DNA from: Escherichia coli
GTDB lineage: Bacteria > Pseudomonadota > Gammaproteobacteria > Enterobacterales > Enterobacteriaceae
Strand: one strand, 5' to 3'
Assembly: GCF_003334765.1 (NCBI RefSeq)
Contig: NZ_QOWT01000003.1
Length of the DNA stretch: 64,000 nt
Part shown: positions 1 to 64,000 of the stretch, in pieces
Layout of the letters: every line of letters begins with the position of its first letter
How positions within the stretch are numbered: position 1 is the stretch's first letter
The notes under the pieces: model-generated
What the model was told of the DNA's origin: nothing
Databases searched by the model: none
Seen by the model: the letters and a program-made list of their open reading frames with translations, nothing else
Position numbers and translations under genes: made by a program

Positions 1-59
1 ATCGAACCAAGGACACGGGGATTTTCAATCCCCTGCTCTACCGACTGAGCTATCCGGGC
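1..59 (-). tRNA. pheV: tRNA-Phe, 5' part only (3' end lies beyond the window start)
   Basis: Reverse complement of 1-59 reads GCCCGGATAGCTCAGTCGGTAGAGCAGGGGATTGAAAATCCCCGTGTCCTTGGTTCGAT, i.e. acceptor stem, D-arm, GAA anticodon loop and start of T-arm of tRNA-Phe; lies next to yqgA as in E. coli. Confidence 0.9.
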
Positions 60-164
60 AACGGGGCGCATTAAACCTGATTCGCCTCGTCTCGTCAATC
101 AAATTTCTTCAATTTAGTGCAGACTGCACAATCTATCATCACTTTGCCGCTATTGCACACATTG

Positions 165-872
165 TCAGGCAAACCAGGCGGTCCAGGCGGCGGAAAGCGG
201 CATTGCCAGAAGGAGTGCTGGAAGCATGTTGACCACCGGGAACATTTTAATACCACAGATGCGTAATCCGGTTGCCAGCAGCAATAAACCGCCTACGGCG
301 CTGAAGTCTGCCATCATCGACGGTGTGGTCAGCGGTAATATCAGCGCGGCAGCCCACGCCAGTGTTAACTGGATGATCAGTAATGGAATGCTAATCACCG
401 ACACCGCAATACCCAGCGAGCAGGCGAAGATCATCGCCGTAAAGAAATCAAGAAATGACTTGGCGATTAAAATACTCGGATCGCCGGTCATCCCTTCGTT
501 CATCGCCCCGAAGATTCCGGTGCCGCTGGCGCAAAACAGAACAATAATCGCGACAAAATTCTGAATAAAAGATTCATGCGCTGGCTTCTTACGCGAGTGG
601 TGAAACAGATTATGCGCTTTGACGACCACTGTATTGACGCCTTTTTCCAGCAGACAAATTTCGCCGATTAATGCTCCGAGTAAGGTTGCTAAAACCATCG
701 CCGGAAGGTTGGCGCATTTCACCACCAGTAAAATACCAATCCCCAGCGATGCCAGACCAAAAATTGATGTCATGGAGACGCGGATACGTTCCGGTAAGCG
801 TTGGCTAAGGAGTGCGCCGAAAACGCCACCCAGTAAGACTGCACTTGCGTTGATAAAAGGGCCGATGACCAC
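165..872 (-). CDS. yqgA: DUF554 family inner membrane protein YqgA (235 aa)
   Basis: 235-aa hydrophobic ORF; position between pheV and speC matches E. coli. Confidence 0.85.
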
Positions 873-1270
873 AAGAGTTCCTGTTAGCTGTATTGTTTGA
901 TTTTCTTATTATGAACTTTTGGCGCCGTCGATGGCTTGTTTGTTCGCAAAGTCCTGGCTTGCACGCTTTAGCGAAAGGTGCCATGATTGCGCGAATTTTC
1001 TCCTCTCTGTACGGAGTTTGCCCGATGCACGCCACCTCCTTACATTCTCTCGCTTATCGCCGTTTTGCGCGAAACTCTTCTCTTTTTATGCTACTGCTCA
1101 TGCGGTGAAGTTAACGCACGCTCACTGCAGGACAACAGTAAAATCAGAGCGTTTCTGCTTTTACTGATGTCTGGTGGTCGGAGCTGGTGACCAGTTTGAC
1201 CCATATCTCATGGGGCAGGGTTTTCCACCTTGTCCGGTATTCTTACTTCCCCTAAACGGGTTTTGCGCTT

Positions 1271-3406
1271 ATGAAATCAATGAATATTGCCGCCAGTAGT
1301 GAACTGGTATCCCGACTTTCTACTCATCGCCGCGTGGTGGCGTTGGGAGATACTGATTTTACGGACGTCGCGGCAGTCGTCATTACCGCTGCGGATAGTC
1401 GCAGTGGCATTCTTGCGTTGCTTAAGCGCACCGGTTTTCATCTACCGGTGTTTTTGTATTCCGAACATGCTGTTGAATTACCTGCGGGCGTTACGGCGGT
1501 AATCAACGGCAACGAGCAGCAGTGGCTGGAGCTGGAATCCGCAGCCTGTCAGTATGAAGAGAATTTGCTGCCACCGTTTTATGACACGCTGACGCAGTAC
1601 GTTGAGATGGGTAATAGCACCTTTGCTTGCCCTGGACATCAACATGGTGCGTTCTTTAAAAAGCATCCTGCCGGACGCCATTTTTACGATTTCTTTGGCG
1701 AGAACATCTTTCGCGCCGATATGTGTAACGCTGACGTAAAATTGGGCGATCTGCTTATTCATGAAGGATCGGCGAAAGATGCGCAGAAATTTGCAGCCAA
1801 AGTCTTTCATGCCGATAAAACCTATTTTGTGCTGAACGGCACATCGGCAGCGAATAAAGTGGTGACGAATGCGCTGTTAACGCGTGGCGATCTGGTGCTC
1901 TTCGACCGTAACAACCATAAGTCGAATCATCATGGCGCGTTGATTCAGGCGGGGGCGACGCCGGTCTATCTGCAAGCTTCACGTAACCCGTTTGGTTTCA
2001 TTGGCGGTATTGATGCGCACTGTTTTAATGAAGAGTATCTGCGCCAGCAAATTCGCGACGTTGCGCCAGAAAAAGCCGACCTGCCGCGCCCGTTTCGCCT
2101 GGCGATTATTCAGCTGGGAACCTATGACGGCACTGTCTATAACGCCCGTCAGGTGATCGATACCGTTGGGCATCTGTGTGATTACATTCTGTTTGATTCC
2201 GCGTGGGTCGGTTACGAACAGTTTATCCCGATGATGGCGGATAGCTCGCCGCTGCTGTTAGAACTTAACGAAAACGATCCGGGGATCTTTGTGACTCAGT
2301 CGGTGCACAAACAGCAGGCGGGATTCTCACAGACGTCGCAGATCCATAAAAAAGATAACCATATCCGTGGACAGGCGCGTTTTTGCCCACATAAGCGGTT
2401 GAATAATGCCTTTATGCTCCATGCTTCTACCAGCCCGTTCTATCCGCTGTTCGCCGCCCTGGACGTTAACGCCAAAATTCATGAAGGGGAGAGTGGGCGT
2501 CGGCTGTGGGCTGAGTGCGTTGAGTTGGGTATTGAGTCGCGCAAGGCTATTCTTACGCGCTGTAAGCTGTTCCGCCCGTTTATCCCGCCCGTTGTTGATG
2601 GCAAATTGTGGCAGGATTATCCGACGTCAGTGTTAGCCAGCGACCGCCGTTTTTTCAGTTTTGAGCCGGGGGCGAATTGGCACGGCTTTGAAGGATATGC
2701 CGCGGATCAGTATTTTGTTGATCCGTGCAAGCTGTTACTCACCACGCCGGGTATCGATGCCGAAACCGGCGAATATAGCGACTTTGGCGTTCCGGCGACG
2801 ATTCTGGCGCACTACCTGCGTGAGAACGGCATTGTGCCGGAGAAGTGCGATCTCAACTCCATTCTGTTCTTATTAACTCCGGCGGAAAGCCACGAGAAGC
2901 TGGCACAACTGGTGGCGATGCTGGCGCAGTTTGAACAGCATATTGAGGATGATTCGCCGCTGGCTGAGGTGTTGCCGAGCGTTTATAACAAATATCCGGT
3001 GCGCTATCGCGACTACACCCTGCGCCAGTTGTGTCAGGAGATGCACGATTTGTATGTCAGTTTCGACGTCAAAGACCTACAAAAAGCGATGTTCCGCCAG
3101 CAGAGTTTCCCGTCAGTGGTGATGAATCCCCAGGATGCGCATAGCGCTTATATTCGCGGTGAAGTGGAGTTGGTGCGGATTCGTGATGCCGAAGGGCGAA
3201 TTGCGGCAGAAGGGGCGTTGCCTTATCCACCTGGCGTGCTTTGCGTGGTACCCGGGGAAGTCTGGGGTGGGGCGGTTCAACGTTATTTCCTTGCGCTGGA
3301 AGAAGGCGTGAATTTGTTGCCGGGATTTTCGCCGGAGTTGCAAGGTGTCTATAGCGAAACCGATGCGGATGGCATGAAACGGTTGTACGGTTATGTGTTG
3401 AAGTAA
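1271..3406 (+). CDS. speC: ornithine decarboxylase, biosynthetic (711 aa)
   Basis: ORF translation MKSMNIAASSELVSRL... 711 aa, recognised as SpeC. Confidence 0.95.
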   Translation: MKSMNIAASSELVSRLSTHRRVVALGDTDFTDVAAVVITAADSRSGILALLKRTGFHLPVFLYSEHAVELPAGVTAVINGNEQQWLELESAACQYEENLLPPFYDTLTQYVEMGNSTFACPGHQHGAFFKKHPAGRHFYDFFGENIFRADMCNADVKLGDLLIHEGSAKDAQKFAAKVFHADKTYFVLNGTSAANKVVTNALLTRGDLVLFDRNNHKSNHHGALIQAGATPVYLQASRNPFGFIGGIDAHCFNEEYLRQQIRDVAPEKADLPRPFRLAIIQLGTYDGTVYNARQVIDTVGHLCDYILFDSAWVGYEQFIPMMADSSPLLLELNENDPGIFVTQSVHKQQAGFSQTSQIHKKDNHIRGQARFCPHKRLNNAFMLHASTSPFYPLFAALDVNAKIHEGESGRRLWAECVELGIESRKAILTRCKLFRPFIPPVVDGKLWQDYPTSVLASDRRFFSFEPGANWHGFEGYAADQYFVDPCKLLLTTPGIDAETGEYSDFGVPATILAHYLRENGIVPEKCDLNSILFLLTPAESHEKLAQLVAMLAQFEQHIEDDSPLAEVLPSVYNKYPVRYRDYTLRQLCQEMHDLYVSFDVKDLQKAMFRQQSFPSVVMNPQDAHSAYIRGEVELVRIRDAEGRIAAEGALPYPPGVLCVVPGEVWGGAVQRYFLALEEGVNLLPGFSPELQGVYSETDADGMKRLYGYVLK

Positions 3407-3410
3407 GAAT

Positions 3411-3446
3411 AAAAAAACGGGTCACCTTCTGGCGACCCGTTTTTCT
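3411..3446. terminator. bidirectional rho-independent terminator shared by convergent speC and nupG
   Basis: AAAAACGGGTCACC-TTCT-GGCGACCCGTTTTT hairpin flanked by A-run and T-run. Confidence 0.8.
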
Positions 3447-3454
3447 TTGCGTAA

Positions 3455-4711
3455 TTAGTGGCTAACCGTCTGTGTACCTGTCGGGACACGAACGTGTTTA
3501 TATTTGAACATCGCCATGAACGCGAAGGCCAGAACCACGGAGTAACCTGCGAAAATCAGCCATACGGTCTGCCAGTCGGTAATGCCGTTTTGGGTGTACA
3601 TCTCAACCACTTTACCGCTCACGATGCCGCCGAGGATACAGCCGAAGCCGTTGGTCATCATCAGGAACATCCCCTGCGCGCTGGCGCGAATTGCCGGGCT
3701 AACTTCTTTTTCGACAAACACCGAACCAGAGATGTTGAAGAAGTCGAATGCGCAACCGTAAACGATCATCGACAGTACCAGCAGTACAGTACCGAACGGA
3801 GTCGGGTCGCCGTAAGCAAACAGAGCAAAACGCAGGATCCACGCCACAATACTGATCATCATTACGTTCTTAATACCGTAGCGGCTTAAGAAGAACGGGA
3901 TGGTCAGAATGAACAGGGTTTCAGAGATCTGCGAAATCGACATGATGATTGACGCATGCTGCACGATGAAGCTGCTGGCAAACATCGGATCTTTGTCGAA
4001 GCTGTGCAGGAAGGTATTACCGAACATGTTGGTAATCTGCAGTTCCGCGCCCAGCAGCATTGAGAAGATGAAGAAGATTGCCATGCGCTTGTTTTTAAAC
4101 AGAGCGAATGCATCGAGGCCCAGCAGGGTTGTCCAGCTCTGATTCGCTTGCTGTTTAGCAACCGGAATATGCGGCAGAGTCAGGGTAAACAGAACCAGAA
4201 TGGCGGAAAGCGCTGCGCCAATATACAGCTGCATGTGGCTTAATTCGAAGCCGGACAGGCTCACCACCCACATTGCCATGATAAAGCCGATGGTGCCCCA
4301 GATACGGATTGGCGGGAAGTCAGTAACGATATCCATCCCGGCATTTTGCAGGCGATAGTAAGAGATGGTGTTGATTAACCCAAGCGTTGGCATATAAGCA
4401 AACGAGTTAATCAATATCACAAGGAACATCGCCTCCGGCGTAGTGACCTCTGCCGCCATGAACAGCGTGATAGCGCCAATGGTGTGGCAAATGGCATAGA
4501 CCCATTTCGCACTTAACCATTTGTCGGCCACAATCCCCAGCAGCGCAGGCATAAAGACCGCGGCGATACCCAGTGAGCTATAAACTGCGCCGATAGAAGC
4601 ACCGTCAAACTTCAGGGTAACAAACATATAGGAGCCGAGGGTCGTCAGCCAACTTCCCCACAGACAGAACTGCAGAAAAGAGAGGATTTTCAGCTGCAGC
4701 TTAAGATTCAT
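3455..4711 (-). CDS. nupG: nucleoside:H+ symporter NupG (418 aa)
   Basis: ORF track 3455..4759; known protein starts MNLKLQLKILSFLQF 16 codons downstream of the ORF start; GAGGAA RBS upstream of that ATG. Confidence 0.93.
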   Translation of the reverse strand: MNLKLQLKILSFLQFCLWGSWLTTLGSYMFVTLKFDGASIGAVYSSLGIAAVFMPALLGIVADKWLSAKWVYAICHTIGAITLFMAAEVTTPEAMFLVILINSFAYMPTLGLINTISYYRLQNAGMDIVTDFPPIRIWGTIGFIMAMWVVSLSGFELSHMQLYIGAALSAILVLFTLTLPHIPVAKQQANQSWTTLLGLDAFALFKNKRMAIFFIFSMLLGAELQITNMFGNTFLHSFDKDPMFASSFIVQHASIIMSISQISETLFILTIPFFLSRYGIKNVMMISIVAWILRFALFAYGDPTPFGTVLLVLSMIVYGCAFDFFNISGSVFVEKEVSPAIRASAQGMFLMMTNGFGCILGGIVSGKVVEMYTQNGITDWQTVWLIFAGYSVVLAFAFMAMFKYKHVRVPTGTQTVSH

Positions 4712-4828
4712 GTTAATTTCCTCACATCGTGATGCGGATGAGTGTTTGAAAAAGCACATTTGACCGTGCGAGATGATGCGATTCTATCAACTTCGCGGAC
4801 TGGTTTTTTGTTACCTGTGGCAAATAAT

Positions 4829-4874
4829 TGCAAACATTCCCAATTTGCAAAACGAAATTGTGATGTGGATAACA
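4829..4874 (-). promoter_or_regulatory. nupG control region: CytR-type TTGCAAA-N9-TTTGCAA inverted repeat (4829-4850) and CRP-like TGTGA-N6-TAACA (4859-4874)
   Basis: motifs read directly in sequence about 120-160 nt upstream of the nupG start; nupG is known to be CRP/CytR regulated. Confidence 0.5.
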
Positions 4875-4912
4875 TTTTTACCCCTGGGCATCGTCAGGGG
4901 CGGTTAGTGGAA

Positions 4913-6019
<1,107 letters not shown>

Positions 6020-6056
6020 TTATGCAAGTTGCCGGAGGCGTGCTCCGGCACTGTTT

Positions 6057-6335
<279 letters not shown>

Positions 6336-6359
6336 TCATCCTCTTTATCGACTCACGCG

Positions 6360-7412
6360 CTAAACCGGCGCGCCAGTGCGTAACTGCTGTAACAAACGCT
6401 CCACGGGAGCCGCCAGGCCAACTGACGGCGGTTGCGCTAAGTTATACCAGAGCGCATTGTCTTCATCCATGCAGCCGATGAATGACGACACGGGAAGCCA
6501 CATAGGCACAATATCTAAGTGGAAATGGCTGAAGGTATGCCGAAACGCTGTCAGCTGTGTCAGGTTATCGGCAGCAATCTGCCGTTGCGCCAGCCACTGC
6601 CGCAAACTTTCTTCATCGGCAAACTGCGGGAAACAGTATAAACCGCCCCACAATCCGCTCGGCGGACGCTGCGCCAGCAATACTTCATCTTCGTGCTGTA
6701 ACAGCAAAAAGTAGCCGGTGCGCTCTGGCAGCGTCTGTTTCGGTTTTTTGCCCGGATAAAGCGACCAGCTATTGTTGGCGGCGGCAATACATCCGTTTTG
6801 TAGCGGACAGAGCGAGCATTTCGGCTTAGAGCGCGTACAAATCATCGCGCCCAAATCCATCATCGCCTGATTAAACCGCTCCACGCCGACCGCGGGCGTC
6901 ACCTGCTCGCTCAAACTCCACAGTTTATTCTCGACCTCTTTTTTCCCAGGCCAGCCGCTTACAGCATAGCAGCGCGCCAGCACCCGTTTGACGTTACCGT
7001 CGAGAATCGGAAAGTGCTTACCTAGAGAAAGCGAGAGAATCGCGCCTGCGGTGGAACGCCCGACGCCCGGTAACGCCGCGACTTCTTCAAAGGTTTCCGG
7101 GAATTTACCGCCGTGTAAGGTCGCCACTTGTTGTGCCGCTTTATGCAGATTGCGCGCGCGGGCGTAATAGCCAAGCCCGGTCCACAAGTGGAGAACTTCG
7201 TCGAGCGGCGCATTGGCGAGATCGGTCACCGTTGGGAAGCGCGCCATAAAGCGTTCAAAATAGGGGATAACGGTCGCAACCTGAGTTTGTTGCAACATCA
7301 CTTCTGAGAGCCATACTTTGTAGGGCGTCTTGTCAATTTGCCAGGGCAGCGTTTTCCGCCCGTATTTATCGTACCAGTCCAGAACCTGGGCTGAAAATTG
7401 CGACGCTTGCAT
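6360..7412 (-). CDS. mutY: adenine DNA glycosylase MutY (350 aa)
   Basis: known start [20 protein letters not shown] is 10 codons inside ORF 6360..7442. Confidence 0.95.
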
Positions 7413-7572
7413 GGTCACCGAATTCACTGTTGTTGGGGGCAAGATTGCAGCACAGCGACGGCAGGGTGTAAACCGGAACTTTCCGCAGCCACGGCCTTAT
7501 CATGCTTGCATCCGGCAACTAACTTTGGATAATGCCCGTTTTCAGAACACTTTCACAAGCGACTAAATCTTT

Positions 7573-8292
7573 ATGAAAAACGACGTCATCTCACCGGAAT
7601 TTGATGAAAACGGCCGCCCGCTGCGCCGTATCCGTAGTTTTGTGCGCCGCCAGGGGCGACTGACCAAAGGCCAGGAACATGCGCTGGAAAACTACTGGCC
7701 GGTGATGGGCGTTGAGTTCAGCGAAGATATGCTGGATTTCCCTGCGCTTTTTGGCCGTGAAGCGCCGGTGACGCTTGAGATTGGTTTTGGCATGGGCGCG
7801 TCGCTGGTGGCAATGGCTAAAGATCGCCCCGAGCAGGACTTCCTCGGCATTGAAGTGCATTCACCGGGCGTTGGTGCGTGCCTGTCTTCTGCGCATGAAG
7901 AGGGCTTAAGCAACCTGCGCGTGATGTGTCACGATGCGGTTGAAGTGCTGCATAAAATGATTCCTGACAATTCATTGCGCATGGTGCAGCTCTTTTTCCC
8001 TGACCCGTGGCACAAAGCGCGCCATAATAAACGCCGTATCGTTCAGGTGCCGTTTGCCGAGCTGGTAAAAAGCAAACTGCAGCTGGGGGGCATATTCCAT
8101 ATGGCGACCGACTGGGAACCTTATGCGGAACATATGCTTGAAGTGATGTCTTCTATTGACGGTTATAAAAACCTGTCAGAGAGCAATGATTACGTACCGC
8201 GTCCGGCATCACGTCCGGTGACGAAATTTGAACAACGTGGTCATCGTCTTGGTCACGGAGTATGGGACTTAATGTTCGAGAGGGTGAAATAA
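7573..8292 (+). CDS. trmB: tRNA (guanine46-N7)-methyltransferase (239 aa)
   Basis: [31 protein letters not shown]... recognised. Confidence 0.95.
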
Positions 8293-8618
8293 TGGCAAAG
8301 AACCGTAGCCGTCGTCTGCGTAAAAAAATGCACATCGACGAATTCCAGGAATTAGGATTTTCGGTGGCATGGCGATTCCCGGAAGGTACATCGGAAGAAC
8401 AGATTGATAAAACCGTTGATGACTTTATTAACGAGGTTATCGAACCGAACAAACTGGCCTTTGACGGCAGCGGTTATCTGGCCTGGGAAGGTCTGATCTG
8501 CATGCAGGAAATCGGCAAATGCACCGAAGAACATCAGGCGATTGTGCGTAAGTGGCTGGAAGAACGCAAACTGGAAGAGGTACGCACCAGCGAACTTTTC
8601 GACGTTTGGTGGGACTAA
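8292..8618 (+). CDS. yggL: DUF469 protein YggL (108 aa)
   Basis: [29 protein letters not shown]...; start overlaps trmB stop by 1 nt. Confidence 0.9.
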   Translation: MAKNRSRRLRKKMHIDEFQELGFSVAWRFPEGTSEEQIDKTVDDFINEVIEPNKLAFDGSGYLAWEGLICMQEIGKCTEEHQAIVRKWLEERKLEEVRTSELFDVWWD

Positions 8619-8650
8619 GAAAGCATACGGGCGATGACAAATGCAAAACT

Positions 8651-8730
8651 GCCTGATGTGCTACGCTTATCAGGCCTATAAAGATGCACGATCGAGTAGG
8701 CTGGATAAGGCGTTTACGCCGCATCCGGCA
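8651..8730. repeat. REP/BIME pair (two inverted REP units)
   Basis: GCCTGATGTGCTACGCTTATCAGGCCTA and TAGGCTGGATAAGGCGTTTACGCCGCATCCGGCA, canonical E. coli REP palindromes. Confidence 0.85.
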
Positions 8731-8801
8731 TGGAAAACGCGCACTTTGTTATCAATCTGGGGCCAGCAAATGCTGGCCTGATTTGTTCTTGAGGGAAGAC
8801 T

Positions 8802-9521
8802 ATGATGCGCAAAATGCTGCTGGCGGCAGCACTTTCAGTGACGGCAATGACCGCTCACGCCGACTACCAGTGCAGCGTCACGCCGCGTGACGATGTGATT
8901 GTCAGCCCGCAAACCGTGCAGGTGAAGGGCGAAAACGGCAATCTGGTGATCACGCCAGACGGCAACGTGATGTATAACGGTAAGCAATATTCCCTGAATG
9001 CCGCCCAGCGCGAGCAGGCGAAGGATTATCAGGCTGAACTACGTAGCACCCTGCCGTGGATTGATGAAGGCGCGAAAAGCCGCGTCGAGAAAGCCCGTAT
9101 TGCGCTGGATAAAATTATCGTTCAGGAGATGGGCGAAAGCAGCAAAATGCGCAGCCGTCTGACCAAACTTGATGCGCAGCTGAAAGAGCAGATGAACCGC
9201 ATTATCGAAACGCGCAGCGATGGCCTGACGTTTCACTATAAAGCCATTGATCAGGTTCGTGCCGAAGGCCAGCAATTAGTGAATCAGGCAATGGGCGGAA
9301 TTTTACAGGACAGCATTAATGAAATGGGCGCGAAAGCGGTGCTGAAAAGCGGCGGTAACCCATTACAGAACGTGCTGGGAAGCCTGGGCGGTCTGCAATC
9401 CTCAATCCAAACAGAGTGGAAAAAGCAGGAAAAAGATTTCCAGCAGTTTGGCAAAGATGTTTGTAGCCGCGTTGTGACTCTGGAAGATAGCCGCAAAGCC
9501 CTGGTCGGGAATTTAAAATAA
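8802..9521 (+). CDS. yggN: DUF2884 family periplasmic protein YggN (239 aa)
   Basis: 239-aa ORF with signal peptide MMRKMLLAAALSVTAMTAHA; position between yggL and ansB. Confidence 0.85.
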   Translation: MMRKMLLAAALSVTAMTAHADYQCSVTPRDDVIVSPQTVQVKGENGNLVITPDGNVMYNGKQYSLNAAQREQAKDYQAELRSTLPWIDEGAKSRVEKARIALDKIIVQEMGESSKMRSRLTKLDAQLKEQMNRIIETRSDGLTFHYKAIDQVRAEGQQLVNQAMGGILQDSINEMGAKAVLKSGGNPLQNVLGSLGGLQSSIQTEWKKQEKDFQQFGKDVCSRVVTLEDSRKALVGNLK

Positions 9522-9559
9522 TCCTCTATTTTAAGACGGCATAATACTTTTTTATGCCG

Positions 9560-9696
9560 TTTAATTCTTCGTTTTGTTACCTGCCTCTAACTTTGTAGAT
9601 CTCCAAAATATATTCACGTTGTAAATTGTTTAACGTCAAATTTCCCATACAAAGCTAAGGGATAATGCGTAGCGTTCACGTAACTGGAGGAATGAA
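9560..9696 (+). promoter_or_regulatory. ansB promoter region (CRP/FNR co-activated in E. coli)
   Basis: AT-rich region with TTGT...ACGTCAAA-like half-sites upstream of ansB; exact sites not resolved by eye. Confidence 0.4.
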
Positions 9697-10743
9697 ATGG
9701 AGTTTTTCAAAAAGACGGCACTTGCCGCACTGGTTATGGGTTTTAGTGGTGCAGCATTGGCATTACCCAATATCACCATTTTAGCAACCGGCGGGACCAT
9801 TGCCGGTGGTGGTGACTCCGCAACCAAATCTAACTACACAGCGGGTAAAGTTGGCGTAGAAAATCTGGTTAATGCGGTGCCGCAACTGAAGGACATTGCG
9901 AACGTTAAAGGCGAGCAGGTAGTGAATATTGGCTCCCAGGACATGAACGATGATGTCTGGCTGACACTGGCGAAAAAAATTAACACCGACTGCGATAAAA
10001 CTGACGGCTTCGTCATTACCCACGGTACCGACACGATGGAAGAAACCGCTTACTTCCTCGACCTGACGGTGAAATGCGACAAACCGGTGGTGATGGTCGG
10101 TGCAATGCGCCCGTCCACGTCTATGAGCGCAGACGGTCCATTCAACCTGTATAACGCGGTAGTGACCGCAGCTGATAAAGCCTCCGCTAATCGTGGCGTA
10201 CTGGTAGTGATGAACGACACCGTGCTTGATGGCCGTGGTGTCACCAAAACCAACACCACCGACGTAGCGACCTTCAAGTCTGTTAACTACGGTCCTCTGG
10301 GTTACATTCACAACGGTAAGATTGACTACCAACGTACCCCGGTACGTAAGCACACCAGCGACACGCCGTTCGATGTCTCTAAGCTGAATGAACTGCCGAA
10401 AGTCGGCATTGTTTATAACTACGCTAACGCATCCGATCTTCCGGCTAAAGCACTGGTAGATGCGGGCTATGATGGCATCGTTAGCGCTGGCGTGGGTAAC
10501 GGCAACCTGTATAAAACCGTATTTGACACCCTTGCAACCGCTGCGAAAAACGGCACTGCAGTAGTGCGTTCTTCCCGCGTACCGACGGGCGCTACCACTC
10601 AGGATGCCGAAGTGGATGATGCGAAATACGGCTTCGTCGCCTCTGGCACGTTGAACCCGCAAAAAGCGCGCGTTCTGCTGCAACTGGCTCTGACGCAAAC
10701 TAAAGATCCGCAGCAGATCCAGCAGATCTTCAATCAGTACTAA
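9697..10743 (+). CDS. ansB: L-asparaginase II, periplasmic (348 aa)
   Basis: MEFFKKTALAALVMGFSGAALALPNITILATGGTIAGGG...; carries the residues I recall as K-12-type (A27, D64, T252, N263 of the mature protein). Confidence 0.97.
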   Translation: MEFFKKTALAALVMGFSGAALALPNITILATGGTIAGGGDSATKSNYTAGKVGVENLVNAVPQLKDIANVKGEQVVNIGSQDMNDDVWLTLAKKINTDCDKTDGFVITHGTDTMEETAYFLDLTVKCDKPVVMVGAMRPSTSMSADGPFNLYNAVVTAADKASANRGVLVVMNDTVLDGRGVTKTNTTDVATFKSVNYGPLGYIHNGKIDYQRTPVRKHTSDTPFDVSKLNELPKVGIVYNYANASDLPAKALVDAGYDGIVSAGVGNGNLYKTVFDTLATAAKNGTAVVRSSRVPTGATTQDAEVDDAKYGFVASGTLNPQKARVLLQLALTQTKDPQQIQQIFNQY

Positions 10744-10747
10744 TCAC

Positions 10748-10778
10748 TTCGCCCCGGTATCGTGCCGGGGCTTATTCA
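10748..10778 (+). terminator. ansB terminator hairpin
   Basis: GCCCCGGTATCGTGCCGGGGC stem-loop followed by TTATT. Confidence 0.6.
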
Positions 10779-10859
10779 CTTCAGACTCACGTCCATTGCC
10801 AATTTTTATTACCCTAATGATAATCACCGGAATAAATTATTCCGCGCGAGGGTTTTCGG

Positions 10860-11867
10860 GTGAAAAAGCAATGGATTGTTGGTACGGCGCTGTTTATGTT
10901 GATGACTGGTAATGTCCGGGCAGATGGTGAACCGCCAACTGAAAATATCTTAAAAGATCAATTCAAAAAGCAGTATCACGGCATTCTCAAGCTTGATGTC
11001 ATCACCTTAAAAAATCTTGATGCTAAGGGTAATCAGGCCACCTGGTCAGCGGAAGGCGATGTCTCTTCCAGTGACGATCTCTATACCTGGGTCGGTCAGT
11101 TGGCAGATTACGAGCTGCTCGAACAGACCTGGACGAAAGATAAACCGGTGAAATTCTCGGCGATGTTAACCAGTAAAGGAACGCCCGCGTCTGGCTGGTC
11201 GGTGAACTTTTACTCTTTTCAGGCGGCAGCCAGCGATCGTGGGCGGGTGGTTGACGATATCAAAACCAATAATAAATATCTGATCGTGAATAGCGAAGAT
11301 TTCAATTATCGCTTTAGTCAGCTTGAGTCTGCGTTGAATAACCAGAATAACTCGATTCCTGCACTGAAAAAGGATGTAAAAGCGCTTGATAAGCAAATGG
11401 TGGCGGCGCAGAAAGCAGCGGATGCATATTGGGGAAAAGATGCAAACGGTAAGCAAATGACCCGCGAAGACGCCTTTAAAAAAATTCACCAACAGCGTGA
11501 TGATTTTAATAAACAGAACGATAGTGAGGCGTTCGCGGTTAAATATGACAAAGAGGTTTATCAACCGGCGATTGCGGCATGTCATAAACAGAGTGAAGAG
11601 TGTTATGAAGTGCCAATTCAGCAGAAACGAGATTTTGATATCAATGAACAACGGCGACAGACTTTTCTGCAATCACAAAAACTTAGCCGTAAATTGCAGG
11701 ATGACTGGATAACGCTCGAAAAAGGGCAATATCCGTTAACGATGAAAGTTTCAGAAATAAACAGTAAAAAAGTCACGATTTTGATGAAAATTGACGATAT
11801 CAACCAGGCTAATGAACGCTGGAAAAAAGATACCGAACAATTGCGGCGCAATGGGGTGATTAAGTAA
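10860..11867 (+). CDS. yggM: DUF1202 family protein YggM (335 aa), GTG start
   Basis: 335-aa secreted ORF; synteny ansB-yggM-hemW. Confidence 0.85.
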   Translation: MKKQWIVGTALFMLMTGNVRADGEPPTENILKDQFKKQYHGILKLDVITLKNLDAKGNQATWSAEGDVSSSDDLYTWVGQLADYELLEQTWTKDKPVKFSAMLTSKGTPASGWSVNFYSFQAAASDRGRVVDDIKTNNKYLIVNSEDFNYRFSQLESALNNQNNSIPALKKDVKALDKQMVAAQKAADAYWGKDANGKQMTREDAFKKIHQQRDDFNKQNDSEAFAVKYDKEVYQPAIAACHKQSEECYEVPIQQKRDFDINEQRRQTFLQSQKLSRKLQDDWITLEKGQYPLTMKVSEINSKKVTILMKIDDINQANERWKKDTEQLRRNGVIK

Positions 11868-11889
11868 TTTTTGCGATGACGCAAGAGTT

Positions 11890-11924
11890 GTAGCCGGATG
11901 TTGCGTACACGCCGCATCCGGCAA
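11890..11924. repeat. single REP-like palindrome
   Basis: GTAGCCGGATGTTGCGTACACGCCGCATCCGGCA. Confidence 0.7.
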
Positions 11925-11931
11925 TACAAAT

Positions 11932-13068
11932 TTACTCAGCCAGAAAAAGCTCCAGCAGCGAATTTAAAAACAACTTCCCATGTTCCGTTATCTGCCAGTA
12001 ATCCGCACATTCTGTGAGATAACCCTGAGCGATAGCCTCGTCTAACTGTGGGCGAATAACCTCTTCTGAAAGGCCAGTATACTGGCTAAACTCCACGCGC
12101 GGCGCGGCTTCCAGCAAACGGAAGCGATTCATAAAGAACTCAAATGGTTTATCTGCGGCTTCGACATCACGCTGGCTTTCCAGATACCGCCCCTGCATAA
12201 AACCACGTGGATGACGCGTTTTGGTGGTACGCAGAATGCGCCCATCCGGGAAGGTCACTTTGCCATGCGCGCCGCAGCCAATACCGATGTAGTCACCAAA
12301 GCGCCAGTAGTTGAGATTGTGCTGGCACTGATAACCGGGTTTGGCGTAAGCGGAAGTTTCATATTGCTGATAACCCGCTGCGGTTAATAACTGATGCCCC
12401 TGTTCGAAAATGTCCCACAGCGCGTCATCGTCCGGCAGTACAGGAGGGCGCGAGCCAAACAGCGTATTGGGTTCGATGGTCAGTTGATACCAGGAAAGAT
12501 GCGGCGGATTCAGTTCAATGGCCTGGCGTAGATCGCCTAGCGCCTCTTCCAGTGATTGATCCGGTAGCCCATGCATCAAATCGAGGTTAAAGCTACGTAA
12601 CCCTAAACCGCTCGCCAGATTTGCCGCTCGTTTCGCTTCTTGCGGGCCATGAATGCGCCCAAGTCGTTTCAGCTTTTCTTCGCTAAAACTCTGTACGCCA
12701 ATGGAGATGCGGTTCACACCAGCACGCTGATAATCAACAAAGCGATCGGCTTCAACCGTACCAGGGTTCGCTTCCATCGTAATTTCTGCATCCGCTGCCA
12801 GCGGCAAACGCGCACGTACGCCGTTCAGCAGCGTTTGCATCGCCGGGCCGGAAAGCAGGCTCGGCGTACCACCGCCAATAAAGATTGTCTTTACTTCACG
12901 GCCCTGAGCGTAAGCCACATCGTTGTCCAGATCGTTAAGCAGATGCTGAACATAATCGTCGTGCGGCACTTCTCCTTTCAACGCGTGAGAGTTGAAATCG
13001 CAGTACGGGCATTTCTGCACGCACCACGGGATGTGAATGTAGAGACTCAGCGGCGGTAATTTAACCAT
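11932..13068 (-). CDS. hemW: heme chaperone / radical SAM family protein HemW (378 aa)
   Basis: [27 protein letters not shown]... CxxxCxxC motif. Confidence 0.95.
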
Positions 13069-13654
13069 TACGTAAAGCGTCCAGCAGCAGTTTCAACGCC
13101 TGACCACGGTGGGAAATGGCGCTCTTTTCTTCGCGGGTCAGTTCGGCAGCGGTTTTCCCTTCGGAAGGTACGAAGAAGATTGGATCATAACCAAAGCCAC
13201 CAGTGCCCGCTGGTTCACGAGTAATCACGCCTGGCCAGCTACCGTGGCATACCAGCGGAGTGGGATCTTCCGCGTGACGCAGATATACCAGCACGCAGTG
13301 GAAACGCGCCTGACGTTGGTCGTCCGGTACGTCTTTCATTGTTTCCAGCAGTTTTTGCAGATTCTTTTGATCGGTCGCGTCTTCACCGGAATAACGCGCG
13401 GAGTAAATACCCGGCGCGCCACCCAGCGCATCTACCGCCAGACCGGAGTCGTCGGCAATTGCCGGTAAACCGGTCACTTTTGCCGCATGGCGCGCTTTCA
13501 GAATCGCGTTTTCGATAAAGGTCAGGCCGGTTTCTTCAGCGGAATCTACGCCGAGGTCTGTTTGGGCAACGATATCAAGACCGAAGTCGCTAAGCAGCGA
13601 CGCCAGCTCACGCACTTTACCGGCATTGCCGGTTGCGAGGACAACTTTTTGCAT
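13061..13654 (-). CDS. rdgB: dITP/XTP pyrophosphatase RdgB (197 aa)
   Basis: [21 protein letters not shown]... recognised; 8-nt overlap with hemW. Confidence 0.95.
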
Positions 13655-13661
13655 AGGATAC

Positions 13662-13952
13662 CTAATTAATTAACGCCGCGATTTCTGGCGGGATTTGTTG
13701 CGGATTAATGATTTTAATTTGTTTGTGGCGGCCAAGTTCGCCTTTTTCAATCACCACCTGGCTTTTGGCAACCCGGAATAGCTTACCGAGAAACTTCACC
13801 AGATGGCTGTTGGCCTGGCCGTCAACCGGCGGCGCGGTAATGGCGACTTTTACCTCGTCGCCATGTAAACCGACAATAGAATCACGGCTGGCTTTCGGCT
13901 GAATATAGAGCCGTAAAACCAGACCGTCATCATTAACTGTTACGGCACTCAT
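13662..13952 (-). CDS. yggU: DUF167 protein YggU (96 aa)
   Basis: [24 protein letters not shown]...; ATG overlaps yggT stop as ATGA; an in-frame upstream ATG would extend to 13964. Confidence 0.85.
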
Positions 13953-14515
13953 AACGCCATCCACAGCCCCGGCAGCAGCATATTTCCGGTCGCCTGCAAG
14001 ACTTCTGCGACACCCATATTGATGACATACAGCAGCAGAACGAGGATCATCGGCGAGAAATCAATCCCACCCATTGCCGGTAGCAAGCGGCGAATCGGGC
14101 GCAGCAGCGGATCGGCCAGCTGAATCAGCACGTATTCAATCGGGCTACGACCCTGGCTTACCCAGCTCATAATCGCCATCACCAGCAGGACCCAGAAAAT
14201 CAGCAGGCCGATGGTTTTCAGCAGAATTAATAAACCGGCAATCCAAATGATTGGCAGGAAGGTCACCACTTTAAACAGCACGATGGCTTTAATGAAACTG
14301 AGAATATAGGCAACCAGCAGCGAGGCGCTATCAATGGGTCCCATTGCCGGAATAACGCGGCGCAGTGGCCCGATAATCGGCTGCGTTACCTTCACTACAA
14401 ACTGTGAGAAGGGGTTGTAAAAATCACAATGAGCCCACTGCATCCAGATGCGTAATAACAGCACCATGGTATACAGCTCAATGACCGTTGAAAGCAGGAA
14501 AGTCAACGTATTCAT
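13949..14515 (-). CDS. yggT: YggT family membrane protein (188 aa)
   Basis: 188-aa polytopic membrane ORF in the yggS-yggT-yggU-rdgB-hemW operon. Confidence 0.9.
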
Positions 14516-14532
14516 GGCGTTCCTTTAATTCC

Positions 14533-15237
14533 TTATTTTTTAGAGTAATCACGCGCACCAAAAATTGCAGTGCCGATACGAACCATCGTGCTACCTGCCG
14601 CAATGGCGGCTTCCATATCGTCCGACATTCCCAGAGAGAGCGTGTCGATATGCGGGTAGCGCGTTTTCAGTCCGGCAAATGCTACAGCCATTTGGCGTGC
14701 AACTTCAAACTGCCTTACATATTCTGACTCAGGCGCAGGGATTGCCATCAGCCCGCGCAGACGTAAACGCGGTAGTTCAGCGACCGCAGCTGCCAGCTCG
14801 TCCAGTTCAGCCAGTTGAATCCCGGACTTACTGTTTTCATCACTAATATTAATTTGAATCAGTACGTTAAGAGGGGGAAGTTCTGCCGGGCGCTGGTCGT
14901 TCAGACGGGTAGCGATGCGCAAACGGTCGATGGTATGACACCAGTCGAAATGCTCTGCCACCAGGCGGCTTTTATTAGACTGCAACGGGCCAATAAAATG
15001 CCATTCTAATCCTGTTACGCCCAGTTCCTGAAAGTGGCGAATTTTATCTACCCCTTCCTGAACGTAGTTTTCACCAAATTGACGCTGCCCGGCATCAATG
15101 GCTTCTGCGATGGCGCTCGCAGGTTTTGTTTTACTGACTGCAAGCAGCGTAATTTCTTCTGGAGAACGGCCGCAACGCGTTGCAGCCGCTGAGATTTTGT
15201 CCCGGACCTGTGCCAGGTTATGCGCAATATCGTTCAT
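14533..15237 (-). CDS. yggS: PLP homeostasis protein YggS (234 aa)
   Basis: MNDIAHNLAQVRDKISAAATRCGRSPEEITLLAVSKTKP... recognised. Confidence 0.95.
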   Translation of the reverse strand: MNDIAHNLAQVRDKISAAATRCGRSPEEITLLAVSKTKPASAIAEAIDAGQRQFGENYVQEGVDKIRHFQELGVTGLEWHFIGPLQSNKSRLVAEHFDWCHTIDRLRIATRLNDQRPAELPPLNVLIQINISDENSKSGIQLAELDELAAAVAELPRLRLRGLMAIPAPESEYVRQFEVARQMAVAFAGLKTRYPHIDTLSLGMSDDMEAAIAAGSTMVRIGTAIFGARDYSKK

Positions 15238-15254
15238 TTTCCGAGGATCTTAGT

Positions 15255-16235
15255 ATGAATATGGAAGAAATTGTGGCCCTTAGTGTAAAGCATAACGTCT
15301 CGGATCTACACCTGTGCAGCGCCTGGCCCGCACGATGGCGTATTCGCGGGAGAATGGAAGCTGCGCCGTTTGACGCGCCGGACGTCGAAGAGCTACTGCG
15401 GGAGTGGCTGGATGACGATCAGCGGGCAATATTGCTGGAGAATGGTCAGCTGGATTTTGCTGTGTCGCTGGCGGAAAACCAGCGATTGCGCGGCAGTGCG
15501 TTCGCACAACGGCAAGGTATTTCTCTGGCGTTACGGCTGTTACCTTCGCACTGCCCGCAGCTCGAACAGCTTGGCGCACCACCGGTATTGCCGGAATTAC
15601 TCAAGAGCGAGAATGGCCTGATTCTGGTGACGGGGGCGACGGGGAGCGGCAAATCTACCACGCTGGCGGCGATGGTTGGCTATCTCAATCAACATGCCGA
15701 TGCGCATATTCTGACGCTGGAAGATCCTGTGGAATATCTCTATACCAGTCAGCGATGTTTGATTCAGCAGCGGGAGATTGGTTTGCACTGTATGACTTTC
15801 GCATCGGGATTGCGGGCTGCATTGCGGGAAGATCCTGATGTGATTTTGCTCGGAGAGCTGCGTGATAGCGAGACAATCCGTCTGGCGCTGACGGCGGCAG
15901 AAACCGGGCATCTGGTGCTGGCGACATTACACACGCGCGGCGCAGCGCAGGCAGTTGAGCGACTGGTGGATTCATTTCCTGCGCAGGAAAAAGATCCCGT
16001 GCGTAATCAACTGGCAGGTAGTTTACGGGCAGTGTTGTCACAAAAACTGGAAGTGGATAAACAGGAAGGACGCGTGGCGCTGTTTGAATTACTGATTAAC
16101 ACACCCGCGGTGGGGAATTTGATTCGTGAAGGGAAAACCCACCAGTTACCGCATGTTATTCAAACCGGGCAGCAGGTGGGGATGATAACGTTTCAGCAGA
16201 GTTATCAGCAGCGGGTGAAAGAAGGGCGCTTGTGA
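15255..16235 (+). CDS. yggR: PilT-like type IV pilus retraction ATPase homolog YggR (326 aa)
   Basis: Walker A GATGSGKST; start MNMEEIVALSVKHNVSDLHL 25 codons inside ORF 15180..16235. Confidence 0.9.
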   Translation: MNMEEIVALSVKHNVSDLHLCSAWPARWRIRGRMEAAPFDAPDVEELLREWLDDDQRAILLENGQLDFAVSLAENQRLRGSAFAQRQGISLALRLLPSHCPQLEQLGAPPVLPELLKSENGLILVTGATGSGKSTTLAAMVGYLNQHADAHILTLEDPVEYLYTSQRCLIQQREIGLHCMTFASGLRAALREDPDVILLGELRDSETIRLALTAAETGHLVLATLHTRGAAQAVERLVDSFPAQEKDPVRNQLAGSLRAVLSQKLEVDKQEGRVALFELLINTPAVGNLIREGKTHQLPHVIQTGQQVGMITFQQSYQQRVKEGRL

Positions 16236-16266
16236 CGTTGCTGTGTCTGATACGAATTGTAAATAT

Positions 16267-16360
16267 GCCCGATGCGCAAGCTTATCGGGCCTACAAGGGA
16301 AGCGTAACTTTGAATTCGCACTCACTGTAGGTTGGATAAGGCGTTTACGCCGCATCCAAC
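16267..16360. repeat. REP/BIME pair
   Basis: GCCCGATGCGCAAGCTTATCGGGCCTAC ... GTAGGTTGGATAAGGCGTTTACGCCGCATCCAAC. Confidence 0.85.
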
Positions 16361-16408
16361 ATGAAACAATGAGCACATTGTCAGAAATCTGTGCGCTAGT
16401 AAATCGCC

Positions 16409-16825
16409 TTAATATCCCTGCTCGAAATAGCTTTCGAGAATAATAACCGCAGAGGCAGAGTCGACTTTGCCTTTGTTGAGCGCCCGATAGCCGCCCTGTT
16501 CAAACAGACCGGAACGTGCCTCCACGGTGCTAAGTCGCTCGTCATGGAGCTTTACTTCAACACCGAAACGACCATGAATACGGTTGGCAAATTTACGCGC
16601 TCTGGCGGTTAACGGCTGTTCGGTGCCGTCCATATTCAGCGGCAAACCGACGATGATTTCGTCCGGCTGCCACTCTTTCAGTAAACGCTCGATAATGTTC
16701 CAGTCCGGCGTACCGTCCTGCGCTTTAATTGCAGGCAAAGGGCGAGCGGTGCCGGTAATGCGTTGGCCGACCGCTACGCCAATGCTTTTGGTGCCGAAGT
16801 CGAAGGCGAGTAAGGTTCCACTCAT
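16409..16825 (-). CDS. ruvX: putative pre-16S rRNA nuclease / Holliday junction resolvase-like RuvX (138 aa)
   Basis: [30 protein letters not shown]...; start overlaps yqgE stop. Confidence 0.93.
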
Positions 16826-17388
16826 CAGGCGTGTCCTGCCACACCAGGCATGGTGAGAATATCCACACCAATCAGTTTTGCCGCCTCGCGCCAGCGGTCG
16901 GCAATCGGCGTTTTGAACAGAATATTCAGATCTGCCGGGGCCGTTAGCCACGCGTTATCGAGAATTTCTTGTTCCAGTTGACCTTTCTCCCAGGAGGCAT
17001 AACCCAGAGCCACCAATACGTCAGACGGTTGTTTATCGGTGCCGAGCGTTTCCAGCACATCGCGGGAAGTGGTCATCACTGTGTTGTCTGAAATGCGAAT
17101 GCTGGAAGCAAAATTGGAGGGCGGAGTATGCAAAATAAACCCGCGATCTTCAGCCAGCGGACCGCCGAGCATAACCGGTTTATCCAGACGGATTGATTCA
17201 TCACGCGGCTCCGGCGTGATCTTCAGCTTTTCCAGAATCCCTTCAATTTTGAGATTTTCCAGCGGCTTGTTGACGATGATCCCCATTGCACCATTGGTAT
17301 TATGTTCGCAAATGTAGACCACGGAACGACGGAAAATCGGATCCTGGAGAGCAGGCATGGCAATAAGAAAGTGATGCTGTAAATTCAT
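16825..17388 (-). CDS. yqgE: UPF0301 protein YqgE (187 aa)
   Basis: [30 protein letters not shown]... recognised. Confidence 0.9.
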
Positions 17389-17496
17389 TGTCAGAGGTTC
17401 TGTTTCCTGGTTCAAAAAAGCAACAGCGCCCAGTATGCGTGGAAAGAAGGGCGCTGTCACTCAGAGTCTCAACGAGATCCTTCTCGCTAAGGTGGG

Positions 17497-18447
17497 TTAC
17501 TGCTGCTGTAAACGTGCTTCGATGGCATCCATTAACATTCCGGTGATCGACACCGGAAACTCTGCTTCAATCTCACGAATACAGGTTGGGCTGGTGACGT
17601 TAATTTCAGTCAGACGGTCGCCGATGATATCCAGACCAACAAAAATCAGCCCTTTTTCTTTCAGCGTCGGCCCAATCTGACGGGCGATTTTCCAGTCACT
17701 TTCCGTCAGCGGACGAGGTTCACCGCGACCACCGGCAGCCAGATTGCCACGGGTTTCGCCCCCCTGCGGAATACGCGCCAGGCAATACGGCACCGGCTCG
17801 CCATCCACTACCAGCACGCGTTTGTCGCCATCTTTAATGGCTGGCAGGTAATTTTGCGCCATGCAGTAGCGAGTGCCATGCTCAGTCAGGGTTTCGGCAA
17901 TCACGCCGAGGTTTGGATCACCTTCTTTCACGCGGAAAATCGACGCGCCGCCCATACCGTCCAGCGGCTTAAGAATGATGTCGCTGTGTTTTTCCCAGAA
18001 AGCTTTTAGCTGCGCTTTATTGCGTGTGACCAGCGTTTCTGGTGTTAAGTCAGAGAACCAGGCAGTGAACAGTTTTTCGTTACAATCGCGCAGGCTCTGC
18101 GGCTTGTTAACGATCAGCGTCCCTTTATCTTCGGCACGTTCCAGAATATAGGTCGCGTAGATAAACTCGGTATCAAACGGCGGGTCTTTACGCATCAGGA
18201 TCACATCGAGATCGGCCAGCGGCAGATCCTGCTCACCCGTGAACTCGTACCATTTATCGTAGTTCTGTTCGACGCTCAAAGTACGGGTACGAGCGCGAGC
18301 CTCACCATTGATCAAATAGAGATCGGCCATCTCCATATAGTGAAGTTCGTAACCACGACGCTGTGCTTCCAGCAACATAGCGAAACTGGAATCTTTCTTG
18401 ATGTTGATGTTTGCGATGGGGTCCATCACGATGCCGAGCTTGATCAT
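17497..18447 (-). CDS. gshB: glutathione synthetase (316 aa)
   Basis: MIKLGIVMDPIANINIKKDSSFAMLLEAQRRGYELHYMEM... recognised. Confidence 0.97.
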   Translation of the reverse strand: MIKLGIVMDPIANINIKKDSSFAMLLEAQRRGYELHYMEMADLYLINGEARARTRTLSVEQNYDKWYEFTGEQDLPLADLDVILMRKDPPFDTEFIYATYILERAEDKGTLIVNKPQSLRDCNEKLFTAWFSDLTPETLVTRNKAQLKAFWEKHSDIILKPLDGMGGASIFRVKEGDPNLGVIAETLTEHGTRYCMAQNYLPAIKDGDKRVLVVDGEPVPYCLARIPQGGETRGNLAAGGRGEPRPLTESDWKIARQIGPTLKEKGLIFVGLDIIGDRLTEINVTSPTCIREIEAEFPVSITGMLMDAIEARLQQQ

Positions 18448-18459
18448 TATTCTTCTCCG

Positions 18460-19191
18460 TTAGCCCAAATCGCCAAAACGCACTTGTAGCGCGGTAATGG
18501 CGGTGAGCGCAGTTGTCTCAGTACGCAAAACGCGAGGTCCCAACAGGATATCAGTAAATTGATAGCGGGCAGTCATGGCAATTTCATCTGCCGATAAACC
18601 GCCTTCCGGGCCAATCAGCAGGCGGACGCGTTCGACCGGTAACGGCAACGTATTGATGCTGTTGCTGGCGCGCGGGTGAAGATTCAGTTTCAGTCCTTCA
18701 TCCTGCTCTGCACACCAGGCTTCCAGATCCATCGCTGGACGGATTTCCGGCACCCGGTTACGGCCACACTGCTCACAGGCAGCAATTGCAATCTTCTGCC
18801 ACTGCTGGAGCTTCTTGTTCAGACGTTCACTATCCAGTTTAACGCCGCAGCGCTCAGAAAAAAGTGGCGTAATGAGGCTTACACCGAGTTCGATCGATTT
18901 CTGGATAGTAAATTCCATTTTTTCACCACGCGACATCACCTGACCGAGGTGAATATGCAGCGGAGATTCGCGATCGTCGATCTGGCCTTCCAGCACCTTC
19001 ACTTCCACGCTTTTTTTGCTGGCGCTGGTAATTTCGGCGTCAAAGACCTGGTTGCTGCCGTCAAACAATTGCAGCGCCTGTCCCGGCCCCATACGCAGTA
19101 CGCGCCCGATATGGTTGGCGGCATCTTCGCAAAGCGCGATGTGAGAATGGCTGGTCAGTGGTTCAGGATGATAAATGCGGGGGATACGCAT
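18460..19191 (-). CDS. rsmE: 16S rRNA (uracil1498-N3)-methyltransferase RsmE (243 aa)
   Basis: [34 protein letters not shown]...; start 9 codons inside ORF. Confidence 0.93.
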
Positions 19192-19270
19192 AGTTAAAAA
19201 TCCGCGTCGTCTCCCCACGCGGTTGTACGCGTGGGGTAGGGGTTAACAAAAAGAATCCCGCTAGTGTAGG

Positions 19271-19978
19271 TTAGCTCTTTCGCGCCTGGCAAGCGCGTTG
19301 CACATACGGGTTATGATTGCCCTGCACCTTCGCGATGCGTTCATCACGCTCGCACTCCCAGTCGGTAACTGGATACATCTTGTCCCATGCGTTGAACAGC
19401 TGCGTTTGCTGACGAGAGAGTGTCAGGTTGTATTGGTCACGCATATAGAAGTAGGTGCGCGCAATGGCACCGCGTGCACGCGCTGGTGGCTCGGCAACTT
19501 TTTCTTTGAAATCGACCTTCATGGCGCATTGACCGTACTGGCCTTCACCGCCATTCCACTGGCTGTACATAAAGTTGCCGCGATCGCCATTCACCTCACC
19601 GACTGACGGCTGCAGGTTATGCATATCGCTTTCCATCTTGCGATAGACCGGATCTTTGGCGCAATTTTTACGTCCACCGTCCTGCCAGCACTGGCGCTGG
19701 TGACCGAATTGCCAGGCAGGAACGACGTGTTCCCACTCTACGCGGCTGGCACGGTTTTCATTTTTTCGCACCTGATAGCCGCACGATTGCAGATCAACAA
19801 CGCCTTTTTTGCCCTGCCAGTTAATTTTACATCCGCAATAAAACGTACCGGGCGCGTCAGCGTGGACTTTTACCGCCGCGGCTTTCGCTTGAGAAAAACT
19901 ATTGATACCTTCGGCCAATGCCGGGCCGGAAAATGCTGCGCTCAGTACCACCGCAGCAATAGACAAATAACGGTACAT
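19271..19978 (-). CDS. endA: periplasmic endonuclease I (235 aa)
   Basis: [44 protein letters not shown]... recognised. Confidence 0.95.
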
Positions 19979-20072
19979 CACTTACTCCGTGTTAAAACGA
20001 GCCAGCAACGTAGCGAAAGTTGTTTTGGTATGCAATCAGCCAGATCAGGAAAGTTCCTGATAGTTCAGGTGG

Positions 20073-20570
20073 TTATTTCGCAACCAGCTGTTCGCCGCAG
20101 TGAACACAGCGATAGACGGCTTCGCCACGAACTACGCGATTATGACGGCGTACGGTAAGCTGATGCTCCTGGCACTTGCAGCGGTAGGGGAAGGTGTTGC
20201 GGCGCACGGATTGCAGTTCGAACTGATGCGTACGGCGGGCGGGAACGCCCAGCACGCTTTCCATCATCCACTTCCACTCTTTGCCATGTGGCGCTACGCG
20301 GCCGAAATGTTTCCATACCAGCAAATGTGCCAGTTCGTGCGGCACCACTTCTTCAATAAAGGCTTCACTGTTTTCCAACAGCAAAACGGGATTGAGACGA
20401 ATTTCATAGCTTTCCAGCCAGGCTGTTCCGGCAGAGGTTCCGCGCTGGGTGTAAGAGAGTTTTGGCTCCGGGTAGTTACGCCCTAGCTTCAGGTTGGCCT
20501 GGGCGAGTTTTTCCCGCAGGCGACGCATAACGGCCTGTTGGATGGCGATAGGGAGACGGGATGTTTTCAT
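20073..20570 (-). CDS. sprT: SprT family zinc metalloprotease-like protein (165 aa)
   Basis: [30 protein letters not shown]... HExxH motif ([11 protein letters not shown]). Confidence 0.9.
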
Positions 20571-20646
20571 AGCGGCAGAGGATAGAGCGAAGAAAAGATG
20601 ACTGCAAGAGGTGGCTTCCTCCATGATGGGAGGAAGCCTGAGGAGA

Positions 20647-22041
20647 TTAATCGTGAGCGCCGATTTCGCGCAGTTTACGACCTTTCATCAGATTACGTTC
20701 AATATGTTCCAGCGAAACGTGTTTGGTTTCCGGTACCAGCCACAATGTCAGCAGGATAAACAGTACGTTCAGAGCAGCATACACCCAGAAGGTGTTGGCG
20801 TTACCCAGCGTGTTGAGCATGGTCAGGAACGTTGCGCCAACGATCATGTTGGCAATCCAGTTGGTGGCAGTGGAGCAGGTGATGCCAAAATCGCGGCCTT
20901 TCAGCGGCTGAATTTCGGAGCACAGTACCCAAATCAGCGGACCGGCACTCATGGCAAAACCGACAATAAACATCAGCAGCATGGCGATGGCGAAATACTG
21001 CGCCGACGGAGAGTGGATACCGATATGCATCATTGTACCGAGTACGCCCATACCAGCAGCCATCACCAGGAAGCCCAGCGTTAGCGTTGGTTTACGTCCC
21101 CAGCGGTCAACAAGGCCGATTGCGATAAAGGTGGCAAGTACGTTGGTCAGGCCGACAATCACTGTCCCCCACATTTGCTCGGTGGTGTTGGTATAACCCG
21201 CCAGTTCGAAGATTTTCGGCGCGTAATACATGATGACGTTCATCCCGGTGAATTGCTGCATTACCTGCAATAGTACGCCAAGGAACACCGCGCGGCGGAA
21301 GTTGCTATTCTCTTTAAACAGCGCCCAGCCACTCTGTTTAACCTGCAAACTTTCACGGATTTCATCCAGTTCGCGTTTCGCTTCCGCGCTGGTGTCACGC
21401 AGGCGTAGCAGCACGCGTTCGGCATCAACAAAACGGCGTTTGGCGGCAAACCAACGTGGGCTGTCTGGCAGGAAGAAGACACCAATCAGCAGCAAAATTG
21501 CCGGGATGATAATCACACCCAGCATCCAGCGCCATGCACCGGTGTAGCTGAAGGCGGTATCAGAAAGATAAGCGCCGAGGATCCCGATAGTGATCATCAA
21601 CTGATACATCGAGATCATACTGCCGCGAATTTTTTCCGGCGCAATTTCAGAGAGGTACAGCGGTGCGGTATAAGAGGCCACACCCACTGCCAGCCCCAGC
21701 AAAACGCGGGAAAGAATCAGTACTTCAACGTTTGGCGCAGCAGCAGAGAACAGTGAACCGGCAACAAACAAGATTGCGCCGATCATCAGGCTCTTTTTGC
21801 GCCCGAGTTTAAAGGAGAGCCAGCCGCTGCCCACCGCACCGACTGCCGCACCGAACATCATGGAGCTTACGACCCATTCTTGCGTGTGCGAAGTAATCTG
21901 GAATTCATCTGCAATAAACGGCAGTGCGCCAGCAATTACACCGATATCCAGGCCAAAGAGTAATCCCGCCAGAGCGGCAAGGAAGCAGACGAAAAACGTC
22001 ATTGCCTTGTTTGACCGCCCCTGTTTTTTAGCGTCAGGCAT
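20647..22041 (-). CDS. galP: galactose:H+ symporter GalP (464 aa), MFS sugar porter
   Basis: [42 protein letters not shown]... recognised. Confidence 0.96.
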
Positions 22042-22104
22042 GATGCCCTCCAATATGGTTATTTTTTATTGTGAATTAAGATAGGTGAGTACGACGTAAA
22101 AAGA

Positions 22105-22139
22105 TGTGAAGCAAATCACATCAGTGTAATCGCTTACAC
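22105..22139 (-). promoter_or_regulatory. galP control region: perfect CRP palindrome TGTGA-AGCAAA-TCACA (22105-22120) and GalR/GalS-type operator GTGTAATCGCTTACAC (22124-22139)
   Basis: motifs read directly; galP is known to be regulated by CRP, GalR and GalS. Confidence 0.65.
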
Positions 22140-22426
22140 TAACATTTATCTTAGTTATGATTTAAGTGCATGAAAATAATTGAGTTATATCATCATAGAT
22201 TAAACGCTGTTATCTGCAATTAAGACTTTACTGAAAAGAAATGTAACAACTGTGAAAACCGAATAATAATATGAAAATATTACAAATCTTTGTCTGGTGT
22301 GGTTGGTGTAATCGGTTTCAGTAGCGATGATAATTTGCGGTAAAACGTGTTCAGGAAGAATGATGTTATTGTGCGGGCAGCTTTTTGCCGGATGCCGCGT
22401 GAACGCCTATCCACCGCGGTGAGGTA

Positions 22427-22454
22427 AAAGAAAAAGGCCAGCGCGAGGCTGGCC
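22427..22454 (-). terminator. metK rho-independent terminator
   Basis: GGCCAGCGCGAGGCTGGCC hairpin with T-run on the minus strand (AAAGAAAAA on plus), 23 nt after metK stop. Confidence 0.75.
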
Positions 22455-22476
22455 TTTGAAAGCAGGTGAAGAAAGA

Positions 22477-23631
22477 TTACTTCAGACCGGCAGCATCGCG
22501 CAGCAGCTGCGCTTTGTCGGTTTTTTCCCACGGGAAATGTTCGCGACCAAAGTGACCGTATGCTGCGGTTTCTTTGTAGATCGGGTGCAGCAGATCCAGC
22601 ATCTGAATCAGACCGTATGGACGCAGGTCAAAGAACTCACGTACCAGCAGAGTCAGTTGTTCAGAAGGCACTTTCTCGGTACCGAAAGTTTCCACCATGA
22701 TAGAGGTCGGTTCAGCCACGCCGATTGCGTAGGAAACCTGAATTTCACAACGATCGGCCAGGCCAGCAGCAACGATGTTTTTCGCGACATAACGTGCTGC
22801 GTACGCTGCGGAACGGTCCACTTTTGATGGATCTTTACCAGAGAATGCACCACCACCGTGACGTGCCATGCCGCCGTAGGTATCAACGATAATTTTACGA
22901 CCAGTCAGACCGCAGTCACCCATCGGGCCACCGATAACAAAACGACCGGTCGGGTTGATGAAGAATTTGGTGGCAGAAGTCAGCCATTCAGCCGGCAGAA
23001 TCGGCTTGATGATCTCTTCCATTACCGCTTCTTGCAGCGATTTCTGGTCGATTTCTTCAGAGTGCTGAGTGGAAAGCACGACAGCATCGATACCAACGAT
23101 TTTGCCGTCGTCATACTGGAAAGTCACCTGGCTTTTCGCGTCCGGGCGCAGCCACGGCAGAGTGCCGTTTTTACGCACTTCAGCCTGACGCTGTACCAGA
23201 CGGTGTGCATAGGTGATAGGCGCTGGCATCAGCACGTCGGTTTCATTGGTTGCGTAGCCAAACATCAGACCCTGGTCACCCGCGCCCTGTTCCAGCGGAT
23301 CGGCACGGTCAACGCCCTGGTTGATGTCAGGAGACTGTTTGCCGATAGCGCTCAGAACCGCACAGGAGTTAGCGTCAAAGCCCATGTCGGAATGTACATA
23401 GCCAATTTCGCGAACGGTGTTACGGGTGATCTCTTCGATGTCTACCCAGGCGCTGGTGGTGATTTCGCCGCCAACTAAAACCATGCCGGTTTTTACGTAG
23501 GTTTCGCAAGCAACGCGTGCTTTCGGATCCTGTTCGAGGATCGCGTCTAAAACGGCATCAGAGATTTGGTCAGCAATTTTGTCAGGATGCCCTTCAGAGA
23601 CGGACTCGGACGTAAAAAGGTGTTTTGCCAT
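22477..23631 (-). CDS. metK: S-adenosylmethionine synthetase (384 aa)
   Basis: [51 protein letters not shown]... recognised. Confidence 0.98.
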
Positions 23632-23671
23632 ATTTAATATCACCTAAAGAGAATTTGGTTAGCTCAAACTG

Positions 23672-23938
23672 TTGTGTGGATTTTCTGTGGTAGCGGATCC
23701 TACCACGACTCTGCAGGTTAAAAACACTGGCAGTCTGAGTGTTAATCGGTATGGATGGATTAACATCTGGATGGCTATTTTAGGTCAGTTCTTCACCCAA
23801 TTTCCACTTTTTTTTGAATCGTGTCTCATTCTGTTAAAAACGTGGCTGGAAATTTTTCCTGACAATGCTGGCATTCTGCGTATTTATCTTTTGCAATTTT
23901 CTGCCATTGTGGGGTATAAAACGCGGCGCGCGGCTTAA
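23672..23938 (+). CDS. yqgD: small hypothetical ORF upstream of and antisense to the metK promoter side; candidate yqgD
   Basis: 88-aa ORF in the position where K-12 annotates an 83-aa hypothetical yqgD; no independent coding evidence. Confidence 0.3.
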
Positions 23939-24150
23939 ATAAAAAGCACACGACGTTTCTTTCGTGTTGCCACTTCCAGCCGGGTTGAAATCAGAGTTTT
24001 GGCTTGTGGGTTCGTCTTAACAGGCGGCCGTGGAGGTGATACGAAATAATGAACCGTTGTCTGCTGCTTAACCTGTCTCACCGTTCTGGTGAAGATTCGT
24101 TCCCCGCACTCTGCATCTCTGCTTTGCATACCTGCCGATGTTATACCCAT
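23935..24150 (-). CDS. yqgC: small hypothetical ORF, candidate yqgC (71 aa)
   Basis: ORF of exactly 71 aa where K-12 annotates 71-aa yqgC; weak coding evidence. Confidence 0.35.
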
Positions 24151-24285
24151 CTCGGCGCTTCTCAGGATTCAAGAGCTGGTTACAGTTACTGAGGACTGAA
24201 CAAGGGCGCTCTTGTAAAAACAAGAGTTTTCTCGTGGTTTCGCCGAACTGTCACACTTACGTTCGGTTATGTGCTTAATAATGTT

Positions 24286-24417
24286 ATGAAAAAGAAACCG
24301 GTTGCGCAGTTGGAGCGTCAGCATTCACTGCTGGAAAATCCATGTGCTTATGGGTTGTTATCGCAGTTCCAGGCTGCGATAGTCGTTAACTGTTTTACAC
24401 TTAATAAAATAATTTGA
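24286..24417 (+). CDS. yqgB: small protein YqgB (43 aa), immediately upstream of speA
   Basis: ATG AAA AAG AAA CCG GTT GCG CAG... translates to [43 protein letters not shown]; stop 8 nt before the speA ATG; not in ORF track because under 60 aa. Confidence 0.8.
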
Positions 24418-24425
24418 GGTTCGCT

Positions 24426-26402
24426 ATGTCTGACGACATGTCTATGGGTTTGCCTTCGTCAGCGGGCGAACACGGTGTACTACGCTCCATGCAGGAGGTT
24501 GCAATGAGCTCCCAGGAAGCCAGCAAGATGCTGCGTACTTACAATATTGCCTGGTGGGGCAATAACTACTATGACGTTAACGAGCTGGGCCACATTAGCG
24601 TGTGCCCGGACCCGGACGTCCCGGAAGCTCGCGTCGATCTCGCGCAGTTAGTGAAAACTCGTGAAGCACAGGGCCAGCGTCTGCCTGCACTGTTCTGTTT
24701 CCCACAGATCCTGCAGCACCGTTTGCGTTCCATTAACGCCGCGTTCAAACGAGCGCGGGAATCCTACGGCTATAACGGCGATTACTTCCTCGTTTATCCG
24801 ATCAAAGTTAACCAGCACCGCCGCGTGATTGAGTCCCTGATTCATTCGGGCGAACCGCTGGGCCTGGAGGCCGGTTCCAAAGCGGAGTTGATGGCGGTGC
24901 TGGCACATGCTGGCATGACCCGTAGCGTCATCGTCTGCAACGGTTATAAGGACCGCGAATATATCCGCCTGGCATTAATTGGCGAGAAGATGGGCCACAA
25001 GGTCTATCTGGTCATTGAGAAGATGTCAGAAATTGCCATTGTGCTGGATGAAGCAGAACGTCTGAATGTCGTTCCTCGTCTGGGCGTGCGTGCACGTCTG
25101 GCTTCGCAGGGCTCGGGTAAATGGCAGTCCTCTGGCGGGGAAAAATCGAAGTTCGGCCTGGCGGCGACTCAGGTACTGCAACTGGTTGAAACGCTGCGTG
25201 AAGCCGGGCGTCTCGACAGCCTGCAACTGCTGCACTTCCACCTCGGTTCGCAGATGGCGAATATTCGCGATATCGCGACAGGCGTTCGTGAATCCGCGCG
25301 TTTCTATGTTGAGCTGCACAAGCTGGGCGTCAATATTCAGTGCTTCGACGTCGGCGGCGGTCTGGGCGTGGACTATGAAGGCACCCGTTCGCAGTCCGAC
25401 TGTTCGGTGAACTACGGCCTCAATGAATACGCCAACAACATCATCTGGGCGATTGGTGATGCGTGTGAAGAAAATGGTCTGCCGCATCCGACGGTAATCA
25501 CCGAATCGGGTCGTGCGGTGACTGCGCATCACACCGTGCTGGTGTCGAATATCATCGGCGTGGAACGTAACGAATACACGGTGCCGACCGCGCCTGCAGA
25601 AGACGCACCGCGCGCCCTGCAAAGCATGTGGGAAACCTGGCAGGAGATGCACGAACCGGGAACTCGCCGTTCTCTGCGTGAATGGTTACACGACAGCCAG
25701 ATGGATCTGCACGATATTCATATCGGCTACTCTTCCGGCACCTTTAGCCTGCAAGAACGCGCATGGGCTGAGCAGCTTTATTTGAGCATGTGCCATGAAG
25801 TGCAAAAGCAGCTGGATCCGCAAAACCGTGCTCATCGTCCGATTATCGACGAGCTGCAGGAACGTATGGCGGACAAAATGTACGTCAACTTCTCGCTGTT
25901 CCAGTCGATGCCGGATGCGTGGGGGATCGACCAGTTGTTCCCGGTTCTGCCGCTGGAAGGGCTGGATCAAGTGCCGGAACGCCGCGCTGTGCTGCTGGAT
26001 ATTACCTGTGACTCTGACGGTGCTATTGATCACTATATTGATGGTGATGGTATTGCCACGACAATGCCAATGCCGGAGTACGATCCAGAGAATCCGCCGA
26101 TGCTCGGTTTCTTCATGGTCGGCGCATATCAGGAGATCCTCGGCAACATGCACAACCTGTTCGGTGATACCGAAGCGGTTGACGTGTTCGTCTTCCCTGA
26201 CGGCAGCGTAGAAGTAGAACTGTCTGACGAAGGCGATACCGTGGCGGATATGCTGCAATATGTACAGCTCGATCCGAAAACGTTGTTAACCCAGTTCCGT
26301 GATCAAGTGAAGAAAACCGATCTTGATGCTGAACTGCAACAACAGTTCCTTGAAGAGTTCGAGGCAGGTTTGTACGGTTATACCTATCTTGAAGATGAAT
26401 AA
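24426..26402 (+). CDS. speA: biosynthetic arginine decarboxylase (658 aa)
   Basis: [55 protein letters not shown]... recognised. Confidence 0.97.
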
Positions 26403-26419
26403 TTAAGATTATTCCGCTG

Positions 26420-26460
26420 GCGGGTCGATTTATTTACGTAAATCGGCCCGCTTTCTTTTT
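26420..26460 (+). terminator. rho-independent terminator after speA
   Basis: GCGGGTCGATTTATTTACGTAAATCGGCCCGC hairpin followed by TTTCTTTTT. Confidence 0.75.
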
Positions 26461-26547
26461 ATATATTCTTAAAAATAATTTAGCTGCTTTTCTTATTAAA
26501 TAATCCCCCTACAATCGCTGCATTAATTAAATACAGAGGGAACGGTT

Positions 26548-27279
26548 ATGAAAAAATGGAAAGTACGTAGCGCGTTGATAGCATTAGTCGTGCTGCTGGC
26601 CGGTTGTTCCAGTAATGCGCAGTATAATAGCAGTACATCGGGCAATGTCGGCACCGCCTGGGGTGGGGATGTGCACTCATCGGTTCAGGGCGTATCTGCT
26701 GAGCGAGCCTGGCGCGATCCGGCAGAGATGATCGTTATTAGTTATTCGACTACTGTTCCTTCGGGCTACGACCGCGTTTATAGCATTCGTATTAACGAAC
26801 TGGAATATGCTATTCGCGATGGTAATTTTAATTCTCTACCTATTACGCGGGTTTATGATTCATCCAATAATGAACCACGCTATATTGTCCATGCCAGAAT
26901 CGGAATGAATTATCAATTATATATCCGTAATTACAGTCGTAACACCAACTACGAGATCGTTGCTACGGTTGATGGCCTGGATGTGCTGAACGGCAAGCAA
27001 GGTTCGCTGAATAACAATGGCTATATTGTGAATGCCGGAGATTCGTTAGCGATTAAAGGATTCCGCAAAGATAAACATACCGAAGCGGCTTTTCAGTTCG
27101 CCAACGTTGCTGATTCCTACGCAGCCAATTCGGCGCAAGGCGATGTGCGTAATACCGGTGTAATCGGCTTTGCCGCCTTTGAATTACAAGGCACGGCGCA
27201 AAACGCGCTGCCACCGTGCTCTGGACAAGCGTTTCCGGCGGACAACAATGGCTATGCGCCGCCACCGTGTCGGAAATAG
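26548..27279 (+). CDS. uncharacterised lipoprotein (243 aa), not part of K-12 gene order as I know it
   Basis: RBS GAGGGA 8 nt upstream of ATG; signal peptide and lipobox MKKWKVRSALIALVVLLAG-C; N/Y/S-rich body; C-terminal ALPPCSGQAFPADNNGYAPPPCRK with two PPC motifs; lower GC than flanking genes; flanked by terminators. Confidence 0.75.
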   Translation: MKKWKVRSALIALVVLLAGCSSNAQYNSSTSGNVGTAWGGDVHSSVQGVSAERAWRDPAEMIVISYSTTVPSGYDRVYSIRINELEYAIRDGNFNSLPITRVYDSSNNEPRYIVHARIGMNYQLYIRNYSRNTNYEIVATVDGLDVLNGKQGSLNNNGYIVNAGDSLAIKGFRKDKHTEAAFQFANVADSYAANSAQGDVRNTGVIGFAAFELQGTAQNALPPCSGQAFPADNNGYAPPPCRK

Positions 27280-27346
27280 TAACCTCGCTTGATGCCTCGC
27301 CCATTTAAGGCGATAATTAGCACAAAATTGTGTTTCGCAAATCCAA

Positions 27347-27387
27347 CCCTTCCTCGTCGGGCCTAACGACGCGGAAGGGTTTTTTTA
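27347..27387 (+). terminator. rho-independent terminator after the lipoprotein gene, abutting the speB RBS
   Basis: CCCTTCCTCGTCGG-GCCTAA-CGACGCGGAAGGG hairpin followed by TTTTTTT. Confidence 0.75.
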
Positions 27388-27414
27388 TATCGACTTTGTA
27401 ATAGGAGTCCATCC

Positions 27415-28335
27415 ATGAGCACCTTAGGTCATCAATACGATAACTCACTGGTTTCCAACGCCTTTGGTTTTTTACGCCTGCCGATGAACTTCCAGCCGTA
27501 TGACAGCGATGCTGACTGGGTAATTACCGGCGTGCCGTTCGATATGGCCACTTCTGGTCGTGCGGGTGGACGCCACGGTCCGGCGGCGATCCGTCAGGTT
27601 TCGACGAATCTGGCCTGGGAACACAACCGCTTCCCGTGGAATTTCGACATGCGCGAGCGTCTGAACGTGGTGGACTGCGGCGATCTGGTGTATGCCTTCG
27701 GCGATGCTCGTGAGATGAGCGAGAAGCTGCAGGCGCATGCCGAAAAGCTGCTGGCTGCCGGTAAGCGTATGCTCTCCTTCGGTGGTGACCACTTTGTTAC
27801 CCTGCCGCTGCTGCGTGCTCATGCGAAGCATTTCGGCAAAATGGCGCTGGTACACTTTGACGCCCACACCGATACCTATGCGAACGGTTGTGAATTTGAC
27901 CACGGCACCATGTTCTATACCGCGCCGAAAGAAGGTCTGATCGACCCGAATCACTCCGTACAGATTGGTATTCGTACCGAGTTTGATAAAGACAACGGCT
28001 TTACCGTACTGGACGCCTGCCAGGTGAACGATCGCGGCGTGGATGACGTTATCGCCCAAGTGAAACAGATTGTGGGTGATATGCCGGTTTACCTGACCTT
28101 TGATATCGACTGCCTGGATCCTGCTTTCGCGCCGGGAACCGGTACGCCAGTAATTGGCGGCCTGACCTCCGATCGCGCTATTAAACTGGTACGCGGCCTG
28201 AAAGATCTCAACATTGTTGGGATGGACGTAGTGGAAGTGGCTCCGGCATACGATCAGTCGGAAATCACCGCTCTGGCTGCGGCGACGCTGGCGCTGGAAA
28301 TGCTGTATATCCAGGCGGCGAAAAAGGGCGAGTAA
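27415..28335 (+). CDS. speB: agmatinase (306 aa)
   Basis: [61 protein letters not shown]... recognised. Confidence 0.97.
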
Positions 28336-28372
28336 GCGCCGGATAAGATGCGTTATGCGTCAAATCCGGCGT
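28336..28372. repeat. REP-like palindrome / convergent terminator between speB and loiP
   Basis: GCGCCGGATAAGATGCGTTATGCGTCAAATCCGGCG. Confidence 0.55.
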
Positions 28373-28382
28373 AATAAAATGC

Positions 28383-29141
28383 TTACTTAACTCCATCCGC
28401 GCTCATACGATCGCGAATATGCTGGGCGCGTTCGGCGGATGCTGGATGGTCGTCAAACATTGAGCTTTGACGGCCTTCTTCCAGCTTCGCCAGTTTTTCA
28501 AAGCTGGTGGCAAGACCTGCCGGGCTGATGCCGCGTTGGCGCAGAAGATCGTAAGAATAATCATCGGCTTCTGCTTCCTGGCGCTGGGAGAATTGCGAAT
28601 TAACTAATTTCTCGCCCAGATCACCGAGTTGTGATTGAGATAAACTGCCGACAATCCCGCCCGCAGAGGCCGCAGCTACTCGTACGGCATTTGTACCAAG
28701 TGCCACCTGCATCCCTTTTTTCACATGGCCCAACGCTACGTGCCCCATCTCGTGACCGATCACCGCTTCGACTTCGTTATCTGTCATCATATCCATCAGC
28801 CCGCTATAGACGCGGATACAGCCGTTAGCCATTGCAAAGGCGTTCACATCCTTCGCCATATACACTTTGTAATTCACCGGCTGACCGTTGATATTGTTGC
28901 CTAGCGCATTGGCAATAGTTGTCAGACGTTTAGCGTATTCGCTATTGGCTGGCGCAATCGTCGCCTTGCTGTCCATCTCCTGACATGCCTGATCGCTCAG
29001 GGTTTTCACCTGCGCATCACTCAAACTGTAAGCCTGAAAAGCTTCCGCTCCTGATGAGAGCAGTCCGTTGGCGTCCATATTCTGGCAACCGCTCAGTACC
29101 GTTGCCACGCTCATTGCTACCAATAAGGCGCGAATTTTCAT
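28383..29141 (-). CDS. loiP: outer-membrane metalloprotease LoiP (252 aa), M48 family lipoprotein
   Basis: MKIRALLVAMSVATVL-GC lipobox, HEMGH zinc motif; start 73 codons inside ORF 28383..29360. Confidence 0.93.
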   Translation of the reverse strand: MKIRALLVAMSVATVLSGCQNMDANGLLSSGAEAFQAYSLSDAQVKTLSDQACQEMDSKATIAPANSEYAKRLTTIANALGNNINGQPVNYKVYMAKDVNAFAMANGCIRVYSGLMDMMTDNEVEAVIGHEMGHVALGHVKKGMQVALGTNAVRVAAASAGGIVGSLSQSQLGDLGEKLVNSQFSQRQEAEADDYSYDLLRQRGISPAGLATSFEKLAKLEEGRQSSMFDDHPASAERAQHIRDRMSADGVK

Positions 29142-29418
29142 GTTTTCTCTTCCGCACAAGGTCAGGATTATTCTAAAAATGCGCCGTTTGCAGGTGAATC
29201 GACGCTCAGTCTCAGTATAAGGAAAAGCGCAGCGGACGGGCGAGCAGATTGCGCAACATGCGAGCATGATCCAGAGATTTCTGAAGCGGCAAAAGGATGT
29301 TCCATGTACATGACGCGCGGCTTGCGGTAAATTGTTGGCAAATTTTCCGGCGTAGCCCAAAACGCGCTGTCGTCAAGTCGTTAAGGGCGTGCCCTTCATC
29401 ATCCGATCTGGAGTCAAA

Positions 29419-31410
29419 ATGTCCTCACGTAAAGAGCTTGCCAATGCTATTCGTGCGCTGAGCATGGACGCAGTACAGAAAGCCAAATCCGGTCACCCGG
29501 GTGCCCCTATGGGTATGGCTGACATTGCCGAAGTCCTGTGGCGTGATTTCCTGAAACACAACCCGCAGAATCCGTCCTGGGCTGACCGTGACCGCTTCGT
29601 GCTGTCCAACGGCCACGGCTCCATGCTGATCTACAGCCTGCTGCACCTCACCGGTTACGATCTGCCGATGGAAGAACTGAAAAACTTCCGTCAGCTGCAC
29701 TCTAAAACTCCGGGCCACCCGGAAGTAGGTTATACCGCTGGTGTGGAAACCACCACCGGTCCGCTGGGTCAGGGTATTGCCAACGCAGTCGGTATGGCGA
29801 TTGCAGAAAAAACGCTGGCGGCGCAGTTTAACCGTCCGGGCCACGACATTGTCGACCACTACACCTACGCCTTCATGGGTGACGGCTGCATGATGGAAGG
29901 CATCTCCCACGAAGTTTGCTCTCTGGCGGGTACGCTGAAGCTGGGTAAACTGATTGCGTTCTACGATGACAACGGTATCTCTATCGATGGTCACGTTGAA
30001 GGCTGGTTCACCGACGACACCGCAATGCGTTTCGAAGCTTACGGCTGGCACGTTATTCGCGACATCGACGGTCATGACGCGGCATCCATCAAACGCGCAG
30101 TAGAAGAAGCGCGCGCAGTGACTGACAAACCGTCCCTGCTGATGTGCAAAACCATCATCGGTTTCGGTTCCCCGAACAAAGCCGGTACCCACGACTCCCA
30201 CGGTGCGCCACTGGGCGACGCTGAAATTGCCCTGACCCGCGAACAGCTGGGCTGGAAATATGCACCGTTCGAAATCCCGTCTGAAATCTATGCTCAGTGG
30301 GATGCGAAAGAAGCAGGCCAGGCGAAAGAATCCGCATGGAACGAGAAATTCGCTGCTTACGCGAAAGCTTATCCGCAGGAAGCCGCTGAATTTACCCGCC
30401 GTATGAAAGGCGAAATGCCGTCTGACTTCGACGCCAAAGCGAAAGAGTTCATCGCTAAACTGCAGGCTAACCCGGCGAAAATCGCCAGCCGTAAAGCGTC
30501 TCAGAATGCGATTGAAGCGTTCGGCCCGCTGTTGCCGGAATTCCTCGGCGGCTCTGCTGACCTGGCACCGTCTAACCTGACCCTGTGGTCTGGTTCTAAA
30601 GCAATCAACGAAGATGCTGCGGGTAACTACATCCACTACGGTGTTCGCGAGTTCGGTATGACCGCGATTGCTAACGGTATCTCCCTGCACGGTGGCTTCC
30701 TGCCGTACACCTCCACCTTCCTGATGTTCGTGGAATACGCACGTAACGCCGTACGTATGGCTGCGCTGATGAAACAGCGTCAGGTGATGGTTTACACCCA
30801 CGACTCCATCGGTCTGGGCGAAGATGGCCCGACTCACCAGCCGGTTGAGCAGGTCGCTTCACTGCGCGTGACCCCGAACATGTCTACATGGCGTCCGTGT
30901 GACCAGGTTGAATCTGCAGTGGCATGGAAATACGGCGTTGAGCGTCAGGACGGCCCGACTGCGCTTATCCTCTCCCGTCAGAACCTGGCGCAGCAGGAAC
31001 GTACTGAAGAGCAGCTGGCAAACATCGCGCGCGGTGGTTATGTGCTGAAAGACTGTGCCGGTCAGCCGGAACTGATCTTCATCGCGACCGGTTCTGAAGT
31101 TGAACTGGCGGTTGCTGCCTACGAAAAACTGACTGCTGAAGGCGTGAAAGCGCGCGTGGTTTCCATGCCGTCTACCGACGCGTTCGACAAGCAGGATGCG
31201 GCTTACCGTGAGTCTGTACTGCCGAAAGCGGTTACTGCACGCGTTGCGGTGGAAGCGGGTATTGCTGACTACTGGTACAAGTATGTTGGCCTGAACGGTG
31301 CTATCGTCGGCATGACCACCTTCGGTGAATCTGCTCCGGCAGAGCTGCTGTTTGAAGAGTTCGGCTTCACCGTTGACAACGTTGTTGCGAAAGCAAAAGA
31401 ACTGCTGTAA
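29419..31410 (+). CDS. tktA: transketolase 1 (663 aa)
   Basis: [41 protein letters not shown]... recognised; GGAG RBS. Confidence 0.98.
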
Positions 31411-31432
31411 TCGGTAAGATGCTTTGTGAGAA

Positions 31433-31457
31433 GGGCCGCGAAAGCGGCCCTTTTTTT
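31433..31457. terminator. tktA rho-independent terminator; its T-tract overlaps the stop codon of the convergent SPFH gene
   Basis: GGGCCGCGAAAGCGGCCC hairpin followed by TTTTTTT. Confidence 0.85.
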
Positions 31458-32364
31458 ACTTAGTAGAGATAAACGGAACTGTGCTGCCGGGGATCATGGT
31501 ATCGGGCAGTTTACCGTCCCAACGTTCGGCAGTGGTGAGGGCTACAAGTCCGGGATTATCCCGCAGAGCTTCACCGCGCAGGCGGATCGCTTCTGCTTCA
31601 GCCGCACTTTTTAAACGAATAGTTTCAGCCTCTGCCGCGCCTCTTACGCGAATAGTTTCCGCTTCTGCTTTAGCTGCCGCCAGTTTACTGTCTGCTTCTG
31701 CCTGGGCCTGAGTTACCGCTATTTGCGCCTGGATTTTCTCTGTTTCCAGATTTTGCTTACGCGTGGCAATGGCGACTTCTGCTTTCATTCGGTCTTCAAT
31801 CGACTTTTCATAAGCGTCAGAAAAATCAATATTTTCAATCTGGACCCCGTCAATTACCACTGGCCCAACAACGGCTTTGCGCATGGCATTTTGCAGATCC
31901 TGAACCAGTTTTGTACGATCCTGTACCGCGCTGATGGCGGTATATTGGCCGAAAACGTTCTCCAGTTGAGTTGGCAACTGACGGACAATCAGACGATCTT
32001 TTAATGCTTCAATGGTGTTGTAGGTGGTATAAACCGCGCCTGCTTCTGAAGGTTTAATGTGGAAGCTGACTGATACTGTCATTTGTGCCGGTTGCTGGTC
32101 GCGGCTGTAGGCCTGTAATCCCTGATAGACCACAGCCTGATTACGCGTGGAAATTTTCTCCACGCTTTCCATAAACGGGATCTTAAAACCCAGACCCGGC
32201 TCGGCAACTTTTACGATTTTTCCGTAGCGCAGCAAAATGCCGCGTTCACCTTCATTAACGGTGTAATACGAGAGAAATGGCAGCACAACCACGGCAAGCA
32301 CGCCAATGGCGATAGCAAGAGATTTTTGTGGGCGAAATGAGGTTAATGAAACAGGTGCTTTCAT
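31456..32364 (-). CDS. SPFH/band-7 (prohibitin/HflC-like) membrane protein (302 aa from ATG; ORF extends to a GTG at 32400)
   Basis: N-terminal TM segment LAIAIGVLAVVVLPF, PHB-type core GERGILLRYGKI..., C-terminal Ala/Glu-rich coiled coil AEAETIRVRGAAEAETIRLKSAAEAEAIRLRGEA; AAGGAAG RBS before the ATG at 32364; not one of the four K-12 SPFH genes (hflK, hflC, qmcA, yqiK). Confidence 0.85.
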   Translation of the reverse strand: MKAPVSLTSFRPQKSLAIAIGVLAVVVLPFLSYYTVNEGERGILLRYGKIVKVAEPGLGFKIPFMESVEKISTRNQAVVYQGLQAYSRDQQPAQMTVSVSFHIKPSEAGAVYTTYNTIEALKDRLIVRQLPTQLENVFGQYTAISAVQDRTKLVQDLQNAMRKAVVGPVVIDGVQIENIDFSDAYEKSIEDRMKAEVAIATRKQNLETEKIQAQIAVTQAQAEADSKLAAAKAEAETIRVRGAAEAETIRLKSAAEAEAIRLRGEALRDNPGLVALTTAERWDGKLPDTMIPGSTVPFISTK

Positions 32365-32740
32365 ATGAATCTTCCTTGAGTAAAGTGGGGAATATGTCAC
32401 ATGAGGTAAGGAGAAAATAGCCGACAGGTGAGAATTCAGAATCTATAAAGGGGTATAGCGAAAAAACGTTGCATTAAAAAAGTATGTTTTCGGATATTCA
32501 ATAAATAAATGGCGATATGCATCACAAATACAATAACAAACAAAATGTTGATTTTGTGATAAACATAACAAATACAAAGTTGACTTTAAAAATATCAATT
32601 TCATATTGTTGTTATTTAAGGTTTTATTATTTTGGTTTATGGGGTTTTTCTTCTCGCGTACCCAATTGCTTTCATTAAACCGCACGAGTATTTTATTTTT
32701 ACCGCCGGACGGTACCCTAAAAATAAAATAAGGATAATTT

Positions 32741-33184
32741 ATGCGGCTTAGTGATTATTTTCCAGAATCATCAATCTCAGTTATACATTCAGCAAAAGAT
32801 TGGCAGGAAGCTATCGATTTCTCGATGGCATCATTGCTGGATAAAAACTATATCAGCGAGAATTACATTCAGGCAATTAAAGATTCCACCATTAACAATG
32901 GCCCTTATTATATTCTCGCGCCAGGTGTGGCAATGCCTCATGCGCGACCGGAATGTGGGGCGCTTAAAACCGGGATGTCTTTGACGTTACTTAAACAAGG
33001 CGTTTATTTTCCGGGGAATGACGAACCGATTAAATTACTCATCGGGCTTTCTGCTGCCGATGCCGATTCGCACATTGGCGCTATTCAGGCGTTAAGTGAA
33101 TTACTGTGCGAAGAAGAAATACTCGAACAACTCTTAACAGCATCATCAGAAAAACAATTAGCGGACATTATCAGCTGCGGATAA
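32741..33184 (+). CDS. cmtB: PTS EIIA component, mannitol-family (cryptic), 147 aa
   Basis: MRLSDYFPESSISVIHSAKDWQEAIDFSMASLLDK... recognised. Confidence 0.9.
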   Translation: MRLSDYFPESSISVIHSAKDWQEAIDFSMASLLDKNYISENYIQAIKDSTINNGPYYILAPGVAMPHARPECGALKTGMSLTLLKQGVYFPGNDEPIKLLIGLSAADADSHIGAIQALSELLCEEEILEQLLTASSEKQLADIISCG

Positions 33185-33211
33185 TGACTCTCTCCTCTAC
33201 AGGATAATATT

Positions 33212-34600
33212 ATGGAAAACAAGTCTGCTCGTGCAAAGGTCCAGGCTTTTGGGGGCTTTTTGACGGCAATGGTCATCCCCAATATCGGTGCTTTTATTGC
33301 CTGGGGTTTTATTACTGCATTATTTATTCCTACTGGTTGGCTGCCGAATGAACATTTCGCCAAAATTGTCGGCCCGATGATTACCTATTTATTGCCCGTG
33401 ATGATTGGTTCTACCGGTGGTCATCTGGTCGGCGGTAAACGCGGCGCGGTCATGGGCGGAATTGGTACGATTGGTGTGATCGTCGGCGCAGAGATCCCGA
33501 TGTTCCTTGGCTCAATGATTATGGGGCCGCTCGGTGGGCTGGTCATAAAATATGTCGATAAGGCACTGGAAAAACGCATACCTGCTGGTTTTGAGATGGT
33601 TATCAATAACTTCTCATTAGGTATCGCGGGGATGCTCCTTTGTCTGCTGGGTTTTGAAGTGATCGGCCCGGCGGTGTTAATTGCCAATACTTTCGTCAAA
33701 GAGTGTATTGAGGCGCTGGTACATGCGGGTTATCTGCCTCTGCTGTCAGTCATCAATGAACCGGCGAAAGTGCTTTTCCTTAATAATGCGATCGATCAGG
33801 GCGTCTATTATCCGCTGGGAATGCAACAGGCTTCGGTTAACGGTAAATCCATCTTCTTTATGGTGGCCTCTAACCCAGGTCCGGGCCTGGGGCTGCTGCT
33901 GGCGTTTACCTTGTTTGGTAAAGGGATGAGTAAACGTTCTGCGCCCGGGGCGATGATTATTCACTTCCTCGGTGGGATCCACGAACTGTATTTCCCATAT
34001 GTGCTGATGAAGCCGCTGACTATTATTGCCATGATTGCGGGCGGTATGTCTGGCACCTGGATGTTTAACTTACTGGACGGTGGTCTGGTGGCTGGCCCAA
34101 GTCCGGGGTCTATCTTTGCTTACCTGGCGCTGACGCCGAAAGGTTCGTTCCTGGCGACAATTGCCGGTGTTACGGTAGGTACCCTGGTGTCCTTTGCTAT
34201 CACTTCGCTGATACTGAAGATGGAAAAAACGGTGGAAACGGAGAGCGAAGATGAGTTTGCTCAGTCAGCCAATGCGGTTAAGGCGATGAAACAAGAGGGT
34301 GCATTCTCGTTAAGCCGGGTTAAGCGTATCGCCTTTGTTTGCGATGCGGGGATGGGCTCCAGCGCGATGGGCGCAACCACCTTCCGTAAACGTCTGGAAA
34401 AAGCGGGGCTGGCAATTGAAGTAAAACATTACGCGATAGAAAACGTGCCTGCGGATGCGGATATCGTCGTTACTCATGCCAGTCTGGAAGGGCGCGTGAA
34501 ACGTGTGACGGATAAATCACTGATATTGATTAATAACTATATTGGCGATCCAAAACTCGACACTTTATTTAATCAATTAACCGCAGAACATAAACACTGA
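33212..34600 (+). CDS. cmtA: PTS EIICB component, mannitol-family (cryptic), 462 aa
   Basis: 462-aa polytopic ORF with C-terminal EIIB domain (CDAGMGSSAM). Confidence 0.9.
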   Translation: MENKSARAKVQAFGGFLTAMVIPNIGAFIAWGFITALFIPTGWLPNEHFAKIVGPMITYLLPVMIGSTGGHLVGGKRGAVMGGIGTIGVIVGAEIPMFLGSMIMGPLGGLVIKYVDKALEKRIPAGFEMVINNFSLGIAGMLLCLLGFEVIGPAVLIANTFVKECIEALVHAGYLPLLSVINEPAKVLFLNNAIDQGVYYPLGMQQASVNGKSIFFMVASNPGPGLGLLLAFTLFGKGMSKRSAPGAMIIHFLGGIHELYFPYVLMKPLTIIAMIAGGMSGTWMFNLLDGGLVAGPSPGSIFAYLALTPKGSFLATIAGVTVGTLVSFAITSLILKMEKTVETESEDEFAQSANAVKAMKQEGAFSLSRVKRIAFVCDAGMGSSAMGATTFRKRLEKAGLAIEVKHYAIENVPADADIVVTHASLEGRVKRVTDKSLILINNYIGDPKLDTLFNQLTAEHKH

Positions 34601-34614
34601 TTACAGAGGTAAAA

Positions 34615-35892
34615 ATGAAAACCAAAGTTGCTGCTATTTATGGCAAGCGGGATGTCCGTCTGCGCGAATTTGAATTGCCCGAAATTACCGATAATGAACT
34701 GTTAGTGAGTGTAATTTCTGACAGCGTCTGTTTATCGACCTGGAAAGCGGCGTTACTCGGTAGTGAACATAAACGCGTACCCGACGATTTAGAAAATCAT
34801 CCGGTCATTACCGGGCATGAATGTGCCGGGGTTATTGTTGAAGTGGGTAAAAATCTCACCGACAAATATAAAAAAGGCCAGCGTTTTGTATTGCAACCGG
34901 CGATGGGGTTACCAAGCGGATATTCAGCGGGCTACAGCTACGAATATTTTGGCGGTAACGCCACCTATATGATTATTCCTGAAATAGCCATTAACCTGGG
35001 CTGCGTATTACCGTATCACGGCTCTTATTTTGCTGCGGCGTCGCTGGCAGAGCCTATGTGCTGCATTATTGGCGCTTATCATGCCAATTATCACACCACG
35101 CAATATGTTTATGAGCATCGCATGGGCGTTAAACCTGGCGGCAATATTGCGCTGCTGGCATGTGCTGGCCCGATGGGCATTGGCGCTATCGATTATGCCA
35201 TTAACGGCGGCATACAACCGTCGCGGGTGGTGGTGGTCGATATCGACGACAAACGCCTGGCCCAGGTACAGAAGCTGCTGCCGGTGGAGCTGGCGGCCAG
35301 TAAAGGCATTGAGCTGGTGTATGTGAATACCAAAGGGATGAGCGATCCGGTACAGAAGCTGCGGGCGCTGACAGGAGATGTCGGGTTCGATGACATTTTT
35401 GTTTATGCGGCGGTGCCTGCTGTCGTTGAGATGGCTGACGAATTACTGGCGGAAGATGGCTGCCTGAACTTCTTTGCCGGGCCGACGGATAAAAACTTCA
35501 AAGTGCCGTTTAATTTCTACAACGTCCATTACAACAGCACGCACGTCGTCGGTACATCCGGCGGTTCAACGGACGACATGAAAGAGGCGATTACCCTTAG
35601 CGCCACGGGACAGTTACAGCCGTCGTTTATGGTGACCCATATTGGTGGCCTGGATGCGGTGCCAGAAACCGTGCTCAATCTGCCGGATATCCCAGGCGGT
35701 AAAAAACTCATTTATAACGGCGTGACCATGCCGCTCACTGCCATTGCCGATTTTGCCGAAAAAGGCAAAACCGATCCGCTGTTTAAAGAGCTGGCGCGGC
35801 TGGTTGAGGAAACGCACGGCATCTGGAATGAGCAGGCCGAGAAATATCTGCTGGCGCAATTTGGCGTTGATATCGGGGAGGCCGCACAATGA
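34615..35892 (+). CDS. yggP: putative zinc-dependent polyol/alcohol dehydrogenase YggP (425 aa)
   Basis: MDR-family features (GHECAGV, nucleotide-binding GAGPMG); synteny. Confidence 0.85.
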   Translation: MKTKVAAIYGKRDVRLREFELPEITDNELLVSVISDSVCLSTWKAALLGSEHKRVPDDLENHPVITGHECAGVIVEVGKNLTDKYKKGQRFVLQPAMGLPSGYSAGYSYEYFGGNATYMIIPEIAINLGCVLPYHGSYFAAASLAEPMCCIIGAYHANYHTTQYVYEHRMGVKPGGNIALLACAGPMGIGAIDYAINGGIQPSRVVVVDIDDKRLAQVQKLLPVELAASKGIELVYVNTKGMSDPVQKLRALTGDVGFDDIFVYAAVPAVVEMADELLAEDGCLNFFAGPTDKNFKVPFNFYNVHYNSTHVVGTSGGSTDDMKEAITLSATGQLQPSFMVTHIGGLDAVPETVLNLPDIPGGKKLIYNGVTMPLTAIADFAEKGKTDPLFKELARLVEETHGIWNEQAEKYLLAQFGVDIGEAAQ

Positions 35893-36854
35893 TGTCCCTG
35901 GCGTGGCCATTATTTCGCGTTACGGAACAGGCAGCGTTGGCTGCCTGGCCGCAAACCGGATGTGGCGACAAAAATAAAATTGATGGCCTGGCGGTCACCG
36001 CGATGCGCCAGGCATTAAACGATGTCGCTTTTCGTGGGCGAGTGGTTATCGGCGAGGGAGAGATTGACCATGCGCCGATGCTGTGGATTGGCGAAGAGGT
36101 GGGCAAAGGCGATGGGCCAGAAGTCGATATCGCGGTTGACCCGATTGAAGGCACGCGGATGGTGGCGATGGGGCAGAGCAATGCGCTGGCGGTGATGGCC
36201 TTCGCCCCACGAGGCAGCCTGCTACACGCGCCCGATATGTATATGAAAAAGCTGGTTGTTAATCGACTGGCGGCGGGCGCGATTGATCTGTCTTTGCCTC
36301 TGGCGGACAACTTGCGTAACGTGGCGCGGGCGTTAGGTAAACCGCTGGACAAGCTGCGCATGGTTACGCTTGATAAACCGCGCCTGAGTGCCGCAATTGA
36401 GGAAGCAACACAGCTGGGCGTGAAGGTTTTTGCCCTGCCGGATGGCGATGTCGCCGCCAGCGTGCTGACCTGCTGGCAGGATAATCCTTACGACGTGATG
36501 TACACCATTGGCGGTGCGCCGGAGGGCGTGATTTCTGCCTGTGCCGTTAAAGCATTAGGCGGGGATATGCAGGCCGAGCTGATTGACTTTTGTCAGGCTA
36601 AAGGGGATTACACGGAAAATCGGCAGATTGCAGAGCAGGAGCGCAAGCGTTGCAAGGCAATGGGCGTTGACGTTAACCGTGTGTATTCGGTCGATGAACT
36701 GGTGAGGGGGAACGATATCCTCTTTAGCGCTACGGGCGTGACGGGCGGCGAGCTGGTGAACGGTATCCAACAGACGGCGAATGGGGTGCGGACGCAGACA
36801 TTACTGATCGGCGGCGCGGACCAAACGTGTAATATAATAGACTCCCTGCATTGA
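35889..36854 (+). CDS. yggF: class II fructose-1,6-bisphosphatase (GlpX-like) YggF (321 aa)
   Basis: 321-aa ORF recognised as GlpX paralog; ATGA overlap with yggP. Confidence 0.88.
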   Translation: MMSLAWPLFRVTEQAALAAWPQTGCGDKNKIDGLAVTAMRQALNDVAFRGRVVIGEGEIDHAPMLWIGEEVGKGDGPEVDIAVDPIEGTRMVAMGQSNALAVMAFAPRGSLLHAPDMYMKKLVVNRLAAGAIDLSLPLADNLRNVARALGKPLDKLRMVTLDKPRLSAAIEEATQLGVKVFALPDGDVAASVLTCWQDNPYDVMYTIGGAPEGVISACAVKALGGDMQAELIDFCQAKGDYTENRQIAEQERKRCKAMGVDVNRVYSVDELVRGNDILFSATGVTGGELVNGIQQTANGVRTQTLLIGGADQTCNIIDSLH

Positions 36855-36875
36855 TGGTGATCTATCGGAAGACCA

Positions 36876-37385
36876 ATGGCGACGCTGACAGAAGATGATG
36901 TGCTTGAGCAACTGGAGGCACAGGACAATTTATTTTCATTTATGAAAACTGCGCATACCATTTTGCTCCAGGGGATACGCCAGTTTCTGCCGTCGCTGTT
37001 TGTCGATAACGATGAAGAGATCGTCGAATATGCAGTGAAGCCGTTACTCGCCCAAAGCGGCCCGCTTGACGATATTGATGTTGCACTGCGTTTGATTTAT
37101 GCGTTGGGGAAAATGGATAAATGGTTGTACGCCGATATCACGCATTTTTCCCAGTTCTGGCATTACCTGAACGAACAGGATGAAACGCCCGGATTTGCCG
37201 ATGACATGACCTGGGATTTTATCAGCAACGTCAATAGCATAACCTGCAATGCGACGCTCTATGACGCATTGAAAGCGATGAAGTTCGCCGATTTCGCCGT
37301 CTGGTCAGAGGCGCGTTTTAGCGGAATGGTCAAAACGGCGCTGACGCTGGCAGTAACGACCACCTTAAAGGAATTAACGCCGTGA
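36876..37385 (+). CDS. yggD: MtlR-like regulator domain protein YggD (169 aa)
   Basis: 169-aa ORF; synteny. Confidence 0.8.
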   Translation: MATLTEDDVLEQLEAQDNLFSFMKTAHTILLQGIRQFLPSLFVDNDEEIVEYAVKPLLAQSGPLDDIDVALRLIYALGKMDKWLYADITHFSQFWHYLNEQDETPGFADDMTWDFISNVNSITCNATLYDALKAMKFADFAVWSEARFSGMVKTALTLAVTTTLKELTP

Positions 37386-38095
37386 AAATTGAATTAACGG
37401 TGAATGGGCTGAAGATACAGGCACAGTACCAGAACGAAGAGATTGAAAATGTACATAAACCGTTGCTGCACATGCTGGCGGCCTTACAGACGGTAAATCC
37501 GCAGCGGCGTACGGTGGTTTTTCTTTGCGCTCCGCCGGGGACGGGTAAATCAACCCTAACCACCTTCTGGGAATATCTCGCGCAACAAGACCCGGAACTG
37601 CCCGCTATTCAGACGCTCCCGATGGATGGTTTTCACCATTACAATAGCTGGCTGGATGCGCATCAATTGCGCCCCTTCAAAGGCGCACCAGAGACATTTG
37701 ACGTTGCGAAACTGACGGAAAATCTGCGCCAGGTCGTGGAAGGGGATTGTACGTGGCCGCAGTACGATCGACAAAAGCATGATCCTGTTGAAGATGCGTT
37801 GCACGTTACCGCACCACTCGTCATCGTCGAAGGAAACTGGTTGTTACTGGATGATGAAAAGTGGCTGGAGTTGGCATCTTTCTGCGATTTTTCTATTTTT
37901 ATTCATGCACCTGCTCAAATTCTGCGGGAGCGCTTGATTAGTCGTAAAATTGCGGGAGGATTAACGCGGCAAGTAGCCGAAGCATTTTATGCCCGCACCG
38001 ATGGCCCCAATGTCGAGCGTGTGCTGATGAATAGCCGTCAGGCCAATCTGATAGTAGAGATGACTGAAGAAGGCCGGTATCACTTCACAAGCTGA
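37382..38095 (+). CDS. yggC: P-loop kinase-like protein YggC (237 aa)
   Basis: Walker A APPGTGKST; ATGA overlap with yggD. Confidence 0.85.
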   Translation: MKIELTVNGLKIQAQYQNEEIENVHKPLLHMLAALQTVNPQRRTVVFLCAPPGTGKSTLTTFWEYLAQQDPELPAIQTLPMDGFHHYNSWLDAHQLRPFKGAPETFDVAKLTENLRQVVEGDCTWPQYDRQKHDPVEDALHVTAPLVIVEGNWLLLDDEKWLELASFCDFSIFIHAPAQILRERLISRKIAGGLTRQVAEAFYARTDGPNVERVLMNSRQANLIVEMTEEGRYHFTS

Positions 38096-38379
38096 CAATT
38101 TATTCCAGTTATTGTAGGGTTATTATTACGCCAGCCTGGAATAAAGCTTCCCACAAAAGGGGATAAAAGTGTGATGTGAGTCAGATAAATGTCTTCTTCG
38201 GCTGGACAAACATTCCTTTTATTCCACGTTTCGCTTATCCTAGCTGAAGCGTTTCAGTCGATTAAATGTTCGACAATTAACCAATCAGTCGCAGTTTGCG
38301 ACAGGTAAGGTTTCCCCGGACGATTTGCTGGATTACTCTGTCTGGCAAATTTGCTCAGGGAAAACCTTGCAGGAGATCT

Positions 38380-39399
38380 ATGACCGTACGCGTAGCGATA
38401 AATGGCTTCGGTCGCATCGGGCGTAATGTGGTTCGTGCTTTGTATGAATCCGGACGTCGGGCGGAAATTACCGTGGTGGCAATCAACGAACTGGCGGATG
38501 CTGCGGGCATGGCGCATTTGTTGAAATATGACACCAGCCATGGCCGTTTTGCATGGGAAGTACGACAGGAACGCGATCAACTTTTTGTTGGTGATGACGC
38601 CATCCGCGTATTGCATGAACGTTCACTGCAATCGCTCCCCTGGCGTGAACTTGGCGTTGATGTAGTCCTCGACTGCACCGGCGTATATGGCTCCCGCGAA
38701 CATGGCGAAGCGCATATTGCCGCCGGGGCTAAAAAAGTGCTCTTTTCACATCCTGGCAGTAACGATCTCGATGCGACCGTTGTTTACGGCGTCAATCAGG
38801 ATCAACTTCGTGCGGAACACCGCATCGTTTCTAACGCTTCCTGTACCACGAATTGCATAATTCCCGTCATCAAATTGTTAGATGATGCGTACGGTATTGA
38901 GTCCGGCACTGTGACCACAATTCACTCCGCCATGCACGATCAACAGGTTATTGATGCATACCATCCTGACCTGCGTCGCACCCGGGCAGCCAGCCAGTCG
39001 ATCATTCCGGTCGATACTAAACTGGCCGCCGGTATCACACGATTTTTTCCGCAATTTAACGATCGCTTTGAAGCGATTGCGGTACGTGTGCCAACCATAA
39101 ATGTGACGGCAATCGATTTAAGCGTGACGGTGAAGAAACCTGTAAAAGCCAATGAAGTCAACCTGTTGCTGCAAAAAGCAGCACAAGGTGCATTTCATGG
39201 TATAGTTGACTATACGGAATTGCCGTTGGTCTCTGTAGATTTTAACCACGATCCGCATAGTGCCATTGTCGATGGTACTCAAACCCGGGTCAGTGGCGCA
39301 CACCTGATCAAAACGTTGGTCTGGTGCGATAACGAATGGGGCTTTGCTAACCGAATGCTCGACACGACGTTAGCTATGGCTACTGTTGCTTTCAGGTAA
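38380..39399 (+). CDS. epd: D-erythrose-4-phosphate dehydrogenase (339 aa)
   Basis: [37 protein letters not shown]...; AGGAG RBS; start 28 codons inside ORF. Confidence 0.95.
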
Positions 39400-39448
39400 G
39401 ACGCAAGCAGCGTCTGCAAAACTTTTAGAATCAACGAGAGGATTCACC

Positions 39449-40612
39449 ATGTCTGTAATTAAGATGACCGATCTGGATCTTGCTGGGAAACGTGTATTTA
39501 TCCGTGCGGATCTGAACGTACCAGTAAAAGACGGGAAAGTAACCAGCGATGCGCGTATCCGTGCTTCTCTGCCGACCATCGAACTGGCCCTGAAACAAGG
39601 CGCAAAAGTGATGGTAACTTCCCACCTGGGTCGTCCTACCGAAGGCGAGTACAACGAAGAATTCTCTCTGCTGCCGGTTGTTAACTACCTGAAAGACAAA
39701 CTGTCTAACCCGGTTCGTCTGGTTAAAGATTACCTCGACGGCGTTGACGTTGCTGAAGGTGAACTGGTTGTTCTGGAAAACGTTCGCTTCAACAAAGGCG
39801 AGAAGAAAGACGACGAAACCCTGTCCAAAAAATACGCTGCACTGTGTGACGTGTTCGTAATGGACGCATTCGGTACTGCTCACCGCGCGCAGGCTTCTAC
39901 TCACGGTATCGGTAAATTCGCTGACGTTGCGTGCGCAGGCCCGCTGCTGGCAGCTGAACTGGACGCGCTGGGTAAAGCACTGAAAGAACCTGCTCGCCCG
40001 ATGGTGGCTATCGTTGGTGGTTCTAAAGTATCTACCAAACTGACCGTTCTGGATTCCCTGTCTAAAATCGCTGACCAGCTGATTGTTGGCGGTGGTATCG
40101 CTAACACCTTTATCGCGGCACAAGGCCACGATGTGGGTAAATCCCTGTACGAAGCTGACCTGGTTGACGAAGCAAAACGTCTGCTGACCACCTGCAACAT
40201 CCCGGTTCCGTCTGATGTTCGTGTAGCAACTGAGTTCTCTGAAACTGCACCGGCTACCCTGAAATCTGTTAACGATGTGAAAGCTGACGAGCAGATCCTG
40301 GATATCGGTGATGCTTCCGCTCAGGAACTGGCTGAAATCCTGAAGAATGCGAAAACCATTCTGTGGAACGGTCCGGTTGGCGTGTTCGAATTCCCGAACT
40401 TCCGCAAAGGTACTGAAATCGTGGCTAACGCTATCGCAGACAGCGAAGCGTTCTCCATCGCTGGCGGCGGCGACACTCTGGCAGCAATCGACCTGTTCGG
40501 CATTGCTGACAAAATCTCCTACATCTCCACTGGCGGCGGCGCATTCCTCGAATTCGTGGAAGGTAAAGTACTGCCTGCAGTAGCGATGCTCGAAGAGCGC
40601 GCTAAGAAGTAA
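39449..40612 (+). CDS. pgk: phosphoglycerate kinase (387 aa)
   Basis: [45 protein letters not shown]... recognised. Confidence 0.98.
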
Positions 40613-40613
40613 A

Positions 40614-40646
40614 AAATCACAGGGCAGGGAAACCTGCCCTTGTTTC
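40614..40646 (+). terminator. pgk terminator / attenuating hairpin
   Basis: AGGGCAGGGAAACCTGCCCT hairpin followed by TGTTT. Confidence 0.6.
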
Positions 40647-40826
40647 AGCGCGCTTTTAAAGCACGCACTTTTTCATACTCTAAATAATTCGAGTTGCAGG
40701 AAGGCGACAAGAGAGTGAATCCCCAGGAGCTTACATAAGTAAGTGACTGGGGTGAGCGAACGCAGACGCAGCACATGCAACTTGAAGTATGACGAGTATA
40801 AGGCCCGACGATACAGGACAAGAGAC

Positions 40827-41906
40827 ATGTCTAAGATTTTTGATTTCGTAAAACCTGGCGTAATCACTGGTGATGACGTACAGAAAGTTTTCCAGGTAGC
40901 AAAAGAAAACAACTTCGCACTGCCAGCAGTAAACTGCGTCGGTACTGACTCCATCAACGCCGTGCTGGAAACCGCTGCTAAAGTTAAAGCGCCGGTTATC
41001 GTTCAGTTCTCCAACGGTGGTGCTTCCTTTATCGCTGGTAAAGGCGTGAAATCTGACGTTCCGCAGGGTGCTGCTATCCTGGGCGCGATCTCTGGTGCGC
41101 ATCACGTTCATCAGATGGCTGAACATTATGGTGTTCCGGTTATCCTGCATACCGACCACTGCGCGAAGAAACTGCTGCCGTGGATCGACGGTCTGCTGGA
41201 CGCGGGTGAGAAACACTTCGCTGCTACCGGTAAGCCGCTGTTCTCTTCTCACATGATCGACCTGTCTGAAGAATCTCTGCAAGAGAACATCGAAATCTGC
41301 TCTAAATACCTGGAGCGCATGTCCAAAATCGGCATGACTCTGGAAATCGAACTGGGTTGCACCGGTGGTGAAGAAGACGGCGTGGACAACAGCCACATGG
41401 ACGCTTCTGCACTGTACACCCAGCCGGAAGACGTTGATTACGCATACACCGAGCTGAGCAAAATCAGCCCGCGTTTCACCATCGCAGCGTCCTTCGGTAA
41501 CGTACACGGTGTTTACAAGCCGGGTAACGTGGTTCTGACTCCGACCATCCTGCGTGATTCTCAGGAATATGTTTCTAAGAAACACAACCTGCCGCACAAC
41601 AGCCTGAACTTCGTATTCCACGGTGGTTCCGGTTCTACTGCTCAGGAAATCAAAGACTCCGTAAGCTACGGCGTAGTAAAAATGAACATCGATACCGATA
41701 CCCAATGGGCAACCTGGGAAGGCGTTCTGAACTACTACAAAGCGAACGAAGCTTATCTGCAGGGTCAGCTGGGTAACCCGAAAGGCGAAGATCAGCCGAA
41801 CAAGAAATACTACGATCCGCGCGTATGGCTGCGTGCCGGTCAGACTTCGATGATCGCTCGTCTGGAGAAAGCATTCCAGGAACTGAACGCGATCGACGTT
41901 CTGTAA
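40827..41906 (+). CDS. fbaA: fructose-bisphosphate aldolase class II (359 aa)
   Basis: MSKIFDFVKPGVITGDDVQKVFQVAKENNFALPAVNCVGTDSINAVLETAAK... recognised. Confidence 0.98.
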   Translation: MSKIFDFVKPGVITGDDVQKVFQVAKENNFALPAVNCVGTDSINAVLETAAKVKAPVIVQFSNGGASFIAGKGVKSDVPQGAAILGAISGAHHVHQMAEHYGVPVILHTDHCAKKLLPWIDGLLDAGEKHFAATGKPLFSSHMIDLSEESLQENIEICSKYLERMSKIGMTLEIELGCTGGEEDGVDNSHMDASALYTQPEDVDYAYTELSKISPRFTIAASFGNVHGVYKPGNVVLTPTILRDSQEYVSKKHNLPHNSLNFVFHGGSGSTAQEIKDSVSYGVVKMNIDTDTQWATWEGVLNYYKANEAYLQGQLGNPKGEDQPNKKYYDPRVWLRAGQTSMIARLEKAFQELNAIDVL

Positions 41907-41930
41907 GATATTCCTTTCTGCTTATCTCAA

Positions 41931-42135
41931 GGCCCGCTCTGCGGGTCTTTTTTTCGCCAAAAGCAAAATTGCCTGATGCGCTACGCTTATCAGGCCTACA
42001 CGTATCCTGCAATATATTGAATTTGCAGGTTTTTGTAGGCCGGATAAGGCGTTCACGCCGCATCCGGCATGACAAAGCGCACATTGATATCTGTCTGAGC
42101 CCCGCTCTGCGGGGATTTTTTCGCCAAAAGCAAGG
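41931..42135. repeat. fbaA terminator plus REP/BIME pair, flanked by a duplicated 35-bp terminator-like module
   Basis: copy 1 CCCGCTCTGCGGGTCTTTTTTTCGCCAAAAGCAA (41933-41967), REPs GCCTGATGCGCTACGCTTATCAGGCCTAC and GTAGGCCGGATAAGGCGTTCACGCCGCATCCGGC, copy 2 CCCCGCTCTGCGGGGATTTTTTCGCCAAAAGCAA (42100-42133). Confidence 0.85.
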
Positions 42136-42263
42136 TGATTCAGATGAGAAATCTGTGATCTATTTGGCAAAATTATGCTTTATTGTTTACCCTTGTCAGA
42201 CTGCCCGTCATAAGGCGGCGGAGTGTATTTCTCCATTTTGAGTCAGTTGAAAAGGAATATTGA

Positions 42264-43124
<861 letters not shown>

Positions 43125-43262
43125 TCAACGCTGAGGCCAGATAATACTCTCTGGCCTCTCTCTTATTAGTTTTTCTGATTGCCAATTAATATTATCAATT
43201 TCCGCTAATAACAATCCCGCGATATAGTCTCTGCATCAGATACTTAATTCGGAATATCCAAC

Positions 43263-43898
43263 GTGTTTTCTTATTACTTTCAAGGTCTTGCACTTGGGGC
43301 GGCTATGATCCTACCGCTCGGTCCACAAAATGCTTTTGTGATGAATCAGGGCATACGTCGTCAGTACCACATTATGATTGCCTTACTTTGTGCTATCAGC
43401 GATTTGGTCCTGATTTGCGCCGGGATTTTTGGTGGCAGCGCGTTATTGATGCAGTCGCCGTGGTTGCTGGCGCTGGTCACCTGGGGCGGCGTAGCCTTCT
43501 TGCTGTGGTATGGTTTTGGCGCTTTTAAAACAGCAATGAGCAGTAATATTGAGTTAGCCAGCGCCGAAGTCATGAAGCAAGGCAGATGGAAAATTATCGC
43601 CACCATGTTGGCAGTGACCTGGCTGAATCCGCATGTTTACCTGGATACTTTTGTTGTACTGGGCAGCCTTGGCGGGCAACTTGATGTGGAACCAAAACGC
43701 TGGTTTGCACTCGGGACAATTAGCGCCTCTTTCCTGTGGTTCTTTGGTCTGGCTATTCTCGCAGCCTGGCTGGCACCGCGCCTGCGCACGGCAAAATCAC
43801 AGCGCATTATCAATCTGGTAGTGGGATGTGTCATGTGGTTTATAGCCTTGCAGCTGGCGAGAGACGGTATTGCTCATGCACAAGCCTTGTTCAGTTAG
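43263..43898 (+). CDS. argO: arginine exporter ArgO (211 aa), LysE family, GTG start
   Basis: 211-aa LysE-type membrane [28 protein letters not shown]... Confidence 0.93.
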
Positions 43899-43990
43899 GC
43901 GCTATCTGATGGAAAAATAAAACAGAGGCGCTAAGCTTGCCTCCAGAGGTCCTGAATTTTGGGCAAGTCAATTAACACGGAGAGACTAAC

Positions 43991-44731
43991 GTGAAGTTCA
44001 AAGTTATCGCCCTGGCGGCATTAATGGGTATTAGCGGGATGGCAGCGCAGGCTAACGAATTGCCGGATGGACCGCATATTGTCACCTCCGGTACGGCAAG
44101 CGTGGATGCGGTGCCAGACATTGCCACTCTTGCGATTGAAGTTAACGTGGCCGCGAAGGATGCCGCTACTGCCAAGAAACAGGCAGATGAGCGCGTCGCA
44201 CAATACATTTCCTTCCTTGAACTCAATCAGATCGCGAAAAAAGATATCAGCTCAGCGAACTTACGCACCCAGCCAGATTATGATTATCAGGATGGTAAAA
44301 GTATCCTGAAAGGCTACCGCGCTGTGAGAACGGTGGAAGTCACGCTCCGTCAGTTAGACAAACTGAATTCCTTGCTGGATGGCGCGCTGAAGGCGGGTCT
44401 TAACGAAATTCGTTCTGTGTCGCTGGGCGTGGCGCAGCCGGATGCCTATAAAGACAAAGCGCGTAAGGCAGCGATTGATAACGCGATTCATCAGGCGCAG
44501 GAACTGGCGAACGGCTTTCATCGTAAACTGGGGCCGGTATATAGCGTGCGCTACCATGTTTCCAACTATCAGCCCAGCCCAATGGTGCGGATGATGAAAG
44601 CCGATGCCGCGCCGGTGTCCGCCCAGGAAACTTACGAGCAGGCCGCTATTCAGTTTGATGATCAGGTCGATGTGGTCTTCCAGTTAGAACCTGTGGATCA
44701 ACAACCCGCTAAAACACCTGCAGCACAATAA
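43991..44731 (+). CDS. yggE: DUF541 periplasmic oxidative-stress protein YggE (246 aa)
   Basis: 246-aa secreted ORF; synteny. Confidence 0.88.
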   Translation: MKFKVIALAALMGISGMAAQANELPDGPHIVTSGTASVDAVPDIATLAIEVNVAAKDAATAKKQADERVAQYISFLELNQIAKKDISSANLRTQPDYDYQDGKSILKGYRAVRTVEVTLRQLDKLNSLLDGALKAGLNEIRSVSLGVAQPDAYKDKARKAAIDNAIHQAQELANGFHRKLGPVYSVRYHVSNYQPSPMVRMMKADAAPVSAQETYEQAAIQFDDQVDVVFQLEPVDQQPAKTPAAQ

Positions 44732-44897
44732 TACTTGTAGCCCGACGTATTCGTCGGGCTAATGCCTTTACCCGATATTGCCTCCTTTTTCTGTAATTTT
44801 CTGTAAAACCATGACGTAATCACCTATCTTTGCTCGCGGTTTCATCAAGGATAGGCTGACTGAAACGGTTAAGCGGACAAGGATGCGGGGGAGGGGG

Positions 44898-64000: not shown

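Follow-up and report, generated by a model that had tools for sequence, protein, structure and literature searches.

Classical islands at the tRNA-Phe gene pheV of Escherichia coli include PAI V of UPEC 536, the pheV PAI of CFT073, and LEE and LAA in EPEC/STEC. Across 5,426 complete E. coli genomes we found a P4-type integrase joined to pheV-yqgA in at least 2,941 (54%), using as a query the 2.4-kb junction of integrase, pheV and yqgA from B771 and requiring at least 80% of it to be covered in one piece. The empty K-12-type junction (yghD, pheV and yqgA) is present in 1,491 of these genomes (27%), and in about 18% pheV is in some other state, for example with a truncated or different integrase or an IS insertion. 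Elements designated GI-pheV have been reported in 52% of 2,383 complete genomes, with a P4-type integrase (intP4) as the sole conserved gene and five integrase alleles that lie 4-6% apart (Nhu et al., 2024, PLoS Genet, PMC11537424). The two occupancy figures bear out the proposal, made in a sequence-only reading of the DNA studied here, that pheV is a hotspot of island integration.

The stretch of DNA that we analysed (the window, 64,000 nucleotides in full) begins inside pheV. Its relatives and the assembly GCA_000158415.2, both described below, have in common with GI-pheV the locus and the layout of upstream gene, pheV and intP4, and the relatives also share the attR strings (the same as those given in Table 1 of PMC11537424), the modular IS-bounded cargo and an end at either attR or a kps breakpoint. 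The window, in contrast, holds only the chromosomal (attL-proximal) 59 nt of such a structure, and the membership of its source would follow from comparison with a near-clonal assembly. The classical pheV pathogenicity islands share the attachment tRNA and the P4-type integrase logic, but no LEE, hly or pap genes occur in the 9.8 kb beyond pheV of GCA_000158415.2. The empty pheV locus of K-12 MG1655 has the same tRNA, promoter region and yqgA-speC order as the window, but yghD lies 148 bp past its tRNA with no integrase, and the window lineage is ~2.4% divergent from it near pheV and carries two additional genes further in. The pheV fragment and the biology of the hotspot are already known and agree with published accounts of GI-pheV and of the classical pathogenicity islands at pheV.

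On the minus strand, window positions 59..1 read GCCCGGATAGCTCAGTCGGTAGAGCAGGGGATTGAAAATCCCCGTGTCCTTGGTTCGAT, which is the first 59 nt of the 76-nt tRNA-Phe(GAA) gene pheV. The Rfam tRNA model RF00005 matches this segment at 40.5 bits (gathering score, 29; E = 1.9e-6 when 3 kb were searched and 4.1e-5 for the entire window), spanning model positions 1-57 of 71 with a flag that the match is cut off at the 3′ end of the RNA. The anticodon loop carries GAA (Phe), and the segment agrees at all 59 nt with the first 59 nt of the 76-nt tRNA-Phe annotated in K-12, B771, NRZ14408, TUM9803 and F1022. ARAGORN reported no tRNA in the window because the gene is truncated there. The part that falls outside is the 17-nt 3′ end, TCCGAGTCCGGGCACCA, which comprises the 3′ strand of the acceptor and the CCA; all relatives and GCA_000158415.2 have an intact gene. 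The sequence-only reading had placed the start of the window inside pheV at 1-59 and had the 5′ portion alone within it, and both statements proved exact when judged by the RF00005 match, the 59/59 identity and synteny. Positions 1..6 (minus strand; TTCGAT on the tRNA strand) are the first 6 nt of a 23-nt att core, TTCGATTCCGAGTCCGGGCACCA, that recurs at the far end of pheV islands, and the attR copies of B771, NRZ14408 and F1022 start at this same TTCGAT. As pheV points leftward, its 3′ end and any element integrated at it fall to the left of the window, all of which extends in the direction away from the attachment site.

A second tRNA-Phe gene, pheU, is also an island hotspot, with an identical tRNA sequence and a similar attachment site, so that the flank has to decide which locus is represented. 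The flanks of the two genes differ, and the window carries that of pheV. On the 5′ side of the tRNA lies yqgA (DUF554; 165..872, minus strand), annotated as such in every matching genome, followed by a small yqgH open reading frame, by speC (ornithine decarboxylase; 1271..3406, plus strand), which serves as the second synteny anchor and was identified from the annotation beneath the genome matches, and by nupG and mltC. This is the gene order beside pheV in K-12, and each of the 5,426 complete genomes searched has yqgA-speC-nupG-mltC as its pheV flank. The tRNA fragment in the window therefore belongs to pheV.

Between the tRNA and yqgA, reading by eye identified a likely pheV promoter at 70..98 on the minus strand, with a -35 element TTGACG (98..93), a 17-nt spacer, a -10 element TTTAAT (75..70) and a GC-rich discriminator, GCGCCCCGT, between the -10 element and the 5′ end of the mature tRNA. 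The segment 98..70 is identical in K-12 and resembles a stringently controlled tRNA promoter, which is its likely function as judged from these motifs. A scan of window positions 1-1300 for the sigma-70 consensus gave no match, and it passed over the putative promoter because its rule demands an A at the second position of the -10 element.

Over the 50 kb of the window closest to pheV, six complete genomes are at or near 100% identity (0-2 SNPs), and in all six of these nearest genomes pheV is occupied, by five different elements. B771 has a 1,263-bp integrase gene 198 bp past the tRNA, followed by SLATT/Qat defence genes, CDI remnants, an arc operon and hlyE. An integrase of the 1,263-bp type is also present in NRZ14408 (with IS elements, Ag43 and CbtA/CbeA), TUM9803 (with a gene for an AAA-domain protein, tia, pap, sul2/aph and ireA) and F1022 (with IS elements, malX, cit/acnB and Ag43). 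GF43 and CM2 instead have a 1,101-bp integrase and an ICE-like element with TraI, UvrD and a type IVb pilus. The integrase region past the CCA differs by 3-5% among B771, NRZ14408 and TUM9803, and from ~1.4 kb onward the cargo is unrelated. On this sequence comparison the pheV island would turn over faster than the flank gains SNPs, since flanks identical over 50 kb carry five elements with integrase alleles 3-5% apart.

Several features of these occupants were observed in the retrieved stretches of the respective genomes. The B771 island (7611-16794) encodes QatC/QatD beside a KAP NTPase pseudogene, and a SLATT-domain gene forms a pair there with one for a nucleotide-binding-domain protein; remnants of VENN/CDI toxins, an arginine deiminase operon and hlyE are also present. 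With this cargo the B771 island is of a defence and metabolic type, not a virulence island of the classical kind. The GF43/CM2-type occupant, beside the same core flank, is ICE-like with its 366-aa integrase in the opposite orientation, and encodes TraI, a UvrD helicase, a type IVb pilus operon, a PilV shufflon and TraF; it spans 1-24779 in GF43, 1223-26001 in CM2 and 11094-20708 at a third locus. The pheV occupant of GCA_022586655.1 (11604-17492) encodes a 195-aa protein, a 394-aa P4-like integrase, a DUF927 protein and a second integrase, supplies its own terminator after the CCA, and may be a small satellite-like element. We found no sequence type or phylogroup for NRZ14408 in the literature.

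Island carriers depart from K-12 at the first base after the CCA, where a new terminator hairpin is supplied. At the far end of the islands of B771, NRZ14408 and F1022, an attR is present as a direct but imperfect repeat of the final 22-23 nt of pheV. It has a 1-nt deletion, with or without a G>T change, and the search that recovered it had to allow for this deletion. It reads TTCGATTCCGAGTCCGG-CACCA in B771, 48.9 kb from pheV (29412-29433 of the retrieved stretch), and TTCGATTCCGATTCCGG-CACCA both in NRZ14408, 34.3 kb from pheV (10639-10661), and in F1022, 55.5 kb from pheV (39049-39070). Each attR is followed by CTATTCTAAAGAACCCGCCCACAAGGCGGGTTTTTGC, the counterpart of CTAATTCTTAAGAACCCGCCCACAAGGCGGGTTTTTGC immediately downstream of pheV in K-12, with the same terminator stem. 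Searches of the first 20-45 kb of the relatives' islands and of the kpsM-yghD junction of B771 gave no attR; it sits before kps, and the order after it is an IS110 remnant, the kps capsule locus (~23-24 kb) and yghD/gspM. The relatives carry 34-55 kb of unrelated accessory cargo that is missing from the K-12 locus. Together, attR and the displaced flank are the footprint expected of site-specific recombination between the 3′ end of the tRNA and an att site borne by the element.

The kps group-2 capsule locus of B771, NRZ14408 and F1022 lies outside the att-bounded island, between attR with its IS110 remnant and yghD. At two further loci a DUF4942 gene at the island end abuts gspM directly, without kps.

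The state of pheV in the source of the window can be approached through the scaffold JH660541.1 of GCA_000158415.2. This scaffold equals window positions 1-10872 with no mismatches and, in a look-up by ArgO, positions 33263-53898 with one mismatch, at 49332, so that ~31.5 of 64 kb were compared and one difference was found. It is exactly collinear with the window (window position p corresponds to record position 2316487 - p), and has the K-12-like bases of the window at 52417-53619, where B771 differs at 15 sites. On the sequence compared, GCA_000158415.2 would be the source of the window in another version or a near-clonal sibling of it. An intact 420-aa integrase (domains Arm-DNA-bind_3, Phage_int_M and Phage_integrase) begins 197 bp after the CCA in this assembly, followed by IS remnants, a MarR regulator, IS66 remnants, a 629-aa protein, a MalY-like aminotransferase and a malX PTS gene; the malX module is a classic marker of the CFT073 pheV island. 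The 9.8 kb past pheV in GCA_000158415.2 are 99.9% identical to the island of F1022, bar a 1.95-kb IS insertion in F1022, and the island DNA equals that of NRZ14408 over the first 4.2 kb. The F1022 island is 55.5 kb long, and its cargo includes cit/acnB, Ag43 and a CbtA/CbeA module. The exact YqgA protein of the window was also found by contig look-up in 10 distinct neighbourhoods, one of them on JH660541.1, with an integrase past pheV in all 10.

From the relatives and the near-clonal assembly we infer that an island is very probably attached just outside the window in the source genome. The last 23 nt of pheV form the attB of P4-type tyrosine integrases. On integration an intact tRNA is rebuilt at attL, the integrase gene comes to lie ~200 bp past the CCA end, and the original downstream flank is displaced by tens of kb and now follows attR, an imperfect duplicate of the 3′ end of the tRNA. 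In the source genome a GI-pheV would sit directly outside the left window edge. The sequence-only reading had held that island attachment could not be judged; this stands for the window taken alone, which cannot show it, and gives way where public relatives and GCA_000158415.2 are considered, which carry integrase and island DNA past the CCA. No part of the window itself belongs to the pheV island: it is the chromosomal side of attL.

The type of the island is a less certain matter than its presence, because cargo differs wholly among strains with an identical 50-kb flank. With lower confidence, and by analogy with F1022, the source would have the malX-bearing type of that genome, ~55 kb long and followed by kps and then gsp/yghD; at its far end one would expect an attR of the form TTCGATTCCGA(G/T)TCCGG-CACCA at ~50-55 kb, then AAGAACCCGCCCACAAGGCGGGTTTTT, the IS110 remnant, kps and yghD. 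A different occupant, whether the ICE-like element of GF43/CM2 with its 366-aa integrase, the defence/arc island of B771 or the pap/resistance island of TUM9803, is unlikely: the five elements held by strains with the same 50-kb core flank, and their integrase alleles 3-5% apart, speak for it, but the sole assembly that has the mosaic of the window (K-12-like beyond 52.4 kb) carries an island of the F1022 type, at 99.9% identity over the available 9.8 kb.

Very unlikely is a source whose pheV is empty as in K-12, with the native terminator followed by gsp/yghD or kps, through either excision of an island or its never having been acquired. Precise excision of an island can occur without altering the core flank, in which case the window would read as it does, and the empty junction is found in 1,491 of the 5,426 complete genomes. 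Against the attached island also stand the private base of the window at 49332 and the fact that we found no assembly identical to it throughout. The identity of the distal 14.7 kb with K-12 further indicates genetic exchange with K-12-like strains in this chromosomal region, but that tract is at the far end of the window, away from pheV, whereas the pheV-proximal 52 kb are essentially identical to six complete genomes, all of them occupied. An empty site is likewise at odds with GCA_000158415.2, where the integrase is intact and the island DNA extends over at least 9.8 kb, and with the occupied state of all 10 distinct contexts found with the YqgA allele of the window.

The probability is negligible that the fragment is pheU, or an attR-like partial tRNA-Phe remnant and not a functional pheV, since, although pheU and pheV code for the same tRNA, the tRNA part of the query matches twice in most genomes and partial tRNA-Phe copies occur at island ends, attR remnants keep only the 3′ 22-23 nt whereas the window has the 5′ 59 nt with a conserved promoter region, and its flank is the pheV flank in every genome searched. 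A cadC/yjdC-type flank, as the pheU reading entails, is excluded by the sequence, which has yqgA in its place.

Beyond the tRNA, the attached-island reading concerns DNA to the left of the window, and the core DNA to the right is itself a mosaic. Compared with K-12, the window is ~2.4% divergent over 1-38 kb and 0.1-0.8% divergent over 38-46 kb, with a single difference over 46-64 kb, and its last 14,668 bases are identical to K-12 MG1655. Breakpoints lie near 38.5 kb, 46 kb and 52.4 kb. The best complete genomes match at 100% over 1-50 kb and diverge past 52.4 kb; B771, for example, has 2 differences from the window up to 52.4 kb and 106 after it. For 39-64 kb the best match is K-12, at 99.9%, and NRZ14408, TUM9803, F1022 and other complete genomes do no better. 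None of the 5,426 complete genomes matches the whole window; the longer K-12-like tract is also present in GCA_000158415.2, at least as far as 53.9 kb. This pattern looks like nested imports by homologous recombination. The base at 49332 is private to the window (T, compared with C in K-12, B771 and GCA_000158415.2), and the change is synonymous (CTG>CTA, scpA codon 630). A further synonymous SNP, at 16604, is specific to B771 and not to the window.

Scanning at Rfam gathering thresholds also placed three ordinary core features on the minus strand: 6S RNA (ssrS; 55905-56088), a Sib antitoxin RNA adjoining ibsC (55106-55256) and ES036 (41992-42034).

Two genes of the window are missing in K-12. 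The first is an open reading frame of 243 aa between speA and speB (26548-27279, plus strand), found at this locus in 3,543 of the 5,426 genomes (65%), whose protein had no Pfam or NCBIfam match. The second, between tkt and cmtB (31456-32400, minus strand), encodes an SPFH/Band_7 (prohibitin-family) protein and is found at this locus in 1,817 genomes (33%). The GC content is lower, at ~45%, in the region of the speA-speB open reading frame, and 35% in the intergenic segment 32500-33000 beside the SPFH/Band_7 gene. Both genes are separated from pheV by 26-32 kb of unbroken core synteny, in the direction of the 5′ side of the tRNA, and are ordinary presence/absence polymorphisms at fixed loci that are unconnected with the occupancy of pheV. 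That they might form part of a pheV island was ruled out by this position, distance, synteny and fixed location, as islands insert at the 3′ end of the tRNA and extend the opposite way. The same position and counts leave without support the earlier suggestion that the status of the island matters for interpreting these two genes.

The analysis yields an estimate of pheV occupancy from a larger set of genomes (54%), an assembly, GCA_000158415.2, that can stand in for the missing flank, and the decoupling of the two additional genes from pheV. It is distinctly unlikely, though conceivable, that the source is of an ExPEC-like lineage with a very recent mosaic in the chromosome next to pheV and a GI-pheV that may carry undescribed cargo beyond the first 9.8 kb; in that case the region around pheV would preserve a record of island turnover as well as of large homologous imports, both within a very short time. 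At the left edge of the window the conserved core genome meets one of the E. coli chromosome's most variable sites, and annotation of the window should therefore not be extended leftward by analogy with K-12.

Follow-up and report, generated by a model that had tools for sequence, protein, structure and literature searches.

An upstream open reading frame and covarying RNA helices ahead of speC in Escherichia coli and other Enterobacteriaceae: a candidate uORF-dependent regulatory leader

The yqgA-speC locus

The 64,000-nucleotide stretch of Escherichia coli DNA analysed here, called the window throughout, starts inside a tRNA gene and carries, close to this end, the divergent genes yqgA and speC, the second of which codes for the biosynthetic ornithine decarboxylase. 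The genes of this region, with positions numbered along the window, are the following:

1-59, minus strand: tRNA-Phe (pheV); the window starts inside this gene
165-872, minus strand: yqgA (open reading frame list; RefSeq)
1271-3406, plus strand: speC, biosynthetic ornithine decarboxylase, the presumed regulated gene (open reading frame list; RefSeq)
3455-4759, minus strand: nupG

The initial annotation had drawn attention to a long spacer between yqgA and speC containing several short open reading frames, and both the open reading frame list and the RefSeq annotation bear this out, giving 398 bp (873-1270). The gene layout is the same in the RefSeq records of a 100%-identical strain, of a K-12-like strain and of MG1655, and the spacer was found in 5,421 of 5,426 complete E. 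coli genomes, at 90-100% identity. Judged from sequence comparison, the long spacer is not a peculiarity of E. coli, as yqgA-speC spacers measure about 370-515 bp in most of the Enterobacteriaceae genera sampled, with yqgA as the usual divergent neighbour.

The sample was assembled by a genome scan with the N-terminus of SpeC, which returned 80 loci; 65 loci, the three annotated E. coli records included, have an N-terminus at least 77% identical to SpeC and, together with the window, make up 66 regions. The comparison set thus consists of 66 Enterobacteriaceae speC upstream regions, to which Tatumella and Lonsdalea were added, where SpeC identity is only 64-68%. Across this material the spacer proved far more conserved and more structured than expected by chance. 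Conservation is unevenly distributed, and the part next to yqgA is set apart:

873-958, minus strand: yqgA-proximal part of the spacer, poorly conserved; in a 32-genus alignment conservation starts only at the CTTGCAC block

This part presumably holds the putative yqgA promoter together with a short 5′ UTR.

A putative promoter and the predicted speC leader

The conserved part of the spacer opens with a near-invariant alignment block, AAAGGTGCCATGATTGCGCGAATTTTCTCC, shared by the speC upstream regions:

959-987, plus strand: putative speC/yqgH promoter with an extended -10 element, assigned from the conservation pattern

The block contains a -35 hexamer TTGCAC (959-964), a spacer of 17 bp and an extended -10 element TGcCATGAT (979-987). 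Among the aligned regions it follows the pattern TTG(C/A)NC, a fixed distance, an invariant TG, one free base and the hexamer (C/A)AT(G/C/T)AT; the TTG, the TG at -15/-14 and -10 positions 2, 3, 5 and 6 are invariant in 58 of the 66 regions. This pattern of variation is the one expected of a putative sigma-70 promoter of the extended -10 type. The fit to the consensus is moderate (7 of 12 hexamer positions plus the TG), and a consensus promoter scan returned no plus-strand promoter at threshold and none in 873-958 either; since the scan missed the block, the assignment rests on the conservation pattern and not on match strength. In Pseudocitrobacter, where the uORF and the rod described below are deleted, the promoter block is retained beside the downstream hairpins, which fits the block as the promoter of speC.

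From this assignment transcription is predicted to start at about A994 (about 3,109,431 in MG1655), giving a leader of approximately 277 nt in which the ATG of the uORF would lie 31 nt from the 5′ end. The suggestion of the initial annotation that a long leader could carry regulatory RNA thus gains substance, as the promoter-like block predicts a leader of this length that contains covarying helices. Co-transcription of yqgH and speC is likewise inferred, from the lack of a canonical terminator between them and from the deletion variants. The Cappable-seq supplements hold no coordinates in the range of the speC leader, and the literature searched yielded no transcription start site, Rho or reporter data on it.

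The yqgH uORF: annotation and translation

Downstream of the putative promoter lies a short open reading frame preceded by a Shine-Dalgarno sequence:

1013-1016, plus strand: GGAG, the Shine-Dalgarno sequence for the uORF, 8 nt ahead of the start codon
1025-1108, plus strand: yqgH uORF (b4785 in MG1655), a coding sequence of 84 nt with 27 codons (RefSeq, three records)

In the 100%-identical strain the same open reading frame is annotated, at the same place, as a hypothetical protein. yqgH corresponds to 'ORF22' of Weaver et al. 2019, whose translation was detected by ribosome profiling with Onc112 and retapamulin, and served there as a model example of correctly spaced initiation peaks with the two drugs; the same authors assayed five uORFs other than yqgH for effects on the downstream gene (bioRxiv 10.1101/511675). 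It was recovered a second time by PIRT-Seq (PMC12350097). The initial annotation had regarded the short open reading frames of the spacer as non-coding; for yqgH, annotated and translated according to two methods, this does not hold, and not all of them are therefore non-coding. An eLife paper of 2025 lists speC among the uORF-associated genes whose ribosome-associated RNA increased more than 5-fold after tetracycline, a figure resting for speC on a change from only 4 to 22 reads; this response is weakly consistent with a leader under uORF control.

Adams et al. 2021 (PMC7815308) do not include yqgH-speC among the uORFs with a 3′ end at most 200 nt downstream, and the entries listed in their supplements comprise neither speC nor yqgH; no speC entry occurs in the accessible Rho data sets. 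No functional study of the speC leader was found in the literature searched, including searches on uORF, ribosome stalling, bicyclomycin and RNase III. As for protein families, three members of the peptide alignment match Pfam PF23506 (YqgH), the best with E = 7e-15; the output does not name the three, and the alignment contains three Escherichia-type peptides, that of the window included. The 28 non-Escherichia homologues give no match to PF23506, and NCBIfam returned nothing for the YqgH homologues, nor for SpeFL.

Conservation of the uORF

The exact 9-mer ATGCGGTGA occurs in 61 of the 66 regions, 160-182 nt before the speC ATG, and corresponds to the invariant ATG-CGG-TGA end of the uORF (1100-1108 in the window). 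All the uORF-carrying loci have an in-frame ATG preceded, at 5-14 nt, by a GGAG- or GGGG-type motif. These 61 loci span at least 10 genera, and the in-frame ATG and the exact end are also present in Tatumella and Lonsdalea. Between start and end the uORF occurs in 13 different lengths, from 18 to 37 codons, and is never out of frame. Two in-frame deletion alleles were seen within Escherichia: one in E. coli TUM2826, with 25 amino acids (L003, 1726-1803), and one in Escherichia sp. MOD1-EC7003, with 18 amino acids (L004, upstream of 2501); in both, the Shine-Dalgarno sequence and the start codon are retained, as is the terminal LLMR-stop.

The peptide alignment has no invariant residues other than M1 and the final M-R. 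The three codon positions contribute equally to the variable sites (22, 21 and 21 of 28), and synonymous and non-synonymous changes number 429 and 1004, from which the body of the peptide is judged to evolve neutrally, with no constraint on amino acids. The nucleotide composition of the body, by contrast with its amino acid sequence, is maintained: over the 61 loci it has 36% C, 16% G, 32% T and 17% A, it is C-rich and G-poor in every lineage, and the GC skew over 990-1110 is -0.3 to -0.5, a composition such as would be expected of a Rho loading site (rut-like). Owing to this pyrimidine-rich sequence, 60 of 61 loci have an open frame +2 across the same region as well; the open frame of the uORF is therefore, by itself, weak coding evidence.

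The codons of the uORF show a further peculiarity. The terminal Arg codon is always CGG, compared with 1 of the 180 internal Arg codons, and the stop codon is always UGA; the invariance of both points to a constraint at the nucleotide level. Arg accounts for 11.8% of the uORF codons, versus 6.6-7.5% in the other frames; these codons lie dispersed along the uORF, with no conserved positions and no tandem run, and the peptides are almost devoid of D, E, K and G.

RNA helices around the uORF end

The roughly 95 nt downstream of the uORF are nearly invariant. Together with the end of the uORF, they can form a set of helices numbered here by the segments that pair, numbers 1 to 4 following one another along the transcript:

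1101-1109, plus strand: segment 2, the uORF end UGCGGUGAA, which can pair with segment 3 and, in most other genera, with segment 1
1120-1184, plus strand: rod-like hairpin (RNAalifold consensus; pair counts)

In helix 2:3, positions 1101-1109 pair with 1120-1129; 94.6% of the pairs are maintained, and every change in segment 3 is compatible with wobble pairing. Helix 1:2, found in most genera except Escherichia, joins CUCACC (segment 1, just upstream) to GGUGAG around the loop AUGC and is 88.6% paired. The rod uses segment 3 as one side of its lower stem, with GCUCACUGC (1120-1128) facing segment 4, GUGGUCGGAGC (1174-1184); above it follow GGACA:UGUCU, CAGUAAAA:UUUUACUG and an apical stem CAGA:UCUG closed by a variable loop. 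The rod is 98.4% paired, with compensatory changes between AU and GC in the apical stem and between CG and UA as well as GC and AU in the lower stem; wherever a change affects one side only, the plus-strand RNA can still form a G-U pair, and Lonsdalea adds a further compensatory change, CGUUCA:UGAACG. In E. coli the rod folds with -36.2 kcal/mol (z = -2.7). Taking all the proposed pairs together, 95% of the cells are paired versus 36-49% in slid controls, and the observed covariation was reached by 0 of 500 shuffles.

Segments 2 and 4 would compete for segment 3. With the transcript cut before segment 4, helix 2:3 gives the minimum-energy fold in 21 of 33 species, and helix 1:2 does so in 10; adding segment 4, or blocking the uORF end as a terminating ribosome would, makes the rod the best fold in 30 of 33. 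The folding model suggests that 2:3 would form while the transcript is still growing, and the rod once it is complete or the uORF end is occupied. No U-tract follows the rod; the sequence there is CUGGUGACCAG. For segment 4, when freed from the rod, no conserved partner was found in the speC ribosome-binding site or the early coding region, where the positions of the predicted duplexes scatter among species.

A covariance model built from 33 sequences gives one strong match in the window, on the plus strand at 1088-1192, with 101 bits (37 bits on the minus strand). It matches 28 of 28 held-out speC loci that carry the motif, with 88-122 bits and minus-strand scores 65-75 bits lower, and no speF locus, distant ornithine decarboxylase locus or deletion variant. 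The only other match in the window (13580-13637, 17.6 bits, E = 0.2) is taken as chance. A scan of positions 1-4000 against Rfam 15 gave no family or riboswitch inside 873-1270, even at E up to 10. The initial annotation recognised no attenuator or riboswitch signature; for riboswitches and other known families this agrees with the Rfam scan, whereas the alternative 1:2, 2:3 and 3:4 pairings around the uORF stop amount to an attenuator-like signature, one lacking a terminator with a U-tract.

Two small features adjoin or overlap the rod. Directly 3′ of it, a hairpin CUGG-UGA-CCAG (1184-1194), left outside the pair counts, has equivalents of the form GGG...CCC or GUGG...CCAC in other genera, which by eye resemble covariation. 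The 3′ arm of the rod contains an invariant AUG with which a mini-ORF begins (1167-1190), coding in E. coli for MSGGRSW-stop; in Kluyvera, Mangrovibacter and others (among loci L032-L035, L041, L044 and L058-L060) its frame extends to a UGA that overlaps the speC AUG (AUGA), a layout typical of translational coupling. Since the mini-ORF has no Shine-Dalgarno sequence and is variable in length, conservation of the RNA sequence may by itself account for its presence.

Downstream hairpins and the start of speC

Two further hairpins lie between the rod and speC:

1213-1235, plus strand: hairpin P5, GGGCAGGG...CCUUGUCC, followed by a U-rich stretch (pair counts)
1249-1260, plus strand: hairpin P6, CCCC-UAAA-CGGG, 92.5% paired, with CG, UG, AU and GU variants

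P5, which lies 30 nt beyond the rod, has compensatory changes at 8 of 8 pairs and was flagged as terminator-like by a consensus scan; the U-tract that follows is weak and is unconserved in Cedecea-type sequences, and P5 may serve to pause transcription or to terminate it weakly. P6 covers the sole G-rich, Shine-Dalgarno-like bases before the speC AUG (CGGG, 1257-1260, 10 nt upstream), so that it would occlude the speC ribosome-binding site. The gene itself starts without a good Shine-Dalgarno sequence, with AUGAAAUCAAUG (1271-1282), and a second in-frame AUG lies three codons in, replaced by UUG in many genera.

Natural deletion variants

Five lineages lack the uORF module (three loci of Pseudocitrobacter, L027, L028 and L031, together with L040 and L045), which indicates that it is dispensable. 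The losses differ in extent: Pseudocitrobacter keeps the promoter block, P5 and P6 and has lost the uORF and the rod, whereas at locus L040 only the 3′ half of the rod remains. In Enterobacter sp. ENT03 the uORF is kept and ends with LTLG-stop 18 nt before speC, while the rod, P5 and P6 are lost.

Comparison with known uORF-controlled leaders

As in the Rho-dependent uORF leader class (tnaC, speFL, mdtU, mgtL, corL, toiL), a translated uORF lies within a long predicted 5′ UTR. The closest likeness is with mdtU-mdtJI, which also concerns a gene of polyamine pathways: the 5′ UTR has 278 nt, compared with about 277 nt predicted for speC; the 34-codon mdtU and the 27-codon yqgH come from the same ribosome-profiling screen; in both, conservation is concentrated at the C-terminal end of the uORF, where it overlaps predicted RNA pairing, and 100-160 nt separate the uORF stop from the main AUG. 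For mdtU, induction by spermidine, dependence on the start codon and dependence on Rho have been shown experimentally (Adams et al. 2021, eLife, PMC7815308). For yqgH-speC, comparable regulation is a prediction; furthermore, there is no similarity in sequence, and speC, being biosynthetic, would be expected to respond with the opposite sign to an exporter gene.

The speFL-speF leader regulates the paralogous ornithine decarboxylase gene, and there too a uORF precedes the gene and the peptide ends with Arg-stop; the 3′ end of speFL lies in a hairpin, with a Rho-dependent terminator and a rut site nearby (Herrero del Valle et al. 2020; Ben-Zvi et al. 2019). SpeFL (DUF2618), an ornithine-sensing arrest peptide, is conserved, with the HIRRXXH sensor, an aromatic effector domain and a mean column identity of 88%, while in YqgH the final M-R is the one constrained part. 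All three stop codons occur in speFL, whereas yqgH always ends with CGG-UGA. In the same data set, the SpeFL peptides upstream of the speF-type loci are 88% identical on average, and the HIRRXXH motif is absent from the YqgH peptide alignment. Because speC and speF are paralogues, it is tempting to relate the E. coli YqgH, with FARNS and 9 residues to the final R, to SpeFL, with FAHRNS and 9 residues to the final R; homology was nevertheless rejected, given an hhalign probability of 0.2% and a resemblance not common to other genera.

TnaC is characterized by the conserved residues Trp12, Asp16 and Pro24 and by a defined ligand. Like yqgH, tnaC is a short uORF that ends at UGA beside a rut-like region; in the tna operon stalling at termination is the regulatory step, and the ribosome stalled at the UGA stop blocks access of Rho (PMC12360218). 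In YqgH, a ligand or an arrest would be hypothetical, and the alternative helices and the rod of the speC leader are without counterpart in tna. With attenuators of the trp/his type the speC leader shares overlapping 1:2, 2:3 and 3:4 helices, among which the position of the ribosome on the leader peptide would choose; it differs in having no tandem regulatory codons and no U-tract after 3:4, and in the location of the stop codon inside segment 2. The leader thus shows neither the run of regulatory codons nor the U-tract after the 3:4 helix that mark classical amino-acid attenuators (trp, his, leu type).

Proposed mechanism and alternative explanations

The literature establishes that the uORF is translated, and the alignments document the conservation of its start, frame, end and composition and the covariation of the helices. 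Two selections are visible in these data, one on the translation of a pyrimidine-rich open reading frame with fixed start and end, the other on RNA helices, one set of which competes for the last codons of the uORF. On this basis, and by analogy with mdtU-mdtJI, speFL-speF and tnaC, we consider it fairly probable that the speC leader is a cis-acting, uORF-dependent regulatory leader of the same kind, which probably works through Rho. Besides the transcription start site, we infer for it the involvement of Rho, a sign of regulation and a signal.

In the proposed mechanism, the predicted promoter about 277 nt upstream of speC would give rise to a cis-regulatory leader transcript, whose yqgH uORF is translated; translating the C-rich, G-poor stretch would matter, the peptide itself would not. 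Ribosomes on yqgH would cover the rut-like stretch, and the key event would be the arrival of a ribosome at the fixed Met-Arg(CGG)-UGA end, which is embedded in mutually exclusive helices. A ribosome at CGG-UGA would leave segment 3 free to form the rod (3:4), while with no ribosome at the uORF end 2:3 would form first. Occupancy of the uORF and of its stop would in this way set both the loading of Rho on the pyrimidine-rich leader and the choice between 2:3 and the 3:4 rod, and these would determine the amount of transcription and translation that reaches speC. Control of Rho-dependent premature termination is favoured, following mdtU-mdtJI, speFL-speF and tnaC, and P6 may contribute control at the ribosome-binding site. 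The signal could be polyamines, ornithine or arginine, or else the general translation status. A more ambitious reading, which is tentative and rather doubtful, makes the leader an Enterobacterales-wide sensor coupled to translation termination, where the uORF end would be read by RF2 and the status of polyamines, ornithine or arginine (or translation capacity) would exert feedback control of SpeC through the competing helices; ornithine decarboxylase would then be under feedback with no conserved sensor peptide.

Rod-like RNAs of about 26 bp are within the size range of RNase III substrates. The rod, of about this length, could accordingly act as a purely RNA element, bound by a ligand, a protein or RNase III or serving as a stabiliser, in which case the uORF would be incidental and its end conserved only as part of a helix. 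The strong conservation and covariation of the rod and P5, and the position of the invariant 9-mer inside helices 1:2 and 2:3, agree with such an element; however, the Shine-Dalgarno sequence, ATG and frame are kept through 13 indel variants despite the unconstrained body, the AUGC loop of helix 1:2 is invariant although loop bases would be free to vary, and Escherichia, which lacks helix 1:2, still has AUG-CGG-UGA. As yqgH translation is also shown experimentally and no Rfam family matches, an RNA-only element appears unlikely. Attenuation by arginine, with ribosomes pausing at Arg codons, especially the terminal rare CGG, to select a helix, and with P5 and its U-rich tail as an intrinsic terminator close to speC, would couple the use of ornithine for putrescine to arginine supply. 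The attenuator-like 1:2, 2:3 and 3:4 alternatives, the share of Arg codons (11.8%, against 6.6-7.5% in the other frames), the invariably rare last sense codon CGG and the strongly covarying, terminator-like P5 would all suit it. Yet the uORF has no tandem Arg codons, only scattered ones that differ in position from species to species; a U-tract is lacking after the 3:4 rod, that of P5 is weak and missing in Cedecea-type sequences, and no 3′ end is reported in the leader; moreover, the two segments being 4 nt apart, a ribosome on segment 1 necessarily covers segment 2. Arginine attenuation is therefore regarded as quite improbable.

That YqgH is a small protein acting in trans, and that the spacer is long from housing an extra gene, could be argued from the existence of a gene name and of the Pfam family PF23506, and from the statement of Weaver et al. 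that tagged small proteins of the same screen were mostly detectable. Outside Escherichia, however, only M1 and the final M-R are conserved, with no codon-position bias, the composition mirrors a pyrimidine-rich RNA, and no terminator separates yqgH from speC, all of which makes such a role highly improbable. Older literature describes repression of speC by cAMP-CRP. This repression and the near-perfect, highly conserved repeat CAGTAAAA...TTTTACTG might suggest that a transcription factor controlling speC or yqgA binds the palindromic block as a DNA operator; but on the plus strand, and there alone, its one-sided changes remain compatible with G-U pairing (AU has become GU in 9 sequences, for example), the covariance model scores about 65-75 bits better on that strand, and the predicted transcription start is about 140 nt upstream of the block. 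We give a DNA operator hardly any credence. A CRP operator in the speC spacer, in particular, was rejected, the only matches having 2-3 mismatches and occurring at chance frequency. The uORF-dependent leader, with probable involvement of Rho, thus remains the favoured reading.

Implications for speC expression

In textbooks speC is 'constitutive', and older work described effects of polyamines and cAMP on its mRNA; no mechanism tuning speC expression was found in the literature searched. The annotation and translation of yqgH are already known. Three things were not found described in the papers and libraries searched: the pattern of its conservation over at least 10 genera, in which the end is invariant and the body neutral, the assignment of the promoter, and the covarying structure. 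A module made of uORF and RNA structure would give speC a concrete mechanism, testable by mutation, and would add an RNA family missing from Rfam; the lineages that have lost it naturally are ready-made controls. Selection that preserves position, composition and last three codons of a uORF, and not its peptide, would help to distinguish leaders controlled by translation as such from those controlled by an arrest peptide. If the sensor reading were true, every major polyamine gene of E. coli (speA, speC, speF, mdtJI) would be governed by a uORF.

Other features near the locus

Just past pheV, a tyrosine recombinase/integrase gene is found in the window-identical strain and in another E. coli (L002, 1-487; L001, 1-536), while K-12-type strains have yghD at the integrase position, a difference that points to an island carried at pheV by particular strains and lying beyond the window. 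At the other end of speC, between this gene and the convergent nupG, positions 3383-3452 have only sub-threshold matches in Rfam (STnc350 and STnc450, 17 bits) and contain a GC-rich hairpin with flanking A and T runs, which by its appearance looks like a bidirectional terminator.

Follow-up and report, generated by a model that had tools for sequence, protein, structure and literature searches.

Stop/start overlaps between neighbouring genes in the yqgA to gcvP segment of the Escherichia coli chromosome: an ordinary junction geometry that suggests translational coupling

What does the sharing of nucleotides between the stop codon of one gene and the start codon of the next reveal about where the downstream gene begins, and about whether its translation depends on that of its neighbour? 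The window considered here, a 64,000-nucleotide segment of the E. coli chromosome running from yqgA to gcvP, raises this question at six junctions, in which a first-pass annotation saw both an indication of translational coupling and support for start sites lying inside longer open reading frames. Each junction was read off the sequence and then compared with the NCBI PGAP gene calls from a pair of near-identical E. coli genomes, placed on the window by mapping; of the 66 CDSs so mapped, 64 translate intact. All six were found at the positions previously claimed, and the overlaps are confirmed as a real feature, ordinary and known already.

All six pairs belong to the -4/-1 class of same-strand overlaps, four at -4 (one of which can alternatively be read as -1) and two at -1. 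On the plus strand, trmB (7573-8292) and yggL (8292-8618; both PGAP coordinates) meet at -1 in TAATG (8290-8294), where the trmB stop TAA (8290-8292) and the yggL start ATG (8292-8294) have base 8292 in common. The other -1 pair, yqgE/ruvX on the minus strand, is joined by TGATG (16823-16827), with base 16825 common to the yqgE stop TGA (16827-16825) and the ruvX start ATG (16825-16823). Also on the minus strand, the yggU start ATG (13952-13950) and the yggT stop TGA (13951-13949) form ATGA (13949-13952), a distance of -4. The remaining pairs are on the plus strand. At yggP/yggF, ATGATG (35889-35894) surrounds the yggP stop TGA (35890-35892), and yggF may begin at the annotated ATG at 35889 (-4) or at the in-frame ATG at 35892 (-1); the K-12 distance is given as -4 in Table S2 of Huber et al. 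(2023; PMC10666635). At fumE(yggD)/yggC, GTGA (37382-37385) combines the yggC start GTG (37382-37384) with the fumE(yggD) stop TGA (37383-37385), and at pepP/ubiH, ATGA (58553-58556) combines the ubiH start ATG (58553-58555) with the pepP stop TGA (58554-58556); both are at -4. The earlier description of these junctions as ATGA and TGATG thus needs amending for fumE(yggD)/yggC (GTGA), for trmB/yggL (TAATG) and for yggP/yggF, whose ATGATG allows a 4-nt or a 1-nt overlap, and it fits the others. Also present in the window, and omitted from that description, are two 8-nt overlaps on the minus strand, rdgB/hemW (ATGGTTAA, 13061-13068, comprising the hemW start ATG and the rdgB stop TAA) and scpA/meaB (ATGATTAA, 49077-49084, comprising the meaB (argK) start ATG and the scpA stop TAA), as well as a convergent 4-nt stop/stop overlap between srsR and scpC (45791-45794).

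No gene-junction geometry is commoner in E. coli, or in prokaryotes at large, than the stop/start overlap. Ranked by frequency, distances of -4 come first, followed by -1 and -8, both in E. coli and over 1,695 species (PMC10666635). The six pairs were already known, all of them having been tabulated by Huber et al. (2023; PMC10666635), whose Table S2 carries them and rdgB/hemW with the distances found here. Enrichment of overlaps in the window was ruled out: the K-12 rate of 707/2987 (PMC10666635) predicts 11.4 overlaps among the 48 same-strand pairs, and 8 were counted. The motif itself is equally commonplace. A or G stands before half of the annotated TGA stops (9/18), and before approximately 47% of TGA triplets across the window as a whole. 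No gene starts at 5 of the 9 [A/G]TGA stops, nor at 4 of the 7 sites where a stop is followed by TG. Because ATG or GTG lies across a stop codon at chance frequency, the ATGA/TGATG motif is unfit as sole evidence for a start site and was dropped from that use, which is also the practical lesson to be drawn from these junctions. Chance is exceeded in another respect: across many species, conserved genes start precisely at the overlap codons.

The first-pass annotation had taken the overlaps to favour its corrected starts over the longer open reading frames. The starts that it chose are right on independent evidence; the overlap argument is weak alone, given the frequency of the motif. Moreover, the matter concerns three genes only, yggL, yggU and ruvX, for which longer in-frame alternatives exist (ATG at -30, position 8262; GTG at -12, position 13964; and GTG at -126, position 16951, respectively); the open reading frames of yggF, yggC and ubiH contain no start codon ahead of the overlapping one. 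In yggL, yggU and ruvX, cross-species substitutions 5' of the start fall on the wobble positions of the frame in which the upstream gene is read, and follow the downstream frame from the start codon on; 5' of the yggL ATG, they keep to the trmB reading frame. The extension of ruvX to the -126 GTG is interrupted by a stop in 75 of 80 species. The older start of yggU, the GTG at -12, gives a protein of 100 aa, and it was from this codon that YggU was formerly annotated and expressed, the chain in PDB 1N91 having four extra N-terminal residues. In 6 of 67 species CTG takes the place of that codon, and a published N-terminal peptide corresponds to position 1 of the 96-aa K-12 YggU, i.e., the Met of the overlapping ATG (PMC13245402, Table S1).

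It could nonetheless be argued that some of the overlaps are annotation artefacts and that the true start lies upstream, in the longer frame, or a few codons downstream. Besides the chance frequency of the motif and the history of YggU, this reading draws on the two adjacent ATGs of yggF, an in-frame GTG at +18 in yggC and an ATG at +27 in ubiH. The comparative and N-terminal peptide evidence opposes it, as do family profiles: each of the six downstream proteins aligns to an NCBIfam profile starting within its first 6 residues, at profile positions 1-4. YggC residues 1-236 match positions 1-236 of the 237 in NF006742 (the match that favours the annotated GTG of yggC over the one at +18), UbiH residues 1-392 match positions 4-395 of the 395 in NF004356, and Bacillus subtilis YrrK (1VHX) residues 2-137 align to RuvX 2-135. 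In addition, either yggF ATG overlaps the yggP stop anyway. Judging from the standard FAD-binding motif, a ubiH start at +27 would break VIIVGGGMAG, at the cost of its first strand and its first two glycines. An artefactual origin is consequently regarded as extremely improbable: the overlapping codons hold up as genuine start codons, in yggF via either of the two adjacent ATGs.

Published initiation data sets add little to this picture. For the six downstream genes, the TetRP supplement of Nakahigashi (2016) holds no entry, which is weakly informative since mainly revised starts are listed there; the proteome supplements of Mori (2021) gave no matches; and the INRI-seq supplement contains only an internal out-of-frame site in yggC. 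The TRAINSPOTTER table has a row for yggU only, with neither a Ribo-RET nor an INRI entry, a blank for which low expression could equally account.

The geometry of several junctions is constant, or nearly so, among Enterobacteriaceae. The distance is -4 in 64/64 species for yggT/yggU, with a yggU start codon that varies (ATG in 55, GTG in 9, TTG in 3); it is -1 in 80/80 species for yqgE/ruvX, the stop being either TGA or TAA, and -1 in 38/39 for trmB/yggL. Likewise, rdgB/hemW is at -8 in 63 of 68 species. Short non-overlapping spacers at the same loci vary freely, with 8 to 19 different lengths. For yggP/yggF, fumE/yggC and pepP/ubiH, the evidence comes from the K-12 table, from the annotations of both E. 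coli genomes and from the COG-pair statistics of Huber et al. (2023). In these statistics, the median distance for AlgH(YqgE)@YqgF, taken over 369 species, is -1 (Table S4). Beyond Enterobacteriaceae, the median is +2 for YggT@YggU (first quartile -4), and for PepP@UbiH it is +1 (first quartile -4; 237 species). A fixed overlap is partly expected without selection for coupling, because any change would alter a protein terminus.

Such considerations lead to the principal alternative, that the overlaps are real but a neutral by-product of genome compaction and of start/stop drift, and that the downstream genes initiate independently from their own Shine-Dalgarno (SD)-like sites. An origin of this kind has been the subject of modelling (PMC3887535), and the positive medians of YggT@YggU and PepP@UbiH across phyla are consistent with it. 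Against it stand the geometry fixed in 64/64, 80/80 and 38/39 species although the overlapping codons mutate, and the abundance of the class, -4 and -1 being at least ten times commoner in prokaryotes overall than distances beyond the -8 to +6 window (PMC10666635).

The SD-like motifs bear on both readings. Their strength was expressed as the energy of the duplex with the anti-SD, a value of -5 kcal/mol or lower being reached by 13% of random coding 20-mers. At all of the six junctions but one, the upstream gene contains such a motif, a trait that is typical of the class but not obligatory. The trmB 3' end contains TCGAGAGGG (8276-8284, plus strand), 7 nt before the yggL ATG, at -6.3 kcal/mol, and the threshold of -5 is reached in 100% of 42 species. 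On the minus strand, GTGGATGGC (13956-13964) in the yggT 3' end lies 3 nt before the yggU ATG (-5.5 kcal/mol; -5 or lower in 94% of species), and GTGGCAGGA (16834-16842) in the yqgE 3' end lies 8 nt before the ruvX ATG (-5.5 kcal/mol; -5 or lower in 95% of 80 species). GTGGATGGC also includes the in-frame yggU GTG at -12. On the plus strand, the strong motif CGGGGAGGC (35874-35882) in the yggP 3' end precedes the first yggF ATG by 6 nt, at -11.0 kcal/mol, and TTAAAGGAA (37365-37373) in the fumE 3' end precedes the yggC GTG by 8 nt, at -5.6 kcal/mol. The motif 5' of the ubiH ATG, GCTGCGAGA on the plus strand, is weak (-3.0 kcal/mol), as is the only one at the hemW start. These motifs could serve ordinary de novo initiation, in keeping with the neutral origin, to which the strong motif of yggF lends support and against which the weak one of ubiH counts. 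Their conservation may also reflect coding constraint on the upstream protein.

A further possibility is coupling in its classical form, in which the downstream initiation region would be masked by pairing with the upstream coding sequence and opened by translating ribosomes, so that a new 30S subunit binds and no restart occurs. Such structure-mediated coupling is documented for E. coli atpHA and rplJL (cited in PMC6728339), and Huber et al. have suggested that de novo initiation at overlaps is prevented by local structure. In the window, the predicted unpaired probability from -15 to +3 averages 0.46 at eight overlapped starts (0.32-0.60) and 0.49 at 55 other starts (p = 0.56), by a crude in silico prediction with a 160-nt context and eight cases. 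The initiation regions are thus predicted to be as accessible as those of other genes, which gives masking no support, the prediction being too weak a test to dismiss it, and would suit neutral overlaps. In the experiments of Huber et al., coupling needed no more than 99 nt of the upstream sequence, and later no more than 15 nt, which speaks against long-range structures (PMC6728339, PMC10666635). This mechanism is considered very unlikely for the six pairs.

Each pair is probably co-transcribed, an inference from the overlap, which leaves no room for a terminator and a promoter between the two genes; a scan for promoter and terminator patterns over 11800-19400 found as many as in shuffled sequence and has no bearing on operon structure. 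Within such mRNAs, termination-reinitiation between co-directional operon genes is in our analysis the best explanation of the six overlaps, and a probable one. The ribosome ending the upstream gene would halt with the downstream AUG or GUG in or beside its decoding site; once the peptide is released, the ribosome or its 30S subunit would remain on the mRNA and restart at that codon, retention being helped by the moderate SD-like motifs within the upstream gene's final 20 nt. Output of the downstream protein would then be at least partly proportional to upstream translation, and independent SD-driven initiation would probably contribute too, to a degree differing from pair to pair. A search of the literature found no published coupling experiments on any of the six pairs. 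Coupling is nevertheless probable by analogy, because four of the five native E. coli 4-nt overlaps tested were coupled by termination-reinitiation, the exception being bioBF, and the SD motif mattered in four of the five (Huber et al., 2019; PMC6728339). It has also been reported that coupling drops steeply at a gene distance of approximately 20 nt (PMC10666635). The same experiments weigh on the neutral origin in both directions, the four coupled pairs speaking against it and bioBF, which initiates de novo despite its 4-nt overlap, speaking for it. Function speaks for it as well: Table S2 of Huber et al. (2023) flags the pairs as 'CMPLX not' or '---', none being a known heteromeric complex, so that coupling lacks its customary justification, a fixed stoichiometry. 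On balance, the neutral origin is judged unlikely. As to the first-pass annotation, which held that the overlaps indicate coupling, the present analysis favours a milder wording: they suggest it.

The rigid 1-nt overlap of yqgE/ruvX invites a more specific reading, namely that YqgE and RuvX are obligatorily produced in a fixed ratio or are functional partners. This idea, which is quite unlikely, is based on the -1 distance kept in all 80 Enterobacteriaceae despite switching between TGA and TAA, and on the same median over 369 species. RuvX is an essential nuclease of 16S rRNA maturation; YqgE, of the AlgH family, is uncharacterised and was lately reported to drive persistence and to dampen stationary-phase translation (2024 persister study). 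Were the two genes coupled, knocking down or deleting yqgE could shift RuvX levels, and part of the published yqgE phenotype might act through ribosome maturation. That study does not mention ruvX, and its complementation from a plasmid speaks for a contribution of YqgE itself.

As a discovery, these junctions carry little weight, stop/start overlaps of 4, 1 and 8 nt being a textbook trait of bacterial operons. Their interest is practical. Edits at the 3' end of yggT, yqgE, trmB, yggP, fumE or pepP, be they deletion, truncation or recoding, remove the ribosome-binding region and the start codon of the downstream gene, and may also cut its supply of ribosomes; the clearest case of such a risk is yqgE, directly upstream of the essential ruvX. 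In addition, the cross-species data independently back three starts that the longest-ORF rule misses, those of yggL, yggU and ruvX.

Several known systems provide a frame for these pairs. In atpHA, rplJL and infC-rpmI of E. coli, and in phage coat/replicase systems, downstream output is likewise tied to upstream translation within one mRNA; in those systems, however, RNA pairing hides the initiation region and an overlap is not required, whereas reduced accessibility is not predicted here. E. coli bioB/bioF has the same ATGA geometry within a biosynthetic operon but is not coupled, with de novo initiation despite a weak SD, and geometry alone is therefore no proof of coupling. The -4 (ATGA/GTGA) and -1 (TAATG/TGATG) pairs of Huber et al. 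differ in that short-distance pairs are 4.5-fold enriched for complexes, whereas the six pairs described here encode no known heteromeric complex. They share with the present pairs the geometry, the organism and an SD-like motif within the upstream gene's final 20 nt, and it is by analogy with them that coupling is proposed here.

Six same-strand gene pairs share start and stop nucleotides, as the first-pass annotation had claimed, and each junction can be read directly in the sequence at the position proposed. On the plus strand, these are trmB/yggL (TAATG, 8290-8294, 1-nt overlap), yggP/yggF (ATGATG, 35889-35894, 4 nt, or 1 nt if the second ATG is used), fumE (yggD)/yggC (GTGA, 37382-37385, 4 nt) and pepP/ubiH (ATGA, 58553-58556, 4 nt); on the minus strand, they are yggT/yggU (ATGA, 13949-13952, 4 nt) and yqgE/ruvX (TGATG, 16823-16827, 1 nt). 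The ATGA and TGATG motifs by which the annotation described them thus hold for most junctions, but not for fumE/yggC and trmB/yggL. The start of yggF is ambiguous, as two adjacent in-frame ATGs each overlap the yggP stop. Three overlaps were absent from the earlier list: rdgB/hemW (ATGGTTAA, 13061-13068) and scpA/meaB (ATGATTAA, 49077-49084), which are same-strand overlaps of 8 nt, and the convergent pair srsR (ygfI)/scpC, which shares the 4 nt TTAA (45791-45794), so that the two TAA stops overlap on opposite strands.

Gene coordinates were obtained by mapping the NCBI PGAP annotation of strains GF43 and NRZ14408 onto the window, which spans yqgA to gcvP. On translation, 64 of the 66 mapped CDSs were intact with identical coordinates; the other two, gcvT and gcvH, lie past a small indel near the window end. 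A 4.5-kb piece around the stretch flagged by the first-pass annotation has a match in each of the 5,426 complete E. coli genomes of the collection, and is 100% identical in several non-K-12 strains.

Elsewhere in the window, a 243-aa ORF with a lipoprotein-type signal peptide (MKKWKVRSALIALVVLLAGC...), named merely 'hypothetical protein' by PGAP, lies between speA and speB (26548-27279), and SNPs relative to strain GF43 are dense from ~27159 onward. Between fbaA and mscS (~41966-42098), an insert of ~130-170 nt that is missing in GF43 consists of REP/BIME-like palindromes, among them GCCTGATGCGCTACGCTTATCAGGCCTAC and GTAGGCCGGATAAGGCGTTCACGCCGCATCCGGCA. A 45-nt length difference from GF43 (~52520-52565) falls within a small ORF between argP and rpiA (52460-52690), annotated as a short 'hypothetical protein'; the ORF has 76 aa in this strain but 61 aa there.

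In yggF, yggC and ubiH, no start codon comes between the in-frame stop and the overlapping codon; only yggL (ATG, 30 nt upstream), yggU (GTG, 12 nt upstream) and ruvX (GTG, 126 nt upstream) have a longer ORF in the same frame. These three were compared across 80 Enterobacteriaceae loci fetched with a RuvX query, in which genes were placed by tblastn. The ruvX extension of E. coli is closed by stops in 75 of the 80 species, and residues 2-137 of B. subtilis YrrK (PDB 1VHX) align to RuvX 2-135. Although 36 of 39 species keep the upstream yggL ATG, it coincides with conserved codons for Val-Trp in trmB. Over the 60 nt before the ATG at 8292, variability by yggL-frame codon position is 0.123/0.023/0.018, with its maximum at the trmB wobble position, and past this ATG it turns to 0.053/0.023/0.190. 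At the upstream yggU position, 6 of 67 species have CTG, and a 14-residue N-terminal peptide has been found at position 1 of the 96-residue K-12 YggU (2026 N-terminomics, PMC13245402 Table S1). In the YggU structure (1N91/1YH5), residues 5-100 of the 108-residue chain correspond to the 96-aa protein; the four extra N-terminal residues in 1N91 suggest that the construct follows the older GTG 12 nt upstream (13953-13964), since superseded by the ATG overlapping the yggT stop. The alignments of all six downstream proteins to NCBIfam profiles begin within the first 6 residues of the protein and at positions 1-4 of the profile; this match is supportive rather than independent, since annotations of this kind partly went into the models. 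The start sites favored by the first-pass annotation are therefore correct, although the overlap motif by which it had justified them is a weak argument by itself. For K-12, further initiation sites are listed by INRI-seq (PMC9825163, supplementary file 6): one at an internal ATG, out of frame, 67 nt inside yggC (37382-38095), and one at an ATG in frame, 6 nt inside yggR (15255-16235).

The motif alone shows no excess over chance. A or G precedes 9 of 18 annotated TGA stops, versus ~47% of TGA triplets across the whole window. Of the nine [A/G]TGA stops, five start no gene; likewise, four of the seven stops followed by TG start none. Nor is the number of overlaps unusual: 8 of 48 same-strand neighbour pairs overlap (17%), versus ~11.4 expected from the K-12 rate of 24% (707/2,987 unidirectional pairs at -8 to +6; Huber et al., 2023, PMC10666635). 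The excess over chance lies in the conserved genes, which in many species have their starts at precisely these codons.

The modal intergenic distance is -4 for yggT/yggU in 64/64 species, -1 for yqgE/ruvX in 80/80, -1 for trmB/yggL in 38/39 (the genes abut in one) and -8 for rdgB/hemW in 63 of 68 Enterobacteriaceae species. This geometry is kept with varying codons: yggU starts with ATG in 55 of 67 species, GTG in 9 and TTG in 3, and yqgE ends in TGA (46 species) or TAA (34), with an extra Ser codon in ten species. Short non-overlapping spacers at the same loci are labile, with 12 lengths for yggU/rdgB, 8 for yggS/yggT and 19 for rsmE/gshB. Because an overlap can be altered only via a protein terminus, part of this rigidity is expected without selection for coupling. 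In a wider survey (Huber et al., 2023, Table S4, PMC10666635), median distances were -1 for AlgH(YqgE)@YqgF (q1 -4, q3 +3, n=369), +2 for YggT@YggU (q1 -4, q3 +11, n=253) and +1 for PepP@UbiH (q1 -4, q3 +18, n=237), which indicates that close spacing is general and that exact overlap is broadly kept only for yqgE/ruvX.

The yqgE/ruvX pair, in which the last base of the yqgE stop is the first of the ruvX start codon, is the one thread of some value. yqgE (16825-17388) is reported to drive persistence and reduced translation in stationary phase (2024 Nature paper, PMC11634777), in a study that does not mention ruvX. Given the rigid overlap and the essentiality of ruvX, manipulation of yqgE could affect RuvX, perhaps through polarity or coupling.

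SD-like motifs, scored as anti-SD duplex energy within the last 20 nt of the upstream gene, reach -11.0 kcal/mol for yggF, -6.3 for yggL, -5.6 for yggC, -5.5 for both yggU and ruvX, and -3.0 for ubiH; those of hemW (-3.0) and meaB (-0.7) are weak. In the 80-species set, yggL, yggU and ruvX have motifs of -5 kcal/mol or below in 94-100% of cases, a level reached by 13% of random coding 20-mers. Initiation regions of overlapped and other genes in the window did not differ in predicted accessibility (0.46 vs 0.49, p = 0.56), a crude measure that thus gives no sign of structural masking. A scan for promoter and terminator patterns stayed at chance level and adds nothing on co-transcription, which we infer for the six pairs. 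Among native E. coli 4-nt overlaps assayed as -99 to +30 fragments, termination-reinitiation coupled four of five pairs and the SD played a part in four of five, while bioBF initiated independently despite its overlap (PMC6728339); insertion of ~20 nt between genes made coupling collapse (PMC10666635). Taken together, the motifs, the accessibility and this literature point to termination-reinitiation as the best reading: translational coupling of the six pairs is probable by analogy, and would be helped by the embedded SD-like motifs, with some independent initiation besides, in a share that may differ by pair.

The six overlaps are an already known feature: together with rdgB/hemW, they are tabulated for K-12 with exactly these distances, and marked as forming no known complexes (Huber et al., 2023, Table S2, PMC10666635). 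Their anatomy here fits this well-described class throughout, with no departure from it.

Follow-up and report, generated by a model that had tools for sequence, protein, structure and literature searches.

The closest known counterparts of YggR are the PilT ATPases of Pseudomonas aeruginosa (3JVU/3JVV), Vibrio cholerae and Legionella pneumophila, with which it has family, two-domain fold and catalytic motifs in common. The Escherichia coli gene itself has been characterised experimentally in a heterologous host: E. coli pilT (that is, yggR; NP_417425) fully restored natural transformation in V. cholerae ΔpilT or ΔpilTU strains, and with the K-12 allele, pilT mutants of V. cholerae regained pilus retraction that depends on the ATPase (preprint, bioRxiv 10.1101/2021.10.23.465551). 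In this retraction assay YggR thus shares the activity of PilT. According to the same preprint, E. coli PilT binds itself and PilC in two-hybrid assays, and the Walker A and Walker B (E201A) mutants of K-12 YggR are inactive. Unlike canonical PilT, it does not support PilU-dependent retraction, and neither restoration of AIRNLIRE nor the addition of 15 C-terminal residues cures this defect. The literature further reports that V. cholerae pilB is not complemented by HofB, whereas V. cholerae pilT is complemented by YggR. Among the papers available to us, none examines yggR in the native PpdD pilus system of E. coli, and none names both yggR and PpdD.

We analysed yggR within a 64,000-nucleotide stretch of an E. 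coli contig (NZ_QOWT01000003.1), hereafter the window. The gene consists of 326 codons followed by TGA, and the RefSeq annotation has identical ends and the product name “PilT/PilU family type 4a pilus ATPase”; the coordinates of all features are collected in Table 1. A longer reading frame could start at a TTG at 15180, but homologs align from the first methionine (MNMEEIV versus MDITELL), which indicates that the ATG at 15255 is the real start. A 2.1-kb query around yggR is 100% identical to strain B771 (NZ_CP120557.1) and finds matches in all 5426 complete E. coli genomes, covering at least 80% of the query length in 5413 of them (99.8%). yggR is therefore close to a core gene of the species. 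The YggR allele of the window is identical to that of the K-12-derived strain DH5alpha at 320 of 326 positions, and no motif differs. Taken as a whole, yggR is an annotated, near-universal and already known gene, real but ordinary. The “yggR” label that appears beside blaCMY-2 in papers on resistance genes refers to truncated fragments in mobile contexts, other than the locus described here.

Table 1. Features of the yggR locus, in window coordinates.
Feature	Position	Strand	Basis and remarks
yggS, PLP homeostasis protein, divergent neighbour	14533..15237	-	Kept beside pilT in distant bacteria; start codon 17 bp from that of yggR
CRP-S-like 22-bp palindrome, candidate site	15103..15124 (core 15106-15121)	.	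TGCGATGGCGCTCGCA; TGCGA-N6-TCGCA; within yggS codons 39-44
Shine-Dalgarno-like GAGGA	15243..15247	+	Within the 17-bp gap, 7 nt ahead of the ATG of yggR; read from the sequence
yggR CDS, E. coli PilT ortholog (very probable)	15255..16235	+	326 codons + TGA, ATG start; open reading frame and translation
PAS-like N-terminal domain, ~residues 1-95	15255..15539	+	Aligns to the N-terminal domain of solved PilTs; least conserved part of YggR
yggR segment with ATPase core	15561..16232	+	Pfam T2SSE at residues 63-265; model pLDDT >90; TM 0.92-0.94 to PilT structures
Walker A, GATGSGKST, residues 127-135	15633..15659	+	G127, T129, G130, G132, K133, S134 and T135 invariant
Asp box, EDPVE, residues 156-160	15720..15734	+	E156, P158 and E160 invariant; D157 nearly invariant
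Walker B, DPDVILLGELRD, residues 193-204, catalytic E201	15831..15866	+	D193, P194, D195, G200, E201, R203 and D204 invariant
His box, TGHLVLATLH, residues 217-226	15903..15932	+	T217, G218, L220, V221, T224 and H226 invariant; H219 nearly invariant
AVGNLIRE, variant of the PilT signature AIRNLIRE, residues 285-292	16107..16130	+	6 of 8 positions agree; 13-sequence alignment
REP element 1	16264..16295	+	Hairpin arms 16264-16273/16284-16293; tail CTTATCGGGCCTACA, 0 mismatches to the REP motif
REP element 2, inverted relative to REP element 1 (BIME-like pair)	16326..16360	-	Hairpin 16331-16344/16347-16360; inverted arms with REP element 1; motif match

Profile searches placed YggR firmly in the PilT/PilU family. 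It matches the NCBIfam model TIGR01420 with 472.2 bits against a cutoff of 319.1, over model positions 1-329 of 343, and it stays far below the NCBIfam cutoffs of other secretion-ATPase families (GspE, 156 versus 630 bits; PilB, 139 versus 676 bits). The only strong Pfam match is T2SSE (PF00437, residues 63-265), and no AAA+ module beyond the P-loop was found in Pfam: the matches to AAA_22 and AAA_29 cover only 23-45 residues around the P-loop, with E-values of about 5e-4 or above. The label “AAA+”, which a first-pass annotation of this DNA had given to the protein, was therefore dropped; by its sequence matches, YggR belongs to the PilT/VirB11-like secretion ATPases and not to the classical AAA+ proteins.

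Structural comparison revealed that the closest solved structure is P. aeruginosa PilT (3jvu), with an E-value of 4e-83 and residues 1-322 of YggR aligned to residues 1-325, followed by other PilTs. The AlphaFold model of YggR (pLDDT 89.4, pTM 0.83) resembles the PilT crystal structures with TM-scores of 0.92-0.94 and an rmsd of 2.0-2.2 Å over ~325-331 columns. In this model and its superpositions, YggR is built of a PAS-like N-terminal domain, whose limits were taken from the K-12 protein in the preprint (bioRxiv 10.1101/2021.10.23.465551), and a RecA-like ATPase domain. The E. coli ATPases for extension (HofB/PilB) and secretion (GspE) have the T2SSE ATPase core in common with YggR; they differ in an extra N-terminal domain that is absent from YggR. 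Compared to canonical PilTs of 344-345 residues, YggR has 326, as some 15-20 C-terminal residues are missing. Its earlier description as full-length thus held for the two domains, but not for the C-terminal end. Further differences from canonical PilT are AVGNLIRE in place of AIRNLIRE, an alanine instead of proline in Walker A, and a divergent N-terminal domain.

Walker A, the Asp box, Walker B and the His box are all intact in an alignment of 13 sequences, namely YggR and 12 relatives of 45-61% identity. The Walker A motif GATGSGKST had been reported as intact, and the alignment bears this out; residue A128 replaces the usual proline, as it does in the closest relatives and in PilU. The first-pass annotation had also named loss of the catalytic motifs on alignment as the finding that would speak against a PilT/PilU-type ATPase, and as all four motifs are in place, this test was negative.

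Several of these features are equally those of PilU: TIGR01420 lumps PilT and PilU, the two are similar in size and fold, P. aeruginosa PilU ranks with the top fold matches of the YggR model, and the gene at the PilU position has the same alanine-containing GATGSGKST. YggR might accordingly be an accessory ATPase of the PilU type and not the primary motor PilT. This identity was rejected on direct comparison. Compared with a locus in which both paralogs occur, YggR shares 48% identity with the product of the PilT-position gene and 33% with that of the PilU-position gene, and the site of AVGNLIRE reads LIADLIMK in the latter, so that YggR keeps NLIRE where PilU has DLIMK. Against solved structures it scores 282 bits with PilT and 243 bits with PilU. 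In addition, YggR acts alone in the ΔpilTU strain, whereas PilU needs PilT to act and cannot do so by itself (PMC6762196). Together with its position in the PilT slot beside yggS, these comparisons place YggR closer to PilT than to PilU by sequence, and we regard the PilU assignment as extremely unlikely.

The gene had been described as an orphan that stands alone. No pilus gene other than yggR is annotated within the 64-kb window, and yggS is divergent from it, as had been stated. To see the arrangement in distant bacteria, we took PilT homologs from a library at 50% identity and fetched their contigs; five contexts were informative and two were too short to show the neighbours. In four of the five, pilT is accompanied by a divergent YggS-type Ala_racemase_N gene of 228-283 residues (~230 residues in three of the four), which is followed by ProC and/or YggT in three. 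One of these four contexts is that of L. pneumophila PilT, which occupies the same genomic slot as yggR and has no further pilus gene within 6 kb. pilU lies directly 3' of pilT in one distant context, and in the single exception among the five, pilT lies among pilin genes. The recurrence of the divergent yggS-pilT arrangement in distant relatives indicates that yggR still sits at the ancestral, gammaproteobacterial pilT address. Hence “orphan” was accurate for the window but overstated as an anomaly: yggR is not misplaced, and a pilT divergent from yggS and apart from other pilus genes is a conserved arrangement. What distinguishes the E. coli locus from canonical pilT is the lack of a downstream pilU and the short distance of the two start codons; both pilU and proC have been lost from the neighbourhood of yggR.

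The partner machinery is encoded elsewhere, as the first-pass annotation had supposed, at four other places of the same chromosome. The minor pilin genes ppdA-ppdB-ygdB-ppdC lie ~123 kb from yggR, the prepilin peptidase gene gspO ~450 kb, hofMNOPQ (alignment complex and secretin) ~500 kb, and ppdD-hofB-hofC (pilin, extension ATPase and platform) ~1.85 Mb. In B771, IS1 has disrupted the type II secretion operon (2857464-2861141), which retains gspM, gspO and partial copies of gspA and gspL but has no gspC-K. Within the window, endA, which codes for the periplasmic DNase I, is found at 19271-19981 on the minus strand, on the far side of ruvX and ~3 kb away from yggR; the closeness of this DNA-related gene to the motor gene of a DNA-uptake pilus is probably a coincidence.

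YggR could also have been repurposed, for example for signalling or metabolic regulation, or it could act in another filament machine, for instance in type II secretion. Along this line, two independent high-throughput screens for protein interactions in E. coli recorded a PykA-YggR pair (PMC8167557), a screen of over-expressed genes for oxidant resistance included yggR (PMC8228696), the N-terminal domain and the C-terminus are the parts least conserved relative to canonical PilT, and cooperation with PilU has been lost. However, interaction matches from high-throughput screens are weak evidence, and according to the literature YggR remains able to retract the type IVa pilus of another species and to bind PilC. 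In the same genome, yggR is intact although IS1 has removed part of the gsp operon, which argues against dependence on type II secretion. Taken together, we consider repurposing very unlikely.

Conservation of the gene was assessed in 30 enterobacterial species genomes. yggR is intact in 28 of them, with 326 residues in 27 and 329 in Cedecea, and frameshifted in two, which may be assembly errors. Comparisons with the allele of the window gave dN/dS values of 0.03-0.06 inside the genus Escherichia and of 0.05-0.12 between genera, indistinguishable from those of the housekeeping gene yggS; as dS is saturated in the far comparisons, it is the within-genus values that carry weight. yggR is thus under purifying selection as strong as that on a housekeeping gene. 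Within E. coli, YggR has its full length in both large protein clusters, of 3873 and 3497 members. Rare forms comprise one from Shigella flexneri missing 13 residues in frame, including the His box, one from Shigella boydii missing 24 residues in frame after the Asp box, and further variants with in-frame losses of 19 or 36 residues; one cluster of 299 members ends at residue 306. The deletion variants look like local decay in some lineages, and the in-frame deletions in some Shigella and E. coli lineages indicate that yggR is dispensable in some niches.

Such variants, along with the frameshifts in two of the 30 species genomes, would suit a silent relic, that is, a protein that works if forced into another species and is never used by E. 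coli. A scan found no promoter-like site in the yggR region, and the partner genes ppdD and hofM were reported to be undetectable without artificial induction of Sxy (PMC1635313), both of which would fit as well. However, a relic is expected to drift toward a dN/dS of 1 and to gather stops, and the purifying selection on yggR contradicts this. The length of 326 residues is kept across genera, as are all catalytic residues, and 99.8% of complete E. coli genomes carry the gene. A silent relic is accordingly very unlikely.

We conclude that YggR is very probably the E. coli PilT ortholog and the retraction motor of the type IVa (PpdD) pilus. PilT works as a hexamer; as a working model, the YggR hexamer would likewise dock on the inner-membrane platform protein HofC of the type IVa pilus machine, and its ATP hydrolysis would pull pilins from the base of the fibre back to the membrane, upon which the pilus retracts. 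The gene for this motor has stayed at the ancestral pilT position, with no pilU after it, and the rest of the machine is spread over the four other chromosomal loci. We infer that the native substrate is the PpdD pilus and that yggR is expressed together with this normally silent system. The intact partners and the selection on yggR support the view of a complete type IV pilus/DNA-uptake machine that E. coli retains in a normally silent state.

The start codons of yggS and yggR are 14-17 bp apart in all the enterobacterial species genomes in which yggS was located (27 of 30), and the gap and the GAGGA motif are kept in 30 enterobacterial loci. A gap of 17 bp leaves no room for promoters. A consensus scan of 14500-16500 detected no sigma-70-like promoter, and a hand-read candidate around 15127-15155 (TTGTTT-17-TAATTT) was too weak to claim. 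Among enterobacterial orthologs, synonymous diversity falls at both facing gene ends, to 0.07 in yggS codons 1-15 compared to 0.34 gene-wide, and to 0.12 in yggR codons 1-15 compared to 0.46 gene-wide. This pattern suggests that the regulatory DNA of the two genes (promoter and 5' UTR) lies inside each other, with transcripts that overlap head to head (15190-15320). A third stretch of yggS with nearly no synonymous variation across genera is formed by codons 171-176 (14710-14727; H 0.025 versus a mean of 0.33).

As the other pilus operons of E. coli are driven by Sxy-dependent CRP-S sites (PMC1635313), we searched for such a site at yggR, defined as a palindrome of 22 bp, located upstream of the regulated gene, whose two half-sites (TGCGA core) each have C at position 6. 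The candidate that was found, TGCGATGGCGCTCGCA, has the only perfect TGCGA-N6-TCGCA of the 64-kb window, where 0.13 are expected, and lies 134 bp upstream of the yggR ATG. The yggS codons that contain it form one of the two 6-codon windows that share the lowest synonymous diversity in yggS (H 0.013 versus a mean of 0.33), and the amino-acid-changing substitutions at the palindrome fall mostly in the N6 spacer, apart from a G-to-T in the left half, which reads TTCGA in many Citrobacter. Upstream of ppdD, the sole CRP-S-like sequence found by eye reads TTCGT-N6-TCGCA, and its TTCGT half softens the objection raised by the Citrobacter TTCGA. The distance to the start codon is also similar by our own reading of the sequence, ~141 bp for the palindrome and ~137 bp for the ppdD candidate.

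The same stretch encodes part of the conserved PLP-binding region of yggS, a conserved coding motif. Moreover, TGCGA-N6-TCGCA with one mismatch allowed had no match upstream of ppdD, hofM or ppdA, the locations of published CRP-S sites; as the simple pattern misses these, it is invalid as a detector, and the yggR palindrome, despite its perfect match, is not scorable against real sites. In V. cholerae, pilT is constitutive and not controlled by TfoX (PMC4581735), and Sinha and Redfield (2012) mention neither pilT nor yggR. A terminator scan also flagged the palindrome as a hairpin with a T-run. The reading as an RNA hairpin or terminator was rejected: the G-to-T of Citrobacter breaks a stem pair without a compensating change, and nothing lies upstream on the plus strand to terminate.

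It is possible, though rather doubtful, that yggR is wired into the Sxy/CRP-S competence regulon through this candidate site inside yggS. With the start codons only 17 bp apart, the promoter of either gene would be located in its neighbour, and interference between the head-to-head overlapping transcripts might allow the constitutive yggS promoter to hold yggR down until Sxy is made. If true, the site would account for the joint switching-on of the retraction motor and the other pilus parts, and it would illustrate that the coding sequence of a neighbouring gene can contain a regulatory site.

On its 3' side, yggR is followed by the REP pair that the first-pass annotation had pointed out, placed between the convergent yggR and ruvX and composed of two inverted hairpins (Table 1). 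This agrees with the usual form of E. coli REP/BIME repeats, which are imperfect palindromes of roughly 35 bp with a conserved tail, present in many copies and often arranged as inverted pairs between convergent genes. The 15-base REP tail motif occurs seven times in the window compared to 0.27 expected, and six of the seven are arranged in three inverted pairs. The full 36-base REP consensus, with 3 mismatches allowed, had no match, because this pattern is too strict for the REP variants present here. REP element 2 matches the Rfam family naRNA4, which is derived from REP elements, with 36 bits, below the gathering threshold. The other sites of the tail motif, at 8666-8709, 29027-29041 and 41986-42048, are two inverted pairs and one weaker single match. 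The REP cluster after yggR (16236-16408) varies by strain: the window carries two REPs, the first of which is preceded by a 22-nt insertion, three REPs lie between yggR and ruvX in K-12 and E. albertii, and the spacer of Salmonella is unrelated.

Follow-up and report, generated by a model that had tools for sequence, protein, structure and literature searches.

The spacer between metK and galP in this Escherichia coli genome carries the galP control region, in which a perfect site for the cAMP receptor protein (CRP) stands directly downstream, in the direction of galP transcription, of a consensus operator for GalR/GalS. The identity of the galP sites is near certain. The CRP site, two GalR/GalS operators and a NagC operator had all been mapped before, and there is nothing new in the two sites themselves. 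We favour, with a probability of roughly 0.75, the explanation that this is the known galP region, where activation by CRP would be cancelled by GalR or GalS, with a DNA loop and NagC reinforcing the repression. The regulation of galP in E. coli K-12 has reportedly been treated by Weickert and Adhya in 1993, Semsey et al. in 2007 and El Qaidi et al. in 2009. The sequence-only reading had recognised a galP promoter with CRP and GalR sites, and this identification stands, although it overlooked the distal operator, the NagC operator and the prior publication of the sites.

The window, i.e., the whole 64-kb stretch of DNA that was analysed, matches E. coli metK-galP with 100% identity over 701 bp, where metK and galP are annotated. 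The galP coding sequence (galactose:H+ symporter) occupies 20647-22041 on the minus strand, with its ATG at 22041, a start identical to that of K-12 b2943. Its Shine-Dalgarno sequence, GGAGGG (22046-22051, minus strand), was assigned by sequence reading and is nearly invariant among orthologues. metK also lies on the minus strand, where its stop codon ends at 22477, and the galP control region reaches upstream as far as the intrinsic terminator of metK at 22433-22457 (minus strand; a 10-bp stem with six G-C pairs, then a T run). The left boundary had earlier been set at 22054, which is the end of a TTG-extended open reading frame; with the galP start codon at 22041, as in K-12, the true metK-galP spacer is 22042-22476.

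The spacer measures 435 bp here versus 423 bp in K-12. From the distal operator (OE) through the ATG, the window is identical to K-12 save for one SNP, and K-12 results therefore transfer directly. The two GalR/GalS operators, the CRP core and the NagC operator are letter-for-letter as published; the locus is the same as in K-12, and the differences from K-12 are confined to the far-upstream spacer. Just downstream of the metK terminator, within 22380-22430, 13 bp have been inserted (22414-22426), 1 bp is missing and there are several SNPs; a REP-like sequence, GCCGGATGCCGCGTGAACGCCTATCC (22387-22412), lies amid these changes. Due to these far-upstream changes near the REP-like sequence, no more than 377 of the 5426 E. 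coli genomes reach 99% identity over the whole spacer. The promoter core hardly varies: an 80-bp core occurs in every one of the 5426 complete E. coli genomes, and in 4910 its sequence is unchanged.

The CRP site was assessed as a 16-bp core, TGTGA-N6-TCACA, inside the 22-bp consensus AAATGTGATCTAGATCACATTT. The core TGTGAAGCAAATCACA at 22105-22120 (TGTGATTTGCTTCACA in the galP sense; centre 22112.5) has perfect arms and is the sole perfect match on both strands of the window, where 0.06 would be expected; at least one perfect core was found in 5 of 100 shuffles of the window. Its T-rich 3' flank, CACATCTTTTT, is kept across genera. In vivo binding has been demonstrated by others: a CRP ChIP-seq peak at galP in ETEC H10407 covers TGTGATTTGCTTCACA, identical to the site in the window (PMC4287617). 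The perfect CRP palindrome claimed from the letters at 22105-22120 is thus confirmed, with published binding to match. A terminator-like match on the minus strand at 22103-22122 consists of this palindrome and the conserved T tract, and was not accepted as a terminator: the inferred transcription start is downstream of it, and metK has its own strong terminator.

The proximal GalR/GalS operator, OI(galP), is GTGTAATCGCTTACAC at 22124-22139 (GTGTAAGCGATTACAC in the galP sense; centre 22131.5). It has no mismatches to the GalR/GalS consensus GTGKAANCGNTTMCAC, and its dyad is symmetric in seven of eight pairs. GalR operators are described as a 16-bp hyphenated dyad, GTGNAANC.GNTTNCAC, with critical positions 3, 5, 9 and 15 intact (PMC5110547); OI has G3, A5, G9 and A15 in both orientations. 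In K-12, OI(galP) is located at 3088186-3088201 and has the top in silico score in the genome (25.1), and its occupancy by GalR is well documented by the genome's highest ChIP-chip score (115.4), while galP is one of just three promoters up-regulated in a galR deletion (PMC5110547). The distal operator, OE(galP), is CTGAAACCGATTACAC in the galP sense, at 22306-22321 (centre 22313.5), with two mismatches to the consensus and a position 182 bp from OI; its K-12 coordinates are 3088004-3088019 (PMC5110547), and it is conserved in the cross-genus footprint. With the galP ATG at K-12 3088284, the K-12 coordinates of OI and OE map exactly to 22124-22139 and 22306-22321. The near-palindromic Gal repressor-type operator proposed at 22124-22139 is therefore OI(galP) (PMC5110547), and comparison with the mapped operators placed the published sites on the proposed coordinates, with none displaced elsewhere. 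Three sites with at most two mismatches to the GalR/GalS consensus occur in the window, against 0.69 expected. One of these, with two mismatches, is GTGGTATCGCTAACAC at 40092-40107, elsewhere in the window, where about 0.7 matches would be expected by chance.

Exactly 3 bp (22121-22123) separate the two 16-bp cores, in agreement with the earlier statement that the operator follows within 4 bp, and the centres are 19 bp apart (22131.5 - 22112.5). When extended to 22 bp, the CRP site reaches right up to the operator. The order of the sites given earlier is right in coordinates; as galP is on the minus strand, the order in transcription is operator, CRP, -10. The putative -10 hexamer is TATCTT (22078-22083, minus strand), 21 nt past the CRP core, just as TATGGT is at galE P1. 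A consensus promoter scan gave no -35 match at the galP promoter, as expected for a class II promoter. The scan missed the galP promoter and returned two weak matches on the opposite strand, which were dismissed since they are no more numerous than shuffled sequence would give and since the match at 22243-22270 has a -10 that is not conserved. By analogy with galE P1, galP most likely has a class II promoter with CRP centred at -41.5 in place of a -35 element. By this geometry, transcription would start at 22070-22072 (minus strand; about 22071 for a CRP site at -41.5), leaving a leader of about 30 nt. From the same geometry and analogy, we infer positions of -60.5 for OI and -242.5 for OE.

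The closest relative of this layout is galETKM P1 of K-12, where the operator GTGTAAACGATTCCAC, a TAA gap, the CRP core TTTATTCCATGTCACA, 21 nt and the -10 TATGGT correspond to GTGTAAGCGATTACAC, TGA, TGTGATTTGCTTCACA, 21 nt and TATCTT at galP. The order and all spacings (16-bp operator, 3 bp, 16-bp core, 21 nt, -10) are equal, including the 19 bp from centre to centre. The same repressors act on both promoters, and each has a second operator, which at galP would serve a loop. At galE, the operator OE is at -60.5 and CRP at -41.5 (PMC4693257). However, galE differs in having a second, overlapping promoter, P2, which is stimulated by GalR bound to OE and repressed by CRP, and in the poor left arm (TTTAT) of its CRP site versus the perfect core at galP. 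Furthermore, galE P1/P2 are basally active, whereas galP is reported to be inactive without CRP. The second galE operator lies inside the gene (+53.5, 113 bp away), so that the loop encloses the promoter, whereas the galP operators are both upstream and 182 bp apart. Two further genes of the regulon have an operator directly upstream of a good CRP core. At galS, the centres are 19 bp apart (CTGTAACCGTTTCCAT + TGC + TGTGACTCGATTCACG), and at mglB they are 18 bp apart, 1 bp off the galP distance, although both operators are weaker than OI(galP), with at least two mismatches. Semsey et al. (2007) reportedly hold that gal-regulon promoters with this similar organisation differ in the input functions that they compute.

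Conservation was assessed on galP orthologue loci chosen by protein only; 80 were fetched, covering about 30 genera of Enterobacteriaceae, and 79 had enough upstream sequence. The operator and the CRP core are exactly 19 bp apart in 74 of the 79. Information content per position was computed over these 74 loci, anchored on the operator and without alignment. The mean is 1.85 bits per position for OI, 0.45 for the 3-bp linker, 1.80 for the CRP arms, 0.50 for the CRP N6 and 1.58 for the -10 hexamer. There are 18 distinct linkers and 47 distinct N6 sequences among the 74 loci, and TAnnnT occurs exactly 21 nt past the CRP core in 73 of them. The pattern has the form of a clean phylogenetic footprint of a presumptive class II CRP promoter with an abutting operator. 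Since the 19-bp spacing is rigid while the linker and N6 are free to vary, it supports a defined joint geometry over a simple overlap of sites.

Five syntenic or near-syntenic loci have remodelled galP promoters. Two of these (Enterobacter sp. ENT03, kpr-6) have, about 60-100 bp upstream of galP, a consensus -35 TTGACA followed directly by the operator GTGTAAGCGATTACAT, with no CRP core. Judged from this arrangement, these two seem to have given up CRP-dependent activation with anti-activation in favour of a CRP-independent promoter that the repressor would shut by occlusion. The other three, from Silvania and Leclercia, lack a CRP core as well; their spacer of about 212 bp holds one GalR-type operator, located about 130 bp before the ATG.

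A NagC operator, CTTAATTCACAATAAAAAATAAC, is located at 22058-22080 (minus strand), where it overlaps the -10 and +1. NagC sites are 23-bp quasi-palindromes with TT at -6/-5, AA at +5/+6 and C or G at +/-11 (PMC4288165). All of these features are present in CTTAATTCACAATAAAAAATAAC, which matches S-W4-TT-N9-AA-W4-S perfectly and was first found here independently of the published site. The same 23-mer is the NagC operator upstream of galP, cttaattcacaataaaaaataac, described as experimentally corroborated (PMC3098098). Repression by NagC has been measured by others, with a single site leading to about 5-fold repression (PMC4288165). The 23-mer is well kept only in Escherichia, whereas Salmonella, Citrobacter, Klebsiella and others no longer have the TT that a site requires at -6/-5; the NagC layer at galP may thus be specific to the Escherichia lineage. 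Another NagC-like 23-mer, TTATTTTCATGCACTTAAATCAT, is present at 22157-22179, between OI and a conserved block described below, with TT and AA in place and T at +/-11. Its TT/AA positions are kept in about 60-80% of orthologues. It was set aside as the galP NagC site since FITBAR gives the sequence at 22058-22080 (PMC3098098).

The mechanism of galP control is known in outline from the work of others, who describe PgalP as inactive without cAMP-CRP and GalR as inhibiting this activation (PMC4073488). With cAMP and without galactose, both CRP and GalR can bind the DNA, and the promoter thus computes AND logic on cAMP and galactose (PMC4073488). The sequence-only reading had suggested direct competition or cooperativity between the two proteins. 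This holds only loosely: an interaction does exist and has been characterised, but the literature describes inhibition of activation and neither competition nor cooperativity.

In the direction of transcription, the region reads OE, OI, CRP 3 bp after OI, the putative -10 21 nt after the core, NagC over the presumed start, the ribosome-binding site and the ATG. cAMP-CRP would act, most likely as a class II activator at -41.5, on a promoter that is silent without it. When galactose is lacking, GalR or GalS bound at OI, at about -60.5, would cancel the activation with CRP still able to bind, so that transcription would need both cAMP and galactose. The repressor would sit at the docking place of the C-terminal domain of the RNA polymerase alpha subunit (alpha-CTD), just upstream of CRP, and would contact or block this domain so that no open complex forms. 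At galETKM P1, the same 19-bp spacing acts by GalR contact with the alpha-CTD, and CRP is not displaced (PMC4693257). By this analogy, we rate the alpha-CTD step at galP at somewhat better than even odds. A GalR-GalR loop to OE, 182 bp away, together with NagC over +1, would reinforce the repression.

The strongest competitor to anti-activation at OI, which we rate as possible and clearly the lesser of the two, places the repression in the architecture of the region. Here, a repressosome-like OE-OI loop, which NagC at +1 and perhaps a factor at a conserved block in mid-loop would help to close, would trap the promoter, and the closeness of OI to CRP would be secondary. OE and OI are 181-185 bp apart in 66 of 70 loci, even though spacer length ranges from 338 to 554 bp and most of the sequence between them is not conserved; two outliers, of 172 and 174 bp, are shorter by about one helical turn. 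This constraint fits a phased GalR-GalR loop, which galP may form; against phasing, 182 bp corresponds to 17.3 turns at 10.5 bp per turn, a non-integral number. A conserved block near the loop midpoint also favours an architectural role, as do the HU protein at the loop apex of the galETKM repressosome (PMC5110547) and a nucleoprotein complex including NagC at galP, of which citing papers speak (PMC5401889). However, the OI-CRP spacing of 19 bp is kept more strictly than the OE-OI distance, and both operators are upstream, so that, unlike at galETKM, the loop would not have the promoter inside it.

Anti-activation with CRP in place must also be weighed against steric competition, in which GalR or GalS on OI and CRP would exclude each other and repression would amount to displacement of the activator. 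With 16-bp cores only 3 bp apart and a CRP site that touches the operator when extended to 22 bp, partial steric interference is possible on this spacing. CRP bends DNA sharply and could distort a neighbouring operator. Displacement is nevertheless unlikely, given that both proteins can bind with cAMP and no galactose (PMC4073488) and that the identical spacing at galE P1 works by contact between GalR and the alpha-CTD (PMC4693257). In addition, zero single-base drift in 74 loci suggests joint geometry, whereas a mere clash would tolerate drift.

Slightly less likely still is cooperative binding, in which CRP and GalR or GalS would stabilise each other in the manner of CytR and CRP, and cAMP would strengthen repression when galactose is absent. 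A protein-protein contact is compatible with the fixed spacing and the shared helix face, and CytR-CRP provides a precedent within the same LacI/GalR family. At deoP2 and related promoters, a repressor of this family beside CRP likewise cancels activation without necessarily removing CRP. However, CytR sits between two CRP dimers, depends on the contact and uses weak operators, whereas galP has a single CRP site and an operator of consensus strength. OI, as a perfect consensus with the genome's top ChIP-chip occupancy, should need no help. No statement of cooperativity was found in the galP literature consulted, and no evidence was found for a GalR-CRP contact at galP. Finally, the idea that two motif-like sequences stand side by side by chance and do nothing jointly, although short palindromes such as the perfect CRP core do arise in shuffled sequence, is excluded for practical purposes by the conserved module (74 of 79 loci, with the bases between free to vary), its recurrence at galE, galS and mglB, and the published in vivo occupancy by both proteins (PMC5110547, PMC4287617).

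A further conserved element lies between OE and OI. This 28-bp block, TGTTACAT-N4-TTTCAG-N3-AGTCTTAA (22221-22248; the cross-genus consensus ends AGTCTGAA), is as conserved as the operators and unique in the window. It adjoins the OE-OI midpoint (22222.5), and in 58 loci its start lies at a fixed 107-110 bp upstream of that of OI. Its TTTCRG-N3-AnTCT part persists even in remodelled promoters, and the three loci of Silvania and Leclercia retain it as TTTCGG-N3-ACTCT. The opposite strand has two GalR-like left half-sites as a direct repeat, 10 bp apart, and the block contains the palindrome TTCAG-N6-CTGAA. Several identities were tried and rejected as poor fits, including a sigma-70 or sigma-E promoter (wrong spacer lengths), a NagC site (the required TT is not conserved), an RNA hairpin (no compensatory changes) and a full GalR operator. 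An Rfam scan of the region returned nothing near threshold, and an ORF scan gave no open reading frame at 22221-22248. The block is absent from the GalR, CRP and NagC sites in the galP literature consulted; it may already be described by El Qaidi et al. (2009). We tentatively put forward, as a rather doubtful proposal, that it is an undescribed protein-binding element of galP control. Candidates are an architectural site at the loop apex, a site for an extra regulator reading the direct repeats spaced 10 bp apart, or non-canonical GalR half-sites that would help to close the OE-OI loop.

The galP promoter is already known to be bound in vivo and is used as a textbook-style AND gate, and the present finding carries little weight as a discovery. 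The only possible value for follow-up is the conserved block between the two galP operators. The value of the check is that it confirms the sequence reading and quantifies, across about 30 enterobacterial genera, the rigidity of the 19-bp spacing between operator and CRP site and of the distance of about 182 bp between the two operators.

Follow-up and report, generated by a model that had tools for sequence, protein, structure and literature searches.

Two small reading frames between metK and speA of Escherichia coli are probably fortuitous frames over back-to-back promoters and a structured speA leader

The 654-bp interval between the metK ATG (position 23631, minus strand) and the start of yqgB (24286) in Escherichia coli is best read as a back-to-back control region, serving metK in one direction and yqgG-yqgB-speA in the other, in which the two small open reading frames yqgD and yqgC are fortuitous frames and not genes; we assign this reading a probability of roughly 0.78. 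Along its course yqgD appears to run antisense over the metK 5' UTR, a MetJ met-box array and the metK -10 and -35 elements, and then over the -35 and -10 elements of speA. The functional RNA of the interval would be the speA leader, about 498 nt long (23928-24425), consisting of a 5' hairpin, a junction, yqgG, a hairpin with a U-tract, and yqgB abutting speA. The yqgC frame arises where the first 220 nt or so of this leader are read on the reverse strand.

Locus and annotation

The window, meaning the whole stretch of 64,000 nucleotides that was analysed, is E. coli chromosome, with galP and metK to the left of the interval and yqgB, speA and speB to the right. Table 1 collects the features. 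An earlier note, made from the letters of the window, had described two small frames of 88 and 71 codons with overlapping stop codons between metK and yqgB, and had equated them with yqgD and yqgC of K-12. The ORF list returns both at the same coordinates, and the RefSeq and K-12 annotations agree with the identification. Two bases are shared by the stop codons: that of yqgD is the TAA at 23936-23938, and that of yqgC is read from 23935-23937 on the complementary strand. RefSeq, for an identical E. coli strain and for K-12 MG1655, places yqgD exactly here as an 83-residue product from the GTG at 23687. This frame is annotated by PGAP and carries the label DUF2684 in K-12; yqgC is annotated in K-12 only, and PGAP omits it elsewhere. 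The uORF yqgG, which sits antisense to yqgC, and the start of the speA transcript within the 3' end of yqgD were both absent from the earlier note.

Table 1. Features of the metK-speA region in window coordinates
Feature	Position	Strand	Basis or remark
galP	20647-22053	-	annotation
metK, methionine adenosyltransferase	22477-23631	-	ATG at 23631; ORF list, annotation
metK 5' UTR (inferred), about 139 nt, SD AGGTGA	23632-23770	-	-10 position, conservation, SD
yqgD ORF	23672-23938 (88 aa, TTG) or 23687-23938 (83 aa, GTG)	+	ORF list, RefSeq
Four tandem met-box-like octamers (putative MetJ operator of metK)	23745-23776	.	just downstream of -10
metK core promoter (predicted)	23777-23818	-	promoter scan, conservation
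metK -10, TAAAAT	23782-23777	-	promoter scan
metK -35, TGGAAA	23806-23801	-	18-bp spacer to -10
Conserved A-tract upstream of metK -35	23808-23818	-	conservation
speA promoter (predicted)	23891-23928	+	sequence, conservation
speA -35, TTGCAA	23891-23896	+	18-bp spacer follows
speA -10, TATAAA	23915-23920	+	GC-rich discriminator follows
speA TSS, G	about 23928	+	cloning primer of Adams et al.
yqgC ORF, 71 aa, ATG, b2940	23935-24150	-	ORF list; K-12 annotation
Hairpin H1, near leader 5' end	23946-23970	+	double changes at 4 of 6 pairs
Three-way junction	23971-24038	+	RNAalifold, covariation
Junction closing helix CACUUCCA : UGGAGGUG	23971-23978 : 24031-24038	+	includes yqgG SD
Inner hairpins of junction	23979-24011 and 24012-24027	+	
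yqgG uORF, 47 codons, b4784	24049-24192	+	annotation (K-12, PGAP)
Hairpin CUCUUG-loop-CAAGAG, then UUUUCUCGU	24209-24235 (hairpin 24209-24226)	+	between yqgG and yqgB
Helix GGUUUC : GAAACC	24236-24241 : 24294-24299	+	encloses the next hairpin and the yqgB start region
Hairpin CCGA..UCGG	24243-24266	+	covaries
yqgB uORF / small protein, 43 aa	24286-24417	+	annotation, NCBIfam NF033844
speA, biosynthetic arginine decarboxylase	24426-26402	+	ORF list, annotation
speB	27415-	+	

The lengths of the two frames are unremarkable for DNA of this composition. When the 794-bp metK-speA spacer (23632-24425) was shuffled 2000 times with dinucleotides preserved, the longest ORF reached at least 88 residues in 32% of the shuffles, and two ORFs of at least 71 residues were present in 24%. 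The sizes of yqgD and yqgC are no greater than chance (P = 0.24-0.32).

Coding tests on the two frames

A scan for SpeA with one genome per species returned 80 Enterobacteriaceae loci, and the 76 of these with metK and speA as divergent neighbours form the comparative set. The divergent arrangement is kept in all 76 orthologous loci, across a spacer of 633-1039 bp; outside Escherichia the spacer shows 62-84% identity, with near-invariant blocks inside it. Only three of the 76 loci have an intact yqgD, all in Escherichia (E. coli, E. whittamii and one more species), and Escherichia sp. E1V33 carries an in-frame nonsense codon. The length of the ORF in the yqgD frame ranges from 21 to 168 codons across species, reaching at least 70 codons in 19 of 63, and a stop-free frame of yqgD-like length persists in Salmonella and Kluyvera. 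Intact yqgC is confined, among the same 76 loci, to the four Escherichia sequences; in most genera a stop is first met between codons 2 and 55, the truncation in Salmonella and Citrobacter being at about codon 55, and in other genera stops abound in the frame. Every E. coli sampled keeps the yqgD frame open, as does E. whittamii.

Substitution patterns were compared by the Nei-Gojobori method against Salmonella, Citrobacter, Kluyvera, Enterobacter and Klebsiella. The dN/dS ratio was 0.73-1.23 for yqgD, 0.61-1.25 for yqgC, 0.27-0.65 for yqgG and 0.01-0.04 for speA. Purifying selection on both yqgD and yqgC, which the earlier note would have taken as a sign of real proteins, is thus not what the ratios indicate: they lie around 1 and not well below it. 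Within Escherichia the ratio for yqgD was 1.9 against E1V33; against one further sequence, L003, it was 0.3, a value that comes from six substitutions only. Apparent dS for the small ORFs is 0.2-0.5, far under the value of about 0.9-1.1 for speA, and the DNA must therefore be constrained independently of reading frame. Synonymous changes make up just 10% of codon differences from E. coli in yqgD and 16% in yqgC, with stop codons filling 77 and 143 cells of the respective alignments. Entropy by codon position is flat in yqgD (0.77/0.79/0.75), while variation in the first ten codons of metK is almost entirely at third positions (0/0.01/0.42). No 3-nt periodicity of variation was found in any of the four small ORFs, yqgG and yqgB included; codon periodicity alone is unable to separate real uORFs from spurious ORFs, and per-codon synonymous counts were used instead.

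Signals of translation and of family membership are missing as well. No Shine-Dalgarno sequence precedes the GTG at 23687 or the TTG at 23672 of yqgD, nor the start of yqgC; yqgG, by contrast, is preceded by GGAGGTGAT, which contains one. YqgD matches nothing in current Pfam-A even at E<=10, DUF2684 included, and none of the NCBIfam models. The earlier note had also looked to ribosome occupancy, and published profiling found no ribosome density on yqgC in treated or untreated cells; SPA-tagged YqgC was not observed, while tagged YqgG was detected (Weaver et al. 2019, bioRxiv 10.1101/511675). Reviews list yqgC with a "potential SOS box". SOS regulation was considered for yqgC and set aside: 23500-24500 contains no CTG-N10-CAG, and yqgC and yqgD transcripts show no SOS induction (PMC11002266). 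We judge yqgD, from its sequence record, to be probably a chance ORF and not a gene, and we judge yqgC to be spurious, a shadow on the strand opposite yqgG and the speA leader.

Promoters and operator under yqgD

The earlier note had placed one of the frames antisense to the likely metK promoter and leader, and this is borne out for yqgD, which overlies the metK 5' UTR, the met boxes and the -10 and -35 elements. Over its 5' third yqgD reads antisense to the metK 5' UTR, and this stretch (23672-23725) is its least conserved part, at 39-68%. The adjoining block, 23727-23790, hardly varies among the 76 species. The -10 element suggests a metK transcription start near 23770, and the met-box array lies just downstream of that element. 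The array has 18 of 32 matches to (AGACGTCT)x4, the second-best score in the 64-kb window and above the 99.99th percentile; each box is degenerate, with 4-5 of 8 matches to AGACGTCT, yet the array is nearly invariant across the 76 species. As an array of two or more tandem 8-bp repeats at a met-regulon promoter it has the make-up of a MetJ operator and probably is one; metK is among the known met-box genes of E. coli, with boxes conserved in 119 of 122 Enterobacteria (PMC3228920).

The only well-conserved "peptide" of YqgD, SLSVNxYGWINIWxAILG, is this invariant operator and promoter DNA in translation. The other two frames have stops within the invariant core, and any ORF that crosses it must therefore use the frame of yqgD.

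At its 3' end yqgD passes over the speA promoter, the elements of which are all conserved, and an invariant block spans 23911-23935. The primer used by Adams et al. (PMC7815308) to clone the speA 5' UTR begins GCGCGGCTTAAATAAAAAGC, which is window position 23928. This published start places the transcript start at about 23928, inside the 3' end of yqgD. The yqgD stop codon thus falls at +9 to +11 of speA mRNA.

Structure of the speA leader

RNAalifold was applied to alignments of 55 and 69 non-identical orthologues, with explicit counts of pairs made in addition. The predicted structure opens with hairpin H1 and continues into a three-way junction with many conserved G-U pairs. None of 500 column shuffles of either alignment reached the observed covariation score. 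In both alignments 97-99% of cells are paired, vs 26-60% once the partners have been displaced by 1-3 columns; for the 5'-domain alignment the figures are 96.7% and, in slid controls, 33-55%. The inner hairpin at 24012-24027 shows compensatory double changes at four of five pairs. The Shine-Dalgarno sequence of yqgG, GGAGG at 24032-24036, is paired within the predicted closing helix; this anti-SD helix is invariant in 55 sequences, and covariation is unable to confirm it. A single-sequence fold of the 5' domain agrees with the junction, with a marginal z of -1.5 against shuffles; support for the structure comes from covariation and not from energy.

Downstream of yqgG, the hairpin at 24209-24226 has compensatory changes at all five stem pairs, with U-G in 27 sequences, and together with its U-tract (to 24235) resembles a terminator or attenuator, for which it is a candidate. 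The Term-seq data of Adams et al. list no RNA 3' end at this hairpin, none being given between K-12 positions 3085854 and 3086295. A trp-style antiterminator pairing CAAGAGC (24170-24176) with GCUCUUG (24208-24214) was considered and dropped: the segments are complementary in E. coli, and inspection by eye shows most other species carrying substitutions (CCAGGGC) that weaken the pairing. The GGUUUC:GAAACC helix is invariant, so covariation speaks neither for nor against it. A scan of 22400-27500 against Rfam 15 at E<=1 gave nothing relevant, the one match being a chance hit at the metK terminator.

On the other strand the G-U and U-G cells in these stems would turn into A-C mismatches, and the structures therefore belong to plus-strand RNA rather than a yqgC transcript. 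Those "residues" of YqgC that are conserved (MGITSAG... and ...TTVHYxVSPP...) are the mirror image of two parts of yqgG, its conserved 3' half and its SD and AUG.

RNA 3' ends and Rho

Experimental evidence already in the literature bears on this leader. The speA 5' UTR is subject to Rho-dependent termination, with a fusion and a northern both responding to rhoR66S and a Rho score of 3.1 (PMC7815308), and a strong short speA 5' fragment has been reported (Adams et al., PMC7815308). A Term-seq 3' end at K-12 position 3086295 (Adams et al. supplement) corresponds to window position 24042, on a coordinate map checked against the K-12 annotation. It falls 4 nt past the three-way junction and defines a 5' leader fragment of about 115 nt. 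A second 3' end lies 57 nt into speA, at about codon 19, and yqgB-speA was flagged as a uORF/3'-end pair (Adams et al., PMC7815308). Deletion of yqgB in Salmonella lowers speA and speB mRNA, as expected for a cis-acting leader.

The uORFs yqgG and yqgB

The yqgG ATG is kept in 75 of 76 loci and is preceded by a strong SD. Conservation at the amino-acid level is concentrated in codons 28-44 (24130-24180), a 17-residue C-terminal motif, where 65% of differences are synonymous, compared with 22% in codons 1-27 and 3-26% in other frames. Arg42, for example, is encoded by AGG, AGA, CGG or CGA. These counts point to selection on the amino-acid sequence of the YqgG C-terminal motif. The leader has a single C-rich, G-poor stretch, at 24058-24160 inside yqgG (C/G about 1.7), which may be its Rho-utilisation site. 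The downstream uORF yqgB keeps its ATG and has no internal stop in all 76 loci, ends 8 nt before the speA ATG, and scores 90 bits against NCBIfam NF033844, for which the cutoff is 35.

A mechanism can be proposed in which translation of yqgG is gated by pairing of the junction with its SD. With the SD sequestered, or yqgG otherwise untranslated, Rho would load on the naked C-rich stretch and terminate transcription, after which exonucleases might trim the RNA back to the junction and leave the fragment of about 115 nt that ends at 24042. With yqgG (and yqgB) translated, or with a ribosome paused at the YqgG C-terminus, Rho would be excluded and speA transcribed. The coupling of yqgG translation to Rho termination, the rut site and any ligand are all inferred. 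As a tentative proposal, with the odds against it, 23946-24038 (the first 110 nt or so of speA mRNA) could be a cis-regulatory RNA domain, a conserved junction rich in invariant G-U pairs and loop residues, that gates yqgG by pairing with its SD, and 15 residues of the conserved YqgG C-terminus could form a metabolite-sensitive arrest peptide that responds to arginine, agmatine or a polyamine, the two together setting Rho-dependent termination and arginine decarboxylase synthesis across the Enterobacteriaceae.

Alternative explanations

The frames might instead encode small proteins of recent origin, restricted to Escherichia and born de novo on the strand antisense to regulatory DNA, the hydrophobic YqgD being a small membrane protein and YqgC perhaps a second protein of this kind. 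In favour are the intact ORFs of E. coli, E. whittamii and a third member of the genus, the annotation of yqgD by PGAP, and the dN/dS of 0.3 against L003, which comes from only six substitutions. Every one of the 5426 complete E. coli genomes also carries the queried stretch at 95% identity or more, and 5421 of them at 99% or more; within-species identity is high, however, because regulatory elements overlap every part of both ORFs. We consider de novo proteins improbable, given the nonsense codon and the dN/dS of 1.9 in E1V33, the chance-level ORF length, the failure to detect YqgC experimentally, and the want of an SD, with the only promoter match, 9 of 12, lying inside metK. The suggestion of the earlier note that the frames may reflect regulatory RNA rather than proteins is supported in its second half, with intact frames confined to Escherichia, dN/dS near 1, stops frequent and YqgC undetected. 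Its first half is imprecise: under yqgD the conserved signal is promoter and operator DNA of metK and speA, while under yqgC the functional RNA runs along the opposite strand, as the leader of speA.

Two forms of antisense RNA deserve consideration in this connection. One, the sense in which the earlier note had read the locus, is a cis-antisense RNA from the yqgD strand that covers the metK 5' UTR and start and controls metK mRNA. Plus-strand RNA from about 23655 onward would be antisense to the metK leader, and a weak sigma-70-like match occurs on that strand at 23625-23654; but the segment antisense to the UTR is the very part of yqgD that is conserved least, the block that is conserved falls on the -10, TSS and met boxes, Rfam returns no match, and the Term-seq lists examined from Adams et al. 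show no plus-strand 3' end between metK and the speA TSS. Such an RNA seems very improbable. The other is a non-coding minus-strand transcript in the yqgC direction, stopped at 23967-23938, that acts as an excludon-type antisense regulator of speA. Read on the minus strand, H1 with its T-run (23967-23948) does have the look of an intrinsic terminator that faces the metK promoter, and it sits precisely where yqgC ends; in RNA-seq data, ExcludonFinder includes yqgG-yqgC among its overlapping pairs. That listing, however, depends on the yqgC annotation, and the promoter scan gives no minus-strand match upstream of 24150. The conserved G-U pairs place the structures on the plus strand, and in H1 itself, read on that strand, G-U cells outnumber A-C cells 23 to 9. 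We therefore regard a minus-strand regulator as unlikely, and favour a control region in which the plus-strand leader of speA is the functional RNA.

Implications

On these grounds yqgC, annotated in K-12, and yqgD, which PGAP has carried into thousands of E. coli genomes, are doubtful genes, and transcriptomic or genetic "hits" to them (in SOS lists, in the fluoride response, in deletions of yqgB/yqgC) more plausibly reflect changes at the metK promoter or in the speA leader. Much of this picture is already published: the metK met boxes, the uORFs, the long leader with its Rho regulation and the questioned standing of yqgC have all been described. What is added here is modest: the evidence against yqgD, a leader structure backed by covariation, and the conserved C-terminal motif of YqgG. 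The comparative data give a testable anatomy for a leader that may couple uORF translation to Rho, the mechanism having been left open by the study that established Rho dependence.

Comparison with known systems

The two frames resemble the shadow ORFs described in K-12 (Weaver et al. 2019) in being short, without an SD and with dN/dS about 1, in lacking ORF conservation across genera, and in having conserved "residues" that coincide with elements of the other strand. The difference is that yqgD overlaps two promoters and an operator and not a coding gene. In keeping with the MetJ-repressed promoters (metK, metA, metBL/J, metE/R, metF, metNIQ), the metK promoter here has four tandem AGACGTCT-like repeats overlapping its apparent transcript start, the boxes of this putative operator being degenerate, at 4-5 of 8 matches each.

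The order of elements in the speA leader recalls the trp, his and pheA attenuators, with the yqgG leader peptide followed about 17 nt on by a conserved stem-loop and U-tract. YqgG differs from those leader peptides in having no run of regulatory codons, and the hairpin at 24209 differs in that Term-seq detected no RNA 3' end there (Adams et al.).

Another parallel is found in the mdtU-mdtJI and speFL-speF leaders. The speA leader shares with them a long 5' UTR, Rho-dependent premature termination, a polyamine link and a translated uORF conserved at its C-terminus. It differs in having two uORFs, yqgG and yqgB, neither similar in sequence to SpeFL or MdtU, together with a structured 5' domain that is predicted to pair with the first SD. 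With a long, Rho-terminated 5' UTR, known from the literature, and a translated uORF with a conserved C-terminus, the speA leader is a candidate member of the leaders controlled by a uORF and Rho. By analogy with mdtU and speFL, control of speA by a uORF, possibly through ligand-dependent arrest, would resemble the regulation described for those systems.

Elements between metK and speA

A single hairpin in the control region between the divergent metK and yqgG-yqgB-speA genes possibly has two roles, one for each strand. On the plus strand it forms the covarying 5' hairpin of speA mRNA, while on the minus strand a T-run lies 3' of it, giving the appearance of an intrinsic terminator that looks placed to keep leftward transcription off the metK promoter.

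Features in the window, with coordinates
Feature	Coordinates	Strand	Remark
Conserved island	23852-23861		AAATTTTTCC
Hairpin	23948-23967		
YqgG codons 28-44	24130-24180	+	C-terminal motif
243-aa ORF	26548-27279	+	speA-speB gap; lipoprotein-type signal (…LLAGCSS…)
High met-box score	~29409-29440		17/32
High met-box score	~33219-33250		19/32

The otherwise variable spacer separating the metK promoter from the speA promoter also contains a short island, 87% conserved, at about -70 relative to the speA transcription start and -85 relative to the inferred metK start. It may represent a transcription factor site or an UP-like element.

Besides the met boxes of metK, the crude four-box score is high at two further places in the window. 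The consensus is weak, and these are probably chance matches.

An ORF between speA and speB

K-12 lacks the 243-residue ORF and has about 137 bp between speA and speB; in other E. coli the ORF is labelled simply "hypothetical protein". Its occurrence is patchy, being limited to 11 of about 77 Enterobacteriaceae loci, from Escherichia spp., some Citrobacter, Klebsiella spallanzanii, Kluyvera georgiana and Phytobacter. No NCBIfam model matched it above cutoff.

Small ORFs

The RefSeq name for K-12 YqgD (b2941; 5400-5651 in L002, the K-12 locus) is "DUF2684 domain-containing protein". Even with the threshold relaxed to E<=10, YqgD matches no family in current Pfam-A; the family behind the label may have been dropped from that collection.

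The C-terminal motif of YqgG, encoded in the speA leader, is kept in 76 species through synonymous changes, with Arg42 encoded by AGG, AGA, CGG or CGA, whereas codons 1-27 drift freely. A conserved C-terminus behind a drifting N-terminus is a pattern reminiscent of MdtU, SpeFL and similar regulatory arrest peptides.

Follow-up and report, generated by a model that had tools for sequence, protein, structure and literature searches.

The open reading frame yqgB ends directly in front of speA, the gene for the biosynthetic arginine decarboxylase, and raises the question whether it encodes a protein with a function of its own or serves the expression of its neighbor. We analyzed it in a stretch of Escherichia coli DNA of 64,000 nt (contig NZ_QOWT01000003.1), called the window in the following, in which all features described here lie on the + strand. 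The locus shows 100% identity to E. coli chromosomes, where RefSeq names the gene directly 5' of speA 'yqgB: acid stress response protein YqgB'. YqgB matches the Pfam family PF11036 with residues 1-43 of 43 (E 4.3e-33) and the NCBIfam family NF033844 (small_YqgB) with 90.1 bits at a cut-off of 35. The position of yqgB between metK and speA is kept in Enterobacteriaceae and likewise in Serratia. Annotated members of the YqgB family come only from these two groups, bar one record labelled Vagococcus sp. The yqgB-speA arrangement itself is not new, since Adams et al. (2021) already included it in their list of candidate uORF pairs, with a Rho-dependent 3' end close by. In the same study, yqgB is cited among experimentally validated small ORFs.

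The yqgB reading frame and its stop codon

Direct reading of the window and the ORF listing place the yqgB start codon ATG at 24286-24288 and the stop codon TGA at 24415-24417, so that the uORF (24286-24417) comprises 43 sense codons. It is not preceded by a Shine-Dalgarno (SD) sequence. A GTG at 24271 lies in the same frame, and a start there would give a 48-aa version. The first start codon of speA (ATG1, 24426-24428) follows after 8 nt (GGTTCGCT, 24418-24425), and the yqgB stop (site A) shares bases with the SD sequence of ATG1 (GAGG, 24416-24419), forming TGAGG at 24415-24419. This confirms the original prediction of a 43-codon ORF that ends 8 nt 5' of the speA start. The span given for it, 24286-24430, is correct at its start; its end is not, as the ORF stops at 24417 and position 24430 reaches into speA.

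The speA gene extends to position 26402 (24426-26402) and can be read from two starts. ATG1 gives a protein of 658 aa (SpeA-74), and the in-frame ATG2 at 24504, 78 nt 3' of ATG1 and equipped with the SD sequence GGAGG (24494-24498), gives one of 632 aa (SpeA-70). Both starts have been documented by Ribo-RET, INRI-seq and N-terminomics. The 8-nt spacing between yqgB and speA therefore concerns the long SpeA proteoform only.

For comparison we used 79 Enterobacteriaceae species, a tree with 78 taxa, Serratia and the more distant outgroup lineage L086. Homologue searches with a single sequence reached only Escherichia, or 14 representatives in all, and a profile search reached further. A protein search with the SpeA N-terminus returned mostly fragments from frameshifted assemblies. 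One such match, from the Yersinia-like lineage L082, carries an in-frame TAG within the uORF, which is indistinguishable from a sequencing error.

All 79 Enterobacteriaceae species have the yqgB ORF open, with the same start motif and with lengths between 38 and 91 codons. Without exception it ends at one of the two invariant TGAs on either side of ATG1, namely site A at -11 to -9 (56/79 species) or site B at +6 to +8 (23/79). Site B lies in ATGTCTGAC at 24431-24433, within speA codons 2-3, and is also the stop in Serratia and L086. The speA codons TCT and GAC around it are invariant in all species. The block TGAGGTTCGCTATG, which contains the site A stop and the SD sequence, is invariant in a 30-species alignment and identical in 54 of the 56 site A species. 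A coupled pair is characterized by an upstream stop near or overlapping the downstream start. This is what was found here, with a gap of 8 nt in the window and, in all 79 species, a stop that ends 8 nt upstream or 8 nt downstream of the A of ATG1. Serratia proteamaculans and lineage L086 show the same uORF-stop arrangement as the Enterobacteriaceae.

On the 78-taxon tree, at least 19 changes of yqgB length and at least 13 independent switches between site A and site B were counted, with no switch into the third frame. Independent insertions of 15-150 nt remain open and are framed to end at either TGA. Among 679 substitutions in yqgB codons 1-39, none created a stop codon vs 11.3 expected (P ~1e-5), while stop gains in the two control frames were close to expectation (18 vs 25.7 and 35 vs 39.7). 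Taken together, the open frame in all 79 species and the lack of stop-creating substitutions indicate that the yqgB ORF is more than a chance occurrence. The avoidance of stop codons also supports translation of yqgB indirectly.

Constraint on peptide and nucleotide sequence

The pooled dN/dS ratio is 0.87 for yqgB (0.95 for the variable codons) and 0.014 for the body of speA, with dS values of 0.075 and 0.358, respectively. Among yqgB codons for conserved residues, 60% show zero synonymous variation vs 1.4% in speA (P<5e-5). The yqgB codons GGG TTG TTA TCG and GCG ATA are free of synonymous change in 72-74 of 74 sequences. In yqgB insertion variants, the motif TACACTT is preserved in another reading frame, and TGCGATAGT is conserved in the outgroup L086, again in another reading frame. 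Frozen synonymous sites and motifs that are kept in other frames place the conservation of yqgB at the RNA level. The C-terminus is the least conserved part of YqgB, and between 0 and ~50 codons separate the conserved blocks from the stop. Since residues 27-30 differ among charged residues, proline and aromatic residues, the protein has no consistent fold or membrane helix.

These comparisons suggest that the yqgB peptide is not under purifying selection and that the conservation of the gene acts on its RNA. Weak selection on the peptide within the conserved blocks is possible, as dN/dS is inflated where RNA constraint depresses dS. The features expected of an arrest or leader peptide, i.e., conserved amino acids, a conserved C-terminus and purifying selection, were not found in YqgB. 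In an overexpression screen, YqgB was grouped with the aggregation (heat-shock) responders and not with the arrest-like (cold-shock) responders.

Predicted structure of the leader and termination by Rho

Nucleotide-level conservation extends over the entire ~500-nt leader. A block almost invariant in the 79 species (23891-23920) is likely the promoter of yqgG-yqgB-speAB, with TTGCAA at 23891-23896, an 18-nt spacer and TATAAA at 23915-23920. In the 5'UTR fusion of Adams et al., who also name the yqgG-yqgB-speAB transcript, the transcript starts at ~23928, where the forward cloning primer GCGCGGCTTAAATAAAAAGC begins. The first uORF of the leader is yqgG (24049-24192), annotated in RefSeq with 47 codons. 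Of 79 aligned species, 78 have this frame open, with 43-64 codons. The tagged YqgG protein was examined by Weaver et al. RNAalifold analysis of 34 species predicts a helix (23971-24038) of CCACUUCC (23971-23978) with the yqgG SD sequence GGAGGUGA (24031-24038), paired in 98% of cells. An inner hairpin (24009-24016 with 24023-24029) is strongly covarying in the same analysis, with compensatory changes in 5 of 7 pairs. A Term-seq 3' end (K-12 position 3086295, window 24042) follows the helix at a distance of 4 nt.

A consensus scan revealed a terminator-like hairpin, GCUCUUG/CAAGAGU followed by UUUUCUCGUGGUUUC, between the two uORFs (24208-24241). Its stem covaries (CTCTTG/CAAGAG vs CTCCTG/CAGGAG), the loop is variable and the tail is invariant. 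It is followed by a covarying hairpin CCGAAC/GUUCGG (24243-24266), 20 nt 5' of the yqgB ATG, in which one pair is AU in 17, GC in 7 and GU in 5 species. A long-range pairing of CCGAAC (24244) with GGTTCG in the SD region was considered and rejected, since CCGAAC covaries with the partner in its own hairpin and the SD region is invariant. Within yqgB, helices 2 to 4 are predicted at 24296-24356, where codons 4-8 pair with codons 20-24 and CAGC/GCUG forms a hairpin (24318-24322 with 24330-24334). One pair of these helices is compensatory (AU in 19, GC in 6 species), and the others are almost invariant. A further predicted hairpin, UUAUCGC/GCGAUAG with a variable loop, covers the 'GLLS...AIV' codons (24358-24382), and across 30 species all 7 of its pairs show essentially no variation. 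An internal yqgB promoter (TTAACT-16-AATAAT) has its -10 box in the variable tail and was therefore not accepted as a conserved element.

A search with Rfam covariance models gave nothing relevant at E<=1 in 22000-27500. It is said, with reference to He et al. in 1993, that speA is under PurR control. With up to 3 mismatches allowed, the 16-mer consensus of the PurR operator did not match any site in the window, and the best PurR-like match in the leader is AAGAAACCGGTTGCGC at 24292 with 5 mismatches. A PurR operator is a candidate for a DNA-level explanation of the invariant yqgB codons 3-8.

ATG1 itself is part of a predicted hairpin, helix 7 (24419-24471), whose 5' arm GUUCGCUAUGUCUGACGA (24419-24436) starts 2 nt after the yqgB stop and pairs with the 3' arm UCGUCAGCGGGCGAAC (24456-24471) across a loop of 19 nt. 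RNAalifold and pair counts give 16 bp, of which 13 never vary, and the helix is recovered in the MFE fold of E. coli. Helix 7 alone has a predicted energy of -21.2 kcal/mol, and the probability of being unpaired is 0.06-0.08 for the SD sequence and 0.11 for the G of AUG1. Below it, helix 6 is predicted to join the end of yqgB to speA. Its 5' arm (24392-24401; G24392, U24393 and UACACU at 24396-24401) belongs to yqgB codons 36-39 and pairs with GGUGUACUAC at 24474-24483, speA codons 17-20. The synonymous sites of speA codons 1-20 are frozen. ATG2 (24504-24506) is more accessible. Its SD sequence lies in the loop of the small helix 8 (24484-24509), in which all changes are one-sided and pair-preserving, and is unpaired with a probability of 0.14-0.76. 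Two-sided changes were found in 4 of 56 predicted pairs across the leader helices, and covariation is unable to prove helices 5 to 7 because their stems are almost invariant. A binding site for a protein or ligand could explain this invariance equally well. Serratia-like and Yersinia-like leaders keep the position of the uORF stop but not the lower half of helix 7.

A Rho-dependent 3' end was mapped to K-12 position 3085854, i.e., window position 24483, 57 nt into speA, with a Rho score of 3.1 and the flag 'uORF' (Adams et al., 2021). It coincides exactly with the last paired base of the predicted ATG1 structure, which is the last base of the helix 6 3' arm. The Rho dependence of the speA 5'UTR was described by the same authors with fusions and northern blots. 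By INRI-seq, the yqgB start codon was seen in vitro, and no yqgB start peak was present in vivo in LB. ATG1 gives initiation peaks in Ribo-RET and INRI-seq without a ribosome elongating through yqgB and thus initiates alone to some extent.

Deletion of yqgB was reported to cause acid and colistin phenotypes; the acid phenotype reportedly goes back to Hobbs et al. in 2010. In Salmonella, a yqgB deletion strain has less speA/speB mRNA and less arginine decarboxylase (ADC), and its phenotype can be reversed with putrescine or spermidine. As neither complementation nor a polarity control was reported for the published deletion, its effect could stem from lost RNA structure and not from lost translation. 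A mutational test of yqgB-speA coupling was not found in the searchable literature.

A proposed translated leader for speA and comparison with known systems

The original prediction had proposed a leader peptide or translational coupling. The coupling part agrees with the comparative data, since the stop remains at most 11 nt away from ATG1 although many indels occurred, and since a conserved predicted ATG1 hairpin has its 5' arm directly after the stop, and it agrees with the lowered speA/speB mRNA and ADC in the Salmonella deletion. We regard the original prediction as partly supported, namely for translational coupling. A metabolite-sensing peptide is not supported, given the dN/dS of ~0.9, a C-terminal tail that varies in sequence and length, conserved motifs that stand in different frames among variants and an overexpression signature of aggregation and not of arrest.

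We consider it fairly probable that yqgB is a cis-acting translated leader in which the AUG, the open frame and the stop abutting AUG1 of speA are selected and the peptide is not, and in which terminating ribosomes would unmask AUG1 and limit Rho termination. In this model yqgB would be the second of two translated uORFs (yqgG, then yqgB) in the ~500-nt structured leader of the yqgG-yqgB-speAB mRNA. AUG1 and its SD sequence would be buried in the stable, conserved structure predicted as helices 6 and 7. A ribosome completing yqgB would unzip helix 6 together with the lower portion of helix 7. This would hold for either stop, the UGA located 8 nt 5' of AUG1 or the one located 5 nt 3' of it. The terminating ribosome would then presumably reinitiate at AUG1 or clear the path for a new 30S subunit, and this coupling would drive synthesis of the long SpeA-74. 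Ribosomes covering the leader and early speA would also make Rho termination less frequent, an anti-Rho effect that is probably positive in sign. AUG2 (SpeA-70) would be largely independent owing to its own exposed and strong SD sequence.

Several other explanations have to be weighed against this model. YqgB could be a free-standing small protein acting in trans, an 'acid stress response protein' or 'virulence promoting factor', and its adjacency to speA ordinary operon packing. We regard this as unlikely, although it agrees with the Pfam and NCBIfam annotation, with the place of yqgB among the validated small ORFs cited by Adams et al., with the acid and colistin phenotypes of the deletion and with the choice of YqgB as a drug target in a 2026 paper. 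Neither the dN/dS of 0.87 (0.95 for variable codons) nor a length of 38-91 residues with an unconserved tail is expected for such a protein. Its motifs are conserved as nucleotides, as seen from the frozen synonymous sites and the other frames in variants, residues 27-30 are incompatible with a consistent fold or membrane helix, and overexpression leads to an aggregation-type heat-shock response. The deletion phenotypes, for which complementation was not reported, match what a loss of speA/speB expression would cause, and polyamines reverse them. It is highly improbable that YqgB senses a metabolite as an arrest or leader peptide like SpeFL, TnaC or MdtU, whose nascent chain would stall the ribosome with polyamine, arginine or agmatine, or that it is a classical amino-acid attenuator. 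The location among polyamine-pathway genes with Rho-dependent termination nearby would suit such a peptide, and the polyamine genes speF and mdtJI are controlled likewise. However, selection at the peptide level was not found, the conserved blocks lie at varying distances from the stop (0 to ~50 codons) and overexpression lacks the arrest-like cold-shock signature. E. coli YqgB lacks a codon run of the trpL type, as Arg occurs in it only once and no codon is repeated in series. The region 3' of yqgB contains no terminator-like site, as the only one on the strand (24208-24227) is located upstream, after yqgG. With neither conserved peptide, codon run nor downstream terminator, the arrest-peptide and classical attenuation models were rejected.

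The leader might also act as RNA only, as a riboswitch-like, protein-binding or Rho/attenuator element, with the yqgB frame as an incidental by-product of nucleotide conservation. The conservation of the whole 500-nt leader at the nucleotide level, its several covarying hairpins, the frozen synonymous sites and a dN/dS near 1 fit this idea. It is nevertheless quite unlikely, because stop codons are avoided in the yqgB frame (0 vs 11.3 expected) but arise in the two other frames as often as expected, insertions of 15-150 nt that arose independently leave the frame open and ending at either TGA, the 13 switches of the stop site never lead into the third frame, and ribosomes initiate at the yqgB AUG in vitro. 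It is very unlikely that yqgB translation is inhibitory and that ribosomes paused or terminating at the UGA occlude AUG1, resulting in less SpeA-74 or a shift to SpeA-70. The overlap of the stop with the SD sequence, or the position of AUG1 within the footprint of a terminating ribosome, would allow occlusion, and the two SpeA proteoforms do arise from separate starts. However, the yqgB deletion lowers and does not raise speA/speB mRNA and ADC, and the predicted structure leaves AUG1 poorly accessible unless it is opened.

The translated cis-acting leader can be extended into a broader, more tentative proposal. YqgB might not be a functional protein but a ribosome relay, in which a peptide-indifferent uORF and the RNA-constrained first 26 codons of speA carry ribosomes across a structured leader RNA that is conserved throughout the family, so far unrecognised and absent from Rfam. 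The relay would set the SpeA-74/SpeA-70 ratio and gate Rho termination of speAB, and the acid and colistin phenotypes as well as 'YqgB inhibitor' pharmacology would be cis effects on polyamine synthesis. If yqgB acts at the RNA level and in cis, its acid-sensitivity and colistin phenotypes are speA/speB (polyamine) phenotypes, and the protein-directed readings need re-examination. This is of importance as yqgB is annotated as a conserved stress protein throughout the Enterobacteriaceae and was proposed as a drug target in 2026. The model gives testable mechanisms for the origin of the 74- and 70-kDa arginine decarboxylase forms, for their ratio and for Rho attenuation of speA. More generally, 'conserved small protein' families can arise as by-products of structured leaders.

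Among known systems, the eukaryotic polyamine uORFs (AdoMetDC MAGDIS, ODC and plant ADC) are likewise located in the long structured 5' leader of a polyamine-biosynthesis gene. They work by scanning and reinitiation and by polyamine-dependent peptide stalling, and they are not homologous to yqgB. With the trpL, hisL and pheL attenuators and tnaC, yqgB shares the short ORF in a structured leader and a terminator-like hairpin in this leader (24208-24241). It differs from them in having no run of regulatory codons, in a hairpin located 5' and not 3' of the ORF and in a peptide sequence that is not conserved. The leader of mdtJI, the operon for the spermidine exporter, is closer, as translation of the uORF mdtU controls premature Rho termination in a polyamine-related operon, and this was discovered in the Term-seq study that also flagged yqgB-speA. 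Regulation by mdtU is reportedly spermidine-dependent, probably via the conserved C-terminus of MdtU, whereas the C-terminus of YqgB is its least conserved part.

The uORF orf34/speFL of speF-potE in Salmonella and E. coli, a close precedent for the model, encodes an ornithine-sensing arrest peptide. Both systems consist of a short uORF in a ~500-nt leader of a decarboxylase gene of polyamine biosynthesis. Translation of orf34 blocks Rho and unfolds the structure that hides the speF RBS. However, orf34/speFL occupies the 5' end of its leader and is separated from speF by hundreds of nt, and its peptide includes a conserved domain whose Arg codons are regulatory, whereas yqgB abuts the speA start and selection at the peptide level was not found.

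Termination-reinitiation with unmasking of the RBS is classically known from trpE-trpD, trpB-trpA and the coat-replicase pair of RNA phages. In these pairs, as in yqgB-speA, the upstream stop is a few nt from the downstream start or overlaps it. Their downstream start is buried in a structure that is opened by the upstream ribosome, and a comparable structure is predicted over the speA start. In contrast to them, the upstream cistron yqgB apparently has no protein function, and speA has a second, independent start, so that coupling would control SpeA-74 and the access of Rho instead of the stoichiometry of two proteins.

The yqgB-speA locus

Positions 24286-24430 and their surroundings form the divergent metK/speA region of E. 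coli, which shows 100% identity to many E. coli chromosomes and was found in every complete E. coli genome searched (5,426). The RefSeq annotation of this locus, converted to window positions, lists metK on the minus strand, yqgD, yqgG (24049-24192, 47 codons) as the first upstream open reading frame (uORF), yqgB (24286-24417), speA (24426-26402), a hypothetical ORF (26548-27279, 243 aa) and speB. The original prediction that yqgB has 43 codons and ends 8 nt before the speA start is borne out by the bases: an ATG at 24286 is followed by 43 sense codons, the TGA at 24415-17, 8 nt (GGTTCGCT) and the speA ATG at 24426. The sole Shine-Dalgarno (SD)-like element for this ATG is GAGG (24416-19), overlapping the yqgB stop, and the yqgB start has no SD. 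Its start context is conserved (GTGTTTTACAATGATATG in most species, 24270-24288) and includes a -10-like TACAAT as well as a GTG that lies in frame, five codons before the ATG. Family searches assign the YqgB peptide to Pfam PF11036 (E 4e-33) and to NCBIfam NF033844, "acid stress response protein YqgB".

Several other features of the region were observed. The ORF at 26548-27279 has a lipoprotein-type N-terminus (LLAGC), no Pfam match and a lone NCBIfam match far under the cut-off. Of the 5,426 complete E. coli genomes, 3,551 cover at least 80% of this interval, which is thus a variable insertion within the speAB operon. The annotated antisense ORF yqgC (23935-24150, minus strand) overlaps yqgG; it is probably not a gene, because neither ribosome density nor tagged protein was detected (Weaver et al.). 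PurR control of speA has been reported in the literature. Within the leader, the closest resemblance to a PurR box is shown by AAGAAACCGGTTGCGC (24292-24307), which has 5 mismatches to the consensus and falls on the invariant yqgB codons 3-8.

As a discovery the locus has little novelty, since yqgB is already a known and annotated gene and the proposal of a uORF has been published. Adams et al. (2021, PMC7815308) named a yqgG-yqgB-speAB transcript, placed yqgB-speA among candidate uORF-dependent regulators and showed Rho-dependent termination in the speA 5' UTR by lacZ fusions and northern blots. Their 5' UTR fusion begins at window position 23928, which puts the leader length at about 500 nt. 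Their data also include a 3' end at K-12 3085854 (window 24483), 57 nt into speA, with a Rho score of 3.1 and the flag "uORF". Two in-frame speA starts, the annotated ATG1 (24426, SpeA-74) and Met27 (ATG2, 24504, SpeA-70), are both seen in Ribo-RET, INRI-seq and N-terminomics. The yqgB start gave an INRI-seq signal in vitro and none was seen in vivo. In an arrest-peptide overexpression screen, YqgB grouped with inducers of aggregation and heat shock, not with arrest-like responders. Deletion of yqgB in Salmonella lowered speA/speB mRNA, ADC and spermidine, and the phenotype was reversed by polyamines; the same 2026 paper screens for "YqgB inhibitors", and no mention of complementation or polarity was found in it. 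Our literature search found no report of yqgB tested as a speA uORF.

Evolution of the yqgB reading frame

SpeA residues 1-300, used as the query of a genome scan, yielded 80 Enterobacteriaceae species, and 79 loci with upstream DNA, including that of E. coli, were compared. All 79 carry an ORF beginning M[KNE]xKP[VI]A. Its length varies (38, 43, 45, 47-49, 55, 60, 68 or 87-91 codons), and despite this variation its stop is in every case one of two invariant TGAs flanking ATG1. Site A (TGAGGTTCGCTATG, -11 to -9) ends 8 nt before ATG1 and is used by 56 species, while site B (within ATGTCTGA, +6 to +8) overlaps speA codons 2-3 and is used by 23. On a neighbor-joining tree of the speA body, at least 13 switches between the two sites and at least 19 length changes were counted, with no use of the third frame, in which the ORF would stop 15-102 nt upstream of ATG1. 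Within yqgB codons 1-39, none of 679 substitutions on the tree created a stop, compared with 11.3 expected (P ~1e-5); the control frames gained 18 (+1, 25.7 expected) and 35 (+2, 39.7 expected). A stricter test, confined to 29 independent close pairs, gave 0 stops versus 4.7 expected (P 0.009). Two lineages outside Enterobacteriaceae keep this arrangement. The yqgB of Serratia proteamaculans has 47 codons and an 8-nt overlap with speA. In a more distant lineage (L086), the peptide of a 45-codon uORF is almost unrecognisable and the stop lies at site B.

The third frame was seen in just one case, a K. pneumoniae isolate (P0038, IS43) in which an in-frame fusion joins yqgB to SpeA; this may be a rare variant or reflect a sequencing error. 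The speA of L083, more distant again, is 74% identical at the N-terminus, lacks the N-terminal extension and has a strong AAGGAG SD. It is preceded by an unrelated 22-codon uORF (L083:1430-1510) whose TGA overlaps the speA ATG (ATGA); this may be independent coupling or coincidence.

The apparent YqgB peptide motifs are KKPVAQ, Q12, L16, VYGLLS and AIVVNCFTL. Third positions of these codons hardly change across the 74 unique sequences: GGG TTG TTA TCG occurs in 73-74, GCG ATA in 72-74, AAA in 74 and CCG in 73. Mean synonymous-codon entropy at conserved residues is 0.245 bits in yqgB versus 0.91 bits in speA codons 41-600 (permutation P<5e-5), and 60% versus 1.4% of such codons show zero synonymous variation. 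Pooled over the 29 independent species pairs (Nei-Gojobori), dN/dS is 0.87 in yqgB (0.95 in variable codons, 0.70 in conserved blocks) versus 0.014 in speA codons 41-600, with dS of 0.075 versus 0.358. In insertion variants, the inserts lie between AACTGTTTTA and TACACTT and are flanked by the inverted repeat TATACCC...GGGTATA, predicted to form an extra hairpin. TACACTT is kept in these variants but is read as GYTLS or VYTF, not CFTL; similarly, TGCGATAGT is read in L086 as N-C-D-S, not A-A-I-V. From the frozen synonymous sites, the dN/dS values and the motifs read in other frames, yqgB therefore appears to evolve like a constrained non-coding RNA obliged to stay open and to end at ATG1.

Codons 2-26 of speA behave like yqgB (dS 0.049 versus 0.358, dN/dS 0.40 versus 0.014). 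Codons 1-26 (24426-24503) form the N-terminal extension unique to SpeA-74, which, judged by eye, has no hydrophobic core of a Sec signal peptide. Conservation of this extension looks mainly RNA-level, which puts the "secretion signal" reading in question.

Structure of the speA leader RNA

The leader was folded with RNAalifold on an alignment of 30 species. A covarying hairpin was predicted upstream of yqgB (24243-66), and helices inside yqgB (24296-24356; 24358-64 with 24376-82) coincide with the "conserved residues". In predicted helix 6, UACACU (yqgB codons 37-39) pairs with GGUGUA (speA codons 17-19). Helix 7 is a predicted 16-bp hairpin of GUUCGCUAUGUCUGACGA (24419-36, ATG1 included) with UCGUCAGCGGGCGAAC (24456-71), and helix 8 a small one presenting the ATG2 SD in its loop. 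Paired cells make up 98.5% in the predicted structure versus 29-48% with partners slid. Because the stems barely vary, just 4 of 56 predicted pairs show a two-sided change, and so the fold is plausible and not proven by covariation. The E. coli sequence alone gave the same fold (MFE -36.5 kcal/mol, z -2.1; helix 7 alone -21.2 kcal/mol). Ensemble probabilities of being unpaired are 0.06-0.08 for the ATG1 SD and 0.11 for the G of AUG1, with far greater openness at the ATG2 SD. Of helix 7, Serratia-like leaders retain a recognisable upper part only.

The whole leader of about 500 nt (23885-24510) is conserved at the nucleotide level across Enterobacteriaceae genera and holds several covarying hairpins. 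As Rfam holds no model for it or its hairpins, it is an undescribed structured leader RNA. Those in its upstream part include a terminator-like one between yqgG and yqgB (24208-41). yqgG stays open in 78 of 79 species, at 43-64 codons, and a predicted helix joins its SD (24031-38) to CCACUUCC (23971-78). The yqgG stop lies 16 nt before the terminator-like hairpin (24208-27) and the UUUUCUCGUGGUUUC that follows it, an arrangement resembling a layer of attenuation ahead of yqgB. Of two published in vivo Term-seq 3' ends, one (24483) coincides with the final paired base of predicted helix 6, and the other (24042, K-12 3086295) lies 4 nt past the predicted helix masking the yqgG SD. Both ends, one exactly at and one just past a 3' helix edge, fit exonucleolytic trimming that halts at stable structures.

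A proposed coupling of yqgB translation to speA

The comparative evidence, which is the added value of this analysis, points to selection on translation and termination position and not on the peptide. From this pattern follows a specific structural proposal for how the long SpeA form is coupled to yqgB, and both clash with the current "stress protein" annotation of yqgB. A trans-acting small protein YqgB is unlikely, as the evolutionary pattern contradicts it. Slightly less probable still is a leader acting as RNA only with an incidental yqgB ORF, against which stand the absence of stops and the strict choice of stop sites.

An inhibitory uORF is improbable, since the direction of the deletion effect in Salmonella is opposite. 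Least credible is a ligand-sensing arrest or attenuator peptide: peptide conservation, the defining feature of that class, fails here, yqgB has no regulatory codon runs and no terminator lies downstream of it.

All observations are accommodated most simply by translational coupling within a structured, Rho-sensitive leader, a model of which we infer the coupling step, its sign and the link to Rho. Ribosomes translating yqgB would melt helices 2 to 6. A ribosome at the UGA 8 nt before AUG1, or 5 nt after it, would sit on the 5' arm of helix 7, exposing AUG1 and making reinitiation possible. Unbroken ribosome cover from yqgB into speA would deny access to Rho. Uncovered transcripts would end early, and trimming of these as far as the helix 6/7 structure would account for the 3' end at +57. 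Initiation at AUG2 would be independent. Loss of yqgB would lower speAB expression, and no trans-acting protein would then be needed to explain the acid and colistin phenotypes. Among known systems, orf34/speFL in the leader of speF comes closest: translation of that uORF blocks Rho and opens a structure sequestering the ribosome-binding site. A further precedent is mdtU-mdtJI.

Follow-up and report, generated by a model that had tools for sequence, protein, structure and literature searches.

An SPFH/Band-7 gene convergent with tktA in Escherichia coli, absent from K-12

In papers on membrane microdomains the SPFH proteins of Escherichia coli are put at four (e.g. PMC6788730, PMC10434171), and the presence of a further SPFH-type reading frame between tktA and cmtB raises the questions of what kind of protein it encodes, how it came to lie there, and what it might do. 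The gene lies in a stretch of 64,000 nucleotides of E. coli contig NZ_QOWT01000003.1 (hereafter the window), and occupies positions 31456-32364 of the minus strand, read from its ATG through 302 codons to a TAA stop (31456-31458). The initial annotation recognized it as an SPFH/Band-7 gene unlike those of K-12 and implied that it was novel. The protein is indeed none of HflK, HflC, QmcA, and YqiK, but it is not new: the identical protein, with the same CDS coordinates, is present in RefSeq as WP_000646940.1, 'prohibitin family protein' (strain ECCWS199), and E. coli E22 was tabled with an SPFH4 protein besides the four K-12 types in 2009 (Hinderhofer et al. 2009, PMC2636767). Its family, the absence of an NfeD partner, and its presence in some E. 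coli are thus already on record. A literature search by accession, by the name 'prohibitin family protein', and by locus neighbours returned no experimental study of the protein or a close orthologue.

The architecture follows the layout of the SPFH superfamily, with an N-terminal anchor, an alpha/beta SPFH core, and a long C-terminal helix, and the anchor, Band-7 domain, and coiled-coil tail of the initial annotation are borne out by hydropathy, Pfam, and AlphaFold. The Band_7 family (PF01145) matches residues 35-210 (31735-32262, minus strand; E=5.6e-32) across model positions 2-176 of 176, and this domain has fold matches to HflC, prohibitin, erlin, stomatin, and QmcA. A single predicted transmembrane or signal-anchor helix spans residues 15-33 (32266-32322, minus strand; hydropathy 2.33), and the AlphaFold model (pLDDT 83) places a transmembrane helix at residues 12-32, the core at 33-181, and one long helix at 183-269. 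A bacterial lipoprotein was considered and ruled out because the protein contains no Cys anywhere and so has no lipobox. The 87-residue helix (31558-31818, minus strand; pLDDT 76-94), predicted to form a coiled-coil wall, includes four tandem 33-nt units (31587-31718, minus strand; spacings 33, 33, and 33) that encode 11-residue repeats of the AEAExIRLxGx type and make up the Ala/Glu-rich tail. Copy number of the 11-residue repeat varies among genera and alleles; in the protein alignment Escherichia has one more unit than other genera, and an E. albertii variant (P0014) has a 22-residue gap across the repeat region. The protein ends in a conserved motif, LTTAERWDGKLPxTMIPGxxVPFI (residues 270-302; 31459-31557, minus strand), defined by alignment, whose invariant or near-invariant columns are W282, G284, L286, P287, P292, P297, and F298; over the last 30 residues the model is of low confidence (pLDDT below 50).

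The gene fits tightly against its neighbour. tktA ends at 31410, and its intrinsic terminator occupies 31430-31457 of the plus strand, with a GC stem at 31433-31439/31444-31450, a GAAA loop, and a T7 tract at 31451-31457. The hairpin (31430-31453) was missed by a terminator scanner and was confirmed by folding (dG -25.9 kcal/mol, z=-4.7 on the plus strand; -18.1, z -4.3 on the minus strand). The stop codon of the SPFH gene shares the last two T residues of the T-tract, just the overlap that had been described from inspection, and on the minus strand the same hairpin lies 3' of this stop but has a weak U-tail. The sole Rfam match in a scan of 31300-32850 fell below threshold (30.5 bits vs 43) on this terminator, and we read it as probable terminator likeness. 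At the other end, a strong Shine-Dalgarno sequence, AAGGAAG (32371-32377, minus strand), is read from the sequence 6 nt upstream of the ATG (32362-32364), and the AT-rich region (31% GC) at 32365-32740, in which repeated motifs occupy 32514-32587, would serve as a divergent control region for the SPFH gene and cmtB.

Comparison with K-12 shows that the gene is absent there, as the initial annotation had it: in MG1655 tkt and cmtB are direct neighbours with a 313-bp spacer between them, and of the tktA-cmtB interval of the window just the final 78 bp (32663-32740) are shared with it. The two checks that could have overturned that annotation, for the same gene in K-12 and for a failure to match Band_7, both came out in its favour. 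The polymorphic segment extends from 31412 to 32662, with identity resuming at 32663, and in K-12-type genomes a 235-bp sequence stands in place of this ~1.25 kb. The K-12-type sequence consists of its own terminator and a diverged remnant of the AT-rich spacer; a search of the K-12 spacer for SPFH remnants found only a diverged terminator hairpin and a stretch of ~45 nt resembling 32486-32530 of the window. The end-points of the deletion are imprecise because the AT-rich remainder is ~30-40% diverged. Among 5426 complete E. coli genomes the SPFH gene is found in 1831, always in single copy, and the 235-bp allele in 3583, such that a description of it as a strain-specific accessory gene does not hold, all the more as it occupies the same locus in other species and genera. 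The hflKC genes are present in all 5426, and every one of the 1831 carriers therefore has both; the true hflX-hflK-hflC locus lies elsewhere than tktA-cmtB.

The absence of the gene from two-thirds of E. coli could suggest that it is a decaying or silent remnant without current function, its polymorphism reflecting neutral loss. The adjoining 31% GC spacer is of a kind often silenced by H-NS, and silencing might thus be inferred, and a consensus scan gave no promoter on the strand of the SPFH gene, with consensus-level matches on the plus strand only. The coding sequence argues the other way. Among the matches listed, all 39 of the full-length rows show a gene of 909 bp that aligns without gaps and carries an intact CDS annotation, and dN/dS against orthologues is 0.016-0.06 (0.02-0.06 when rounded) at divergences up to saturation, to which the strong Shine-Dalgarno sequence can be added. 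The gene is intact, monocistronic, and under purifying selection, and a functionless remnant is highly improbable. Two 'partial' protein clusters (P0034 and P0012) were considered as truncated alleles and rejected, as they look like truncated records.

Chromosomal in Escherichia and in some nearby members of the Enterobacteriaceae, the gene is always convergent with tktA. The same position is seen in E. albertii, E. whittamii, Escherichia sp. MOD1-EC7003, Kluyvera, and Pseudocitrobacter; in Klebsiella spallanzanii the gene adjoins epd as it does in Kluyvera, on a contig that ends before tktA. Synonymous divergence of the gene grows with species distance, with dS of 0.06 within E. coli, 0.28 to E. 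whittamii, 0.71 to E. albertii, and above 1.4 to Pseudocitrobacter and Kluyvera. Because the locus is shared across genera and the gene is present in about one-third of E. coli, it is best read as ancestral; the simplest reading of the sequences would be a vertically inherited gene that was lost in K-12.

Homologues are also found on mobile elements. Full-length phage homologues fall in phrog_200 (E=4e-63), and those of the jumbo phages GAP32, fHe-Yen9-04, Serratia BF, and CBB, and of phage Skarpretter ('band 7 protein'), are 45-53% identical to the protein of the window. IncFII Enterobacter plasmids carry a copy at 74% identity within an F-type tra operon, between traB and traV, and further homologues are present on Pseudomonas plasmids and in an ICE-like region of Klebsiella oxytoca. 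These phage and plasmid proteins belong to the same subfamily along their full length (45-74% identity) and share the C-terminal motif. The motif also occurs as a separate module, phrog_38808 (E=1.7e-19), that ends phage proteins, and phiP27 L05 and Stx phages match residues 238-302 only, in proteins encoded next to int/xis. We note that some phage homologues are annotated 'lipoprotein'. Both the full-length mobile copies and the isolated C-terminal module are compatible with a mobile-element gene that became fixed at tktA, whose real role lies in phage or plasmid biology – envelope protection during DNA transfer, superinfection exclusion, or manipulation of FtsH-dependent lysis-lysogeny decisions, for example – and whose chromosomal copy confers a related phenotype. 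The chromosomal locus, however, has no integrase genes, no att sites, no flanking direct or inverted mobile-element repeats, and no compositional shift; the gene has 49% GC against 51.5% for the window, in keeping with the earlier view that this is not foreign-looking DNA. Several genera preserve the synteny with tktA, dS scales with species distance, and the mobile copies, at no more than 74% identity, form a separate branch. No PADLOC-DB family matched the protein at E<=0.01, and a link to defence families is likewise wanting. We thus regard an origin of this kind as quite unlikely.

Which SPFH protein does it most resemble? The best match by sequence and fold is HflC, followed by erlins, prohibitins, HflK, stomatin, and QmcA. 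Profile comparison with PDB entries gives 7e-21 for HflC, 7e-12 for HflK, 2-4e-8 for prohibitins, 5e-7 for QmcA, and 1e-5 for stomatin, and Foldseek finds full-length matches to HflC (9e-18), erlin, PHB1/2, HflK, stomatin, QmcA, and flotillin cage subunits. With HflC the phmmer E-value is 2.4e-13 and BLASTP identity is 24% over about 300 columns, the N-terminal transmembrane segment and first strands aligning to HflC residues 5-72. Like HflC and HflK, the protein has a short cytoplasmic N-terminus by prediction, one transmembrane helix, an SPFH domain, a long helix, and a C-terminal tail; like them it lacks an NfeD partner and is predicted to face the periplasm. It differs in lacking the ~45-residue insertion of HflC, in standing alone between tktA and cmtB whereas hflK and hflC form a pair, in gamma-proteobacteria downstream of hfq-hflX, and in coexisting with hflKC in all carriers. 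Scores are far below the NCBIfam equivalog cut-offs (60.5 vs 134.4 bits for HflC TIGR01932; 37.4 vs 159.4 for HflK TIGR01933), and the protein is therefore not an orthologue of HflC or HflK and need not share their FtsH partner; HflKC modulates FtsH, whereas FtsH binding by the SPFH protein is only putative.

The RefSeq name places it in the prohibitin family, yet among solved structures HflC is the better match (7e-21 vs 2e-8). There are likenesses to the prohibitins: human PHB1 and PHB2 give full-length Foldseek matches to cage subunits at 9e-16 to 1.3e-15, a 45%-identical phage homologue is annotated with an SPFH_prohibitin domain, and, as with SPFH4 proteins, it is a stand-alone protein of about 280-300 aa with an N-terminal transmembrane segment and no NfeD gene. 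By sequence, however, it is nearer to HflC than to eukaryotic prohibitins, and prohibitin hetero-oligomers are built from two paralogues, against the single gene seen here. SPFH4 genes as a rule stand in for HflK/C and seldom co-occur with them, with 'rare exceptions' allowed, of which E. coli E22 is one in the table of that survey (Hinderhofer et al. 2009, PMC2636767), whereas this gene is always found with HflKC.

No NfeD-like or other partner gene lies beside the SPFH gene, either here or in 68 related loci, where clustering of all ORFs showed only genus-level synteny in common, the Pfam lists of neighbours contain no NfeD, and there is no second SPFH gene. Two candidates were rejected since neither is conserved with the SPFH gene: sppA, ~1 kb upstream and on the opposite strand on a Pseudomonas plasmid, and the Peptidase_M48 gene loiP, on the far side of tktA. 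The initial annotation was thus right that an NfeD partner is missing, but not that this is unusual: NfeD partners are a trait of the stomatin and flotillin-type subfamilies and are absent for SPFH3 (HflK/C), SPFH4 (prokaryotic prohibitins), and SPFH6-12 (PMC2636767). QmcA-YbbJ (SPFH1) and YqiK-YqiJ (SPFH2) form operons with NfeD-type genes and face the cytoplasm, whereas HflC faces the periplasm (PMC2636767); the SPFH gene is in no such operon.

These comparisons bear on how the protein is oriented. QmcA and YqiK are membrane-anchored oligomeric scaffolds that share the superfamily and overall fold with it (QmcA Foldseek 1.2e-12, TM-score 0.56-0.61), and stomatin matches as well, so that a cytoplasm-facing scaffold, organizing microdomains at the cytoplasmic face in the manner of QmcA (stomatin type) or YqiK (flotillin type), has to be considered. 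Sequence similarity is weak (QmcA 9e-7; FloT model 17 bits vs a cut-off of 700) and is far stronger to the periplasm-facing HflC and HflK than to QmcA or stomatin; the missing NfeD partner, companion of the cytoplasm-facing SPFH1 and SPFH2 proteins, also speaks against it. The charges that flank the transmembrane helix (3 K/R and 0 D/E on the N side; 2 K/R and 2 D/E on the C side) are more equivocal. Counts of K+R alone show no clear preference across the family, being higher on the N side in 94, equal in 80, and lower in 63 of 237 homologues, whereas net charge is greater on the N flank in 202 of the 237 and favours an N-in topology. A cytoplasmic orientation is therefore unlikely, if less so than a mobile origin, and a periplasmic orientation, a topology that we infer from two lines, charge bias and homology, is likely.

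In the periplasm-facing arrangement, the N-terminus would stay in the cytoplasm with helix 15-33 as an uncleaved signal anchor, and the SPFH domain and 87-residue helix would be on the periplasmic side of the inner membrane, the arrangement of HflC and HflK. Mitochondrial prohibitins face the intermembrane space, and the relatives with solved structures – HflK/C, PHB1/2, erlin1/2, stomatin, QmcA, and flotillin – form rings or cages. By analogy, the SPFH protein is quite likely to be a cage-forming oligomer as well, with SPFH domains on the membrane, the long helices as wall, and the C-terminal motif as cap; as there is no paired paralogue, the cage would be a homo-oligomer. By enclosing a patch of inner membrane, the cage would limit or organize the access of membrane proteins to quality-control proteases. 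FtsH would be the likeliest client by analogy, its substrates possibly being shielded by the cage, and we put it forward as a specific client tentatively. Coexistence with HflKC in every genome makes a purely redundant role unlikely; SPFH multi-deletion mutants in other bacteria have weak phenotypes (PMC13086221). Taken as a whole, an ancestral gene for a periplasm-facing cage protein is on balance the probable explanation.

A much broader proposal, and an improbable one, is that about one-third of strains, apparently including many extraintestinal pathogenic lineages, possess a fifth E. coli SPFH assembly, homo-oligomeric, periplasm-facing, and overlooked by work on K-12, that would work in parallel to HflKC on distinct clients or retune FtsH, and that this module would have been taken up again and again by phages, ICEs, and F-type conjugation operons as a means of stabilizing or manipulating the inner membrane, or FtsH-dependent decisions, in the course of DNA transfer and infection.

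Finally, current concepts are unchanged by this gene, and its significance lies rather in exposing a blind spot of K-12. Strains deleted for all SPFH genes have been built in K-12, yet one in three sequenced E. coli has, in addition to HflKC, a fifth SPFH protein that is well conserved. Related to HflC and the prohibitins but encoded by one gene and probably homo-oligomeric, this protein might offer a simpler system in which to study prohibitin-type cages, and the relatives found in phages and conjugation operons are a hint that it acts in envelope stress while DNA is being transferred.

The tktA-cmtB spacer of E. coli ECCWS199 spans 31411-32740 and contains a single long ORF at 31456-32364 on the minus strand, which encodes a 302-residue product from an ATG at 32362-32364, with AAGGAAG in the Shine-Dalgarno position six bases 5' of it. 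The 314-aa GTG-start version reported by the ORF finder is unneeded, and the ATG start is preferred. The RefSeq annotation agrees exactly, with tkt at 29419-31410, WP_000646940.1 at 31456-32364 and cmtB at 32741-33184. The tktA terminator hairpin (31430-31453; dG -25.9 kcal/mol, z = -4.7) leads into seven T residues at 31451-31457, the last two of which are shared with the TAA of the minus-strand SPFH gene (31456-31458). Because ORF, RefSeq and terminator coordinates agree, the initial annotation was correct throughout in its description of the ORF, its strand and the overlap of its stop codon with the T-tract. The gene has an ordinary GC content (49%), and no flanking repeats or mobility genes were found around it in the window. 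A sub-threshold Rfam match to AaHKsRNA20 at 31395-31462 (+) (30.5 bits, gathering score 43) spans the tktA end and its terminator, and most likely reflects mere terminator resemblance.

The protein matches Pfam Band_7 over residues 35-210 (E = 5.6e-32), has one hydrophobic segment (residues 15-33) and contains no cysteine. An AlphaFold model built with 26 homologues as input (mean pLDDT 83) comprises a TM helix (residues 12-32), an alpha/beta SPFH core (33-181), a single 87-residue helix (183-269) and a C-terminal tail of low confidence. The Ala/Glu-rich tail described in the initial annotation resolves into a tandem 11-residue unit, with four copies of the 33-nt DNA repeat at 31587-31718. In the protein alignment the Escherichia proteins have one unit more than those of Kluyvera, Klebsiella, Erwinia and Pseudomonas, and the row of an E. 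albertii variant (P0014) is gapped for 22 residues through the repeat region (alignment A2, columns 244-290). Repeat copy number in the long helix varies, one homologue (P0098) having an extra 11-residue unit in A2, and small in-frame duplications occur outside the repeat too (P0002 and P0005). Conservation outside the SPFH core is highest in the last 30 residues, LTTAERWDGKLPxTMIPGxxVPFI.

Searches of the PDB with the single sequence matched HflC (2.4e-13), HflK (1e-10), QmcA (9e-7) and prohibitins (4e-5 to 4e-4), with stomatin not listed; the family profile gave 7e-21 for HflC, 7e-12 for HflK, 2-4e-8 for prohibitins, 5e-7 for QmcA and 1e-5 for stomatin. The entire model aligns by Foldseek with subunits of every solved SPFH cage, its matches being HflC (9e-18), erlin1/2, PHB1/2, HflK, stomatin, QmcA and flotillin. 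BLASTP identity to K-12 HflC is 24% over ~300 columns, but HflC has an insertion of ~45 residues that is missing from the SPFH protein in this alignment, and the scores against the HflC and HflK models (60.5 and 37.4 bits) lie below the cut-offs of 134.4 and 159.4; the protein is neither an HflC nor an HflK orthologue. Its RefSeq name is 'prohibitin family protein', the CDD domain SPFH_prohibitin is annotated on a phage protein 45% identical to it, and it most plausibly belongs to SPFH4, the 'p-prohibitins' of Hinderhofer et al. 2009.

Of 5426 complete E. coli genomes, 1831 carry the 909-bp gene, ST95 and O25 strains among them, essentially as a single copy; in all 39 full-length matches listed it has no gaps and its annotation is that of an intact CDS. 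The K-12 allele, in which a 235-bp spacer replaces the ~1.25 kb at 31412-32662, occurs in 3583 genomes at ≥80% coverage (3595 with any match), including O157, O111 and ATCC 8739, and the two alleles jointly cover nearly all complete E. coli genomes. MG1655 has only 32663-32740 in common with the interval, confirming that the gene is absent from K-12. A strain-specific accessory gene, as the initial annotation suggested, is not what the wider distribution indicates. In E. albertii the order is cmtB-SPFH-tktA, with the SPFH gene convergent with tktA, and orthologues lie at the matching place, also convergent with tktA, in E. whittamii, Escherichia sp. MOD1-EC7003 and Pseudocitrobacter. The Kluyvera intermedia gene is between epd and tktA, convergent with tktA, and the cmt-ygg block is absent; in Klebsiella spallanzanii it adjoins epd as in Kluyvera, on a contig that stops short of tktA. 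The dS of the gene grows with species distance (0.06 within E. coli, 0.28 to E. whittamii, 0.71 to E. albertii and >1.4 to other genera), with dN/dS of 0.016-0.06 throughout. The economical reading of this shared position and of the dS values is vertical inheritance from the Escherichia ancestor and loss in lineages including K-12, which accounts for the absence there. Only a diverged terminator hairpin and a ~45-nt stretch resembling 32486-32530 are recognisable in the K-12 spacer, and the AT-rich remainder is too diverged to place deletion end-points.

Other features of the interval also vary. A REP/BIME-like insertion of 160-220 bp separates the tktA terminator from the SPFH stop codon in E. 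albertii (L009 5919-6136) and in the E. coli ST95 alleles (L095 and L096, strains ST95-32 and DETEC-P649), presumably of phylogroup B2, adding another GGGCCGC...GCGGCCC hairpin; the insertion is absent from the window allele. CmtB (32741-33184), beside the polymorphic spacer, shows 85.7-98% protein identity between Escherichia lineages, and is far more divergent than the adjacent CmtA (33212-34600; 97-99.8%). The 376-bp SPFH-cmtB spacer is only ~60% alignable between the two E. coli alleles, with the 78 bp 5' of cmtB identical. This AT-rich spacer contains, at 32514-32587, GATAnnCATnACAAATACAA and ATAACAAAnAnAAnGTTGAnTTT, each twice, and the inverted pair TCACAAATACAA / TTGATTTTGTGA, which could be candidate regulator sites for divergent SPFH and cmtB promoters. 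The locus tags of NZ_CP032237.1 skip from D3W53_RS04205 to RS04215 between the SPFH gene and cmtB, and RS04210, missing from the feature table, may be withdrawn or of a non-listed type. A second presence/absence polymorphism is located ~5 kb away, between speA and speB, where a 243-aa ORF (26548-27279, +) with a lipoprotein signal (MKKWKVRSALIALVVLLAGC...) gives no Pfam or PHROG hit; 3551 of the 5426 complete E. coli genomes carry it, and in the others just the final 77 bp of the interval are left. Its homologues are 96-97% identical in E. albertii and 57% in Kluyvera, where two loci (L003 and L005) have it in the place of speB in a third (L004).

All flanking ORFs were clustered for 68 homologous loci from Enterobacterales, Pseudomonas, Shewanella, Cellvibrio and others, and no conserved neighbour was found among them beyond genus-level synteny. 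NfeD appears in none of the neighbour lists, in agreement with the initial annotation, which had regarded the missing partner as unusual; it is instead expected, since NfeD partners were identified for SPFH1, 2 and 5 only, with none for SPFH3, 4 or 6-12 (Hinderhofer et al., PMC2636767). A signal peptide peptidase gene, sppA, lies ~1 kb upstream of the homologue on Pseudomonas plasmid p1160-VIM (L014 3991-4926), on the opposite strand, and is not conserved in the other loci. SppA falls in the ClpP-like serine protease class, as does the protease domain of long NfeD proteins.

The N-terminal flank of the TM segment has three K/R and no acidic residues, the C-terminal flank two of each, and net charge is higher on the N-flank in 202 of 237 homologues. 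The TM segment and first strands also align with those of HflC, which faces the periplasm (PMC2636767). From this bias and this alignment, the TM segment would be expected to act as an N-in signal anchor that leaves the SPFH domain and the long helix on the periplasmic side, an orientation that appears reasonably likely and has been proposed for SPFH4 (Hinderhofer et al., PMC2636767). All solved proteins of SPFH architecture, with entries among the Foldseek matches, form closed or nautilus-like cages, and by this analogy the protein quite likely forms one too. Being encoded by a lone gene, it would be expected to build a homo-oligomeric cage, walled by the repeat-bearing helix and capped by the conserved C-terminal motif. 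As client, the leading candidate would be FtsH, on the model of HflK/C, prohibitins and QmcA (PMC2636767), a link we regard as possible rather than probable. The hflK-hflC pair is present in 5426 of 5426 E. coli genomes, and each SPFH carrier thus has both systems; the rare co-occurrence of SPFH4 and HflKC (Hinderhofer et al., PMC2636767) does not hold for E. coli.

The family comprises 253 clusters (50% identity) at E < 1e-30 and 5727 at E < 1e-3, and is mobile as well as chromosomal. Copies 72-74% identical are found on IncFII plasmids of Enterobacter and Kosakonia, among them a 74%-identical 'prohibitin family protein' encoded between traB and traV within the F-type tra operon of pMS7884B from Enterobacter hormaechei (L013 5905-6789), which is flanked by two small hypothetical genes. 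Pseudomonas plasmids encode copies 58% identical, and a Klebsiella oxytoca ICE-like region one of 72%. PHROG phrog_200 is matched over the full length (4e-63), with full-length homologues of 45-53% identity in jumbo phages GAP32, fHe-Yen9-04, Serratia BF and CBB and in phage Skarpretter, and proteins in the same identity range in Rhizobium phages. The C-terminal ~60-65 residues alone (repeat and conserved motif) form phrog_38808, which recurs in phages at ~50% identity; this module ends the 275-aa L05 protein beside int/xis in phiP27 (L098 2371-3198) and is also present in Stx-converting (Stx2) and P1-like phages. Phage proteins with the module are annotated variously as lipoprotein, serine protease or SPFH protein; the first of these labels does not apply to the window protein, as it has no cysteine. 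No PADLOC defence model matches the SPFH protein, and literature searches returned no experiments on it.

The finding is thus real and accurately described, and the gene already carries an annotation in >1800 complete genomes; its subfamily was described in 2009, and E. coli E22 was tabulated with SPFH4 on top of the four K-12 types (Hinderhofer et al., supplementary table, PMC2636767). Its remaining interest is twofold: natural E. coli have in it a fifth SPFH protein, a conserved one, which K-12-based SPFH studies overlook, and relatives of this protein are carried by phages and conjugative elements.
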